Assembly: GCA_021776555.1 (NCBI GenBank)
Contig: JAJFFR010000261.1
Span: 1 to 54,327 of the forward strand
Direction: 5' to 3'
Origin: Robiginitomaculum sp.
Lineage (GTDB): Bacteria; Pseudomonadota; Alphaproteobacteria; Caulobacterales; Maricaulaceae
DNA: 54,327 nucleotides
Shown in pieces: positions 1 through 54,327 of this stretch; the first letter of the stretch is position 1, and each line of letters begins with the position of its first letter. The notes beneath the pieces were generated by a model. That model saw nothing but the letters and a program-made list of their open reading frames with translations, did no database searches and had not been told where the DNA came from. A program made the position numbers and the translations under genes.

Positions 1-214
1 CAGCAAGGAACTGAAATTGGTCCACCAGTTAAAAAAGTCAATGTCCAATCTAAAATACTAAGCATTTTGGTCTCGCGATGACTGATCCGGGTTTTCAACA
101 GAAGCGATATACTCGACCGAGCAGGCCAATTTTGGGAATGAACGGGTCAAGTGCTTGCAATCTGTGCGCTGTGGCAACATAAATGATATAAAATAATCAA
201 GGAAAGAGGTTGCT

Positions 215-1501
215 ATGTTGAACCGTTTTTTGGTGTTGATCGTCTGTTTGTGGGGATCAACTGCTGTTGCACAAACCGCAATAATCAAAGCTGGGCGCTT
301 GGTTGATGTTGAAAATGGCCAGGTTCTGCAAGATCGGTTCATTTTGGTTGAAGATGGTCTGATCCAACAAATTGGTTCGGGGCAGGAGGTTGAAGCAGCT
401 CAGAAAACCGAACCGGTTTCTTACCTTGATTTGTCTAAGTACACAGTTCTGCCCGGCTTGTCTGACTCTCATGTCCATCTTAGTGCTGATGCCAATGCCC
501 ACGGCTATAGAAGACTAACCATTTCAACGCCGCGCGCCGCGATCAATGGTGTTGCTAATGCTCGAAAGACAATCATGGCCGGTTTCACCACAGTTCGAAA
601 CTTGGGTGCCGGGGGTTTTGTTGATGTTGATCTGATGAATGCGATTGATGATGGGACGGTGCCGGGGCCGCGCATAATCCCGGCAGGTCGATCCATCGGG
701 ATTACCGGTGGCCATTGCGATACTAATTTATTACCTTTTGAATACCATAAGACGGCGGGTGGTGTGGCCGATGGCCCTTGGGCGGTGCGCGCCAAGGTCC
801 GCGAGAACATCAAATATGGGGCGAAAGTCATCAAATTTTGCGGCACTGGAGGTGTCCTCTCTAAGGGCACCAAAATCGGCGCGCAACAATTCAGCTTTGA
901 AGAAATGAAGGCTCTGGTGGATGAAGCACATTTGCTGGGGCTGAAAGTCGCAGTGCACGCCCATGGTGAGGACGGAATCAATACGGCCCTGCGGGCCGGT
1001 GTGGATTCGGTCGAACATGCCAGCCTCATCTCGGATCAAGGCTTGCGAACTGCCAGAGGAAACGGAACGTATTTGAGCATGGATATCTATGTCTCAGATT
1101 ACATTTTGGGCGAGGGGGAAGCTGCCGGTATTTTGGAAGAGTCATTGGCTAAGGAGCGCATCGTTGGTCAACGGCAACGCGAGCGGTTTCAAGCGGCGGT
1201 AAAGGCTAGGGTTAAATTGGCGTTTGGGACCGATGCGGGTGTATATCCTCATGGCAATAATGCGCGGCAATTCGCTTACATGGTAGAATGGGGCATGACA
1301 CCAATGCAGGCCATTCAAGCCTCGACCATCGTCAATGCTGAGTTGTTTGGCTTAAGCGATACCATTGGGTCACTGACGACTGGTAAAATGGCTGATATTA
1401 TCGCTGTTGCAGAAGACCCAACTCAAAACATTCGAACGCTTGAGGATGTGGTTTTTGTTATGAAAGATGGCAAAGTCGTTTTACCGATTGCTGATGATTA
1501 A
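215..1501 (+). CDS. Secreted metal-dependent amidohydrolase (amidohydrolase_1 superfamily, imidazolonepropionase/Xaa-Pro dipeptidase-like)
   Basis: 428-aa ORF. Signal-like N-terminus (LIVCLWGSTAVAQ). HxH metal motif SDSHVHL, later VAVHAHG, VEHAS and GTDAG. GGAAAGAGG SD-like sequence upstream of the ATG. Confidence 0.85.
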   Translation: MLNRFLVLIVCLWGSTAVAQTAIIKAGRLVDVENGQVLQDRFILVEDGLIQQIGSGQEVEAAQKTEPVSYLDLSKYTVLPGLSDSHVHLSADANAHGYRRLTISTPRAAINGVANARKTIMAGFTTVRNLGAGGFVDVDLMNAIDDGTVPGPRIIPAGRSIGITGGHCDTNLLPFEYHKTAGGVADGPWAVRAKVRENIKYGAKVIKFCGTGGVLSKGTKIGAQQFSFEEMKALVDEAHLLGLKVAVHAHGEDGINTALRAGVDSVEHASLISDQGLRTARGNGTYLSMDIYVSDYILGEGEAAGILEESLAKERIVGQRQRERFQAAVKARVKLAFGTDAGVYPHGNNARQFAYMVEWGMTPMQAIQASTIVNAELFGLSDTIGSLTTGKMADIIAVAEDPTQNIRTLEDVVFVMKDGKVVLPIADD

Positions 1502-1519
1502 CCAAAAGGGATTTTCCAA

Positions 1520-3154
1520 ATGGGTATTTTGATGAGACGTAAATTTCCGTTTGGAATACTTGCATTGGCGTTGAGCGCTTTGATGATGTCCAGTTGTTCA
1601 TCGCCGCAAACCAATGTGACGTCTATCTCGCAGGTCGAGGTTGAAAACCCGGCCCCATTTGGGTGGTCCTTACCCAAAATTTCTGCGGCCTTGCAATCTG
1701 GTGAACTATCTTCAAGCGAACTGGTCGCAGCCTATCTGGCGCGCATTGAGGAAATTGATCGTTCCGGTCCTCAGTTGCAGAGCGTTTTGACACTGAATCC
1801 AGATGCCATGCGCCGAGCCAAAGCGCTGGATGTTGAAATGGCGGCTGGCAATTCGCGCGGTCCGCTGCATGGTGTGCCCATCTTGGTCAAAGACAATATT
1901 GAAACCAGCGACCCCATGCCAACAACGGCTGGCTCGACGGCATTGCAAGATAATCTCAACCACCGGGACGCTCCGTTGATTGCTAGTTTACGTGATGCCG
2001 GCGCCGTTATTTTGGGCAAAACCAATTTGTCACAATGGGCCAATTTTCGCTCAAATACGTCAATCAGCGGGTGGAGTGCCTTGGGTGGCCAAACCAGAAA
2101 CCCACATATTCTAGATCGTTCGCCCTGCGGGTCTAGCGCAGGCAGTGGTGTCGCGGTTGCCGCATTTTTGACCAGTGGCGCAATTGGCACAGAGACCAAT
2201 GGCTCTATCTCTTGCCCTTCATCTCGCAACGGCATTGTTGGGTTTAAGCCAACAGTGGGCTTGGTCTCGCAAAACTTGATTATCCCCATATCATCCACAC
2301 AAGACACCGCTGGCCCGATGACCTTGAGCGTAGAGGGTGCGGCGATGATGTTGGATGGAATGACCGGACAAAGTGGTGGGCAATCATTTACTCGTTTGCT
2401 GGAAAAATCCGCATTGGATGGCAAAAGGGTCGGCGTGTTGCGCTTTGCACAAGGTAAGATACCAGCGGTTCGAGATCGGTTTGAAAAAGCGTTGTTGGTA
2501 TTGGAAGAAGCCGGTGCGGTATTGATCGATATCGATGCCTATGAACCGCCAAAGTCATTCTGGAATGACGCATTTGCAGTTTTGCAATGGGAGTTCAAGG
2601 AAACGCTAAATGCCTATCTCGCCTCGACAGGCACTCAAGTGCAAACCAGATCACTGGCCGAGTTGATTGCCTTTAATCAGGTGGAAAGTAAAACTGAACA
2701 ATCGTTGTTTGACCAAGATGTTTTTGAAATGTCCGAAGCTCGTACTGAGCTAGACGACCCGGAATACCTGAAGGCGCTAGGTCTTGTCCTTACGGCAACC
2801 CGTCAGGATGGCATTGATAAAATGCTGGGTGAGAACCAGCTCGATCTGCTGGTTGCGCCCACCGGCGCCCCGGCATTTTTAATTGATCCGGTTTTTGGTG
2901 ATGGATTTCCCGGCGGAAATACTGGTGCAGGGTGGCTGGCGGCCATTGCCGGATATCCGCACCTTACCGTTCCGATGGGTAGCATTCACGCTCTACCGGT
3001 CGGAATTTCATTTATGGGTGCGGCTGGGCAGGACGCCGAAGTACTGGCAGCCGGGTATGCCTACGAAATTCGTAGCGCCAAGCGGGTAACTCCGCAGTTT
3101 TTGCCAAGTGCGGATGCTGTACCGTCCATTGAAAAGGCGGTTACTCGTCAGTAA
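1520..3154 (+). CDS. Amidase (amidase-signature family), lipoprotein-type signal
   Basis: 544-aa ORF. Lipobox-like LMMSSCSS. AS-family motifs ILVKDNI (catalytic Lys), CGSSAGSGVAVAA and GTETNGSISCPSS (Ser-cisSer). 18 nt downstream of the preceding gene. Confidence 0.88.
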   Translation: MGILMRRKFPFGILALALSALMMSSCSSPQTNVTSISQVEVENPAPFGWSLPKISAALQSGELSSSELVAAYLARIEEIDRSGPQLQSVLTLNPDAMRRAKALDVEMAAGNSRGPLHGVPILVKDNIETSDPMPTTAGSTALQDNLNHRDAPLIASLRDAGAVILGKTNLSQWANFRSNTSISGWSALGGQTRNPHILDRSPCGSSAGSGVAVAAFLTSGAIGTETNGSISCPSSRNGIVGFKPTVGLVSQNLIIPISSTQDTAGPMTLSVEGAAMMLDGMTGQSGGQSFTRLLEKSALDGKRVGVLRFAQGKIPAVRDRFEKALLVLEEAGAVLIDIDAYEPPKSFWNDAFAVLQWEFKETLNAYLASTGTQVQTRSLAELIAFNQVESKTEQSLFDQDVFEMSEARTELDDPEYLKALGLVLTATRQDGIDKMLGENQLDLLVAPTGAPAFLIDPVFGDGFPGGNTGAGWLAAIAGYPHLTVPMGSIHALPVGISFMGAAGQDAEVLAAGYAYEIRSAKRVTPQFLPSADAVPSIEKAVTRQ

Positions 3155-3174
3155 ATGCTGGTTGGCGATTAAAG

Positions 3175-4758
3175 CTATTCTTCGGCCAAGCTGCCGAGAC
3201 CGGACTGCAAGCCGTTTAATTGCTCGCCATAACGCTTCCACCGACCGATAGAGCCGGAATAGAGCGGTTGGCGCACTTGCACCGAACTTGCGGTGGAGAC
3301 CGGCGCGGCGTTCTCGTGAAACCGCATACAAGCTTCGTTCCAAGGTAAATCACAGAATTCCAACAATCGCCGGGTCTGAGTTTCCTGATCGTGAACAATA
3401 TCTTCATACCGGACTTCCATGAACCGGTTGGCTGGTAATAGGTTCCGCCAATGTGCCATCAACCCATCAAAACCCTGATAGAATTGTGCAGTATCCGTGA
3501 GGTCATAGGTGTAGTTGTAATAGGAGTGTTGCACCGTAAACAATTGCCGGTAATTACTCAAACAACTGTCCATTGCACCGCGACGTAAGCAGATCATTCT
3601 AGCATTAGGCAGGGCGCGATGAATCAACGCCGCATAAAAGAAATTAAGTGGCATTTTATCGGTCATCCGATCGGCCCCGCGAGCCAATTCTGCCGTATTC
3701 TTTACGTACATCTGGCCAATAGAATCCATGGGGATATCGTTGGCACGGCGCAGCGTCTCGGGGTCCATCACCATATTGGAACGGGTCTCGCTGGCCTCTT
3801 TGATCAGGCCGGCAAATACGTTTAATTCTCCAGCAGAAACGACGTCAGGATGGGATGATATAATACGGTCGACCAAAGTTGTTCCGGTGCGAGGCAATCC
3901 AAAAATGAAAATCGGACTGGAGGGCGTGGACTTATTATCGGCGGATCTTTGCGACGATCCGCAGGTTTGTTTTGCTGCTTCAAACAGGCCTGAATAATTG
4001 AATGAATTGGCCGGTAGTGAGGCTCGTTTTTTGGCTTTTGCCTTTTGGAGCCATTGCAGGCTTTCTTCATATTGCCCTAGATCTTCCAGCGTTTTTGCAA
4101 TGGCGTGACCTAAATGCAAAGCAGCATCTTCGTTGGCGCAATGTTGCTCAAATAATGAGATCAGTTGATTCAGATGGTTTGTCTGCGGCGTTTGCTTTCT
4201 AAGCGCCACCAGCGAAGACCAAGCCCGGTAATGGGCCGGATCACGATTTAAGGTGCTCTGATAGGCCATTTCAGCTTTTGAAAATTCCCCCAAAAACTGG
4301 TGCGACGCTGCCATATTGTAGTGAAAATTTGCGGGCTGTTGGTCTATGAATACGGCTTTTTCGAAAAAAGGAATGGCCTTTTCATGAAACCCGGTTCGGC
4401 TGTATACCACGCCAATTGTATCGGCCACAAAGGCATCATCAATCGGTAATTTGGCAGCTTGGTCAACCGCAGATTTTGCTTGGTTCTGGCGGCCTAGAAT
4501 GGTCAAAACTTGTGCGAGATATGCGTAATACCGGGTAGTTTTTCCGTCCAGCGAGATGGCTTTTGAATATAATTCACAAGCCTTTACGTGATTGTCGTGT
4601 TGTGCAGTAAGGCGACCCAATAGATAAAATGCCTCAGCATTATTGGGGTCAATTTTCAAAACATCAATGCACGCACTGTGCGCGGTGCGAAATGCGCCTT
4701 GTGACAATTGATGCTCTGCTTCTTTGAGGATCAGAGCAAGTTTTGCTTTATTCTTCAT
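3175..4758 (-). CDS. TPR-repeat protein fused to a sulfotransferase domain
   Basis: 527-aa ORF. The N-terminal ~250 aa has TPR-like repeats (AEAFYLLGRL, YAYLAQVL, AYQSTLNRDP). The C-terminal half has the PAPS-binding 5'-PSB motif FGLPRTGTTL and RxGxxDxxxS-like LRRGAMDSCLS. Confidence 0.82.
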   Translation of the reverse strand: MKNKAKLALILKEAEHQLSQGAFRTAHSACIDVLKIDPNNAEAFYLLGRLTAQHDNHVKACELYSKAISLDGKTTRYYAYLAQVLTILGRQNQAKSAVDQAAKLPIDDAFVADTIGVVYSRTGFHEKAIPFFEKAVFIDQQPANFHYNMAASHQFLGEFSKAEMAYQSTLNRDPAHYRAWSSLVALRKQTPQTNHLNQLISLFEQHCANEDAALHLGHAIAKTLEDLGQYEESLQWLQKAKAKKRASLPANSFNYSGLFEAAKQTCGSSQRSADNKSTPSSPIFIFGLPRTGTTLVDRIISSHPDVVSAGELNVFAGLIKEASETRSNMVMDPETLRRANDIPMDSIGQMYVKNTAELARGADRMTDKMPLNFFYAALIHRALPNARMICLRRGAMDSCLSNYRQLFTVQHSYYNYTYDLTDTAQFYQGFDGLMAHWRNLLPANRFMEVRYEDIVHDQETQTRRLLEFCDLPWNEACMRFHENAAPVSTASSVQVRQPLYSGSIGRWKRYGEQLNGLQSGLGSLAEE

Positions 4759-4826
4759 TGGGTGTTTTTATTCTTGGAGCAATGTTGGTGCAATCCCACC
4801 ATTTCAGGTTTTGATCACTTTTTTTA

Positions 4827-5309
4827 TCAAGGAATGATAAATCGACCACGTGTCTTGATGTCCTCGATCACGGCGAAACTGTTAGTTTGGGCAATGCCAG
4901 GGATTTCGGATATTTTTTCGAGAAGAACTTGGCGAAATTCATCCATATTGCTGACGCAAACCTTCAACAGGCAATCAAACATTCCAGCCACCATATGGCA
5001 TTCAATCACCTCGGGGATATCCAGAATATGGTCGCTAAAGGTCTGAAAGGTTTTGTTGGTCGAGTCGGTGAATGTGACCTGGATAAACGTGGTAAATCCT
5101 CGGTCAATTAGGCCCGGATTCAGGCGCGCGGTATATCCTTCAATATATCCTTTGCGCTCAAGTCGTTTAATCCTTTCGGCACAGGGAGTTTGGCTTAGGC
5201 CGACCGTTTTGGCGATTTCAACAAAGCTAGCTCGGCCGTTTTCCTCGAGAATGGACATGATTTTTCGATCGATTAAATCTGATTTATCTGTGTGCTGTTT
5301 TGGCAACAT
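4827..5309 (-). CDS. Lrp/AsnC family transcriptional regulator
   Basis: 160-aa ORF. HTH_AsnC segment DRKIMSILEENGRASFVEIAKTVGLSQTPCAERIKRLERKGYI followed by an AsnC ligand-binding (RAM) domain. Confidence 0.92.
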   Translation of the reverse strand: MLPKQHTDKSDLIDRKIMSILEENGRASFVEIAKTVGLSQTPCAERIKRLERKGYIEGYTARLNPGLIDRGFTTFIQVTFTDSTNKTFQTFSDHILDIPEVIECHMVAGMFDCLLKVCVSNMDEFRQVLLEKISEIPGIAQTNSFAVIEDIKTRGRFIIP

Positions 5310-5650
5310 AGCGAATTTCTCTGTTTGGGCAGCAAATGGGCGATATCAACCCGAGTAAACACTAATAATATAGTATCATATAGTGAAAAAGACTGAATTA
5401 TCTATAAAAAATAGTGTTATTCATTGAAATATAACCAAAAATACAGGATTATTCACTTTTCAAAATGACAATTGTGACTATGGTTTGGGTCTGCGGTAAC
5501 AGATGAAAGCCTTCATAGGCCAAAAGCCGCTGAAAAAGATATAGACTTGCAATTGGAAGCAGGGATAGAAATTGAGGTTAATCACATGGCGTACAAGGGC
5601 TGAGACCTTTGTCACGCTGGCCGGAACGAAATTCACCAAGGGGAATAAAC

Positions 5651-8095
5651 ATGAAACCTGATCTAAAACAGTATTTGAAAGCATCGGCCAGCATATTGGC
5701 CCTGCCGGTCATGGGGTTGGCTTTTGCTACACCCGCGCTCGCCCAGGCTGGCGACAATGATGAGATTGTCGTAACAGCAACGCGCCGCGAAGGCACAGTG
5801 CAGGACGTTCCGATCAATATCTCTGCGGTTGGTGGCGCCCAAATCGAAGAGCAGGGTTTTTCCGAAATATCTGAAGTATTGGCCTTTGTTCCAGGGATCA
5901 ACGTAATTGACCAAGGCGGCCGGAATTCAAATTTGCTTATTGTTCGGGGTTTGAATGCGGATCCGATCGGACAGGGTGGTGCCAATGATGGTGGCGGCAC
6001 TGTGGCAACGTATTTGGGCGAAATTCCGATTTTTATCGATTTGAACCTGAATGACTTGCAGCGAGTTGAAGTTCTGCTTGGCCCTCAAGGTACACTCTAT
6101 GGTGCTGGTACGCTGGGTGGCGCAATTCGGTATATTCCAAACAAACCAGATTTTGAATCTAATATGTTTGAAGTTCGCTCTGATATTTATGTGTTGGATG
6201 AGGGTGACGGGATTAGTCACGATATTGGTATTACCTTCAACCTGCCGATCTCTGACACATTTGCCATTCGCGGATCGTTGGATCGCTTGGACGACAAAGG
6301 GTTTATTGATTATCCATTTGTTGTGCAGGAAATTGGTGTTTCTGAACCGGATCCGGACTTTACCAATCCCGCCGCCCGCGCGGCTAATTTCAGTCCGGCC
6401 GAAGACGCCAATGGTCAGGAACGCATTTCTGGTAGATTAGCGGCTCGTTGGCAGCCAAATGATAAGTTTGACGCAACCGCGACCTATTACTTTCAGAATG
6501 AGAAAAACGAAGGCCGCACAACATCAGGTCATCGTGGCCCTATTCCAGCTGGTCGATATGAATCGCCAAGCCGTGTATTGGAGCCAAATGAAGAAACCAA
6601 TCAATTGGCTGCGTTGGAATTTACCTACGATTTAGGATTTGCCGAACTGACTTCTGCAACCGGTTATGGCAAGTACACTGAGGTTGGGCAGCGGGATCAG
6701 ACTGATTTGCTGATCTCTTTGGAATACTCATATGAGACATTTCCGACCTTTACTTCGCGTACCCGTGAAGAACAAAGAGACACATTTTTCAATCAGGAAG
6801 TTCGGATCGTTTCCACCGGTGATAAACGCTATAACTGGATCATTGGTGGGTTTTACAACAAATTTGAAACGCAAGGTACATCAGCTGAGTTCACGCCGGG
6901 ATATGCAGCCTTTGCAGGCTTTAACCGTCCAGACGATCTTGAGTACTTTTCTGCTGGTACCACAAAGCTGATTGAAAAAGCCGTATTTGGTGAAATTGGT
7001 TTTGATATCACTGATCGTTGGCAAATCACTGCTGGCGGCCGCTTGTATGAGTATGATTTGCAGACTCAAAGCACGGTAGATTTCCCGTTGTTTGACCCGG
7101 TCTTTGTCGCTCCGGCACTTTCTGATCTTACTACACGGCCCTTTGACCCTGCATTACGTCAGCAAGATGACGGTACATTATTCAAAATCAATACATCCTT
7201 TCAGGTTAGCGATGATATGTTGGTTTATGCCACGGTCAGCGAGGGCTTCCGGATTGGCGGCAGTAATGGCGGCGGACCTTGCCCAGCCTTTATGGTTGGT
7301 GCGACGCAGGGCAATTGTAATCTGGCACCGGGTCAGCAATTTGGACCGAACCCGGGTGACATTGCTCAGTTTGACGAGCGCGCCTTTGGGCCAGACACCA
7401 CTCGAAATTATGAGTTGGGTGCCAAAACTACCTTTGCGGATGGCGCGGTAACCTTGAATGGTGCCATCTTCTACGTGGAGTGGATTGATCCGCAACTTTC
7501 ATCAGCCACAGTGAACGCTTCGGTACCGATTACCATCAATGCAAATGGTGCAGCTTCCAAAGGTGTCGAACTAAACGGTGATTGGAAAGTTACAGATCAG
7601 TTTAGACTGCGCGGTAGCTTCAGCTACACCAAAAGTGAACTGACTTCGGATGTGCCTTCCTTGATCCGAACCATTGCGCCTCCAGGTTTTGGTACGGCAT
7701 TTGAAGATGGTCTTGATGGTGACCGGTTGCCAGGTTCGCCAGAGACTCAGTTCTCTTTGTTTGGCTCCTATGACATACCATTGGCCAGCGGAAATTCATT
7801 GCGCTTCAACGGCGGATATTCTTGGCAGGGTGATGTTCTGTCGCGAACCGGAGCCAGAGGCAACAGCCTGACTTTACCAAGCTTTGGCGTGGCGAACACT
7901 TCAGTTGTCTATGAGCGCAATAGTTGGTCAGTTACTGGGTATGTGAACAACCTGTTCAATAAATTTGCCGAAACCGGCGTGCAGGGAACAGGGTTGAGCA
8001 ACCAGACAATTTTGGGCGCAAATGTTCGGACGTTCCAAGTCAACGTATTACCAACGCGCAGAATTGGTGTGCGGGCAAAATACCGGTTTGAATAG
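5651..8095 (+). CDS. TonB-dependent outer-membrane receptor
   Basis: The ORF track starts at 5609. I prefer the ATG at 5651 (MKPDLKQYL...), preceded by AAGGGGA. Signal peptide ending ALAQA, TonB box DEIVVTATRRE, plug motifs (IVRGL, LLGPQGTLYGAGTLGGAI) and a long beta-barrel. Confidence 0.9.
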   Translation: MKPDLKQYLKASASILALPVMGLAFATPALAQAGDNDEIVVTATRREGTVQDVPINISAVGGAQIEEQGFSEISEVLAFVPGINVIDQGGRNSNLLIVRGLNADPIGQGGANDGGGTVATYLGEIPIFIDLNLNDLQRVEVLLGPQGTLYGAGTLGGAIRYIPNKPDFESNMFEVRSDIYVLDEGDGISHDIGITFNLPISDTFAIRGSLDRLDDKGFIDYPFVVQEIGVSEPDPDFTNPAARAANFSPAEDANGQERISGRLAARWQPNDKFDATATYYFQNEKNEGRTTSGHRGPIPAGRYESPSRVLEPNEETNQLAALEFTYDLGFAELTSATGYGKYTEVGQRDQTDLLISLEYSYETFPTFTSRTREEQRDTFFNQEVRIVSTGDKRYNWIIGGFYNKFETQGTSAEFTPGYAAFAGFNRPDDLEYFSAGTTKLIEKAVFGEIGFDITDRWQITAGGRLYEYDLQTQSTVDFPLFDPVFVAPALSDLTTRPFDPALRQQDDGTLFKINTSFQVSDDMLVYATVSEGFRIGGSNGGGPCPAFMVGATQGNCNLAPGQQFGPNPGDIAQFDERAFGPDTTRNYELGAKTTFADGAVTLNGAIFYVEWIDPQLSSATVNASVPITINANGAASKGVELNGDWKVTDQFRLRGSFSYTKSELTSDVPSLIRTIAPPGFGTAFEDGLDGDRLPGSPETQFSLFGSYDIPLASGNSLRFNGGYSWQGDVLSRTGARGNSLTLPSFGVANTSVVYERNSWSVTGYVNNLFNKFAETGVQGTGLSNQTILGANVRTFQVNVLPTRRIGVRAKYRFE

Positions 8096-8124
8096 GCTTT
8101 TTTGAGCCAAAAATACAATTATGG

Positions 8125-8154
8125 AAACGGGGCCTTTTGGCCTCGTTTTTATTT
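8125..8154 (+). terminator. Rho-independent terminator after TonB-dependent receptor 1
   Basis: Hairpin cggggcc-tttt-ggcctcg (one mismatch) followed by a tttttattt tail, about 30 nt after the stop at 8095. Confidence 0.65.
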
Positions 8155-8519
8155 GAGTTGAAATTATTGTGCAGCCGATTTGTCACAGGGCCAAAAAAAC
8201 CAAGGCAAACGTTTCAACTTTTTGTTACAGATTTTCTAACAGTTTTGCATCAGTTTTGATCCAAAATATTCAGATTCCACTTGTTTTAATAGGGTTTTAT
8301 GTTTTTCAAGCGCCACCCGGATAGTTTGTGGCGCAAAGCCTGCTTTGGTATTCTGCATATTAGTAAACTTGTATATAAGCACCAAGCCCTGTATACTAAC
8401 GGCGTCATCACAAAGAAATAGTCAGTCAAAATTTAGAATTTGGGTCAACGTAATCCAAATCGAAGCTCGAAATCTACAGCTTATAAAATTACACAGTTCA
8501 TTCAAACTAGGGGAATACC

Positions 8520-10919
8520 TTGAATAATTTTAAAAAATCTCTGAAGCAAACATCCATGTGGGTGGCCGCTTCAGCCGTTGTGATGGCCTATGCCACACCT
8601 GTTATAGCGCAAAATTCCGATACGGCGTTGAACGATGAAATCGTATCAATTGGCAGCAGAAGCACCAAGCCACGGTCAGTACAAGACTCGACCGTTCCTG
8701 TTGATGTCATTCCAGCCGGCGATTTTTCTGCCATGGGTAATGTGGCGGACATTACTGATAATTTGAAAACGCTTGTGCCATCTTATACCGCCACGCCAGC
8801 AACTGGTGATGGTAGCGCATTCGTTCGCCCCACTTCCTTGCGCGGCACTGCTTCTGATCAAACTTTGGTTCTGATCAATGGCAAGCGTCGGCACCGTTCA
8901 GCTCTGGTGCAGTTCTTTGCCCCGGCTGCCGGTAATGGTGCGCACGCGCCAGACGTAGCGATGATCCCAAGCATTGCCTTGAAAAGTGTTGAGGTGTTGC
9001 GCGATGGCGCTGCGGCTCAATACGGTTCTGATGCAATTGCGGGCGTGATTAACTTTGTCCTGAAAGACTCAGCCGAAAGTGCTGAAGCCGTATTTCAGTA
9101 TGGTCAGTTCTATGAAGGCGAAGCCAGCTATAAATTGGCCGGTAATATTGGTTTACCAATCGGTGATACCGGGTTTATCAATATCAGTGGTGAGTATTCA
9201 GACAATGAAGCATTGTCGCGCGGTATTATCCGCCCAGATGCGCAAGCTCTGATCGACGCTGGTGTTCCGAACGTTGGTGCGGATACACCGTTCGGTGATG
9301 CGCCATTTACCCAAACTTGGGGGCGCCCGGAAACAAGCGGTGCGCGTTTCTTTGTAAATGCTGGCATTGATCTAACTGAAAATGCACAGCTTTACGCACA
9401 TGGTAACTATGCGGATACAGATGGTCGCTACCGGTTCTTCTTCCGGAATACTGGACACTCCACAATTACCACTTTGAATGCGTTGGGCTTTACCGGCCTT
9501 CCAGCTGGCTTTACACCATTTCTGGACGGTGCTCAGGAAGATTTCAGTCTAGTTTCTGGCCTAAAAGGCGACATGTCCAGTGGGCTGAATTATGATTTCA
9601 GTGTTGGATACGGCAAAAATACACTGGATTACTTCCTGAATAATACGATCAACCCATCCTTGGGTTTGGACGCTAATTTGCAGATTCCACAACGGGATTT
9701 CATCATCGGTGGCTATGAGCAAAAAGAAATCAACATCAATGCAGATTTCTCCAAATCACTCTCCGACAACGTTAATCTGGCGTTTGGTGGTGAATGGCGT
9801 GAAGAGACCTATACGGTTATCCAAGGCGAACCAAGCTCGTTCCTTGGCGCGGGTGCCAGCGGTCTGAAAGGTTTCGGCCCGAATGATGCCGGTGCTTTTG
9901 CCCGGGATAACTTCGGGGTTTATGCAGATATCGAACATGATCTGTCAGATCGCGTTTTGCTGCAATATGCTGCACGCTATGAAGACTTCTCTGATTTTGG
10001 CGGAACATTTAACTGGAAAGTTGCTGGACGCCTTGCGCTGACCGAAAACACAAACTTGCGGGCTGCGGTTTCAACTGGCTTCCATGCGCCAACACCAGGC
10101 CAAGCCAATGTTCGTACAACCATCACGACCTTTGATGGCGCAACGGGCCTACAGGTCGATGAAGGTCTGGTTCCACCAACCAGTGCCGGTGCCTTGGAAG
10201 TTGGCGGTGCGCCGCTGACCGAAGAGCAATCGACCAATTTCAGTGTTGGTTTTACGTCTGACTTGACGGAAAGAACTACATTGACGGTTGATGCATATCG
10301 CATCGATGTTGATGATCGGATCTATCGTACTGGTGATATTACTGTACCAAGTTCAGGCGCGGCGATTTCGTTCTACACCAATGCCTTGGATGTTCAGCAC
10401 CAAGGGATCGACGTTGTTTTGACATCGGGCTTTGACTGGTCAGATACAGTCAGCACTGACATCTCATTTGCCGCCAGCTTCAATGAAATTGAAGTTACCG
10501 GTCAAAAGCAAGTCGGCGGTATTACCCCGGTTAGTGCGAGCACTGTTGAAGACATCGAGAACAACTTTCCAAATGTTCGCTTTGTTTTAGGCACCACCAC
10601 TCACTTTAACGATCGTTTGAGCATGATGCTGCGGGCCAATTATTACGGTTCTCACTTTGATGAGCGCGGTACCATTGGTGCAGCGACCAGCCCAAGTGCT
10701 GAAATTGGTGCAACCATCTATTTCGATGCTGAATTGGGATATGATGTGAACGACAACTTCCGCATTGCGGTCGGTGGTTCAAATATCTTCGATACATTTA
10801 TTGATGAAATCGGTGCGCCAAATGCCAACCGCCTCAGCGTTGGCCTGCAATATCCACGTCGTAGTGCTGCCAATTATGAAGGTGGTTCCTGGTACGTTAA
10901 AGGTGTTGTTAGATACTAA
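8520..10919 (+). CDS. TonB-dependent outer-membrane receptor
   Basis: 799-aa ORF. TTG is the first possible start after the in-frame TAG at 8508-8510, with AGGGGAA SD-like upstream (alternative ATG at 8556). Signal peptide ...PVIAQ, TonB box DEIVSIGSR, plug motifs (SLRGT, VLINGKRR, EVLRDGAAAQYGSDAIAGVINF) and a terminal aromatic residue (VVRY). Confidence 0.9.
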   Translation: MNNFKKSLKQTSMWVAASAVVMAYATPVIAQNSDTALNDEIVSIGSRSTKPRSVQDSTVPVDVIPAGDFSAMGNVADITDNLKTLVPSYTATPATGDGSAFVRPTSLRGTASDQTLVLINGKRRHRSALVQFFAPAAGNGAHAPDVAMIPSIALKSVEVLRDGAAAQYGSDAIAGVINFVLKDSAESAEAVFQYGQFYEGEASYKLAGNIGLPIGDTGFINISGEYSDNEALSRGIIRPDAQALIDAGVPNVGADTPFGDAPFTQTWGRPETSGARFFVNAGIDLTENAQLYAHGNYADTDGRYRFFFRNTGHSTITTLNALGFTGLPAGFTPFLDGAQEDFSLVSGLKGDMSSGLNYDFSVGYGKNTLDYFLNNTINPSLGLDANLQIPQRDFIIGGYEQKEININADFSKSLSDNVNLAFGGEWREETYTVIQGEPSSFLGAGASGLKGFGPNDAGAFARDNFGVYADIEHDLSDRVLLQYAARYEDFSDFGGTFNWKVAGRLALTENTNLRAAVSTGFHAPTPGQANVRTTITTFDGATGLQVDEGLVPPTSAGALEVGGAPLTEEQSTNFSVGFTSDLTERTTLTVDAYRIDVDDRIYRTGDITVPSSGAAISFYTNALDVQHQGIDVVLTSGFDWSDTVSTDISFAASFNEIEVTGQKQVGGITPVSASTVEDIENNFPNVRFVLGTTTHFNDRLSMMLRANYYGSHFDERGTIGAATSPSAEIGATIYFDAELGYDVNDNFRIAVGGSNIFDTFIDEIGAPNANRLSVGLQYPRRSAANYEGGSWYVKGVVRY

Positions 10920-10964
10920 GGGCAAGTCGCTCATTTCCAGTTATTTGACTGGACAAACAATTCA

Positions 10965-10997
10965 GAAACTGGCCGGGTTAAACCGGCCAGTTTTTTT
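10965..10997. terminator. Hairpin terminator between convergent genes (possibly bidirectional)
   Basis: Perfect stem aaactggccgg / ccggccagttt with a 4-6 nt loop and a T8 run. It lies between the receptor stop (10919) and the stop of the minus-strand gene (11004). Confidence 0.75.
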
Positions 10998-11003
10998 TAT
11001 GCC

Positions 11004-11828
11004 CTATTCCAAGTGAAACATGGATCGGACATCATCAATTCGGGCCACTGATCGGTTCACAGTATTTGCAAGTTCTGCGCTGTAGCCGACCATCTCAGCA
11101 TTGTTCTGTAGCAAGTCTTGGTCATTCCGAAGAATATTATTCTCGAACCCGACCCGAATATGCCCGCCGTTTCCGGTGGCAAATGCAACACATTGTTTTT
11201 CGTGCAATCCAAACCCGCATATGGCCCAAGGACAGGACAACTCCAATGCCGCGTCCATCATTTTGGCCCGCGCTAGATCTGCATCTGTTGCCAAAGATTG
11301 TTTTCGGCCGATAACCAACAAGACAAATGGAAACTGCATTTCAAATACGCCGCGTGCCAAATAGGAGGTAAAGCGATCAATGTCAGTTTGATCGTACAAA
11401 ATGTATTGTGGGAAAATCCGTTCCTTTTGCATCCACGAAATGAACTCGGCTGTTTCTGGAACCTCTTTTTCGCTTGGGCAAATTTCACGCAAGGCCAAGG
11501 ATACTGCCTCGGGTTTGAGGTCATGAACCATCTGCATTTGTTCAAAACGGGTGTATTTGCCCACCGCTTCGCTGGTTACCTGAATAAGCAATTGATCACC
11601 AACACGCGTCCGGATTGCTGAAATGGCCGAACGGTATTGTTCAACATTCAAGCTATGTTGGTTTTGTTTGTCGCGCACATGAAGGTGCAAAATACTGGCC
11701 CCTTGGGCGACAATTTGTTCAGCACAATCCGCCAGCTCTGCTGGGGAAATAGGCAATGCCGGGTGATCTGATTTCTGTCGCCGCGCCCCGTTGGGTGCCG
11801 ACATGATGATGAGTGGATCAGGCATCAA
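11004..11828 (-). CDS. Beta-keto acid cleavage enzyme family protein (BKACE/DUF849, 3-keto-5-aminohexanoate cleavage-like)
   Basis: 274-aa ORF. N-terminus LIIMSAPNGARR and ILHLHVRD are typical of the DUF849 TIM-barrel Zn enzymes. Overlaps the upstream aminotransferase gene by 11 nt. Confidence 0.78.
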   Translation of the reverse strand: MMPDPLIIMSAPNGARRQKSDHPALPISPAELADCAEQIVAQGASILHLHVRDKQNQHSLNVEQYRSAISAIRTRVGDQLLIQVTSEAVGKYTRFEQMQMVHDLKPEAVSLALREICPSEKEVPETAEFISWMQKERIFPQYILYDQTDIDRFTSYLARGVFEMQFPFVLLVIGRKQSLATDADLARAKMMDAALELSCPWAICGFGLHEKQCVAFATGNGGHIRVGFENNILRNDQDLLQNNAEMVGYSAELANTVNRSVARIDDVRSMFHLE

Positions 11829-13173
11829 ATAATTCCTGAAACATGGTGCTTAGTTTTTTGATCAGTAATTCTGTGTGTTCTTCTTGCAAAATAAAGGGTG
11901 GTGCAAACAAGATATGGCTGCCTAGTCCATCTTGCTCTGAGCCACCACCGGGATAACAAATCAATCCGTGCTTCATGGTGAGTTGGTGAAGTTTTGCGGT
12001 TATTTTTCGAGCATCCGGGAATGGTTGTTTGGTGGCTTTATCTGCCACGATTTCGATTCCTCGAAATAATCCACGGCCTCGAATATCCCCAATGAAGGGG
12101 TGCTGATCAAACTCTGCTTCCAACGCATTTTGTAAGAGAGTTCCTTGCGTGCGGACATTTGTTAGTAAGTCCTCATCGTCAAGACATTGCACGACGGCCA
12201 CGCCAGCCGCACAGGCTGCGGCGTGACCCACATAGGTATGTCCATGAGCAAATCCGGCCTTGGTGCCACCAAACCCTTGGTGAATTTTGCTCCGAACAAT
12301 GGTGGCAGCCAGTGGTTGGTATCCGCCAGCCAAGCCTTTGGCTAAAGTGGTGATGTCCGGCACAAAACTTTCTTGTTCATGTGCATAAAAGGTACCGGTT
12401 CGACCGGTGCCACACATGATCTCGTCGCTGATCAACAGAATATCATACTGATCACAAATTTGTCGAATGCGTTGGAAATACCCGGGTGCGGCCGTTACCA
12501 CGCCCAAAGATGCACCAACTACAGGTTCAGCAATGAAGGCTGCGATGGTTTCAGCGCCTTCACGTTGAATGGTGGCTTCCAGCTGATTGGCCGCACGCAA
12601 GGCGTACATCTCAAGGGTTTCGTTTTCATGTTGATGTCGATAGGCATAACAAGGATCAATCCGGGGCCATTCGATCAATAGGTCTCCCATGTCCCGTCGC
12701 CGGGGGAGATTCCCACTGGCTGATAAGGCACCAAAAGTGTTGCCATGGTAACTGTGTACTCGGCTGATGATTTTCTGTTTGGAGTGTGCGCCCTGGTTGT
12801 GCCAATACTGCCAAGCCATTTTTATGGCTGTTTCATTGGCTTCGGATCCACCAGACGTGAAATACACCTTGGCATCGGGTTCTGCAAATTTACCGGCCAA
12901 AAGGGTGGCCAATTCTTCCTGCGGCTGATTGCTAAAAAAGGCGGTATGAGCAAAGCTCATGGTTTGAACCTGATCGCATAAAGCCTGCACCACTCGAGGG
13001 TGTTGATGGCCAAGGCAGGAAACCGCAGCACCGCCGCTCATATCAAGATAGGATTTTCCTGTTTCATCAAAAATATACATCCCTTCGGACCGTACCGCTG
13101 TGGGGTAGGTTTTTCCGATATTCCGGTAAAAAACCGAACTCATGATCATTGCCTCATCCTGCAAGTATGACAT
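11818..13173 (-). CDS. Class-III (omega) PLP-dependent aminotransferase
   Basis: 451-aa ORF. Motifs SGGSEANE, DEIMCGTGRTG and the PLP-lysine context ITTLAKGLAGGY. An alternative start at 13149 (MIMSSVF...) has a better AGGATGAGG SD. Confidence 0.9.
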   Translation of the reverse strand: MSYLQDEAMIMSSVFYRNIGKTYPTAVRSEGMYIFDETGKSYLDMSGGAAVSCLGHQHPRVVQALCDQVQTMSFAHTAFFSNQPQEELATLLAGKFAEPDAKVYFTSGGSEANETAIKMAWQYWHNQGAHSKQKIISRVHSYHGNTFGALSASGNLPRRRDMGDLLIEWPRIDPCYAYRHQHENETLEMYALRAANQLEATIQREGAETIAAFIAEPVVGASLGVVTAAPGYFQRIRQICDQYDILLISDEIMCGTGRTGTFYAHEQESFVPDITTLAKGLAGGYQPLAATIVRSKIHQGFGGTKAGFAHGHTYVGHAAACAAGVAVVQCLDDEDLLTNVRTQGTLLQNALEAEFDQHPFIGDIRGRGLFRGIEIVADKATKQPFPDARKITAKLHQLTMKHGLICYPGGGSEQDGLGSHILFAPPFILQEEHTELLIKKLSTMFQELFDA

Positions 13174-13262
13174 GAAAGTCTATGTTCCAAATTTAGCAAT
13201 TGTCTAGCCATATTGGTTCATCATGCGTGGAAAAGAAGTTGAAATTATTTTTTAGGGTGTGT

Positions 13263-14318
13263 CTAACAAGCGGGTTGAAAAAAAAGGCAAATTGCCTTTT
13301 TTAACTGAGTTCCAACATCCTGATTGCTGCCCTTTGATAGGGCGTCCAGTTTATTGGCAAACCATTCGTTGTTTTCAAAAAGAGAAAAAGCTCCCGGGCT
13401 TTGCCCTGGCTCATTGTGCAATGAGGCCGGCAATGTTTTTTCAAAGGACTCCAGTTTGGCCTCGGTTGATTGCGCTTGTCGCGCTAGTTGAATTGCATCA
13501 GAGAGATTAGCCAATGCAAAGGTACAGTTTAGGTGCGGGTTGTAGAGGTGGCTTGCCGCGCCCAGTCGATGCTCCACCCGGCAATTCTGCCGCCAGTTTT
13601 GCCCGATGGGTTGGTTGTGTTTGTCTATCTGCTGGTAAAAGGCAATGCTGCCTTGGTGACTACCCGACAAATCATGTGGCGAGCTTAATTCTTTGTGCAG
13701 ATTATGTTCATCTTTTAACTGAAATCGTGCAAATGCCTCATCTTCGGGCGCAAAAAATAAACAACACGTGTGGCTTGTGATCAGTAGCCTGTTTTGCAGA
13801 ATTTCACCCAAACCATCTTGCAGCAAGGCGTTGTCACCTTGTGTATTTATTGCGCTGATATTTAACTGAATGGCATTGGGGATATGGACCGGTTTTTCGA
13901 GTGAAACATCCGATTGGTCCTTTTCCAACAAAGGCCGATTAGGGAGGGTTCCTGCCCATAAGACAGGTTGGATTGATACGTCTTTGGCGCCGTGTTGCTG
14001 CAACAGGGGTGGAGCCAGTACCATGATATCTGCAAGGTCTTGTGCGGCCTTTGCTGGAGATTGTCCCTCCATGTTTGCAGCCCATTCCCATTGGTATTCC
14101 CAATACTCGGGTTTGAATTTTCCTTGGATGTTTTTTTGTTTAAGAGTCCGGTTTATCGCCGGGAAATCCAGAAAATGTTCCTGCTCCGAATCGGAATTAT
14201 TGGCGGGCAGACATGTGCCTTCCAATTCAAATTGGACAATCGGTACCAAATCCATTGCAGCAATATCTTCTTGAAGCAATTGTATCGCTACTTTGGACAG
14301 CCGGGTGATCTGCTCCAT
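13263..14318 (-). CDS. Hypothetical protein, possibly a divergent glutamine-synthetase/glutamate-cysteine-ligase-like carboxylate-amine ligase fold
   Basis: 351-aa ORF, 4 nt downstream of the ovoA-like gene. By eye, VQFELEG, KPEYWEYQWEW, IQLNISA, FFAPEDEAFARF and RVEHRLGAASHLYNPHL resemble the ordered GS catalytic-domain motifs (EFEL, E-x-QxE, H-x-S, NSYxR, RxExR...NPYL). This is weak and unverified. Confidence 0.55.
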   Translation of the reverse strand: MEQITRLSKVAIQLLQEDIAAMDLVPIVQFELEGTCLPANNSDSEQEHFLDFPAINRTLKQKNIQGKFKPEYWEYQWEWAANMEGQSPAKAAQDLADIMVLAPPLLQQHGAKDVSIQPVLWAGTLPNRPLLEKDQSDVSLEKPVHIPNAIQLNISAINTQGDNALLQDGLGEILQNRLLITSHTCCLFFAPEDEAFARFQLKDEHNLHKELSSPHDLSGSHQGSIAFYQQIDKHNQPIGQNWRQNCRVEHRLGAASHLYNPHLNCTFALANLSDAIQLARQAQSTEAKLESFEKTLPASLHNEPGQSPGAFSLFENNEWFANKLDALSKGSNQDVGTQLKKAICLFFQPAC

Positions 14319-14322
14319 GAGT

Positions 14323-15735
14323 TTATCCGGTCGTGCTCACATAGCGCAGTCCAGCATGTTGGAAAAAATGGCGACGAAATGCATAGCGCGAATCCCGGAT
14401 CGCATAGTTCCCGGTCGAAGCCCAGCAGCCGCCCTTGAACACATTATGACGCCCGTCAAAAGTTGGTGAAGAGAAATCATCATAAGCCGGGTGCGGGGTG
14501 AAGCCGTCAAACCCCTCAAACTCTGTATTGGTCCATTGCCAGACATTGCCGATAAGATCAAAAAAACCGTCTGCAAATTCAAACTCTGTTATCGGGCATG
14601 AAGACACGTAGTGCTCTAGATTGATATTGCCGGGCGCTTGTGCCCAGTCCGGTTGGTCGGCGGTTAGTTTTTCCCGCAACAGGGTCCATTCGGCCTCTGA
14701 GGGCAATCGGATATTCTTGCCAGTGGTTTCTGATTTCCAGCAACAAAAGGCTTCAGCTTCCAAATAGTTGATATCGACCGGCCAATCCCATGGCATATCA
14801 AACTCTTCGAGCATGGAGCGATAAAGATAAGTACCCTTGGCAGGTCGCCAGAACCGTGGATGTTCAGCCTTAGTAAATGTACGCCATTTCCACCCTTCGT
14901 CCGACCAGTATTGTTTATTTTGATAGCCGCCAGTTTGAACAAACTCTAAGAACTCCTGATTGGAAACCACGTATTTTGAGGCTTGAAACGGGGCAACGGT
15001 TTCGGTGCGTGAACCGTATTCATTATCCCAGCCATAAATCGGATTTTCGTCAGATTTGCCTTGTTGTATAGTGCCACCCGAAACGGCAATGAGTTGATTG
15101 ACCGGTGCTGTGCCGCTTGACATACATCGGGTCCATCTCGGCTGTTGCTGGACTGACTCCAAGGGTAATTCGCGTATCAAAACAGACGTGGTTTCCAAAT
15201 GAATACGTTCATGCTCAATGCCCATCAGAATAATCCATAGCGGATCGGTTTGGGTGATGGGCAGTTTGATCTCGCAATGGCGAATAAAATTATCAACCAA
15301 GTCCCTTACCTTGTCGCGGTATTGCCCAACCTGTTCGACGCTTGGCCAGTTATAGTGGCTTTGATCCAGATCATCCCAAGACATTTCATCGACGCCAATG
15401 GCTAGAATTTCCTCGAGATACGGATCAACGGACCCTTTGAGCAAATTGGAGATATTCAGTTTGTTGAGGTAAAATACTGCCGTGTGGCCAAAGTAAAATA
15501 TCAGCGGGTGCCGTAATGAATTGGGGCGGTCAAAAAACACAGAGGAGTCCCGCAAACAGCTATAAATGTCCTCATATTGGGAAAATGTATCATGAAAATA
15601 CTTCAACACCTCGGCTCGCTTGGCTTCCACATCAACGCCACCGAGATAAGGCGTTTTGGTAATGACGGTTTGTTTGGCGTCAGATGCAATATCGTACGTT
15701 TTATGGTTCACGGAATTGTCCTCTTTAGGCTTCAT
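14323..15735 (-). CDS. ovoA: 5-histidylcysteine sulfoxide synthase-like (OvoA N-terminal type: DinB-like plus FGE-sulfatase domains), with no C-terminal methyltransferase domain
   Basis: 470-aa ORF. LRHPLIFYFGHTAVFYLNKL and IEHERIHLETTS (iron-binding H-x3-H-x-E). FGE-sulfatase-type GNVWQWT and FKGGCWAS near the C-terminus. ATGA overlap with the upstream TetR gene. Confidence 0.75.
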   Translation of the reverse strand: MKPKEDNSVNHKTYDIASDAKQTVITKTPYLGGVDVEAKRAEVLKYFHDTFSQYEDIYSCLRDSSVFFDRPNSLRHPLIFYFGHTAVFYLNKLNISNLLKGSVDPYLEEILAIGVDEMSWDDLDQSHYNWPSVEQVGQYRDKVRDLVDNFIRHCEIKLPITQTDPLWIILMGIEHERIHLETTSVLIRELPLESVQQQPRWTRCMSSGTAPVNQLIAVSGGTIQQGKSDENPIYGWDNEYGSRTETVAPFQASKYVVSNQEFLEFVQTGGYQNKQYWSDEGWKWRTFTKAEHPRFWRPAKGTYLYRSMLEEFDMPWDWPVDINYLEAEAFCCWKSETTGKNIRLPSEAEWTLLREKLTADQPDWAQAPGNINLEHYVSSCPITEFEFADGFFDLIGNVWQWTNTEFEGFDGFTPHPAYDDFSSPTFDGRHNVFKGGCWASTGNYAIRDSRYAFRRHFFQHAGLRYVSTTG

Positions 15736-16367
15736 CTTGTCGGGGGGGTGGTTTGTTCAAGGAATTGATTTGGGTCCAAAAATGTTGTCACCCAGTCGCT
15801 GACCCCATGTAGGCGGTCTAGATCACCCATGGATTGTGCGACAACCATCGCGCCGCTAAGCGTCGAAAAAATTATCTTTGCCGCCTCAGCTGCTGATGAG
15901 GAAAATACAAATTCCCCATTTATTTTTCCAGCGTGCAAGGTTTTGGTCAGCCATAGATCGTTCACATGGAAGAAAAGCATCAGCTCCTCTTTCACAGATT
16001 CTGGCAGTGACTCAATTCCGGCTGCCAACATGACGGCCAAGCAGATTTTATGCTTTTTCTCCAAGGTGTCCCGGAAAAGCATAATATAGCTCTGCAATTT
16101 TTGCTGCGCGGCGTTATGGTTTTTATCAATGTCAGCCAATGCAGTGGTAAAACTGGCTCTGTATTGTGCAATGACAGTACGGCCTAGATCAGCCTTGGTT
16201 GGAAAGTGATGATGAATTGTTGCTTTACACACACCCAAAGCGGCAGCCAGATCAGCATAGCTAAAGCCATTATAGCCTTTGCGCTGCATTTGGTCCTGCG
16301 CGAGTTCCAATAATTTGGCCCGGGTATCCATAAAGCGCAACCAACCAACTAATTGGTCAGTCGTCAA
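15732..16367 (-). CDS. TetR/AcrR family transcriptional regulator
   Basis: 211-aa ORF. HTH segment GYNGFSYADLAAALGVCKATIHHHFPTKADL. Alternative start at 16331 (MDTRAKL). Confidence 0.9.
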   Translation of the reverse strand: MTTDQLVGWLRFMDTRAKLLELAQDQMQRKGYNGFSYADLAAALGVCKATIHHHFPTKADLGRTVIAQYRASFTTALADIDKNHNAAQQKLQSYIMLFRDTLEKKHKICLAVMLAAGIESLPESVKEELMLFFHVNDLWLTKTLHAGKINGEFVFSSSAAEAAKIIFSTLSGAMVVAQSMGDLDRLHGVSDWVTTFLDPNQFLEQTTPPTR

Positions 16368-16395
16368 GGATGTTCTGGTAACGTTCTTGTGATCC

Positions 16396-16833
16396 TTAGT
16401 GGATCAAACCGCCTGCCATGACAACTCCTAATCCCAATAATGCCAGTAGGCTGATGCCAAAAAATACGGACCGAGCCAGTTTGATGTTGAACCAATAACA
16501 CAACATATAGGCACCGCGCATCGCGACATAGAGCGTAGCCATTCGGCCCAACCAAAGTGGATCGGATTTTGATAAAATGCCAATGAGCGTAAACAAAATG
16601 AAGATCGCTACGCTTTCGTTCATATTGGCCGTGGCCCGTGTGGCCCTGAACACAAAGCGGGCATGGTCGGTTGGGACGGGAGCGCCAGGGATATGTCCGG
16701 CGCGCAATCCTGCCAAGTCCGTAACCAATAATTGTAAAAACAATAAGCCGCCGGCGATCCCCATCGCCAAACCGGTTTGATGATATGCAGCAATCTCTTC
16801 CATGATGCCCTCTTCGTTGATCCCGGATACCAA
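16396..16833 (-). CDS. MAPEG family membrane protein (glutathione S-transferase-like)
   Basis: 145-aa ORF with about 4 TM segments. FRATRATANMNESVAIF resembles the MAPEG R-x3-N-x2-E core. Alternative start at 16803. Confidence 0.65.
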   Translation of the reverse strand: MVSGINEEGIMEEIAAYHQTGLAMGIAGGLLFLQLLVTDLAGLRAGHIPGAPVPTDHARFVFRATRATANMNESVAIFILFTLIGILSKSDPLWLGRMATLYVAMRGAYMLCYWFNIKLARSVFFGISLLALLGLGVVMAGGLIH

Positions 16834-16962
16834 CCTTGTTGGATAAGGTTGGCAAACCGAAAATTACAAGAATGAGGAGCATATTTAGAAAACAAACCGA
16901 CAATCAACCAAGGGCTTTGAATAGCGCCTATGCGATCTTGATCAGCGGGCATATGGAACGCC

Positions 16963-18078
16963 TTATCGGACGTTCAGATAGTCCAATCTTTTTTTGCCGA
17001 TGATGCTGATCCGAAACGGCCCATCATCGTCAATGCCGGATAAACTGCCGGACATCAAGCCATCGGCCAATATCTCAACCCGGATATGATTGCCGCCGGT
17101 GTCAGTTTCTTCCAACAACATGGTATTGGCGCGGGTGTGGGCAAGGCGACCATCTATGGGTGACAATTCTTTGGGGCGAACCGGGCCTCCGGCTTCATAT
17201 AACCCAAAAGCCAGCACACCGTTCTGGGTTTCGACCCAAGCGGGTAGGTCTCCATTAAAGTTGGCATCTGACCCACTTTGTACGGTGCGGATTTTTAGAT
17301 CCCAAAGTCCGTTTACCGCAGCTTCAGCAAATACAGGACCCAATTCTGTGTTTCTCAATAAATTATTCTGCAGAGAATAAATATATAACTGCTCGGGCGT
17401 GTGCCACGGCTTCCAGCTTACATCAAGATCCAGTCGGGCGCCTCGCCAATAGGCGACATGAACCAATGCAATGCAGTCTAGTCCAGCAGAATCATCATAA
17501 CTTGTCAGTGATTTTGCTTCTTGGATTCCCTCCTGCCAAAAGGAAATACCTTCTCTGACCTCGGGCATGCGGGTGGTGGTCGCCAATTGCCAATGACTTC
17601 CATCATAAGGCACATGTGCCATGGCTGCCTTTAAGGCTTCTTCGACCACGTTCCATCTTCTGCTATCACCAGTTGCCAATGCGGGCCAACGCATTGCCCC
17701 ACCAGTTTTTGCTTCCCAACGCAGCGCGTTTTTCAAGGTTGTTGATTGACCGGTTGGCATATAGCCGGTGAATTGTTCGACAAAGGATCGAACCCGCACA
17801 CCTTTGCCGCCCATGGAATCCACTACCAGAAAAGAATTTTTTAGCCCATGATCGCGTGAGCGAATGATGGTTTCGTCAAATGCCTGTTTGTATTTGGCTT
17901 GCAGATTGGCCGGGAGGCCGGTCCATTTGCCGATATAAATACCGGCATGCCCTGGGAAATTGACCACATTCCCAAAAACAATATCACCGGGAACCATACC
18001 AGTTTCATCGGCTTCGATTGCCATGGATGGACTTGCCATCAGCCACATAAATACAAACAGTCTGAGGAAGTTTTTCAT
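16963..18078 (-). CDS. Secreted permuted papain-like/NlpC-P60 superfamily protein (YaeF/YiiX C92-like order: His before Cys)
   Basis: The ORF track extends to 18300. I place the start at 18078 (MKNFLRLFVFMWLMASPSMA signal peptide). GDIVFGN...PGHAGIYIG precedes SAGLDCIALVHVAYW, which is the reverse of the canonical NlpC/P60 order. An extra C-terminal ~130 aa domain is present. Confidence 0.6.
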   Translation of the reverse strand: MKNFLRLFVFMWLMASPSMAIEADETGMVPGDIVFGNVVNFPGHAGIYIGKWTGLPANLQAKYKQAFDETIIRSRDHGLKNSFLVVDSMGGKGVRVRSFVEQFTGYMPTGQSTTLKNALRWEAKTGGAMRWPALATGDSRRWNVVEEALKAAMAHVPYDGSHWQLATTTRMPEVREGISFWQEGIQEAKSLTSYDDSAGLDCIALVHVAYWRGARLDLDVSWKPWHTPEQLYIYSLQNNLLRNTELGPVFAEAAVNGLWDLKIRTVQSGSDANFNGDLPAWVETQNGVLAFGLYEAGGPVRPKELSPIDGRLAHTRANTMLLEETDTGGNHIRVEILADGLMSGSLSGIDDDGPFRISIIGKKRLDYLNVR

Positions 18079-18122
18079 GAGTGTTTTCCAGAGTATTTTG
18101 AATGAACGTCCGCCATTGAGGC

Positions 18123-18683
18123 TTAGCAATTCCCGCCGTTCCACCCGGGCTTGGAGACACATTTTCCACCGGCTACGCCATATAAAGCTTGTCGGCTGAG
18201 GCAATAATTCACGGCGCAAGGTTGTCGGGTCGGTGCAACCCGATGATTGGATTTGCACAGTGAAGTGCTCATCCGCATGGTGATGGTGCAATTTGGGCAA
18301 GCGCCGTTGTTTTTGATCAATTGAAGCAGGCCAAGGCGGGTTTCATTGTCTGAGACACGCCAAGATTGGGTCCAGCTTTGCTTGCCCTTATTGGTTTTTT
18401 GCTCAAACTGCCATTTGTCCCATGCGCTGGGCCTCGAATAAGAAAAGCCTTCAAACCCGAAACCGTTTGCGATCATGGTCAAGGTAAAGGTGCCTGGACC
18501 CATCACGCCGATTTCTTGTTGAAACATGTTTGGACTGGACGACTCGTAAAGCGTCCACGTGCGTGAATCGTTCAGACAATGAAATAACTGCCCGCTATTT
18601 TGCTGGGCCAGTGCGGCAGAAGAAGAAGTAAACAGAAATAAGAATATACCTGAAATCAGATTGAATTTTGGTTTTTGAAACAT
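18123..18683 (-). CDS. Secreted hypothetical protein with a Cys-rich C-terminus
   Basis: Start placed at 18683 (MFQKPKFNLISGIFLFLFTSSSAALAQ signal peptide; the ORF track extends to 18776). The C-terminal 60 aa contain 7 Cys. No family recognised. Confidence 0.6.
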   Translation of the reverse strand: MFQKPKFNLISGIFLFLFTSSSAALAQQNSGQLFHCLNDSRTWTLYESSSPNMFQQEIGVMGPGTFTLTMIANGFGFEGFSYSRPSAWDKWQFEQKTNKGKQSWTQSWRVSDNETRLGLLQLIKNNGACPNCTITMRMSTSLCKSNHRVAPTRQPCAVNYCLSRQALYGVAGGKCVSKPGWNGGNC

Positions 18684-18738
18684 GGTTTTTCCCTTTGAAG
18701 TTTTGGGTGAGGCCAACGCTTGGGATGGCCCCACTTGT

Positions 18739-19164
18739 TCATCTGATATTGGCCCGCCAAGGACCGGTATACCCATTGGAGCACGTGTATGAGCCGCTCA
18801 CTCGATACGGTATGCCATTGGTGACATCGCGAACTTTATAGGTGCCGGTATAGGTGCAAGACACGCCGCCTGCGGCTGTCGGCCGGATAACGGTTACGGT
18901 CGAGCCAGCTTTGGTAATGGTGATTTGCGATTGAAACCCGGCGACCCGTGGATGAGTCCAATAGGCATTCCATACGTTGGAGTTACAAGTTTGGCGCACA
19001 AAGCGGAAATTCCATTCACAAGCGGCACCATATTCGCAGCCAATCCACGAACTACCAAGGTCATCGCAGGGCAGCGCCGCTGCCGGACTTGCAGCAAAAA
19101 AAGCCATGCCGGTAAAAACCAACCCGGAGGCCATTCCAAGAAATGTTTTGTTTCGTTTGGGCAT
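18739..19164 (-). CDS. Small secreted hypothetical protein
   Basis: 141-aa ORF. Signal peptide ...AASPAAALP and several Cys pairs. Co-directional with the two genes downstream of it. No family recognised. Confidence 0.6.
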   Translation of the reverse strand: MPKRNKTFLGMASGLVFTGMAFFAASPAAALPCDDLGSSWIGCEYGAACEWNFRFVRQTCNSNVWNAYWTHPRVAGFQSQITITKAGSTVTVIRPTAAGGVSCTYTGTYKVRDVTNGIPYRVSGSYTCSNGYTGPWRANIR

Positions 19165-19291
19165 AATTGCCTCCCATCTGTGTCGACCCTCACAACAAGA
19201 TTATTTGCGCCATTATCCTTTTTCTATTAGCATTCCTGCGTATATTCACCGAGATTTTGGATGTACGTATTCCGGTTGGAAACTGAAATTC

Positions 19292-19918
19292 ATGATTGAT
19301 TTCAAAGAAATGCGAATTTTAATAGCCGAAGATCATGCGTTGGTTCGCCAAGGTATGGCAGCGCTGATTGCCACCGAAGTGCGAGAAGTAGTTGAGGCAA
19401 AGGATGGTGAGGAAGCGCTGGATTTTCTCAAGAAGGAGAAATTTGATCTGGCCTTGATTGACATTGGCTTGCCGCTTCGTACCGGTATGGATGTATTGTG
19501 TGAGGTTCGCCGTCGGGAAATTCCGGTAAAAATCATTGTTCTTACTGGTGATACCGATCGCTATTCTCCTGCTACCGTTTATGCTGCCGGGGCTGACGGG
19601 TTTCTGTACAAGACAGCTGACGCAGATCATTTTATGGCGATCTTTAGCGCTGTGGCAAAAGGTAGCCGTTTACCCACAACTGATGATGAGGATGGTCACA
19701 ATGCTGGTGCGGTGGCCAATTTGCGCGATGGTTTGACTGCAAGAGAATTGCAAATCGTCAAGCTGGTCGCCGAAGGTCAAAGCAATAAGCAAGCGGCTTC
19801 GACGTTGTGTATCAGTGAACATACGGTGCGAAAGCACCGCGAGCATATCAATCGGAAATTGGAGATTTCGTCACCAACTGCGTTGTCGACCTTTGCCATC
19901 AAGGCGGGTCTTGTTTGA
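19292..19918 (+). CDS. NarL/FixJ (LuxR-type HTH) response regulator
   Basis: The ORF track starts at 18977, but that extension is antisense to the previous gene. Start taken at ATG 19292 (or 19310, MRILIAEDH). Receiver motifs IAED, DLALIDIGLP and FLYKTA. C-terminal LTARELQIVKLVAEGQSNKQAASTLCISEHTVRKHREHI. Confidence 0.9.
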   Translation: MIDFKEMRILIAEDHALVRQGMAALIATEVREVVEAKDGEEALDFLKKEKFDLALIDIGLPLRTGMDVLCEVRRREIPVKIIVLTGDTDRYSPATVYAAGADGFLYKTADADHFMAIFSAVAKGSRLPTTDDEDGHNAGAVANLRDGLTARELQIVKLVAEGQSNKQAASTLCISEHTVRKHREHINRKLEISSPTALSTFAIKAGLV

Positions 19919-19943
19919 TTGGCCAGTGCGCTCAGGCACGCAC

Positions 19944-21863
19944 TTATTGATTTCGATAGGATTGTAAAATCGCAGCGAGTTGATTGGGTTGGACTGGTTT
20001 GGCCAGCACCATAAACCCAGCTGATCTTATTTTAGTTAGGATAGACGGTTCAGTTGCTCCGGTTACGATCAGGGCTGGTAGCTCCTGTTTTGTCAGAGTG
20101 CGTAGTTTTCTGATGACTTGAAGTCCATCCGTGCCAATCAAATGATAATCGACAATTAACAATTGAGGGTCAAAGCCACGTGCCAAGTGGTTTTGGGTTT
20201 GCTCCAAACCAGATGCCACCCGGCATTCGCATTGCCAACTTTCCAGTAGTGTGCCCATCGCATCCAGAATGTCTGGTTCATCATCAATTGCCAAAACTCG
20301 CATGCCAGCCATGTCTAAGCTATCTGACTCTAGGACAGGCAGAGGCGTTATATCTGATTTTTGATCCGGGTTATCCGGCAGCTCTAGTAAAAAGGCACTG
20401 CCTTTTTTCGAGGTTGCGGAAATTCGAATGGAGCCGCCCAAGGCCCGTGTGAATTCATTGACCACATACAGGCCCAAGCCATAACCGCCTTGCGCTTCCG
20501 GTTCTTCATTTCGTAAGGAAACATAAGATTCAAATATCCGGTTGGCATCTTCAGAGGCAATGCCCGGCCCATCGTCAGAAATGTGAATTTCCCACCCGGT
20601 TGGTGTGCGGCTTGCTTTGATCTCAATATGTGATCTGGCTGCTTTTAAGGCATTATCCAACAAATTGCTCAATACTCGTTGCAACATCCCATGATCGCTA
20701 ATCAAATTACCTGCCTCGCAGGAAAACTTGAATTTAACATTTTGTTTTTCGGCCTGAATTTCAAAACTATTGGCAAGTTGTGAAATCAAAGGGCGCATTT
20801 CGGTTTCGGAAAATACAGGTTCAAGATTTTTGGCCTCAACCCGGGCGGTGTCGAGTGTATCTTGTAACAGGCTGCTTAGGCTGGTGATTGAATTGCCTTG
20901 CTTTTCAACTAATCCCGCAATTGCGTTGTCCTCTACTTTACGTTTTAGGGCCGAGTTGAACATGGCTAGAGCGTGCAAGGGTTGGCGCAAATCATGACTG
21001 GCAGCTGCGATAAATCTGGCTCCCTCCAGCGCGCTATTTTCAGCGCGGGCGGCGGCAGCCTTAAATGACCGCGTACGGTTATGTACCTGCTTTTCCAGCT
21101 CTAAGTTCAAACTTTCTAATTCGCGAGAGGTGCGCCGGGCGTGGTGAAATGATCGCTGTAAGCGCAACAAGAGCGCGTAAGAATAACCGACCCCCAGCAC
21201 CAGAACCCCAAACGGAGTTAAATCAAAACCGTTGCCATTGTCGGTATAGATAACTGCATCATTGATCGCGGTCAGGAAGAATATGAAATTGGAAATTAGA
21301 ATAGCCCCGGCACCGGGCTGCTTGTCCCGCATCGCGCGGAAGGTAAATATCAACGTAAATAAAATCACGCTGACATTCAGCGCAATCGAGAAATCACGGG
21401 TGTGCGTATAAATGCTCTCAGGCGTGATCAGCACAAAAATAGACATTGCCAATCCAAAATGAATAATCCAGCGGGAAATTTGTTTTGGGAAATGGTCGGG
21501 AAAAGCTGAGCAGAAAAACAACAAATAGACGCTCGGCGCGGCAAACAGCGACAGGTACACCAGTTTCAAATTGGCCCAATAGGCAGATTCAGGAAAATAG
21601 ATGTGAAAATACGGAATAACGCCGGATATCCGCACCACCAGAATAAAACACAACAAGCTAAACCACAGATGCACCGGCCCATTTTCCCGGTCATCTCGAT
21701 CGGCCAGATAAAAAATCAGATGAAACAGACCAATAGAAAATAGAACTCCGAGTACTAGGACATAATAAAATGTCATGGTGCCCAGCCTTTTTTGGAGCAA
21801 CACCTGATCCCAAATAACGATCGGATGACCCGGCCCACCATAGGCATGAGAAGCATTGGCCAA
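19944..21863 (-). CDS. Hybrid sensor histidine kinase/response regulator, 7TMR-DISM 7-TM module (C-terminal part of an interrupted gene)
   Basis: 639-aa ORF with about 7 TM helices. H-box AAASHDLRQPLHAL, N-box LLDNALKAA, G-boxes DDGPGI and GYGLGL, and a C-terminal receiver (LLIVDYHL, LAKPV). The upstream frame is open back to the TAG at 21891-21893. Confidence 0.85.
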   Translation of the reverse strand: MANASHAYGGPGHPIVIWDQVLLQKRLGTMTFYYVLVLGVLFSIGLFHLIFYLADRDDRENGPVHLWFSLLCFILVVRISGVIPYFHIYFPESAYWANLKLVYLSLFAAPSVYLLFFCSAFPDHFPKQISRWIIHFGLAMSIFVLITPESIYTHTRDFSIALNVSVILFTLIFTFRAMRDKQPGAGAILISNFIFFLTAINDAVIYTDNGNGFDLTPFGVLVLGVGYSYALLLRLQRSFHHARRTSRELESLNLELEKQVHNRTRSFKAAAARAENSALEGARFIAAASHDLRQPLHALAMFNSALKRKVEDNAIAGLVEKQGNSITSLSSLLQDTLDTARVEAKNLEPVFSETEMRPLISQLANSFEIQAEKQNVKFKFSCEAGNLISDHGMLQRVLSNLLDNALKAARSHIEIKASRTPTGWEIHISDDGPGIASEDANRIFESYVSLRNEEPEAQGGYGLGLYVVNEFTRALGGSIRISATSKKGSAFLLELPDNPDQKSDITPLPVLESDSLDMAGMRVLAIDDEPDILDAMGTLLESWQCECRVASGLEQTQNHLARGFDPQLLIVDYHLIGTDGLQVIRKLRTLTKQELPALIVTGATEPSILTKIRSAGFMVLAKPVQPNQLAAILQSYRNQ

Positions 21864-21890
21864 TTGCAGGACAAGGACACTTTCCCCATC

Positions 21891-22373
21891 CTAAGCCGGG
21901 AAAATTCGGGAGGTGTAATTTGGATTGATTTCGTTCAGGTTGTTGGAAACCACGCCATTGCCGCCAACCAAAACATCATCCACATAGAGCCGCCAGGCCG
22001 CATTGGGTGAGACCATATGAAACGATAGATCACGATTGTAGGAGGGAAGTTCCAGCCGCGCCCGATAGGTGGCTACTCCATATGGGCCTTTGAAACCAGA
22101 TGATTGAGCTGTCGTCCATCGGCCCGGCATGGTCACCAAATCGCCCTGATAGTGGGCATCAAATTCCGTTGGACCAATTAGTTTGCCCCAAACGACTTCC
22201 CACTCTCCGGATAAGTTCAGGGGCTGGCCCGACATGAACTTCCAGTCCGGCGCTGATAATTTGCCTTGCTCCACAGCAATAGGTTCAGCTTGGCCGTTTG
22301 CCGGGTAAACCCAAAGCAAGCCGATCAGCCATAAAAGCCACAAAGGGAAAGTTGAAATGTAGTTTCTGCTCAT
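21891..22373 (-). CDS. 7TMR-DISMED2-like periplasmic sensor domain with signal peptide (N-terminal part of the same interrupted kinase gene)
   Basis: 160-aa ORF. Signal/TM LWLLWLIGLLWVYPANG. SGEWEVVWGKLIGPTEF, PGRW...GVATYRARLELP and WRLYVDDVLVGGNG match the DISMED2 pattern. It ends at a TAG that is in frame with the kinase ORF 27 nt downstream. Confidence 0.7.
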   Translation of the reverse strand: MSRNYISTFPLWLLWLIGLLWVYPANGQAEPIAVEQGKLSAPDWKFMSGQPLNLSGEWEVVWGKLIGPTEFDAHYQGDLVTMPGRWTTAQSSGFKGPYGVATYRARLELPSYNRDLSFHMVSPNAAWRLYVDDVLVGGNGVVSNNLNEINPNYTSRIFPA

Positions 22374-22508
22374 AAAACCGGTTCACAAAAAAAGGAATGA
22401 TCAACATAGACCAAATCTGGGCCGAACGTCAGACTTACCCACTTCACCTGAAACTGCATATACGCAGATGTGCTAATGGGAAGCTCTTTTTAGGGTGTGT
22501 ATGGTCTT

Positions 22509-23039
22509 ATGAAATTGCCCATTCAATGGGTGTCTTGGCTTTGGGATTCATATGATCGAGCGGGTAAAATAGTGAAAGACATTCGAACGCAGCAGACTGT
22601 TGGGCGAATTATCGATCATATCGAAGTGCTTGATTGCTTTGAAAAGACCTTGTCGCGTTACAAGGAACTAAATTGGGACCATCTGTTGCCTTGCTTGGCA
22701 CAGCAGCCTCGCATGGTAATCGCCAAGGCGTTGGCCGAACACGGCCAGCAGTTTATTTTGGATACCGGAGAAATTCCAAATCTGTGGGAATTGATACAGG
22801 CAATGCCGGTTTCCACCAAAAAATACCACTTGTTTGCCTTGATGGCAAACCGAAATCAGGGCGAGGAAATGAAGATGTACCGCTTCATTTTTATCCGCGA
22901 ACCCCAAGTCAATACAACAGATCCAAAATGGTTGCTGCACTCGGCACTGCGCTTATCTGAGACTGAATTTAACTCTGGCCTACAAGCCTGTTTGAGGTGG
23001 ATGCCTGAAACCTATGATCGTCGCAAATCAGTTGATTGA
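22509..23039 (+). CDS. Hypothetical protein (paralogous to the C-terminal half of the next ORF)
   Basis: The ORF track starts at GTG 22497; the first ATG is at 22509 (MKLPIQW). No signal peptide and no family recognised. See findings for the alignment to 23064..24035. Confidence 0.6.
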   Translation: MKLPIQWVSWLWDSYDRAGKIVKDIRTQQTVGRIIDHIEVLDCFEKTLSRYKELNWDHLLPCLAQQPRMVIAKALAEHGQQFILDTGEIPNLWELIQAMPVSTKKYHLFALMANRNQGEEMKMYRFIFIREPQVNTTDPKWLLHSALRLSETEFNSGLQACLRWMPETYDRRKSVD

Positions 23040-23063
23040 TCCGCACAAAAAGAAAGAACTGAT

Positions 23064-24035
23064 ATGACCTATTTGCTCTCCAGATATGTCGGCGCGCCCT
23101 TACTGGCGGCAGTTCTATTCATGCTGGTGGCTTGTGATGCAGCACCTACAAAAATGAGTGAAGCTAAGGCCAAAGCTTTGGCCCAAGCAGAGATTTTAGA
23201 AAATGCGCGTTTTGGATTTTTGGGTTCCATGCGCGCATGGCATATGGCCAGATCAGATGGGCTGGGCAGCCTCTTGTACACACTTCGAGTTGAAGGGCCG
23301 ATGAATATAAAATTCGATGATATGTACAGAAATGGCGTTACACGTGTTCCTGAAAATTGGACCCTTGAATGTCTGAAATGTGCAAGCCCGGTGCAGTGCG
23401 AAGCGGATGTTACCGTAAAGTTCGACATAGATGCTGCACCGTCCTTGCGCCGCTATGAATTACAAAAAGCTGGGTTTTTTGGTCTGTACCAAGAGCATAT
23501 TCTAGAGGACAGCTCAGCGCTCCGTCAGACATGGGCCGCTTGCAAAATTGACAATGAGCAGGCCCACACACTGGTTGAAATTGCCATGGAACGGTTTTTT
23601 CCAAGTGTTGATTCCGGGCATCTTGCCAAGACCGTTACCCGAATTTTTAACCGGGAGTTCAAAGCCTATCGAGATGAAGATTGGGAGCACCTGCCTAATC
23701 TTTTGGCCGAGTTTCCGCGCCGCGCATATTTGGTGCAACGGGAAGTGCCTAACAGCCCAGAACGATTGGTACAAAGTGGTGAGCTGCCGGTTAAGTGGAA
23801 GCTGGGCTGCGCTGCGTTGCGGGTGAACGGAACGTATGGTTTTTATGCGCGCTTTACCCAAAGACAATCTCCAAAAACATGGAAACCTTTTCACATTGTA
23901 TTTGTGGCAACCCATTTAAGACCGCCGCCAGATAATTGGGACATGGGTAGCATCTTGCATCTGACCGAAGATCAATACCAACAGGAATTGGCGACCTGTC
24001 AGCAAAAAACCAAAGATCGACCCAGGAAATCCTGA
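23064..24035 (+). CDS. Hypothetical lipoprotein
   Basis: 323-aa ORF. Lipobox-like FMLVAC. The C-terminal ~130 aa align by eye with the preceding 180-aa ORF. Confidence 0.65.
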   Translation: MTYLLSRYVGAPLLAAVLFMLVACDAAPTKMSEAKAKALAQAEILENARFGFLGSMRAWHMARSDGLGSLLYTLRVEGPMNIKFDDMYRNGVTRVPENWTLECLKCASPVQCEADVTVKFDIDAAPSLRRYELQKAGFFGLYQEHILEDSSALRQTWAACKIDNEQAHTLVEIAMERFFPSVDSGHLAKTVTRIFNREFKAYRDEDWEHLPNLLAEFPRRAYLVQREVPNSPERLVQSGELPVKWKLGCAALRVNGTYGFYARFTQRQSPKTWKPFHIVFVATHLRPPPDNWDMGSILHLTEDQYQQELATCQQKTKDRPRKS

Positions 24036-24102
24036 ATTTATCATCATAGCCTTGTGACTTTGCGCGCAACCCGGCTAGATTGGCCGCTGGAGGGGTTTGT
24101 AA

Positions 24103-26379
24103 ATGGGTTTGTTCAAGACACTTGGGTTAAGTTTGATTGCGGTTCTGGTCGGGGCTGGAATGTATCTGTTCGGAATGAAGCAAAACTGGTTCGGGGAACA
24201 TCGTTTGCCGGGGACAATCGAAGGCCCAGCGATACCGGATCATATTGTCAAGCAACGGGCTGCAACTCAACGCTCTAGTGCCAATGCGCTAGGAAGTCAG
24301 GCACCCAAGCAAATCCTGTTTGGTGATTTGCACGTACATACAACCTATTCCACCGATGCCTTTATGTGGTCCTTGCCGGTGTTTGGCGGAGAAGGCTCAC
24401 ACCCATTGGCCGATGCTTGCGATTTTGCACGCTATTGCTCCGCCATTGATTTTTGGTCGATCAATGATCACGCCGAGGCTTCCACGCCAGACCGGTGGGC
24501 TGAAACCAAAGAGAGCATCCGGCAATGCAATGCCGTAGCAGGTGATCCGGCCAATCCGGATATGGTCGCGTTCATGGGCTTTGAATGGTCGCAAGTTGGC
24601 CGGACGCCGCTAGAACATTTCGGCCATAAAAATGTGATCTTCAAAGGCTTAAGCGATGATGAGCTGAGCCTTCGCCCGATTGCGGCTGCTGGTGTGGCCA
24701 GCGCAACCATTCGCGGGTCAGCAACTGATCTCGACTGGCGACTGGCGCTGACTGATTTTTCCAACCGTCAGAATTATTTCGATTTTCGGACCTTTGCTGC
24801 CGAAATTCGTTCGGTACCGGATTGTGACCCGACCATCGCGTCCCCTGAACTTTCGCTGAATTGTTATGAGCAGGCAGCTGACCCCGGTGATCTGACTTTG
24901 CGATTGGACGCACAGAGTCTGGAGTATTTGTTGATCCCGCACGGGACCAGTTGGGGTTTTTATACGCCGCCCAGCACGTCATTCGACAAACAACTTGCAC
25001 CCAATATGAGACCTGAAAAACAGCCTTTGATTGAGATCATGTCTGGCCACGGCAATTCGGAAGAATATCGCTCATGGCGCAGCATTGATGTGGTGGATGA
25101 AAAAAACCTGATTGCATTCTGTCCGAAGCCTTCAAAGAATTATCTGCCGGGGTGTTGGCAGGCTGGTCAGATCATATTGGAACGATGCACGGATGCCGGT
25201 GAGAGCGCAGCTGAATGTAAGGCTCGTGCTGAAACAGCACGCGAACGGTATGCTGCGCTGGGTGTAGCGGGGCATACCATTATTGCCGGGGCGCAAATCG
25301 ATGACTGGCTGGATGCCGGTCAGTGCAAGGACTGTTTTTTACCGCCTTTGAACCACCGTCCCGGTGTTTCTGTGCAATACGGATTAGCCATTAGCAATTT
25401 TGAAAAAGATGCGGACAACCCAACACGCTTTGATTGGGGTTTTGTGGCAGCGTCTGATAATCACCGGGCGCGTCCGGGTACCGGCTATAAGGCTCATTCC
25501 CGGTTTATGATGACGGAGGCATCGGGGCCAACCACTGAGAAATTGCGAAGCACCATGTTTCCTCCTGTCGAGAAAAAGGCGGAATCTCTGAATATCACCA
25601 GACAAAATATCTGGGACAATCCGGGGTTTCATTTGTTGGAGCTGGAACGCCAAGCCTCATTTTTCACCACCGGTGGTCTGACCGCTGTACATGCTGAAGG
25701 GCGTTCGCGTGGGGCGGTATGGGGTGCCATGAAACGTCGTGAAACTTATGCCACGTCCGGGCCACGTATGTTGCTTTGGTTTGATTTACTTGGCACAGAA
25801 GGTGACGTGCATCCAATGGGCAGCAAGGTAGAACAAGGCGCTGTTCCGCGTTTTCGGGTTCGTGCGGCTGGTGCGTTCAAACAAAAACCCGGTTGCCCGG
25901 AATTTGCTGAGCAAGGCTTGCCTGGCGAACGATTGGACAAATTATGTCGGGGTGAATGTTACAATCCATCTGATGAACGTCAGAAAATCGTTCGGATTGA
26001 GGTGGTTAAAATCACGCCGCAAGTGTTTGCGAATGAACTGGTCGATAATCTGATTCATGATACGTGGAAAAGCTTTCCCTGCGATGATCAGGGGCAGGGC
26101 TGCACGATTGAGTTTGAAGATCCAGAATATCTGAGTGATAGTCGCGATGCCCTCTACTATGTACGGGCCATCCAAGAGGCAACGCCGACCGTAAATGGTG
26201 CCAATTTACGCTGCATTTTTGATGCGGAGGGCAAATGTATCTCGGTAAATCCATGTTATGGCGATTATCGGACCCCCAAGAGTGACAATTGTCTAGCTGA
26301 TGTTGAAAACCGAGCGTGGTCATCGCCGATCAATTTGCAATATGCCGCCAGTACCGCCGAAGTTGAAACCGCCAACTAA
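24103..26379 (+). CDS. Membrane-anchored DUF3604-like protein (PHP-like metal site)
   Basis: 758-aa ORF. GGAGGGG SD upstream. N-terminal TM (LGLSLIAVLVGAGMYLF). ILFGDLHVHTTYSTDAF and WSINDHAE are typical of DUF3604/PHP-type metal-binding N-termini. Many paired Cys. Confidence 0.65.
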   Translation: MGLFKTLGLSLIAVLVGAGMYLFGMKQNWFGEHRLPGTIEGPAIPDHIVKQRAATQRSSANALGSQAPKQILFGDLHVHTTYSTDAFMWSLPVFGGEGSHPLADACDFARYCSAIDFWSINDHAEASTPDRWAETKESIRQCNAVAGDPANPDMVAFMGFEWSQVGRTPLEHFGHKNVIFKGLSDDELSLRPIAAAGVASATIRGSATDLDWRLALTDFSNRQNYFDFRTFAAEIRSVPDCDPTIASPELSLNCYEQAADPGDLTLRLDAQSLEYLLIPHGTSWGFYTPPSTSFDKQLAPNMRPEKQPLIEIMSGHGNSEEYRSWRSIDVVDEKNLIAFCPKPSKNYLPGCWQAGQIILERCTDAGESAAECKARAETARERYAALGVAGHTIIAGAQIDDWLDAGQCKDCFLPPLNHRPGVSVQYGLAISNFEKDADNPTRFDWGFVAASDNHRARPGTGYKAHSRFMMTEASGPTTEKLRSTMFPPVEKKAESLNITRQNIWDNPGFHLLELERQASFFTTGGLTAVHAEGRSRGAVWGAMKRRETYATSGPRMLLWFDLLGTEGDVHPMGSKVEQGAVPRFRVRAAGAFKQKPGCPEFAEQGLPGERLDKLCRGECYNPSDERQKIVRIEVVKITPQVFANELVDNLIHDTWKSFPCDDQGQGCTIEFEDPEYLSDSRDALYYVRAIQEATPTVNGANLRCIFDAEGKCISVNPCYGDYRTPKSDNCLADVENRAWSSPINLQYAASTAEVETAN

Positions 26380-26382
26380 CGG

Positions 26383-27261
26383 TTGGCAGTGCAGGTGAGC
26401 GAAGATCAAAATTGGCGGCATCGTGTTTTTGCAATGGGCGCGGTTATTGGGCTGGGGCTGGCTGCATTTGCCGCATTGGGTTCGGGCAAAATAGCTAGAG
26501 AAACATTGGCACCGGGTGCCATTGCCAGCGTGAATGGCAATATGATTTTGCGAGCAGATTTTGCTCGTGCGTTAACAGCCGTTTCGGTGGGGCGAACCAA
26601 CCCATTATTGCCTGCTGATGAAGCGGGTATTCTAGCCCGACTAATCGAAGAAGAATTGCTGGTGCAACGTGCATTGGATCGTGGATTTGCCCAAGCGGAC
26701 TCGCAATTGCGAAATGCGTTGGTCAACGCGGTTACCGCTGACGTAATTGCCCGCAGCCAGTCCCGACCAGTTTCTGAGCAAGATTTACAAAGTTACTACC
26801 AGAAAAATGTGGGGCGTTTTACCGTTCCGGCCCGCTATTCAATCCGAGTTTTGTTTTTTACTGGACAAGGTGGTGGTGAGCGTATGGCGGAATTTGATCA
26901 GACTTTAGCCGATGGTGAGAACCCGTCTGAACTGGTGCGGATATTTGGTGGCAAGACACTGGGTGTGCCAAGGGGTTTGCTTTCCGCCCGCAAAATCATC
27001 GATTATATTGGCCCTGTTCCAGCCACAGGACTGGACGATTTACACATTGGACAATGGTCGAGGGCCATACCTGATCGCCGGGGCGTGTGGCGGGTCTATC
27101 TGGAGGATCGCATTGAAGCCAAAATTCCGCCGCTACCAGAAATAGCGGAGCAAGTGCGGGTGGCTTTTACGAATGAGCGCGATGATGCCGCTTTGCGTCA
27201 CTTTTTGAATGCCATGAAAAAAGACGCGGACATCAACTATTCCAATGAAATCAACCCATGA
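26383..27261 (+). CDS. Membrane-anchored parvulin (PpiC)-like peptidyl-prolyl isomerase/chaperone-like protein
   Basis: 292-aa ORF; start uncertain (TTG 26383, GTG 26389 or ATG 26434). TM anchor, a SurA-N-like segment IASVNGNMILRADFARAL, and a degenerate rotamase-like region (FTVPARYSIRVLFF ... GQWSRAIPDRRGVWRVYLEDR). Confidence 0.5.
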   Translation: MAVQVSEDQNWRHRVFAMGAVIGLGLAAFAALGSGKIARETLAPGAIASVNGNMILRADFARALTAVSVGRTNPLLPADEAGILARLIEEELLVQRALDRGFAQADSQLRNALVNAVTADVIARSQSRPVSEQDLQSYYQKNVGRFTVPARYSIRVLFFTGQGGGERMAEFDQTLADGENPSELVRIFGGKTLGVPRGLLSARKIIDYIGPVPATGLDDLHIGQWSRAIPDRRGVWRVYLEDRIEAKIPPLPEIAEQVRVAFTNERDDAALRHFLNAMKKDADINYSNEINP

Positions 27262-28505
27262 GGAATTGCCGCTGGCAATTGGGGGCGTGGCACGCAATCT
27301 GGGTGGTCTTTTGTGTCAGTTGTCTGGCCGGTAGTGCATTGGCTCACTCTTCTAGTCGGTCCTTTTCCGAATGGCGCGAAGAGGGTCAAAATATACAGAT
27401 GATTTTCAGCATAGAGCGGGTGCAAGCCACCCTGCTGATCCCATTGCAAGACCAGAATTTGCCATTGGCCAGTGTACTGAGCGGCCATTTGGCGGCGAGC
27501 ATCCATGTGTCCCGGCTGGGGGATGTCAGTTTGTGCCAACCCTCCTTGCCACAACAAATGCCGTCCAGCCCTGAAACCTTGCGTATTCGAATGGTATTTA
27601 ATTGCGGCTCTGGCGATCAAGCGGCGGGTTGGTCGATTGAAAACAACGCATTTTTTGATTTGGCTTCGACCCATATTCATATCGCGCAATTGCAGAGCCA
27701 AGATCAACAGACAGAGCAGGTCTTTACCAACGCTCGGCGCTCACACGTATTGCGTGGAGTGGCGGGTGAACATGCGGATGTAAGTCTATGGGCCAATATA
27801 GTGCAATATATCCAATTGGGATTCATTCATATTTTAAGCGGGTGGGATCATCTGGCCTTTGTGGTCGGATTGATCATCTTGGCCGGGTCGCTTCGAAAAA
27901 CAGTATTTCTGGTTACTGGGTTTACCGTAGGTCATAGCCTGACGCTTGGTCTGGTTGCGCTGGGCTGGGTGCAGCCGGTAACTCCGGCGATTGAAGCGCT
28001 GATCGGGTTTTCGATCGCCTTTGTGGCTATGGAGTTCTTGTTATCTGGCGGTAGTTGGTGGCGTTCGGTGACTAAATGGCTGGCTGCTTTGTTCGCAGGA
28101 TTTGCGATCCTCGCGCTATTTGGATTTGGACAATTACCCAGCCTAGTTTGGGTTGGCTTGGGATTATTTGTGTACAGCACTGGGCAGTTAGAGGCCAAGT
28201 CGCGGCCTGGCCTATCGGGAGCGCTCATCCTGACCACTATTTTTGGGCTGGTGCATGGGGCTGGCTTTGCCACACCTCTGATGGAGGCGGGACTACCTAT
28301 TGGACGTCAAATCCCGGCATTAGCAGGGTTTAATATCGGTGTGGAAGTGGGACAATTGCTGGTCGTGGTGATCTGGCTGCTGGTGTTTGGCTTGATCACA
28401 AAATTGGCAGGTCAGCAACGAACCACGCAAACACAAATTGCCATGAGCGGGTTGATCTTGGTTTTAGGGATGTTCTGGTTTTCTGGTCGAGCCTTGATCG
28501 GCTAA
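27258..28505 (+). CDS. HupE/UreJ family membrane protein with an extra ~190-aa N-terminal periplasmic domain
   Basis: 415-aa ORF. ATGA overlap with the previous gene. Signal peptide. HILSGWDHLAFVVGL (HupE_UreJ_2 signature) followed by about 6 TM helices. Confidence 0.75.
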   Translation: MRNCRWQLGAWHAIWVVFCVSCLAGSALAHSSSRSFSEWREEGQNIQMIFSIERVQATLLIPLQDQNLPLASVLSGHLAASIHVSRLGDVSLCQPSLPQQMPSSPETLRIRMVFNCGSGDQAAGWSIENNAFFDLASTHIHIAQLQSQDQQTEQVFTNARRSHVLRGVAGEHADVSLWANIVQYIQLGFIHILSGWDHLAFVVGLIILAGSLRKTVFLVTGFTVGHSLTLGLVALGWVQPVTPAIEALIGFSIAFVAMEFLLSGGSWWRSVTKWLAALFAGFAILALFGFGQLPSLVWVGLGLFVYSTGQLEAKSRPGLSGALILTTIFGLVHGAGFATPLMEAGLPIGRQIPALAGFNIGVEVGQLLVVVIWLLVFGLITKLAGQQRTTQTQIAMSGLILVLGMFWFSGRALIG

Positions 28506-28615
28506 AGAACTCTACTTTGCTCAAATGGACAATTTGGCAATTTCTGTTAGGGTAAATGTAGGGTTTCAGAGAAAACCATGCAATTCGGGACGCAAAAAAC
28601 GATTGGGTTGACTGT

Positions 28616-31600
28616 TTGGTGGTAGAAACACATCAGGCTAACAGGTTACCGGTGTCATGGGTTTGTGCATTGGCACTTTTGTTGTGTGTGCTACCCCTAT
28701 CCATGGCGATGGCTCAGTCTGCAATTGACGCTGATGTCCAAAAAATAGCCAATGCGCGAGCAGAAATTGCTGTTGCTACAGAGGCGGTCGGTAGCCGACA
28801 AGCAAGTGTCAATGAGGCCAAGGCAACCATGTCGGTCGCACAACGTGCAGTGGCGCGAGCCGAAGGAAACTTGGATTTTCAGCGACGACGTGCCGGTAGT
28901 ATTGTTTCCGCTACCGATTATCTGGCCGAAACCAATGACACGATTTCGGACTTGCGCCGCCAATTGAACGCTTTGGAAAACACACCGGAAAATGCCAGTC
29001 AGATTGATGTGTTGGAGCGTCAGATCAGAGCGATCAATCGCCAACTTTCCAGACAGGCCACAGAGTATGCCAGTCGGAATGTACAGTCTTCGCGGGAATT
29101 TGCCGCAGCAGAAGAAGCGCTAAAGCTTGCCAAGCAAAAAGCCCGTTCGGCTGAGGATCAATACAACCTGGATGATTCGGCGCTGGATGGCGCCAAGCTA
29201 CAATTGGCGAAGCTCAATAAAAGCTTGGCTGATTTACTGGAAAAAACGTCTGGCAATATGGCCAAGCTGGCACCGGGCTTTGTCCGTGAAATTACCATCA
29301 CCCAAAATGGCAAAACCATGTATCAGGCCCGATGGGATGAAGACGATACTTTGGGTAAAAAGATCAAACTGGCCATCAAGGAACTGGAACGGGAAATCAA
29401 AGAGGTCAATCGGGTTCGCGTCTTGGTGAACGCGGACATGGAGGTGTATCGACGGGATATCAATGCTGCCACGCAACAAGTTAAACTACTGAACGAGGAA
29501 CGAGGTTGGAATCAATCGGTCATATTGTGGTCGGAACGCCTCTATTATTTCGGTGAAGTTGTCGCATTGGCGGCCACTGGCGCCGGTATTGTCAGCGGGG
29601 TTCGGGCGGCGACATTGGCCGCAGTTGAAGGTGGCACTGCGGTTACGGCCCGTTTTGTGGCGCGCGAAACGGTGCGCCAAACGGCGCTGCAACTTAGCTT
29701 TGGGTCGTTGCCCAGCGTTCTGGAATGGCCGGGCTTTGCTTTGCGCGGCAAAGCTTGGTTGCAGGCATCATCCAGTGTCCTGACAGCTGAAAAAATGTTG
29801 CTTGCATCAAAGGCTTGGGTTGAACCTGTTGCGCTGATCGGAACAGTCTATCAAAATTATAGTACCGTCAAAGGTCTGGCCTCCTCACCCTCGACCCGCA
29901 TTGCTGGGCGAAGAATGGGTTCCATCCAGCGAGAGCTGGAGGTGGAGGTGGAGCGCATCCGCCTGTTCAAAAACCAGAGGTTGGATTTTATCGGTGCGCG
30001 CGAAGCGCGGCGATCTTATGCTCTGTCATCAGCTGAAATTATCCAAAAAGCCTATAACGCGCAGTATTCAAAAATACGCAATAAAGATAAAAGTTTCTGG
30101 CGAACCATAAAAGTAGGTAAGATATTTACCTCGGATGCCGAGATCGCAGTCGCCTATGCGACCTTGGAAATTTTACGCTCTGAGGCGCAACTAAAAGCCG
30201 CCAAAGTCTATCTCGGCTTGACGATTGATGAACGCAACAAGCTGGATGCGACGCTGCCGGATTTACAATCCAGATTGCAAAATATGCGCGAAAAACTCCC
30301 CGGCGCACCGGTGCGGGTCAAAAAGGTTTTACGGAATCGCTATGTAAAAATTGGGGACGAGCTAAGCGCAAGTATCTCCATCGAATTTACGCAAGCCTTG
30401 AAAGAAAACCCGCTGGTGAAGATCGGCACAGGTACGATTTCCCGCCCCCCCGCCGGGGCAGATGATTCCGAAGGGCTGCCATTACCCGGACCGGACAAAG
30501 GCGCCGTGCTGGTTCAAATGAGCGGGGCTGGCAAAAGCTGGTCTGGCACATTTTATACTGCGCCGCTTTCGGATATTGCCAGCAGCAATGACCCGATACA
30601 GATCGAGATCAACGCCAAGGACTTGAACGACCGCGCACTAGATGCCGATCCGCAAACAGCCACCTTTGCCGAAGCCGGTGGTTGGGGTTTTTATGAGGCC
30701 ACGCCAGAGGGCGCGTCCCATGGCAATGGTGGCCCGGACAAATGGCACCATATCAATGGTATTTTTATGAAGGGCAGCAGCTACGTCTTTGTCATCGACG
30801 CGTCTGGCTCAATGGGTGACAACACTCGAATGGTGCAAGTAAAACGTAGCGCCCGGACGTTTTTATCAGCCATGGAAAAGGACGATGAAGTGGCGATTTG
30901 GGCGTTTTATGATTGCGGCAATATATCGTTGGCGCAAAGCTTTACCCGGGACAAGAAAAAGGCACTGGCGGTCATTAACGGAATTGAACCCAGTTCTGGT
31001 ACACCATTGGCTGCAGCCATTGGTATGGCCGGTGAGTATTTGTTGACCAAGGCCCATTTTGGTCCCAAAAGCCTGATTATCTTGTCAGATGGAGCGGAAA
31101 GCTGTGATGGCGATCCAGCTTCGGCCGCTGCTTTGTTCCGCCGGCAAGTTCGGGTGTTGGGAAATTTGGGGCAAAGCAATCCAGATGGCTCCCAACCGCC
31201 TCGTATGGGACAGCCCGTTGCAGGTGGTGCAGGTCCGGCCAATGACAATCAGCCAGCCAACGCAAATCCGTCGCCGGGTTCTAATGCGAATGAGAATCCA
31301 GACGAAGCAGAGCCAGAAGATGGCAAAGTGGTGAAAGTAAAGTTGGCTGATATTGACGCGTGGAATTTGGTCGAAACAGGCGGCACTTCTTCACCGATAT
31401 TTGCATTGCAGCGCACCCGCTATCACGAGACGGGCAAGGATGGCGCATGCACCGCAGAGGTCACCCGCGAGACCTATTATGCCAACTATACGTCAAGCGA
31501 AAACCCCGACAAATCGATCCGGGTGATTTGGCGGGTGAACCGTTCCGCGTCCAAGCGCCAATCATTGGCTGTCACTCGTTGTGCCTCTGGTCAAAAATCC

Positions 31601-31705
31601 ATGAACGCGTTTCGCAAAAAATGGAAATCAATCAAGGGTGTGACCGAACAACAAGTGGGCGCACAATTGGAGGCTCGGGTCCAAACCTTGGCTCGAGGGG
31701 GGTAG
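28616..31705 (+). CDS. Large exported coiled-coil protein with a C-terminal von Willebrand factor A (vWA) domain
   Basis: 1029-aa ORF (TTG start; exact start uncertain). Signal peptide ...LSMAMAQSA. About 270 aa of Ala/Gln/Arg/Glu-rich coiled coil, a hydrophobic Ala/Gly-rich segment, and a second helical region. Complete MIDAS: FVIDASGSMGD, SGTPLAAAI, ILSDGAES (about nt 30780-31200). Then a Pro/Asn/Gly linker and a ~130-aa C-terminal domain. Confidence 0.8.
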   Translation: MVVETHQANRLPVSWVCALALLLCVLPLSMAMAQSAIDADVQKIANARAEIAVATEAVGSRQASVNEAKATMSVAQRAVARAEGNLDFQRRRAGSIVSATDYLAETNDTISDLRRQLNALENTPENASQIDVLERQIRAINRQLSRQATEYASRNVQSSREFAAAEEALKLAKQKARSAEDQYNLDDSALDGAKLQLAKLNKSLADLLEKTSGNMAKLAPGFVREITITQNGKTMYQARWDEDDTLGKKIKLAIKELEREIKEVNRVRVLVNADMEVYRRDINAATQQVKLLNEERGWNQSVILWSERLYYFGEVVALAATGAGIVSGVRAATLAAVEGGTAVTARFVARETVRQTALQLSFGSLPSVLEWPGFALRGKAWLQASSSVLTAEKMLLASKAWVEPVALIGTVYQNYSTVKGLASSPSTRIAGRRMGSIQRELEVEVERIRLFKNQRLDFIGAREARRSYALSSAEIIQKAYNAQYSKIRNKDKSFWRTIKVGKIFTSDAEIAVAYATLEILRSEAQLKAAKVYLGLTIDERNKLDATLPDLQSRLQNMREKLPGAPVRVKKVLRNRYVKIGDELSASISIEFTQALKENPLVKIGTGTISRPPAGADDSEGLPLPGPDKGAVLVQMSGAGKSWSGTFYTAPLSDIASSNDPIQIEINAKDLNDRALDADPQTATFAEAGGWGFYEATPEGASHGNGGPDKWHHINGIFMKGSSYVFVIDASGSMGDNTRMVQVKRSARTFLSAMEKDDEVAIWAFYDCGNISLAQSFTRDKKKALAVINGIEPSSGTPLAAAIGMAGEYLLTKAHFGPKSLIILSDGAESCDGDPASAAALFRRQVRVLGNLGQSNPDGSQPPRMGQPVAGGAGPANDNQPANANPSPGSNANENPDEAEPEDGKVVKVKLADIDAWNLVETGGTSSPIFALQRTRYHETGKDGACTAEVTRETYYANYTSSENPDKSIRVIWRVNRSASKRQSLAVTRCASGQKSMNAFRKKWKSIKGVTEQQVGAQLEARVQTLARGG

Positions 31706-31711
31706 GTTAAA

Positions 31712-33436
31712 ATGCACAGACCGACCTTGAAATTTTTGACACCTATATTGCTGGCTTTGGCCGCTTTTGGAGTTGGAATGCCGGTATTGGCTCAAGATAC
31801 ACTAGCGCCAACAGAAGCTGTCTCTGAAGCGCCAACCAACACTGATCTGGATGCCATTTTGAGCGAAATGGAAGCCATGGATTCGGTCGGTGAAGAACTG
31901 CCTGAATTAGAAGCAGATGACCAAAAGCAATTCGCCCAATCTGCCGCGTTGTACTGGGATTTTGAGGTTGATCTGGCTGACGACACGGATGTGGACTGGG
32001 TGCATTTTTCACTGATGCGCCCCGGCATGTTGTCATTGATCCAGAAAAATGCGCGCGCCAGCCAATTGGTTTTTGCTTTGCAGGGTGAAGCTGAAAACGA
32101 AGTAAAATTACCGGAGCCGTATTGGCGTGGAGATGATCTGATCTACACATTTGCCGCTTTGCCGATTGATTATTACTTGCGAATTTCTGGCGCGGCTTCA
32201 GATACAGCCTACGTGTTGTTGTTGGATTTATTGACCGAAACCGATGATTCCGAACCCAATGATACAGCGGAAATGGCTGTTCCAGCTTATGGCACTTATT
32301 TCGTAAACCGTCACAACGCAGCCGATGAGGACTGGTTTACCTTTGATCTGAAAGAACGATCCCGCCTGACGATTACCATCGGGCCAGAAGGAGCGGAACG
32401 AGGGGCATTTACGGCGGTCCTGACTGATCCAGCAACCGAAGCGCAGCAAAGCATGGACTTTTATGGTTCAGAATTACCACAAGGCGGAAGCCAGCAATTG
32501 GCTTTGATCGAGCTAGAAGGGGGCACGAAGTTATTACAAGTAAGCCCTCCAAATGTGGGGCAAAGCAATTCCCGGGTCCATTTTGAGGTTCGCCCGGTCA
32601 CCGACCCGTATGAACCGAATGACCAGTTGCAGGATGCCAAGCCATGGGCAATCGGTGAGATTTTAGCCGGGGTGCAACTGATCCAAGGCGATGACGACTG
32701 GTTCTATATTGATATCGAGCGCGCCGGGGAGTTGGAAATCGTGATTGGTGGTGATCTAGCTCCGTGGTTTGAAATAACCCGTGCGGATGAGGAGCCCGCG
32801 CTACTGGATTTTCGTTTCAAGGAAGGGCAGGGCGATCTAGCCACTGGTAATTACATAACTCGTTATTATGGTGACGTAACACCGGGTCGTTATTTGGTAA
32901 AGATATCCGCATCCCAGTATCGCCTCAGTGAAATCCAATTGGCTTTGTCCTTTGTGGAGGACAACTCATCGGACTCGGATACAAATTTCTTCATGATCGC
33001 GCTCGACACGGACGAGGGCATTTTGAACCAGCTAGAAGACGTGGCTAAAAGAGGTGGCGGAGAGGTTCTGGCTGTGGAGGCAGATGATCTGAAATTGGCA
33101 CTTTCACTGGGTGCTGTGGTGGCCAAAACCCGCAATCGCAGTTTTGGCGCCGGGCAATTTGCCCAAACCACTTTGAAATTGATGGCTGAAAAGAGCTTTC
33201 GAATATCGGATATCGTATTTACGCCCGATCTTGCTTCCAAGCAGGTCAGCACACTCATCACCACTGCCCTACAGGCGCCAAGCAGTTCTCGTGATGAGTT
33301 TAACGCCAAATTCCTAGTCACACAAATGACCATAACCAAGGATCGTAGTCTGAGCAGTTCTGATGACCCGGCTGATCATGATCGCTTGCGTGGACTGTTA
33401 CGCAATACAATTTTGTCCCCGTTTGAACCTAAATGA
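31712..33436 (+). CDS. Secreted protein with three pre-peptidase C-terminal (PPC)-like repeats and no protease domain
   Basis: 574-aa ORF, 6 nt after the vWA gene. Signal peptide ...GMPVLAQ. Repeated signatures DDSEPNDTAEMA/DEDWFTFDL and DPYEPNDQLQDA/DDDWFYIDI, plus a degenerate first copy (DVDWVHFSL). Confidence 0.7.
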   Translation: MHRPTLKFLTPILLALAAFGVGMPVLAQDTLAPTEAVSEAPTNTDLDAILSEMEAMDSVGEELPELEADDQKQFAQSAALYWDFEVDLADDTDVDWVHFSLMRPGMLSLIQKNARASQLVFALQGEAENEVKLPEPYWRGDDLIYTFAALPIDYYLRISGAASDTAYVLLLDLLTETDDSEPNDTAEMAVPAYGTYFVNRHNAADEDWFTFDLKERSRLTITIGPEGAERGAFTAVLTDPATEAQQSMDFYGSELPQGGSQQLALIELEGGTKLLQVSPPNVGQSNSRVHFEVRPVTDPYEPNDQLQDAKPWAIGEILAGVQLIQGDDDWFYIDIERAGELEIVIGGDLAPWFEITRADEEPALLDFRFKEGQGDLATGNYITRYYGDVTPGRYLVKISASQYRLSEIQLALSFVEDNSSDSDTNFFMIALDTDEGILNQLEDVAKRGGGEVLAVEADDLKLALSLGAVVAKTRNRSFGAGQFAQTTLKLMAEKSFRISDIVFTPDLASKQVSTLITTALQAPSSSRDEFNAKFLVTQMTITKDRSLSSSDDPADHDRLRGLLRNTILSPFEPK

Positions 33437-33461
33437 ACGATTTTTTAAGGAGGAACTCAAA

Positions 33462-33860
33462 ATGACCAAGAAAAAACCATCCATCAAAATAGAGGGCACC
33501 AATCGCATTATTCTGGCGGCTGATGCGCTTTATCTAACGGCTTTGATGCTGATCTCGACCCAGATGAAAATCGGCACATTGGACTATGTACTGCTGGTTC
33601 TGGTCATTCTGTCCTTGGCTATGCTGGGGGCGGTCACTTTCAAGACCTTTGGACCATCAATCGTCCGTCTGATCAATCTGATGCAAGTTGTATTGGCTGC
33701 CGTAATTTCGCTCAGGTTTCTGATTATGTTTTTCAGCGATCGTAGCTCAATTGCCAGCCTGTTGCTCTATGGCGCGGTGATCATGTTCTTTTATGTGGCG
33801 GTCAATGGAGTTTGGCGCTTGGTCCGAGACTTTACGCCGCCAGCCAAAAAGGAAGAATAG
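33462..33860 (+). CDS. Small integral membrane protein (about 4 TM)
   Basis: Start set at ATG 33462 behind a strong AAGGAGG SD (the ORF track extends to 33363). 132 aa with a basic N-terminus (MTKKKPSIK) and four hydrophobic segments. Confidence 0.7.
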   Translation: MTKKKPSIKIEGTNRIILAADALYLTALMLISTQMKIGTLDYVLLVLVILSLAMLGAVTFKTFGPSIVRLINLMQVVLAAVISLRFLIMFFSDRSSIASLLLYGAVIMFFYVAVNGVWRLVRDFTPPAKKEE

Positions 33861-33903
33861 CCCAGCCCATCATAGTGGTTGGTTGCTTTGTAGGAGAGAT
33901 GCC

Positions 33904-35097
33904 ATGCGGATGACTAAGGGTGCCCTGTTGGGTTTTTCGGTTTTTGCCTTGGGCTTGTTTGCTGGCTCGGGCAGCTGGAGTGAGGCTCGGGCAGAAACCG
34001 AAGCCAATTGTCCGCTTTGTGCGCATGTCGCCAAGCCTGAATTGCCGCCTTTACAAGGCGAAGCTGGTCCGACCGTCTATCTGAAATTGCAAAGGCATGC
34101 CGAAAAGGTTGAGCAATCGTTCACCAACAAGGCATTGCTGGCGACCCAATGGCGGTTCGAGTCCACTTGTGGGCGTGCTCCGGCCAGTGATCTGATCGAC
34201 GCCATCAGCGGGTATATGGCGCAATACGAAGTTTTGGCTGGAGCGGTGCAAACCTGCACAGATAGCTGCACGATCAGCCAAAACCCGGCAGAGTATTGTG
34301 CTAGCGGACAGGCGCTGAAACAACAAAATGAAGGGTTGGAAGGCTTGGGGATTGCCTTTTCAGATACCGCCATCTTCCTTGATGTAGCTACGCAGGATCA
34401 CCATTCCACGTCCGATGCTCTGAGCGCTTTGCTGGATGGCGCAGCCGCAGAGGCACAGGACGTATTGCAAGCTGATCTGGATCATCTGATTGCCACGACC
34501 TTGCCACCAGAACGTGACCCGCGCGTGGCAACGGCTACGACAGAGTTCGTTCAAACGGCCAATGTTTTGTACTCGTTAGCTTGGGCGGATTTGGCCGATG
34601 GAAAAGCCTCTGAATTGGCGGAACATCTGATGGGACTGTCAGATGATCTTCAATCTCTAGATGATGCGGTGTATATGGCACTGTCGCGGGCCAAAATCAT
34701 GCAGCCGCTTGAACAAAAGCAGCTTGGCAAGCAATTGATTGAACTTTCAGCGCAAATTGAATATGCGCGGCGCTCAGTTCATACTTCCAGTGCAGAAACC
34801 GGCTCAAGCGGGCCAAACACCAATGCCACTGCGATTGATCCAGCAACAGAGAACGTTGCCGCTAGGCAATCTGTGGCGAGTTGTTTTCGCAAACTGTCAC
34901 TGGATACAGCTATTGCAGCCGAGTTTTCTCGAATAGCCCGCAATGAACTGAATCAATGCCGTTCATTCGCTACGTGTCGAGCTGGTACTTCTTCGAAGGC
35001 AGAAACTGCTCCTGGCATCTTGACGGAGCGACTGGTGACCAATCGCGATAAGGCGGACAAGCTTAGCCTTGCCACTCAAAAGGCGATTTGCCGGTAA
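33904..35097 (+). CDS. Secreted Cys-containing, alpha-helical hypothetical protein
   Basis: Start set at ATG 33904 (MRMTKGALLGFSVFALGLFAGSGSWSEARA signal peptide; the ORF track extends to 33793). 397 aa, CPLC near the mature N-terminus, more Cys pairs elsewhere. No family recognised. Confidence 0.65.
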   Translation: MRMTKGALLGFSVFALGLFAGSGSWSEARAETEANCPLCAHVAKPELPPLQGEAGPTVYLKLQRHAEKVEQSFTNKALLATQWRFESTCGRAPASDLIDAISGYMAQYEVLAGAVQTCTDSCTISQNPAEYCASGQALKQQNEGLEGLGIAFSDTAIFLDVATQDHHSTSDALSALLDGAAAEAQDVLQADLDHLIATTLPPERDPRVATATTEFVQTANVLYSLAWADLADGKASELAEHLMGLSDDLQSLDDAVYMALSRAKIMQPLEQKQLGKQLIELSAQIEYARRSVHTSSAETGSSGPNTNATAIDPATENVAARQSVASCFRKLSLDTAIAAEFSRIARNELNQCRSFATCRAGTSSKAETAPGILTERLVTNRDKADKLSLATQKAICR

Positions 35098-35184
35098 TTT
35101 TCTCTCAAGTCGATAGAAGGCTCGTTTTTGGCAGCTGAATGGTTTAGGCGTTAGCTTGAAATCCAGTTTGAAGAGAATCCCAAA

Positions 35185-35766
35185 ATGACAATCCTTGCCG
35201 AATTAATTTCCCGCGCCGGGGAGAGTTGCGAGCTATGTGGGGCCAACGCCAATTTGCAGGCGTTTGTCATACCGCCGCATGAGCAAGCCGAGGTTGATAC
35301 CGCCTTGTTGGCTTGTGCTATGTGCGCCGGGCAAATTGAGGCTGCTGACGATGGGCTGGATGTGCATCATTGGCGGTGTCTGAATGACAGTATGTGGAGT
35401 GTGGTCCCGGCGGTGCAGGTGATGGCTTGGCGGATGCTGAAACGGTTGTCGGGCGAGGACTGGGCAGCGAATTTGTTGGGCATGTTATATCTGGACGATG
35501 AGACGCTGGCTTGGGCGCAAAGCGCGCAATCGGCAGAAGGTACGCCAGACATCATTCACAAGGACACCAATGGCGCTGTGCTGTCAGCTGGCGATACGGT
35601 GACCTTGGTCAAGGATTTGAAGGTGAAGGGGGCTGGGTTTACCGCCAAGCGAGGCACAGCCGTTCGCAATATCTCGCTGGTTGCGGACAATGCTGCACAC
35701 ATTGAAGGCCGGGTCGAAGGTCAGCAAATCGTGATCTTATGCGAGTTTGTAAAGCGGGCCGGGTAA
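35185..35766 (+). CDS. phnA: PhnA-domain protein (long form)
   Basis: 193-aa ORF. N-terminal Cys pairs (CELCG ... CAMCAG, zinc-ribbon-like). C-terminal KDTNGAVLSAGDTVTLVKDLKVKGAGFTAKRGTAVRNI matches the PhnA C-terminal domain. Confidence 0.85.
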   Translation: MTILAELISRAGESCELCGANANLQAFVIPPHEQAEVDTALLACAMCAGQIEAADDGLDVHHWRCLNDSMWSVVPAVQVMAWRMLKRLSGEDWAANLLGMLYLDDETLAWAQSAQSAEGTPDIIHKDTNGAVLSAGDTVTLVKDLKVKGAGFTAKRGTAVRNISLVADNAAHIEGRVEGQQIVILCEFVKRAG

Positions 35767-35769
35767 GCC

Positions 35770-36792
35770 TTAGACACTGCGGATCGGCACCAGTTTTCTG
35801 GCCGTTTCATCCCACAGGGCTAGTTTTACGCAAGACAGGCTTTGCCACAGAGTTAGCCGTCTCACATTGGCTAGTTCCGGGAAGTCCCGCAAAATTTGTG
35901 ACAGACGATAATAGGGGATACGGGCATTTAGATGATGCACATGATGCACCCCGATATTGGCGGTGAACCAACGCAAAATTCCCGGCAGATCATAGTGTGA
36001 ACTACCGAACAAGGCCGCATCCTGCAACTCCCAGTCAGTCCCTTGGTTCCAATAGGTATCTTCAAACTGGTGTTGGACGTAGAACAGCCAGACACCGATG
36101 GATGTTGCAATGGCCGTGATCGGCAAATGAACCAGAAAAAATGCTTTGAAACCAACGAAATAGATCACAATTGCCGCAACGATCAGCATGGCAATATTGG
36201 TGCCCATCGCGCTAACCCAATAGCGCCAACCAGAGCGCATAAAGCCCAATGGTAAACGCTGTCTGATCCAGAAATTGTAAGCTGGACCAATCCCAAACAA
36301 CACCAAAGGATGTCGGTACATCCGATAGCCCAACCGCCCAAGCGGGGTCAGCGCTTGATACTCAGCAACGGTTAGGGTGCTGATATCGCCCAGACCCCGT
36401 TTTTCCAGATTGCCCGAACCAGCATGGTGTACCGCATGGGCCTTGTGCCACACGAAATAGGGGGTCAGCGAAAAGATGCCCAAAAACCGTCCAACCCAGT
36501 CATTATAGCGGCGCTTCTCAAAGAACGCGCCATGGCCGCAATCGTGTTGAATTAGAAACATCCGAACCATAAACCCGGCAGTAGGGATGCTTAAGGCCAA
36601 GGTCAGCCAATAGCTCACCGAAAGCGCCCAATATGCAGCGGCCCAACACAAGAAAAATGGTACAATAGTGATGAATAGCTCAACCACGCTGCGGGTTACG
36701 CTTGGTTTCCAGTATTTGGCCAAGATAGGTATCCAGTTACGGTCTGAAATGCCGGGCGTGGCCGGAGCCGGGTTCGGTTGCGCTTCACTCAT
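35770..36792 (-). CDS. Membrane fatty-acid desaturase family protein
   Basis: 340-aa ORF. Three histidine boxes: HDCGH, HKAHAVHH and HHVHH. Multiple TM helices. Confidence 0.9.
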   Translation of the reverse strand: MSEAQPNPAPATPGISDRNWIPILAKYWKPSVTRSVVELFITIVPFFLCWAAAYWALSVSYWLTLALSIPTAGFMVRMFLIQHDCGHGAFFEKRRYNDWVGRFLGIFSLTPYFVWHKAHAVHHAGSGNLEKRGLGDISTLTVAEYQALTPLGRLGYRMYRHPLVLFGIGPAYNFWIRQRLPLGFMRSGWRYWVSAMGTNIAMLIVAAIVIYFVGFKAFFLVHLPITAIATSIGVWLFYVQHQFEDTYWNQGTDWELQDAALFGSSHYDLPGILRWFTANIGVHHVHHLNARIPYYRLSQILRDFPELANVRRLTLWQSLSCVKLALWDETARKLVPIRSV

Positions 36793-37042
36793 ACGTTGGC
36801 AGTCCTTCTTGGTCCCTAGGAAATGACGAATCCGTTTCTGTTCCCTACCCTATTGGGCCGGTTCAGACAAATGACATTTCAGTTGGGTGGCTGTGAGGTG
36901 ATTAGGTTCTGAATGCAAAGCAGGTTGCTATTGTCGCCCATGTGTGGGATTGGGCGGTAAATTTTGGCCAATCGGGTCAGAAAAAAGAACGAGTACGGAA
37001 TATCCTCCGGTTCATTCGTTCACGCTAGAACGAAAGCAAATC

Positions 37043-38404
37043 ATGAGTAATTTTTCCGAACTCGGACTTTCCGAGCCACTTCTTCGTGCCGTAAGTGCCG
37101 AAGGGTATACCCAAGCCACCCCAATTCAGGCGCAAGTCATTCCGCCCATGTTGGACGGTCGCGACATTGTCGGCATCGCCCAAACCGGTACCGGCAAAAC
37201 GGCGGCGTTTGTATTGCCGCTATTGCACCAGCATCAGCAAATGCACGGGAGGCCTGGTCCCAAGGCGTGTCATGCGCTGATCTTGGCCCCGACCCGCGAG
37301 CTGGCCGCCCAGATCGCCGACAGTATCCGTTCCTACGGCCAGTTTATTCACCACTCGGTCACTGTGGTGGTGGGCGGTGTACGTCCTGCCCAGCAGATCA
37401 AGGCATTGTCCAAGGGCGTTGACATCGTGGTGGCGACACCGGGACGGCTTGAGGACCATGTGTCCACTGGCAAATTTCGCCTCGACAAGACCAAAACCAT
37501 TATTCTGGACGAAGCCGATCAAATGCTCGATTTAGGCTTTATGCCAGCCATTCGGCGGATCATGGGTAAGTTACCCGCCCAGCGTCAGACGTTGCTGTTG
37601 TCGGCCACTATGCCCAAGCAAATCCGGCAATTAGCCGGTGATTTTCTGAACAACCCCAAAGAAATTTCCGTCGCCCCGCAATCTCGGCCGATTGAGCGCA
37701 TCGACCAGCGGGTCTATTTTGCCGAAAAACCGGCCAAGCGGAAATTGTTGGCCAAACTGTTGTCAGAGGACGATGTGCGCCATGCCATCGTCTTTACCCG
37801 GACCAAGCACGGGGCCAACAAGGTCGTGCAAAATCTGGAAAAAGATGGCATTGCCTCATCGGCAATCCACGGCAATAAGAGCCAAAACCAGCGCGAGAAA
37901 ACCTTGGCGGCGTTTCGCTCAGGGCAAATCAATGTACTGGTCGCGACCGACATCGCGGCGCGCGGCATTGATGTGGATGACATCAGTCATGTGATCAATT
38001 TCGAGCTGCCCAATATCGCCGAAAGCTATGTGCATCGCATTGGTCGAACTGCCCGAGCCGGCAAAAGCGGTGTAGCGATTTCCTTGTGCAATGGCGAAGA
38101 ACGCAAACATCTGTTCCAGATCGAGAAACTGACCGGCAAGAAATTACAACGGATGAATGGCGGGCAACCAGAGCGCACCGATGAGGCTCCAGACCAAGAG
38201 CTGCACGAGCCACCTAAAAATCGCTCACCTCGGCGTAAAAGCCGCAAAAAGCGTAGCCATCGCCCTTCGGATAAGGGTAAGCCGCGCCAAGCTCAAAACA
38301 ATAGCAATGACGCTGTCGCCTCAAATGCTTCACCGACGAAACACGGCAAGCCACGCCCAAACCGCAAGCGTCGGCCAAGGCGCGGTAAGCCACAGGCCAA
38401 TTGA
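37043..38404 (+). CDS. rhlE: ATP-dependent DEAD-box RNA helicase (RhlE-like) with a basic C-terminal tail
   Basis: Start set at ATG 37043 (MSNFSELGLSEP...). All motifs present: Q (GYTQATPIQ), I (AQTGTGKT), Ia (PTRELA), TPGR, II (DEAD), III (SAT), V (ATDIAARGID) and VI (HRIGRTARAG). Lys/Arg-rich tail. Confidence 0.93.
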   Translation: MSNFSELGLSEPLLRAVSAEGYTQATPIQAQVIPPMLDGRDIVGIAQTGTGKTAAFVLPLLHQHQQMHGRPGPKACHALILAPTRELAAQIADSIRSYGQFIHHSVTVVVGGVRPAQQIKALSKGVDIVVATPGRLEDHVSTGKFRLDKTKTIILDEADQMLDLGFMPAIRRIMGKLPAQRQTLLLSATMPKQIRQLAGDFLNNPKEISVAPQSRPIERIDQRVYFAEKPAKRKLLAKLLSEDDVRHAIVFTRTKHGANKVVQNLEKDGIASSAIHGNKSQNQREKTLAAFRSGQINVLVATDIAARGIDVDDISHVINFELPNIAESYVHRIGRTARAGKSGVAISLCNGEERKHLFQIEKLTGKKLQRMNGGQPERTDEAPDQELHEPPKNRSPRRKSRKKRSHRPSDKGKPRQAQNNSNDAVASNASPTKHGKPRPNRKRRPRRGKPQAN

Positions 38405-38904
38405 GCGCAAAAACGGCCAAAATCGGGTGTTTATAAAAAACGCTGTCCGGTTTGTGCCGGGGATTGCCGTGTTTCGTAGACTTGAATTTATGCGCCTCCG
38501 TACTGATACGGACTGGTAAAATACAGGTTAACCTGTTGTTTTTACGACGTGAAAGAGCCGAAACGTACCAAAGTCAAGTGCGCTTACCTCACCAGTATAC
38601 GGCCTTGATGGGCCAATTGGATTGCTAGGATATACTCCCGGATCTAAGCGTCAGAGAGCGTCAACAAGTGTCGATTATTTGTGATTTTAGTGTCAATGTG
38701 TGTCCGTGAATTGCGGCTGTATTGCTGATTATTTGTAAGTTCGGTTCGTAAACTGACAATCAGAAATGACAATTGGCCCAAATCCTTTTTCCCTAAAACC
38801 GACGGAAATAACCGAGCGTCCCGTTGAACTTATATGGAACCCACGGTCCGGACCCTAAATACGGACCCGGTTAGATAGAGGGAAGTAGCAAGAGGAATTT
38901 GATC

Positions 38905-39279
38905 ATGAACACGAAAACCAGAAAATTGGCAGCGATTGGGCTGGGCCTGTTTGCGGTTGGCGCCATCTTGGCGGCCAGCGTGGTCCCGGCCAGCGCCCAC
39001 GCCACCCGACATCATCACAAACACGCCAAGGTCAAGGTGGTCAAACCCAAGGTCAAAGTGAATATCAATCTAGGCGGCGGCTATGGCCACACGAACGTGA
39101 TCTACCGACCAGCGCCAGTAGTTTATATCGCGCCGCGCCCAACCTACGGCTGTTACCGGGCCGATCATGATGGTTGGTATAACGGTCACACGGCGCGAGT
39201 TTCGCATCGGTATTGTTACAACGCGTACGGAAATCCAGTGGCCCAGTCCGGCTCCAAACGACTGGTTCACTATTACTAA
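38905..39279 (+). CDS. Small secreted His/Tyr-rich hypothetical protein
   Basis: ATG 38905 behind an AGAGGAA SD. Signal peptide ...VVPASAHA. Mature N-terminus TRHHHKHAKVKVVKPKVKV. No family recognised. Confidence 0.55.
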   Translation: MNTKTRKLAAIGLGLFAVGAILAASVVPASAHATRHHHKHAKVKVVKPKVKVNINLGGGYGHTNVIYRPAPVVYIAPRPTYGCYRADHDGWYNGHTARVSHRYCYNAYGNPVAQSGSKRLVHYY

Positions 39280-39366
39280 TCCCTCCCCGATGGCGGGCCG
39301 GGCCAGTTCTCAGGTTGATATTTCCGGTATGTTTTGCCGGGATGCCCGGCCCGTCAAATTTCCCGG

Positions 39367-39484
39367 TTGCCGATCCTTCGAGGCTCGGCTGCGCCTCACA
39401 CCTCAGGATGAGGTGTTTGGTGAAACGGATCCTATTACGGACCTCATGCTGAGGTGTGACCAATGGGAGCCTCGAAGCATCGGA
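39367..39484. repeat. Complex palindromic repeat unit, copy A (upstream of the GIY-YIG gene)
   Basis: Terminal inverted arms gccgatccttcgaggctc / gagcctcgaagcatcgga. Internal hairpins cacctcaggatgaggtg and acctcatgctgaggtg, which are near reverse complements of each other. Confidence 0.8.
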
Positions 39485-39545
39485 CACAATATGATATACT
39501 GCCCGAAAGAGGGAGCGGATCATCGAAACCACAATTAACGCTTGG

Positions 39546-39827
39546 GTGTATCTGCTTCGCTGCACCGATGGTTCGTTTTACGTTGGTTCACATCGCGGTC
39601 CGACCATCGAGGCCCGTGTTCACCAACACCAAGCTGGCGAGGGCGGCGACTACACCAGACGGCGCTTGCCAGTGGAGTTGGCGTGGTGCGAGAGCTTCGT
39701 TCACATCACCGATGTCATCGCCGCCGAGCGCCAGATTAAGGGCTGGAGCCGCAAGAAGAAACAGGCGTTGATTGATGGCGAATGGGATTTGTTGCAACAA
39801 CTTGCGAAAAGACGTGGGGGTGAGTGA
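39546..39827 (+). CDS. GIY-YIG nuclease family protein (small, stand-alone)
   Basis: 93-aa ORF with a GTG start (TAA at 39537-39539 closes the frame upstream). VYLLRCTDGSFYVGSH ... RVHQHQAGEGGDYT ... AAERQIKGWSRKKKQALI matches the GIY-YIG core. Confidence 0.8.
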   Translation: MYLLRCTDGSFYVGSHRGPTIEARVHQHQAGEGGDYTRRRLPVELAWCESFVHITDVIAAERQIKGWSRKKKQALIDGEWDLLQQLAKRRGGE

Positions 39828-39991
39828 TGTCTTGTTGCCGATCCTTCGAGGGCGCTACGCGCCACCTCAGGATGAGGTGTTTGGTGAAACGAACTAAACT
39901 CAACGGCACACCACACCACACCAGAACTACACCACTAACCTCATGCTGAGGTGCGACCAGCGGGAGCCTCGAAGCATTGGAAATGGGGTGG
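39824..39991. repeat. Complex palindromic repeat unit, copy B (overlaps the GIY-YIG stop codon)
   Basis: Same arms and hairpins as copy A. Its flanks (gtgatgtcttgttgccgatccttcgagggcgctacgcgccacctcag ... aacctcatgctgaggtgcgaccagcgggagcctcgaagcattggaaatggggtgg) are nearly identical to copy C. Confidence 0.8.
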
Positions 39992-40033
39992 GTTCTGACT
40001 TAAATATGTGGAGCCAAAAACACTGATGGAGAG

Positions 40034-40231
40034 GTGACGTCTTGCTGCCGATCCTTCGAGGGCGCTACGCGCCACCTCAGAGCCTGCCCCGGACTTGATC
40101 CGGGGATGAGGAGACTTTTGTTGCAACTGCCCGCTGCACGCACAACCGGTTCACACCACACCATAATTACACCGCTAACCTCATGCTGAGGTGCGACCAG
40201 CGGGAGCCTCGAAGCATCGGAAATGGGGTGG
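40034..40231. repeat. Complex palindromic repeat unit, copy C (carries a nested small palindrome)
   Basis: Arms nearly identical to copy B. The cctcag/gatgagg hairpin is split by a 24-nt insert containing ccccgga-cttga-tccgggg. Confidence 0.8.
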
Positions 40232-40248
40232 AACTGATCAACAAGGTC

Positions 40249-40458
40249 TTACAACATGCCAAAGTGGCGAAATCCTGCAAGAATTGCTGGTTGCTTTTCT
40301 TTTGGGCAAGGTACTTGGCGGATGCCATCGACTAAACGCCGGTGTGATTGTTTTACTGGCAGGCCAGAAATTTCTTTGCAATGGGCGATCCAACAGGGTT
40401 TCGGTACGAAGTTATATTTCGATTTTACCCAAACTTGTATTTCCTTGTAAGTTGCCAT
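40249..40458 (-). CDS. Small conserved-looking hypothetical protein (69 aa)
   Basis: ORF 15 nt downstream of the uvrB stop on the same strand. MATYKEIQVWVKSKYNFVPKPCWIAHCKE...PCPKEK...FRHFGML resembles, from memory, a widespread small-protein family. Weak SD. Confidence 0.5.
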   Translation of the reverse strand: MATYKEIQVWVKSKYNFVPKPCWIAHCKEISGLPVKQSHRRLVDGIRQVPCPKEKQPAILAGFRHFGML

Positions 40459-40473
40459 TTCTAGTTTCTTTCG

Positions 40474-42729
40474 TCACTTCCCCCGCCGGTGTTTCCAGCT
40501 CACCCCCTTGGTTCCATCGTCGCCACCGCGCTTCCGGGAGTGGCGTTTTTTGTGGGCTACGGTTCCGACTGGGGAGAGGATGTCCAGTTCGCGGTTGCGC
40601 AGCTTCGACAGCTGGTCGCGTAAATTGGCGGCTTGTTCGAACTCTAGGTCAGCGGCGGCGGCCAGCATGGCTTTTTCGGTGCTGGCAATGACGGATTTTA
40701 GGTCTTGCCCGACGAAGTGACTGCCGTCCTCGGCTAGGCCGCGAGCATAGCCGGTATTGCTATCTTCAGTGCCGACCCGCACATGGTCGCCCTCATAGAC
40801 GCTATCCAGAATATCGCCGATGTCTTTCTTGATACTTTGCGGGGTGATGCCGTGTTTGGCATTGTAGGCCAATTGGACGTTGCGGCGCCGTGTGGTTTCA
40901 GCCATGGCCCGTTCCATGCTCCCGGTCATCCGATCTGCATAGAGCACCACTCGCGCATCGACATTACGCGCCGCCCGACCAATAGTTTGTACCAGCGAAG
41001 TTTCCGAGCGTAAAAAGCCCTCTTTGTCGGCGTCCAGAATACCCACAAAGGCACATTCAGGAATATCCAATCCTTCGCGCAGCAGATTGATCCCGATCAA
41101 CACATCAAACGCCCCGAGCCGTAAATCGCGGATGATTTCGATACGCTCCAGCGTGTCGATATCCGAGTGCATATAACGCACCCGCAAGCCCTGATCGTGC
41201 ATGTATTCGGTCAGGTCCTCGGCCATTTTCTTGGTCAGCGTCGTGATCAGCGAGCGATAGCCAAGGTCAGCCACCGCTTGCACTTCGGCAATGACATCAT
41301 CAACTTGATTGGCTCCATTGGCCGAAACCGGACGTACTTCGACCGGCGGATCAATCAGGCCGGTCGGGCGAATGACCTGCTCGGCAAATACTCCTTGGGT
41401 TTGGTTTAGCTCCCATGGGCCGGGGGTGGCCGAAACACAAACCGTTTGCGGGCGCATGGCCTGCCATTCCTCGAATTTTAACGGGCGGTTATCGAGGCAG
41501 GATGGCAAGCGAAAGCCGTAATCAGCCAAGGTGGATTTGCGCCGAAAATCGCCTTTATACATGGCGCCCAATTGGGGCACAGTCACATGGCTCTCATCGA
41601 CAAACACCAGCGCGTTTTCGGGCAGATACTCAAACAGGGTGGGCGGCGGTTCGCCTGGTTTACGGCCGGTCAAATAGCGTGAATAATTTTCGATGCCAGA
41701 GCACACCCCTTGCGCTTCCATCATTTCCAGATCGAATTCGGTGCGCTGGCCAAGACGTTGGGCCTCCAACAATTTATTGTTCTTTTCCAGCCATTTCAAA
41801 TGGGTGTGCATTTCGCTGCGAATTGATTTGATCGCTTGTTTGATGGTGGGGCGCGGCGTGACATAGTGCGAATTGGCGTAGACTTTGATCTCTTCGCGCG
41901 GTGCGGATTTTTTGCCGGTCAGCGGGTCAAATTCCCAAATACTGTCAATCACATCGCCAAAGAAATCAATGCGCCAAGCCCGGTCCTCATAGTGTGCGGG
42001 AAATACTTCTAAGACATCACCGCGCACCCGAAAGGTACCCCGGGTGAAGGCCGCGTCATTGCGTTTGAATTGCAAATCAACCAGTTTTCGCATGATATCG
42101 CGTTGGTCGATCTGCTGCCCCGGTTCCAGAGAAAAGGTCATCGAGGTATAGGTTTCGACCGAGCCAATACCGTAAATGCACGAAACGGACGAGATGATGA
42201 TCACATCATCGCGCTCTAAAATAGCCCGGGTGGCGGCGTGGCGCATCCGGTCAATGGTCTCGTTTATGGCGCTGTCTTTTTCGATATAGGTGTCAGTACG
42301 CGGCACATAGGCTTCGGGCTGGTAATAGTCGTAATAGGAGACGAAATACTCCACCGCATTGTTGGGAAAGAACGCCTTGAACTCGCCGTATAACTGCGCG
42401 GCCAATGTCTTGTTGTGGGCGAGGATCAGGGCTGGGCGTTGGGTTTTCTTGATCACCTGCGCCATGGTGAAGGTCTTGACTGAGCCGGTAACCCCGAGCA
42501 AAACCTGATCCATCTCCTTGGCCTCGATCCCGGCCACCAGTTCGGCAATGGCGGTCGGTTGATCGCCTTTTGGTTCAAACTCGGAAACCAGATCGAATGC
42601 TTTGCCGCCTTCGGATTTCTCGGGGCGAATGGGTTTGTGTGGGGTCCAAGTCTGTTCAGGCACAGCTTTGCCGTCGTCTAGCACAAAATCATTGCGCGCA
42701 GAATCAGACATGCCCGGTGCGTCACTCAT
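40474..42729 (-). CDS. uvrB: Excinuclease ABC subunit B
   Basis: 751-aa ORF, collinear with E. coli UvrB (PKGDQPTAI, NKTLAAQLYGEFK, YFVSYYDYYQPEAYVP, VDESHVT, LREGLDIPE, GRAARN, UVR motif LEFEQAANLRDQL). Walker A reads GVTGSVKT rather than GVTGSGKT (see findings). Confidence 0.95.
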   Translation of the reverse strand: MSDAPGMSDSARNDFVLDDGKAVPEQTWTPHKPIRPEKSEGGKAFDLVSEFEPKGDQPTAIAELVAGIEAKEMDQVLLGVTGSVKTFTMAQVIKKTQRPALILAHNKTLAAQLYGEFKAFFPNNAVEYFVSYYDYYQPEAYVPRTDTYIEKDSAINETIDRMRHAATRAILERDDVIIISSVSCIYGIGSVETYTSMTFSLEPGQQIDQRDIMRKLVDLQFKRNDAAFTRGTFRVRGDVLEVFPAHYEDRAWRIDFFGDVIDSIWEFDPLTGKKSAPREEIKVYANSHYVTPRPTIKQAIKSIRSEMHTHLKWLEKNNKLLEAQRLGQRTEFDLEMMEAQGVCSGIENYSRYLTGRKPGEPPPTLFEYLPENALVFVDESHVTVPQLGAMYKGDFRRKSTLADYGFRLPSCLDNRPLKFEEWQAMRPQTVCVSATPGPWELNQTQGVFAEQVIRPTGLIDPPVEVRPVSANGANQVDDVIAEVQAVADLGYRSLITTLTKKMAEDLTEYMHDQGLRVRYMHSDIDTLERIEIIRDLRLGAFDVLIGINLLREGLDIPECAFVGILDADKEGFLRSETSLVQTIGRAARNVDARVVLYADRMTGSMERAMAETTRRRNVQLAYNAKHGITPQSIKKDIGDILDSVYEGDHVRVGTEDSNTGYARGLAEDGSHFVGQDLKSVIASTEKAMLAAAADLEFEQAANLRDQLSKLRNRELDILSPVGTVAHKKRHSRKRGGDDGTKGVSWKHRRGK

Positions 42730-42757
42730 AGGACAAGCCTAGCGCACTCGGTCGGGC

Positions 42758-42772
42758 GTTTCTAGTTTGTTC
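42758..42772. promoter_or_regulatory. Possible alphaproteobacterial-type LexA (SOS) box upstream of uvrB
   Basis: GTTTCTAGTTTGTTC has 7/8 matches to GTTC-N7-GTTC and lies 29-43 nt upstream of the uvrB start codon. Confidence 0.3.
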
Positions 42773-42837
42773 TTATCGAATTGACCCCTCGGGCCAGCTT
42801 TTTTTTGCCTCTGGACGATGCGGCCAAAGCAATGCTC

Positions 42838-43221
42838 CTAAACGAACGCCCCGGCTAAGTTGCAGAGTTGCGCGCCGACGCCCTCGGCGGGTCCGGTGGT
42901 TTTGGTGCGAATGGTATCCGAAACGGTTTGGAAATTTCTGACATTGGTATTGGATCTTACTTCAACGCCATTTTTGGATTCAAATTGGCCGATCAAATTG
43001 ATCAACTGCTCCATGGACCGCTCATCCATTTTGCCCATCAGCCGGTCGACATCCACCGCAAAGGCATTACCCCATGGGCCTTTGGGACAACCAATGTTCC
43101 CGCCGGTCAACACAAAATCTTTGACGACAGAGGTGACCATCACATTGCCTGCGGCCAAACTTGCGGATGGACTGAGAGCTAAAACACTGATGATACCGAG
43201 CGTACGAATAATCTTTTTCAT
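42838..43221 (-). CDS. Small secreted hypothetical protein
   Basis: Start set at 43221 (MKKIIRTLGIISVLALSPSASLAAG) behind an AGGAG SD. 127 aa. Confidence 0.65.
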   Translation of the reverse strand: MKKIIRTLGIISVLALSPSASLAAGNVMVTSVVKDFVLTGGNIGCPKGPWGNAFAVDVDRLMGKMDERSMEQLINLIGQFESKNGVEVRSNTNVRNFQTVSDTIRTKTTGPAEGVGAQLCNLAGAFV

Positions 43222-43325
43222 GACAAACTCCTGCAATTGGGTTTCGGAAGCATCACCAGCCTACCGTTTGGAATTCAAACGGCAAATAGTACAGATGTGC
43301 TATCGAATTTGCTTGAGTTTGGTCG

Positions 43326-44468
43326 TTATTTCTGACGGGGCAGGCGGTCGAGTTTGCGATTTGAAATGTCTTTGACGGCTTTTTTTAAGTGTTTCAAGTC
43401 AATACCGTGACCACGTGCTTCGACCAGAAATTCATTGTGGGCGCGACCAACCATGCCCGATTGTGCATCTTTTTCCCATTCTTCGATATGGGTATCATCG
43501 CCTTTTTTATTGATTTTTTTGTAGCCGCTCTCGGTTTTGACATCCATCGAGCTGCCGACCACACCGCTCATCGCCAAAATGGCTTTAATGGCCGGAGAAT
43601 GGGTAATTTCCAGATTGACCGATTTACCGCCCTTTTGGTACTCCGCCGTTAGTTTGACCATTTTTACTGGGAAATTCAGGTTTTCGACCTGCAAACTGGT
43701 GCGGGGCAGACCTGCCAATTTGCCGGGGGCCAATTTTTCCATGGAATCCGGTTCGACCAATTTGGTCTTGCCATCGCTGCCGGTCATTGCACCGATGATA
43801 GCACCCAGATCACCGCTTTCGGCGGCTTGTTCGATGGCGTCGTTTCGGTCAGACATGGTCTTGCTAAACGGTGTATCGCGAAACTGACCAAAATGTTGTT
43901 TTGGGGCGATTGCTGCACTGATTGCAGCCAAGACTAATGCCAGAACAATGGCGCAGCCAATGCTAGCCAAAGTGTAGGTCGTTGCTTTGTCCTCATCTGG
44001 TTTCATCAATTTTGGTAGACCCACAAACAGCAGATAAATACTCCAGATAAAGCCAATAAGGCCCAGTGCGGCTAAAGCGGGCAGCACCTGAAACCCGGCA
44101 AAAATCCAAGCGGCGGTCGGGAAGTAGGCGGATAGTTTTAGGGCTTGGCCAAAATCAGCTTTGGCTCCGAACTTAGGCGCCAGCCATTCGAGGATTTTGG
44201 CAAACGCCCAGACCATGACTAAGGCCAACACAAATGCCAAAATAGCTGATACCAGACCGGAGACAATCGGCACACGAAACGTTGCACCAAAGCCGCGCAC
44301 GCCGATCAGCGACATGCCGATAAATTGGGCAATCGCACCGATGGCTACCAAGGGGATGACCCAGCTCCGGTACAACGCAGAAAGCTCTACCTTCTCGCTG
44401 GCAATGGTGTCCCAAGTGTCAGCTGGTTTCAGCAGTAGATTTTTGGCTCGTTCAATAATTTTTTGCAT
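43326..44468 (-). CDS. Yip1-domain membrane protein with a C-terminal soluble domain
   Basis: 380-aa ORF. N-terminus LLKPADTWDTIASE...YRSWVIPLVAIGAIAQFIG followed by 5 TM helices, typical of the Yip1/DUF1282 family. Confidence 0.7.
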   Translation of the reverse strand: MQKIIERAKNLLLKPADTWDTIASEKVELSALYRSWVIPLVAIGAIAQFIGMSLIGVRGFGATFRVPIVSGLVSAILAFVLALVMVWAFAKILEWLAPKFGAKADFGQALKLSAYFPTAAWIFAGFQVLPALAALGLIGFIWSIYLLFVGLPKLMKPDEDKATTYTLASIGCAIVLALVLAAISAAIAPKQHFGQFRDTPFSKTMSDRNDAIEQAAESGDLGAIIGAMTGSDGKTKLVEPDSMEKLAPGKLAGLPRTSLQVENLNFPVKMVKLTAEYQKGGKSVNLEITHSPAIKAILAMSGVVGSSMDVKTESGYKKINKKGDDTHIEEWEKDAQSGMVGRAHNEFLVEARGHGIDLKHLKKAVKDISNRKLDRLPRQK

Positions 44469-44570
44469 GGATTTTCTCTCCGGCAGATCTGGATGCCAAT
44501 CAAGCTATCCGAAAAATCGCTCTTTGTCGCGGTTTTCAGGGTGGTACGGGTGTAGCGGCCATTTCGACAA

Positions 44571-45584
44571 TTAGAGCAAAGCTAAAGCCTTGCTAATTTC
44601 ATCTGGTCCAGTGTTCCAACAGGTAACAAACCGGGCCGAGCCATCGGGCCAGACGTGAAAGGCGGCACCGCCTTCTTGCAGTTTGGCGGTTTGGTCGGGG
44701 GTGAGTTTGGCAAACACCTCATTGCCCTCGATCGGGTGCAGGATCGGAATATCCATATTTTGCAAACCATCAGCCAATGCTGCGGCTATTTCATTGGCAT
44801 GGGTCGCTAGTTCCAACCATAAGCGGTCTTCCAGCAAAGCGATGATTTGTGCGGCGACAAACCGTTGTTTGGGTGGCATGTGACCGGCCCGCTTGCGCCG
44901 GGCTTCCAATTCGTCAAACCGATCCGCATTGGCCCCAAATAACAATACGGTTTCACCGCCCATGGCACCGGTCTTGGTCAGGCCAAATGATAAGATATCG
45001 ACACCACTGGCCCAGCTTGAGGCTGCCGGACTCGCGCCGGTGAAGGCCAAGGCATTGACTAGGCGCGCCCCATCCATGTGAACGCCCAATCCGCGATCGT
45101 GTGCCATGTTCGCCAACTCAGCCACTTGTTTGGGTGTGTAGACACATCCCGCTTCGTTCAAATTGGACAAGGACAAGGCTTTGGGCGGAGTTGCATGGAC
45201 AAAACGTTCGTCTACTTTTTGTAAAATTTCTTGCAACGCTTCCGGTGAAATCCGGCCATGTTCTCCGGTCAGTGGCAGTAGTTTTGCGCCATGACCAAAA
45301 AACTCAACCGCGCCGCGTTCGTCGCAATAAATATGGGCGTGTTCGTGGCAAATCACTCCGCCAGTTGGCGGACAAAGCAGCCCCAATGCCAAGGCGTTAC
45401 TAGCTGTTCCAGATGCCACAAAACCGGCGCGCAACGGTGCTTCGAATAAATCTGACAGCAAGGCTTCGGCCTGCAAGGTCCAACCATCATCGCCATAGCT
45501 GGCGGCGGGGCCAGCATTGGCTTGGACCAAATGTTCAATGACCTTTGGGTGGGCCGGGGCCGCTGTATCAGATGAAAAATTCAT
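44571..45584 (-). CDS. ltaE: Low-specificity L-threonine aldolase (beta-eliminating lyase family, PLP)
   Basis: 337-aa ORF. FSSDTAAPAHPKV, GTASNALAL, HMDGARL and the PLP-lysine context SFGLTKTGAMGGE. Confidence 0.85.
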   Translation of the reverse strand: MNFSSDTAAPAHPKVIEHLVQANAGPAASYGDDGWTLQAEALLSDLFEAPLRAGFVASGTASNALALGLLCPPTGGVICHEHAHIYCDERGAVEFFGHGAKLLPLTGEHGRISPEALQEILQKVDERFVHATPPKALSLSNLNEAGCVYTPKQVAELANMAHDRGLGVHMDGARLVNALAFTGASPAASSWASGVDILSFGLTKTGAMGGETVLLFGANADRFDELEARRKRAGHMPPKQRFVAAQIIALLEDRLWLELATHANEIAAALADGLQNMDIPILHPIEGNEVFAKLTPDQTAKLQEGGAAFHVWPDGSARFVTCWNTGPDEISKALALL

Positions 45585-46230
45585 ATGGGTCCGGTTTGTA
45601 TTCAGCCAACAGAACTTCGGCTTCCAGTCCGCGAACCACCAAGGAAACCGTCGGTTTCAGGGCGGTTAAAAAGGTTTGTTTCGGCCAGTTTTTGTGCAGA
45701 CCCATCCGCAATATCCCGGCATAGGCTCCGGAAATAGTATATACGGCGGTTGTCACCAATGGCCGATACCCTGGGTAAAACTTCTCAGTCATGGCATCAA
45801 TAACTACGCTGATCACCCGATCGACGTTAGGTTCAAAGCTGGCTTCTTCTTTTTCGCCCCATGTCCAAGCAAAAGCCATTACCTGTTGGGTCAGCTCTCG
45901 GTCTTTCAAATTGCGTTCTAGATGATTGTTGATGGTGCCTAACATCATTTCATAGGGGTCGTTGAATTCGGCGAGTGTTTTTCGGATATAGGTATCTAAC
46001 GGACGATTGCTTTTATGGAAAATTTCCAGAATCAGGCTGGCTTTGGTTTCATAATATTGCATGACCAAACCGGGTGAAACATCGGCTTCCTTGGCGATCA
46101 GGCGAATGGTGATTTTTTCAGCACCAACCTCAACCAATACTTTTTTCGCCGCCTTGAAAATCCGCTTTCGGGTTTTAGCGCTTCGGCTTACCGCCGATTT
46201 TGTTGTTTTTTTTGGTTTTATCTTGGTCAT
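45568..46230 (-). CDS. TetR/AcrR family transcriptional regulator
   Basis: Start set at 46230 (MTKIKPKKTTK...). HTH ITIRLIAKEADVSPGLVMQYYETKASL. Overlaps the ltaE start by 17 nt. Confidence 0.85.
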   Translation of the reverse strand: MTKIKPKKTTKSAVSRSAKTRKRIFKAAKKVLVEVGAEKITIRLIAKEADVSPGLVMQYYETKASLILEIFHKSNRPLDTYIRKTLAEFNDPYEMMLGTINNHLERNLKDRELTQQVMAFAWTWGEKEEASFEPNVDRVISVVIDAMTEKFYPGYRPLVTTAVYTISGAYAGILRMGLHKNWPKQTFLTALKPTVSLVVRGLEAEVLLAEYKPDPYEFFI

Positions 46231-46267
46231 GGAGCAAGTGTGCAAAAAACCGAATGATCCCGCAAGT

Positions 46268-47074
46268 TTAATCGCCGAAAATCGGATCGGGCGGCCAATG
46301 ACCCAACCGTTCACGTATTTCATCAGAGCTACTGGTCAAAGGATCCATTGAGCTGTCGTGCAGGGTTTCGGCTGGGCCATCATACCATGGGTCCAACCCA
46401 AAGGCCGTGGCTAGCTCTGCCTCGTTCATCAAGCGGTATTCTGCGCCAATGGCGGCGCCCTCGCGCATGACGGCGCGGCCATAGGCCAAATGCACATCGG
46501 CCAATTGCCGCCGATAGGCCCGGCATTGCGGTTCCTGTCGTTCCATATCACCACATTGAACGGTTTGTAAAAAGGTCAAGATGTTGCCATGGGGCGGTTG
46601 GTGGGGGATGTTTTGATAGAGAGGACGTTGCGTGGACGGGCTGGGTAGTAATAAGGCGCTTGCTGCCCGGCGGCGGTTCGACTGCTCAGGTTGATCCTCT
46701 GATGGTTCATTTTGCGCTGTCGGGTTGGAAGAATTCGTTTCGGGTACCGGCTCAGGAATTGGTGTTACTGATTCGGTCGTTTCCAGCTCTTGCTGGGCTT
46801 GTTGGCTCGGCTCCACTTCTAACTTGTTTTTAAGCGCTACTTTTGGTTTGGAGGTTGGTGCTTCCACCAACTCTGGTTCTGGTTCTGGTTCGGCTGTTGG
46901 CGATGGCGACACCCAGACCACCGATACCGGCTTTGGTTGGTTGTCGGCATCTGCCAAACGACCTGGGTCGGGCTTTGGCATGAAAGCCAAGCCGATCAGC
47001 AGTATGCCGTGCAATAAAAGGGCGGCGAACCATTGCCCCCATTTTTGCCGCCACTGCCAAACGCGCAGGTTCAT
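46268..47074 (-). CDS. Membrane-anchored Pro/Glu-rich protein (TonB-like N-terminus, unrelated C-terminus)
   Basis: 268-aa ORF. N-terminal TM WFAALLLHGILLIGLAF and a PEPEPEPE/Pro-rich linker. The C-terminal ~110 aa lack TonB-C motifs. Confidence 0.6.
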   Translation of the reverse strand: MNLRVWQWRQKWGQWFAALLLHGILLIGLAFMPKPDPGRLADADNQPKPVSVVWVSPSPTAEPEPEPELVEAPTSKPKVALKNKLEVEPSQQAQQELETTESVTPIPEPVPETNSSNPTAQNEPSEDQPEQSNRRRAASALLLPSPSTQRPLYQNIPHQPPHGNILTFLQTVQCGDMERQEPQCRAYRRQLADVHLAYGRAVMREGAAIGAEYRLMNEAELATAFGLDPWYDGPAETLHDSSMDPLTSSSDEIRERLGHWPPDPIFGD

Positions 47075-47154
47075 TCATCCGCCTCAAACTACCACTTATT
47101 GTTTTATGATAAGAAAGTGGGGGCGAAAGCGCTAGTGCTGGTTGCCAGAAATTG

Positions 47155-49577
<2,423 letters not shown>

Positions 49578-49657
49578 ATGTAAACTATCCAATTGGTAAT
49601 TTGTTATTTTGACCCGAAACCCTAGTTTGCGAGAAATACCGCAATAGGGAATTGGTC

Positions 49658-50494
49658 ATGAAACTAACAACATTTTTACTGGCTTTGACATTTTTGCTGC
49701 CTTTGGGCAGCGCCGCAGCCAGCGAGCTAAAACCATATGAAATGCCCAGAACACAGGTCGTGCCCATCCAAGACACCAAGTCTGATCGGCAATATGAGCT
49801 CTATATTCGATTGCCAGAGGGATATTCAGAAAATACTGAGACTAAATATCCCGTGATTTATACCACAGATGCGGTTTGGCACTTTGAGATGTTATCCGGC
49901 GCAACTGAATACTTGATGCCAAATGTTATTTTGGTCGGAATATCTTGGCAGAAAGATCTTGATGCGAATAGAGCGCACGCGAGCCGGTTTCGGGATTATT
50001 CGCTTGTGAAGGTGGAAGGCTCGAGGACCCCAAGAGGCGAGGCGAGCAATCATCTATCATTCATTCGCAAGGATGTGATCAAATATGTAGAAAAGCATTA
50101 TCGCGCGGACCCCGGCGAGCGTGCCTATTTCGGGTATTCTATGGGCGGTGCTTTTGGCGCATACATCTTGTTGGCAGAACCAACCACCTTCAAACATTAT
50201 ATTCTTGGCAGCCCTGCTTTTAATCAGCCTGATGCCAAATATATTGATGAGTTTGGGGCAAAAATGGCGTCCGAGCAACAAGACTTTGAAGCCAGTGTTT
50301 TTGTATCTATTGGCGAATTAGAAGAATCTGCGATGGGCGTCACGAAAAACCTTATGTCGGTGTTTCAGCGTCAGAATCAGGCAGGGCTTATGATTACTGG
50401 GCTTGAGATAATTGAAGATTCCGACCATGGAACCGCATTTCCTGAGACGACGATCCGAGGCATAAAATGGTTGTCACAACAGAAAAATGAGTAA
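49658..50494 (+). CDS. Secreted alpha/beta hydrolase (putative esterase, esterase D/IroE-like)
   Basis: ATG 49658 (MKLTTFLLALTFLLPLGSAAA signal). Nucleophile elbow GYSMGG. C-terminal DHG provides the His. Confidence 0.8.
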   Translation: MKLTTFLLALTFLLPLGSAAASELKPYEMPRTQVVPIQDTKSDRQYELYIRLPEGYSENTETKYPVIYTTDAVWHFEMLSGATEYLMPNVILVGISWQKDLDANRAHASRFRDYSLVKVEGSRTPRGEASNHLSFIRKDVIKYVEKHYRADPGERAYFGYSMGGAFGAYILLAEPTTFKHYILGSPAFNQPDAKYIDEFGAKMASEQQDFEASVFVSIGELEESAMGVTKNLMSVFQRQNQAGLMITGLEIIEDSDHGTAFPETTIRGIKWLSQQKNE

Positions 50495-50636
50495 TTTTCT
50501 ACACGTACGCAAGGATGACATATTGAAGCGCTTTCCCGTATCGATGGCTCTGATGCTCACCGCTTGGGTGGTGAGTGCCTGCAAGTCTACGGTCGGCCCC
50601 ATTTGACCTCAAATATCGAAAATTAATTAGCCTCAA

Positions 50637-50666
50637 ATACGGAAAAATACGGAAACATACGGAAAC
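50637..50666 (+). repeat. 10-bp tandem repeat x3 immediately upstream of a start codon
   Basis: atacggaaaa atacggaaac atacggaaac, followed by att and the ATG at 50670. Confidence 0.9.
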
Positions 50667-50669
50667 ATT

Positions 50670-51896
50670 ATGAACATCAATTTCAAACTCAAAAGTTTAC
50701 TCGCCGTCGCTCTATTAAGCGGTTGTAACAGCCTTGCCACAGCTGGCGTCGCAGAAGAAAGCGCCAAAGACACTAAAACCCTCGCGCCGGAGGTCACAGC
50801 CGCCGAGGCCGAGTTGCCATTCAGAGATATTCCGTATCTTGAGAACGCCTTTATCGATACAGCGCCTGCCGATAGAAAAGACGGTATCCTCGTGGGCAAA
50901 CTAGGTGTCGATGGTGGCAATAAAGACATGATTGTTAAGCTGGCTCAGGAGATCGCCGACGACAAGCACGGTGAATTCGACAGCCTGTTGATTGCACATA
51001 AGGGCAAGCTCATCTTTGAATCCTATTATAAGGTTGGCCGTATCAATCTGCCCCATTTCCAAGCATCAGCGACCAAAGCCTACACCAGCTTAGCGCTGGG
51101 CCGCGCAATCCAGTTGGGTTATCTGACCATGGCCGATCTGGACAAACCCGTGGTTAGTTTCCTGCAAGACCTGGACCCAACAAAATTCGCTGACGGCTCC
51201 GAGCGGATCACCCTGCACCAAGCATTGACCATGACCACGGGAATTCGCATCAGCGATGAAAAATGGAAAGAATTTGAGGATAATCCCGGCCCGTTAAAGG
51301 GCCAAGGTCTAGTTCAGACCATTTTTGAGCATAGTGCGCCTATTACCGCAGAGTCTCAGAGCTTTTTATATGGCACGGGTCCAATGTTGGTGATGACGGT
51401 CATTGAGGCTGTTGTGCCGGGGACGGCCGCAGACTTTATTAAAAACGAACTTCTCGGTAAAATGGGCATCACGAATTATAGCTGGCGGACTCACTATAAT
51501 GGCCTGCCGGAAGCTGGTTGGCGCACGAGGATGACATCGCGCGCTTTGGTTAAATTTGGCACCTTGGCCAGGGACAAAGGCAAATGGAATGGCGAACAGC
51601 TGATTTCAGAAGCCTTTGTCACCAAAGCAACCAGCAGGATCCTTTATACCGGCGATGATGATCCCTTTGGCGGCGGCAAAGATGTCTCTAATTATGGGTA
51701 TGGGTATTTCTGGTGGAGTGGAGATTTGAAATACGGCGATAAAAGCTATTTCAGCGCATCTGCTCAGGGAGGTATGGGCCAGTTTATCATTCTGATCGAG
51801 GAGCTTGATCTGATGGTTGTGACCACTGCTCACGATAGAGAGCCCAGTACCTTGCAGAAAACCGCAGAGAGAATTTTGCCAGCCTTTGTCCAATAA
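50670..51896 (+). CDS. Beta-lactamase-fold serine hydrolase (class C/esterase-like), lipoprotein, copy 1
   Basis: 408-aa ORF. Lipobox LLSGC. SxxK motif QASATKAY. Highly similar to 52936..54147. Confidence 0.85.
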   Translation: MNINFKLKSLLAVALLSGCNSLATAGVAEESAKDTKTLAPEVTAAEAELPFRDIPYLENAFIDTAPADRKDGILVGKLGVDGGNKDMIVKLAQEIADDKHGEFDSLLIAHKGKLIFESYYKVGRINLPHFQASATKAYTSLALGRAIQLGYLTMADLDKPVVSFLQDLDPTKFADGSERITLHQALTMTTGIRISDEKWKEFEDNPGPLKGQGLVQTIFEHSAPITAESQSFLYGTGPMLVMTVIEAVVPGTAADFIKNELLGKMGITNYSWRTHYNGLPEAGWRTRMTSRALVKFGTLARDKGKWNGEQLISEAFVTKATSRILYTGDDDPFGGGKDVSNYGYGYFWWSGDLKYGDKSYFSASAQGGMGQFIILIEELDLMVVTTAHDREPSTLQKTAERILPAFVQ

Positions 51897-51986
51897 GATT
51901 TAAATTCTTGGATGCTGTAGGGAACTGAATTTTCCTACATCAAGTGCGGATGCATGCAATTTATTGAAATCAAATAAGGGAAAATC

Positions 51987-52853
51987 ATGAAATCTATCTA
52001 CGCTTCAATGCTTCTACTATTTTCTATACTGTCGATAAGTAGCGGAAGTCATGCCCAAAATGAACCCCAAGTCCTCGAAGGCCCCTATCTCGGGCAAAAG
52101 CCACCGGGCGTAACGCCTGAAGTTTTTGCGCCCGGCATTATTTCCACAAAAGGGTGGGAATATGGCGTTGTCTTTGCCCCTAGTATGAAAGAGATTTATT
52201 TCATCAGAGAAATAGATGTGGAGACAGACCCAAAACAGGAATTCGTTGTTTTTGAGAATAAAGAGAACAGATGGCATGAGCGTGTGATATCGCCTCGGGT
52301 AGGTACACCAACGCTCTCTCCCGACGGCAAGTTTATGTATTTTGGCAGAAGCTATAAGGAACGGACCTCCGAAGGCTGGTCAGAGCCCAAAAGGCTTGGT
52401 CCCGATTTTGAAGATATTCGCATCATGCGTGTGACAGCTTCAGATAAGGGCACCATTTTCTTTGACGAAGCCAAGAACGATAGCACGCTCCGGTATTCGC
52501 GCATGGTGGACGGAAAGCGCGAAGCGCCCATGCCGCTTCCAAAAGAAATCAACACGGGTCAGTTCAATGCCCATCCCTTTATCGCGCCGGACGAGAGCTA
52601 TATCATCTGGGACGGCCAGCGCGAAAGCGCAGTGCGCAACGCCGACCTCTTTATCAGCTTCAAGAAACCCGATGGTAGCTGGGGCGAAGCGACCAAGTTT
52701 GGCGACACCATCAACACACGGTCGGCCGAGTTTGCGGCCTTCGTAACACCAGACGGCAAATATCTATTTTTCAACCGCAATATGGGTCCAGACAATACGG
52801 ACACCTTCTGGGTTGATGCACAAATTATTGAAGAATTCAGGCCCAAGCCATAA
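51987..52853 (+). CDS. Secreted PD40/TolB-like beta-propeller repeat protein, copy 1
   Basis: 288-aa ORF with a signal peptide. Repeated SPDGKFMYF, APDESYIIWD and TPDGKYLFFNR motifs. Confidence 0.7.
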   Translation: MKSIYASMLLLFSILSISSGSHAQNEPQVLEGPYLGQKPPGVTPEVFAPGIISTKGWEYGVVFAPSMKEIYFIREIDVETDPKQEFVVFENKENRWHERVISPRVGTPTLSPDGKFMYFGRSYKERTSEGWSEPKRLGPDFEDIRIMRVTASDKGTIFFDEAKNDSTLRYSRMVDGKREAPMPLPKEINTGQFNAHPFIAPDESYIIWDGQRESAVRNADLFISFKKPDGSWGEATKFGDTINTRSAEFAAFVTPDGKYLFFNRNMGPDNTDTFWVDAQIIEEFRPKP

Positions 52854-52935
52854 CTCTATAACAAAGACAAAGAGCGGTTCACTGTAAGCGCAGGTCTTAC
52901 CTTGCGTGGGTCTGGTTACAATCTGAAGGATTAAT

Positions 52936-54147
52936 ATGACTATCAATTTGAAGTTCAAAAGTTTAGTCGCCGTTGCTTTATTAAGCAGTTTTGGCAGCTT
53001 TGCCACAGCTGGCGTCGCAGAAGAAAGTGCCAAAGACACCAAAAATCTTGCGCCGGAGGCTACAGCCGCCGAGACCGAGTTGCCATTCAGAGATATTCCA
53101 GTTCTCGAAAAGGGTTTTTTCGACACGACACCAACAACCAGAGATGACGCTTTCCCAGTGGGCGAACTGGGCGTGGACGGCGGTAAAAAAGCCGGCATTG
53201 TAAAGTTGGCCCAGGAGATCGCTGACGGCAAGCACGGCCGCTATGACAGCCTGCTTATCACCCACAAAGGCAAACTTTTGTTCGAAAGTTATTACCTGCG
53301 TGGTCGCATCAATCTGGCCCACCCCCAAGCGTCAGCGACCAAATCCTACACCAGCTTAGCGCTGGGCCGTGTAATCGAGTTGGGTTATCTGACCATGGCC
53401 GATCTGGACAAGCCGCTGGTTAGTTTTTTGAAAGACTTGGACCCGACAAAATTTGTGGAGGGTGCAGAAAAAATTACACTCCATAAGGCATTGACCATGC
53501 GCTCGGGGCTTCGCATCAGTGATGAACAAAGAGAAGAATTCGAGAAAAATCCCGCTGGGTTAAAGGGCCAAGGTCAAGTTCAGGCTTTTCTCGCGCATAG
53601 CGCGCCTATTACTTTAGAGTCCCAAAGCTATTTATATGGCGGCGGCCAATCAGACTTGGTGATGCAAGTCATTGACGCCGTTGTGCCGGGTACGGCCAAA
53701 GATTTTATTAAAAACGAATTTCTCGACAAACTAGGCATCACGAATTATCGCTGGCAGACTGCCGTTAGCGGTCTGCCAGAAGCTGGTTGGCGCGTGAGTA
53801 TGACATCTCGCGATATGCTAAAGTGGGGCAGCGTGGTCCTCAATAAAGGCAAATGGAACGGCGAACAGCTTATTTCGGCAGAGTATCTCGCCAAGGCCAC
53901 CAGAGGGCTTGTTAAGCCTACGCAAGATTGGATGCCCGAAACCTATCGCTACGGCTACTTTTGGTATCAATCGCCTATAGCGGTTGGTGACAAAAGTTAT
54001 GATGCCACATTTGCTTGGGGCGGCGGCGGACAACGCATAATAGTGGTTGCAGATCTCGACTTAACTATTGTGATCACCGCTCATGACAGAGAAGACACAA
54101 TAATGGCTCAGGTTGCACAAACCATCATACCTGCGTTTGTTGAATAG
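52936..54147 (+). CDS. Beta-lactamase-fold serine hydrolase, copy 2 (no lipobox Cys)
   Basis: 403-aa ORF. AAGGA SD. SxxK motif QASATKSY. Collinear with copy 1 along its whole length, but the signal region reads LLSSFGSFATAG. Confidence 0.85.
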   Translation: MTINLKFKSLVAVALLSSFGSFATAGVAEESAKDTKNLAPEATAAETELPFRDIPVLEKGFFDTTPTTRDDAFPVGELGVDGGKKAGIVKLAQEIADGKHGRYDSLLITHKGKLLFESYYLRGRINLAHPQASATKSYTSLALGRVIELGYLTMADLDKPLVSFLKDLDPTKFVEGAEKITLHKALTMRSGLRISDEQREEFEKNPAGLKGQGQVQAFLAHSAPITLESQSYLYGGGQSDLVMQVIDAVVPGTAKDFIKNEFLDKLGITNYRWQTAVSGLPEAGWRVSMTSRDMLKWGSVVLNKGKWNGEQLISAEYLAKATRGLVKPTQDWMPETYRYGYFWYQSPIAVGDKSYDATFAWGGGGQRIIVVADLDLTIVITAHDREDTIMAQVAQTIIPAFVE

Positions 54148-54158
54148 GGGGCAAATCA

Positions 54159-54327
54159 TGAGATGTATTTTAGCTTCAACGGTTCTACTCCTTTCTGTAA
54201 TGGCTGTGAGTAGTTGCGGCCATACCCAGGATGAACTTCCAGTGCTTGAAGGCCCCTATTTTGGCCAAAAGCCGCCCGGCTCCACGCCTAAAGTATTTGC
54301 GCCTGGTATTGTTACGACAAAGGGTTG
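54159..54327 (+). CDS. PD40 propeller protein, copy 2 (5' fragment, runs off the window)
   Basis: Read by hand: MRCILASTVLLLSVMAVSSCGHTQDELPVLEGPYFGQKPPGSTPKVFAPGIVTTKG. This parallels the N-terminus of 51987..52853 (VLEGPYLGQKPPGVTPEVFAPGIISTKG). Confidence 0.75.

Follow-up and report, generated by a model that had tools for sequence, protein, structure and literature searches.

A conserved bacterial envelope module in which a vWA fold is probably divided between two exported proteins

The stretch of DNA analysed here (the window) spans 54,327 nucleotides of Robiginitomaculum sp., positions 1-54,327 on the forward strand of contig JAJFFR010000261.1 (assembly GCA_021776555.1). Within it lie four co-directional plus-strand ORFs: gene 1 (28616-31705, stop codon included), which encodes an exported vWA protein of 1029 aa; gene 2 (31712-33436, stop codon included), an exported PPC-repeat protein of 574 aa; gene 3 (33462-33860), a 132-aa protein with four hydrophobic segments; and gene 4 (33904-35097), an Ala-rich exported protein of 397 aa with 10 Cys residues. 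The spacers of 6, 25 and 43 nt given in a preliminary description agree with these coordinates. Shine-Dalgarno-like sequences precede genes 2, 3 and 4, and genes 1 and 2 share a frame, with only TAG GTT AAA between them. A hydrophobicity scan agreed that every gene encodes a signal peptide or TM segment, for gene 1 only from a TTG or GTG start, and the view of the cluster as a set of exported or membrane genes is supported. As had also been proposed, MoxR, Bat, Tad, TerY/PP2C/kinase and chelatase partners are absent from the entire window. No curated family covers genes 2-4.

Gene 1 opens with a signal-peptide region (aa 1-34; 28616..28717, +), marked by hydrophobic 19-mers at aa 8-39, and has three candidate starts (TTG at 28616, GTG at 28619 and GTG at 28652). 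The ATG at 28703 favoured by gene callers removes this signal-like segment; the sequence upstream of that ATG is conserved at the protein level in a sister genome, and distant homologues, too, have a signal-like segment at their start. The N-terminal half that follows (28718..30295, +), delineated by a composition scan and by alignment with P0008-P0014, carries the conserved motif APGFVREITITQNGKTMYQARW, and the APPxLxExxVxQxGxxxYxARW motif is conserved in the same alignment. About 700 aa of coiled coil had been claimed for this protein, which is overstated: the composition scan places long, helix-favouring and coiled-coil-like Pro/Gly-poor stretches at approximately aa 40-295 and 440-560, and only weak matches to SMC/JetC-type families were obtained, as is typical of coiled coils. 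An Ala/Gly-rich region is indeed present at aa ~300-440, but the hydrophobic core that had been ascribed to it contains no 19-residue window of TM-like hydrophobicity. Ahead of the vWA region is a beta-rich domain (aa ~575-706; 30338..30733, +) with conserved LDADPxT and GGxDxWH motifs, which is kept in all long and short forms of gene 1 and is repeated in P0020 and P0030.

The vWA segment of gene 1 (aa 715-852; 30758..31171, +) matches Pfam VWA_2 with an E value of 7e-15 and extends from strand A to helix 4. It had been described as a complete MIDAS vWA domain. The DASGSM, GTPL and LSDG motifs are present and conserved and the MIDAS site is complete (D728-x-S730-x-S732, T796 and D825), but the fold itself is not, for gene 1 matches only positions 3-130 of the 174 in Pfam VWA and then passes into a Pro/Asn linker. 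Cys767 and Cys830 are conserved in this fragment. Comparison with unsplit relatives by hhalign (E 4e-38) gave an alignment that ends at strand E and is followed by the low-complexity linker. AlphaFold models the fragment with pLDDT >90, and only ~135 columns of the gene 1 vWA model align by Foldseek to vWA domains of 177-206 aa. Truncation at this point is common among relatives: dozens of 50%-identity clusters stop at the same vWA position, and among the best 150 cluster representatives 78 break off no more than 45 residues from the TDG strand, 31 run on without the missing segment and only 17 carry it in cis. Some of these truncated representatives could be gene fragments.

Downstream of the vWA fragment, the preliminary description correctly placed a Pro/Asn/Gly-rich linker and an unassigned C-terminal domain. 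The low-complexity linker (aa 853-902; 31172..31321, +) is modelled with pLDDT 30-48 and varies in length and composition between homologues. The C-terminal domain (aa 903-1029 plus stop codon; 31322..31705, +) is predicted by AlphaFold, at pLDDT 82-96, as a five-strand sheet with two helices; its Cys945 and Cys989 are conserved, and it has no sequence match in Pfam or the PDB. Long-form homologues and the L002 fragment retain this domain, and short-form homologues lack it.

Gene 2 begins with a signal peptide (aa 1-27, ...PVLA/QD; 31712..31792, +) whose hydrophobic segment covers aa 5-28, and the AQD that follows the hydrophobic stretch is conserved among homologues. Three PPC-like beta-sandwich repeats follow (aa ~80-175, 181-295 and 301-415; 31949..32956, +), identified from motifs, AlphaFold and Foldseek. 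Their earlier recognition holds: two repeats contain both EPND and D-x-D-W, one lacks EPND, and AlphaFold yields three beta domains. The Pfam PPC model scores window gene 2 at 18.2 bits, below its 25.9 cutoff, and two homologues, L013 and L017, pass that threshold (30.0 and 85.0 bits). In Foldseek the modelled third repeat superposes on the ColH/ColG collagen-binding domains with target-normalised TM-scores of 0.69-0.76. The repeats are not joined to a protease or any other catalytic domain, in line with the preliminary description. The protein ends in a helical region (aa 473-574 plus stop codon; 33128..33436, +) that AlphaFold models as low-confidence helices and that is conserved in A2.

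Between the repeats and this helical region is a segment, here called the tail (aa 423-472; 32978..33127, +), that hhalign, a tail HMM, a fusion test and AlphaFold identify as a vWA C-fragment. It consists, in order, of a strand (FFMIAL), a helix (ILNQLEDVAKRGGG), a second strand (EVLAV) and a second helix (DDLKLALSLGAVV), and two AlphaFold runs place beta-alpha-beta-alpha there. Aligned by hhalign with the unsplit protein P0046, the tail matches residues 146-195, the exact segment following TDG, with 94.9% probability and an E value of 4.3e-8. The tail HMM likewise matched unsplit vWA proteins, about 10 in all, each time just past TDG and with E values down to 4e-7, and never matched a gene 1-type protein. 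Searched against 11,696 ORF segments, it recovered the tails of L017, L018 and L020 (E 3e-10 to 6e-5), all of which lie outside its training set; the tail of L099 was seen by eye and in the fusion test only, with no tail HMM match. The C-terminal part of gene 2 had been suspected of being the tail of a degenerate vWA fold. A vWA tail it is, but degenerate it is not, as it forms the best-conserved part of gene 2 among homologues at 24-41% identity.

In the fusion test, the gene 2 tail was joined in silico to gene 1 and the product was scored with Pfam VWA, an independent model. In all seven gene pairs the match became longer, reaching near full length, and its score higher. For the window pair the match end moved from position 130 to 163 of 174 and the score rose from 40.9 to 47.2 bits (+6.3), and shuffled and reversed tails, run as controls for this pair, added nothing (39.5 and 40.8 bits). 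The remaining pairs gained similarly: P0047/L017 (42.2 to 59.5 bits), P0009/L009 (52.7 to 69.1), P0014/L013 (45.3 to 58.7), P0017/L014 (45.0 to 55.4), P0021/L016 (28.9 to 36.5) and P0030/L099 (no match to 18.3). An AlphaFold model of a single-chain fusion (gene 1 residues 702-1029 plus gene 2 residues 296-574, unpaired alignment) was confident for the vWA N-fragment and the C-terminal domain, and left the tail at pLDDT 39-58 with no confident docking.

Counterparts of genes 1-3, or of genes 1-2, with 24-41% identity are found in Hyphomonadaceae, one Flavobacteriaceae isolate, and marine and vent metagenomes, where the genomic contexts are unrelated. At 13 of 13 independent loci, two of them on contigs that end before a tail could show, the gene downstream of a truncated-vWA gene encodes a signal peptide and PPC repeats and either overlaps it or starts within ~110 nt. 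The flanking genes are different at every locus, and no conserved neighbour hints at a function. Two arrangements of the tail occur: in the window type it follows the PPC repeats, and in the L017/L020 type it sits at the mature N-terminus ahead of them, next to a gene 1 that ends 14 residues past TDG. That the tail has switched ends in the PPC protein and still sits beside a truncated vWA is hard to explain without selection for pairing.

Gene 3 homologues (29-32% identity; phmmer E 2e-15 to 4e-12) occur only directly 3' of gene 2, in L007, L009 and L014. Where gene 2 has no TM helix a gene 3 homologue is present (the window, L001, L007, L009 and L014); where gene 3 is absent (L013, L016 and L099) gene 2 carries a C-terminal TM helix and basic tail of its own, at the position of the C-terminal helical region of window gene 2. 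Unsplit vWA relatives combine a signal peptide, a vWA domain and a C-terminal TM segment. Gene 3 may thus be a membrane anchor or partner of gene 2; its near lack of periplasmic loops counts against its holding gene 2. The gene 4 product starts with a signal-like segment and contains 10 Cys residues, all kept in the sister species; it has no match in Pfam, NCBIfam, PADLOC or PHROG. In the fetched loci and the protein collection its sole homologue is P0007 (73% identity) of Robiginitomaculum sp. NORP17, and by this distribution gene 4 is a lineage-specific neighbour outside the conserved module.

On balance, we favour the reading that genes 1-3 form a conserved envelope module around a vWA domain that is encoded in two pieces and would be assembled in trans after Sec export. 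Gene 1 holds the first two-thirds of the fold, including all metal-coordinating MIDAS residues, and gene 2 supplies the missing beta-alpha-beta-alpha third from the same vWA subfamily. Both proteins would be exported unfolded via Sec, and in the periplasm the gene 2 tail would complete the gene 1 vWA by fold complementation, such that a stable heterodimer forms only after export. The complex would be held at the cytoplasmic membrane through gene 2, by way of gene 3 or of gene 2's own TM helix, with the PPC repeats serving as stalk or binding modules, and the assembled MIDAS site would bind an acidic ligand in a metal-dependent manner. Counted against a split fold is the hhalign observation that gene 1 may keep a strand-E-like segment, VRVLGNLG, which overlaps the contribution of gene 2.

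A different account, which we consider unlikely, holds that the two vWA pieces are leftovers of an old gene fission and no longer cooperate. The vWA of gene 1 would then fold and bind metal alone, perhaps capped by its C-terminal domain, and the beta-alpha-beta-alpha of gene 2 would be a spacer between PPC repeats and anchor. The confident modelling of the N-fragment with no tail confidently placed is consistent with this, as is the additional well-folded C-terminal domain of long-form gene 1, which could shield the face left open; for Giardia Rpn10, too, a reduced vWA domain has been reported (PMC4352536). Mere leftovers, however, fit poorly with a tail that is conserved more strongly than any other stretch of gene 2 in homologues at 24-41% identity and still matches a generic Pfam vWA model. 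Moreover, a tail-bearing neighbour persists beside gene 1 proteins of the short form and the L017 type, although these lack the C-terminal domain, and the second family, with its tail at the opposite end of the PPC repeats, remains beside a truncated vWA.

The preliminary description itself had envisaged a four-gene operon with a complete vWA acting as one complex, possibly together with an exported-protein cluster at 22.5-28.5 kb. Co-directionality and short spacers speak for that model, and in the sister Robiginitomaculum genome genes 1-4 and the upstream DUF3604-PPIase-HupE genes are syntenic at 73-93% identity. This synteny is nevertheless limited to close relatives. The neighbourhood check found genes 1 and 2 always adjacent, gene 3 only where gene 2 lacks a TM helix and gene 4 only in the sister; at 24-41% identity nothing beyond genes 1-3 or 1-2 remains, and the contexts are unrelated. 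The 22.5-28.5 kb cluster is not co-conserved with the module: DUF3604-PPIase-HupE are missing from all distant loci and are, judged by this comparison, unrelated neighbours, and even the sister genome lacks the 22.5-24 kb genes. Given also the incomplete vWA fold of gene 1, we regard the four-gene model as improbable. Least credible of all is that the split is not biological, with a pseudogene, a mistake in sequencing or assembly, or read-through of the stop codon into a single protein behind it. The common frame and 6-nt spacer of genes 1 and 2 in the window would allow it, but gene 2 is equipped with a ribosome-binding site and a signal peptide of its own, three PPC repeats separate the two vWA pieces, and the arrangement appears in 13 independent assemblies from different projects. 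Junction frames also differ elsewhere (4-nt and 1-nt overlaps in L007 and L009), and a shared stopping point across dozens of clusters is not expected of an artefact.

Donor-strand complementation in chaperone-usher pili, and natural split proteins such as split inteins, offer a mechanistic analogy for a split vWA. In the split vWA as proposed, too, an incomplete fold in one exported chain would be completed by a segment of another polypeptide, and the two would thereby be coupled after secretion. In pili, however, the donated element is a single Ig strand, whereas gene 2 would donate ~45 residues of beta-alpha-beta-alpha to a Rossmann-like fold, and genes 1-3, whose assembly is a proposal, are accompanied by no chaperone or usher.

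Among known vWA systems, BatA/BatB of the Bacteroides aerotolerance operon (PDB 3ibs, 4jdu) resemble the gene 1 module as membrane-attached bacterial vWA proteins with a MIDAS site. In structure they rank with the top matches to the gene 1 vWA model (Foldseek E 3e-5 to 8e-5), and unsplit gene 1 relatives share their layout of signal peptide, vWA and TM anchor. Bat proteins, however, contain the whole vWA in one chain, of which the Foldseek match spans only ~135 of ~205 residues; their operons encode a MoxR AAA+ ATPase, DUF58 and TPR proteins, none of which is in the window; and unlike genes 1-2 they have neither a PPC partner nor a coiled-coil region. The PPC/collagen-binding domains of the clostridial collagenases ColG and ColH (Pfam PF04151; PDB 3jqw, 1nqd) share the EPND...D-x-D-W signature with gene 2, whose repeats in contrast lack a protease and are fused to a vWA fragment and membrane anchor. 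MIDAS adhesins (integrin I domains, Myxococcus CglB/CglD, Bdellovibrio Bd0875, the Mfa5 pilus tip, PilY1; 6tnj) are, like gene 1, exported vWA proteins with an intact DxSxS...T...D. By this analogy the conserved metal site of gene 1 suggests metal-dependent capture of an acidic ligand, and one might guess at adhesion by the genes 1-3 module. In the adhesins named, though, the vWA is contiguous rather than split between two genes, and the systems to which they are tied, whether a pilus, gliding machinery or the targeting of lipoproteins to the outer membrane, were not seen here.

In sum, the cluster is genuine and represents an uncharacterised envelope module of bacteria. Two proteins, each exported on its own, probably combine there to complete one vWA, a widespread metal-binding fold used in adhesion; as a guess, the module's physiological role may be that of an envelope tether or an adhesion-type complex.

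The vWA domain of gene 1 retains every MIDAS residue but lacks the last third of its fold, and this missing third is encoded next door, on the PPC-repeat protein. The genes involved run in one direction on the forward strand, at 28616-31705 (gene 1, 1029 aa from a TTG start), 31712-33436 (gene 2, 574 aa), 33462-33860 (gene 3, 132 aa) and 33904-35097 (gene 4, 397 aa), and the spacers of 6, 25 and 43 nt reported in the preliminary description were borne out by a list of the ORFs and by the junction sequences themselves. Purine-rich ribosome-binding sites were read ahead of genes 2-4, while promoter and terminator scans gave results at or below shuffle expectation and are uninformative on operon structure. 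The automatic call for gene 1 begins at ATG 28703 (1000 aa), and with it a hydrophobic N-terminus, or signal peptide, is lost. We prefer the longer form carrying the signal peptide because the peptide upstream of the called ATG, ...NRLPVSWVCALALLLCVLPLSMAMAQ, is kept with conservative changes in the sister genome and because distant gene 1 homologues also begin with signal-like segments. The window ORF is bounded by a stop codon at 28559-28561, which leaves TTG 28616 as the earliest possible start; the NCBI call for the sister gene is 49 codons longer still. The LLLC of gene 1 is not a lipobox, and a transmembrane segment in its Ala/Gly-rich core was rejected on hydrophobicity under threshold. 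A hydrophobicity scan shows a clear signal peptide in gene 2, four hydrophobic segments in gene 3 and a signal-like N-terminus in gene 4. All 10 Cys of gene 4, among them an N-terminal CPLC pair, are kept in the sister species; a heme-binding site was discarded, the motif being CPLCAH and not CxxCH. At 31703-31714 genes 1 and 2 share a reading frame with only TAG GTT AAA between them, such that UAG read-through would fuse both, although this shared frame looks incidental because junction frames differ at other loci.

The metal site described earlier for gene 1 is indeed whole, with DASGS (aa 728-732), T796 and D825 all conserved in the family alignment, but the domain is not complete as a six-stranded alpha/beta fold. 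Gene 1 matches VWA_2 (PF13519) at 55.9 bits against a cutoff of 27 (E 7e-15), and its match to the Pfam VWA model (PF00092, E 7e-9) spans profile positions 3-130 of 174 only; unsplit relatives, which hold the whole fold in one chain, match positions 2-173. Similarly, hhalign of the gene 1 family against 15 unsplit proteins (E 4e-38) ends at strand E, covering residues 12-158 only of the unsplit protein P0046. In the family alignment the vWA runs from the DASGSM strand to LTDGEESCxGDPxAAAxFR and is followed by a variable Pro-rich linker. Short-form homologues, which have no C-terminal domain, stop 23-30 residues past the TDG motif, and a large set of other proteins stops exactly 14 residues past it, at ...ETCGGDPVSAARQ and a stop codon. 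Among the best 150 cluster representatives, 78 end within 45 residues past TDG and 31 continue without a recognisable tail; the remaining fold is found in cis in only 17, and 24 are unclassifiable. The unsplit relatives (e.g. P0046 and P0056) consist of a signal peptide, the vWA and a C-terminal transmembrane helix, and continue past the equivalent helix as ...IDVIHVIGYDV..EEQLKNIASAGGGKYYSAEDAGQLNQAL. In four small unsplit relatives (P0046, P0079, P0129 and P0145) a Cys-Cys motif precedes a hydrophobic stretch and a basic end, e.g. GFCCAPAFIIPLLLGGGYLAVGRLER, which together resemble a C-terminal sorting or anchoring signal more than a plain transmembrane helix. For the C-terminal domain of gene 1 itself, Pfam and PDB sequence searches returned no relatives (PDB gave noise only).

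The best conserved stretch of gene 2, TNFFMIALDTDEGILNQLEDVAKRGGGEVLAVEADDLKLALSLGAVV, matches the ...IDVIHVIGYDV.. segment of the unsplit relatives. The preliminary description had likened the C-terminal part of gene 2 to the tail of a vWA fold, and the likeness holds under profile comparison: hhalign of eight gene 2 tails against the 15 unsplit proteins gave 94.9% probability (E 4.3e-8) over P0046 residues 146-195. A tail HMM matches about 10 unsplit proteins, always directly past TDG, and matches no gene 1-type protein; a PDB sequence search with the tail profile gave noise only. The PPC repeats ahead of the tail are sub-threshold in the window gene (PF04151, 18.2 bits against a cutoff of 25.9), and homologues at other loci score 24.5 (L009), 30.0 (L013) and 85.0 bits (L017) against the same cutoff. 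The third repeat is modelled (pLDDT 66-91) as a beta-sandwich like the collagen-binding domains of ColG and ColH, to which Foldseek aligned it at E 1e-5 to 6e-4 with a target-normalised TM-score of 0.69-0.76. At the mature N-terminus of gene 2 (aa 67-80, window 31919-31960) there is a conserved acidic motif, EADDQxxFAxxAAL, in which E67, D70, F74 and A75 are invariant in five homologues; that it could be a candidate MIDAS ligand is pure speculation.

To join the two pieces in silico, each vWA N-fragment was fused to its neighbour's tail and scanned against the curated, independent Pfam model. Fusion of the window pair raised the VWA score from 40.9 to 47.2 bits and moved the end of the match from position 130 to position 163 of 174 (its start being 3 in both), with no extension for a shuffled (39.5 bits) or reversed (40.8 bits) tail. 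In six further pairs coverage rose in all six, with gains of 7.6-18.3 bits. AlphaFold gave a poor model of gene 2 alone (three sequences, pLDDT 46.5), in which three beta domains are followed by a beta-alpha-beta-alpha unit (residues 427-467). In a single-chain fusion of gene 1 residues 702-1029 with gene 2 residues 296-574 (26 unpaired alignment rows), the vWA N-fragment was modelled at pLDDT > 90, whereas the tail reached only 39-58 and was not placed with confidence; the C-terminal domain of gene 1 was modelled at 82-96 with five strands and two helices. Foldseek placed the modelled vWA fragment with the vWA domains of BatB, CMG2 and Mfa5 over only ~135 columns.

Word-indexed protein searches with genes 1, 2 and 4 reached no further than the sister species and a single fragment from a vent metagenome; finding the gene 1 family took an exhaustive HMMER search, which yielded 993 relatives at E < 1e-3, twelve of them < 1e-30. 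In the sister genome, Robiginitomaculum sp. NORP17 (GCA_002733805.1), genes 1-4 are 88, 75, 93 and 73% identical and the locus is fully syntenic with the window, from DUF3604 to beyond YjdM; it was also the only match in a genome-collection scan with the gene 2 alignment. The vent fragment is a 1.9-kb hydrothermal-vent contig on which a gene 1 homologue, present only by its end, stops 5 nt ahead of a gene 2 homologue (41% identity). A first metagenome scan gave no match, and a second mostly background of generic vWA proteins, save the loci L019 and L020. More distant loci were informative on the extent of the unit. At L007 (GCA_021774575.1) and L009-L011 (Ponticaulis / Hyphomonadaceae TMED5), a gene 1 homologue (35-36% identity) overlaps the gene 2 homologue behind it (31 and 24%), and a gene 3 homologue comes next (32 and 29%), with flanks wholly different from the window and no gene 4. 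The trio also occurs at L014, with a shorter gene 1. Loci L013 and L016 (Leptobacterium meishanense I13, a cultured flavobacterium) hold genes 1 and 2 only, and there gene 2 has a C-terminal transmembrane helix with a basic tail. Indeed, among the loci compared, gene 3 homologues lie solely directly after gene 2, and gene 3 and a gene 2 transmembrane anchor are complementary in presence. Therefore, the conserved unit is gene 1 plus gene 2, with gene 3 where gene 2 is unanchored: a two- or three-gene module of marine Alphaproteobacteria and Bacteroidota (among them a Leptobacterium isolate in culture), whose proteins carry only the source names 'VWA domain-containing' or 'hypothetical'.

Gene 4 falls outside this module. 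Among the loci compared its homologue is solely in the sister genome, and among 5.8 billion clustered proteins it has no homologue outside the genus. The four genes described at the outset are thus not one conserved unit in the neighbourhood comparison, in which only genes 1-2, or 1-3, persist in distant loci. Joint action with the exported cluster at 22.5-28.5 kb fares no better, since the 22.5-24 kb genes are absent even from the sister genome and the upstream exported genes, like gene 4, are neighbours confined to the genus. The four genes are flanked upstream by DUF3604, a SurA-like PPIase and a HupE/UreJ_2 protein, and on the downstream side by YjdM. The upstream three (24103-28505; DUF3604 of 758 aa) are joined by a 3-nt gap and a 4-nt overlap, are kept in the sister genome, and make up a separate, probably metal-related exported/membrane trio; the HupE/UreJ_2 protein has an extra N-terminal region of ~180 aa. 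The region at ~16960-24040, holding a LuxR-type response regulator, a 7TMR-DISM hybrid histidine kinase and several exported proteins without assignment (22.5-24 kb), is missing from the sister genome, where MAPEG/TetR directly adjoin DUF3604, apparently owing to an insertion in one genome or a deletion in the other. On the reverse strand, the kinase (19944-21863) follows at 28 nt a separate 160-aa ORF with a signal peptide (21891-22373); this ORF may encode the extracellular sensor domain of the kinase, detached from it, or its N-terminus cut off by a frameshift.

A second architecture carries the same pieces in another order. The gene 1-type protein P0047 stops 14 residues past TDG, and the gene after it (L017, L018) encodes a signal peptide followed immediately by VQIEFFIIGFDVSESTSEQLQQVAEASGGEYIDARDGSELEAAF and then by six PPC repeats (Pfam PPC E 6.7e-24). 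L020 has the same layout, with a 330-aa gene 1 bearing an HExxH-like N-domain. Tails of this type, which were left out of the building of the tail HMM, match it at E 3e-10 to 6e-5 among 11,696 ORF segments. L099 and L100 encode gene 1-type proteins with other N-terminal regions and an overlapping signal-peptide/PPC gene downstream; that of L099 ends in a tail-like segment and a transmembrane helix, the segment being missed by the tail HMM and supported by the fusion test only. In all, 13 independent loci have a truncated-vWA gene and then a PPC-repeat gene, with a recognisable tail in all 11 whose contig is long enough. Several truncated-vWA proteins (P0018, P0020 and L020:603-1595) have HExxH-containing N-terminal regions (HEYFHITQYEY, AHEFFHLIQYEY and LHELGHVHQE), which suggests metallopeptidase-like heads on split vWA domains.

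None of the systems in which bacterial vWA proteins are familiar accounts for these genes. The absence of MoxR, Bat, Tad, TerY/PP2C/kinase and chelatase genes noted at the outset was confirmed across the whole window. For vWA-MoxR/Bat systems, there is no AAA+, DUF58 or Bat TPR gene in the window and none adjoining the module in L007, L013, L014 or L016; in L009 an unrelated AAA_5/VWA_CoxE pair lies 3.5 kb from the module, beside Moco dehydrogenase genes. For the TerY-P triad, the PADLOC TerY match was only E 0.0028 (15 bits, 50 residues), with no phosphatase or kinase neighbour, and for the Mg/Co chelatases (ChlD/BchD/CobT) TIGR02442 scored 43.9 bits against a cutoff of 779, over the vWA stretch only. 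Likewise for the Tad/pilus vWA proteins (TadG, PilY1, sortase pilins), no pilus or sortase genes were found in the window and none consistently at related loci, where L013 has a single N_methyl gene 7 kb from the module. Searches for anti-phage and phage families gave no significant PADLOC match and no PHROG match. Pfam found the vWA in gene 1, the sub-threshold PPC in gene 2 and nothing for genes 3 and 4; NCBIfam, PADLOC, PHROGs and Rfam held nothing placing the genes in a known system, and PDB sequence searches returned nothing for gene 1 and noise only for gene 4.

How, then, should the two pieces be read? An artefact, a pseudogene or read-through is excluded by recurrence in independent assemblies with differing junction frames. 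The main rival is that the pieces are relics of a gene fission that no longer interact; against this, the tail is strongly conserved, and it has been relocated within the partner protein yet still adjoins the truncated vWA. We favor instead a working pair. The gene 1 and gene 2 proteins would both cross the membrane by Sec, and in the periplasm the gene 2 tail would complete the gene 1 vWA. Gene 1 would thereby be fastened to a PPC stalk anchored in the membrane, and an acidic ligand would then be bound at the MIDAS site. That the module serves as an envelope tether or adhesion-type complex is a proposal of low confidence, as no conserved neighbourhood narrows down its role.

Few adhesion and assembly modules have been studied as much as the vWA domain with its MIDAS site, known from integrins and complement as well as from pili, Bat proteins and MoxR partners, and it is treated as a contiguous domain in all relatives compared and in the literature we found. 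A full-text literature search, with most subscription journals outside its scope, found no description of a split, truncated or trans-completed bacterial vWA. What is new here would be known domains in an unfamiliar split architecture, together with a pairing rule. The split explains why many database 'VWA domain-containing' proteins seem to stop abruptly past the TDG strand, and it gives annotation pipelines a rule linking truncated vWA proteins to PPC-repeat partners; it could also yield a small orthogonal split-domain pair for protein engineering. Building a vWA from pieces on two proteins that are secreted separately would be new and, if assembly is confirmed, would give an example of natural post-export fold complementation beyond pilus donor-strand exchange. 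It is conceivable, at a little short of an even chance, that the whole FYDCG...ETCGGDP clade of bacterial vWA domains is naturally split and serves as a docking device of general use, one that assembles itself and, only after export, couples heads to stalks anchored in the membrane. In at least ~100 50%-identity clusters the MIDAS-bearing two-thirds would then reside on a secreted 'head' protein whose N-terminal domains vary (coiled coils, HExxH-like domains, beta repeats), and the last third on a neighboring PPC-repeat 'stalk' protein. If true, the bacterial envelope would possess a natural coupling system based on split domains, in which the metal site exists only in the assembled state.
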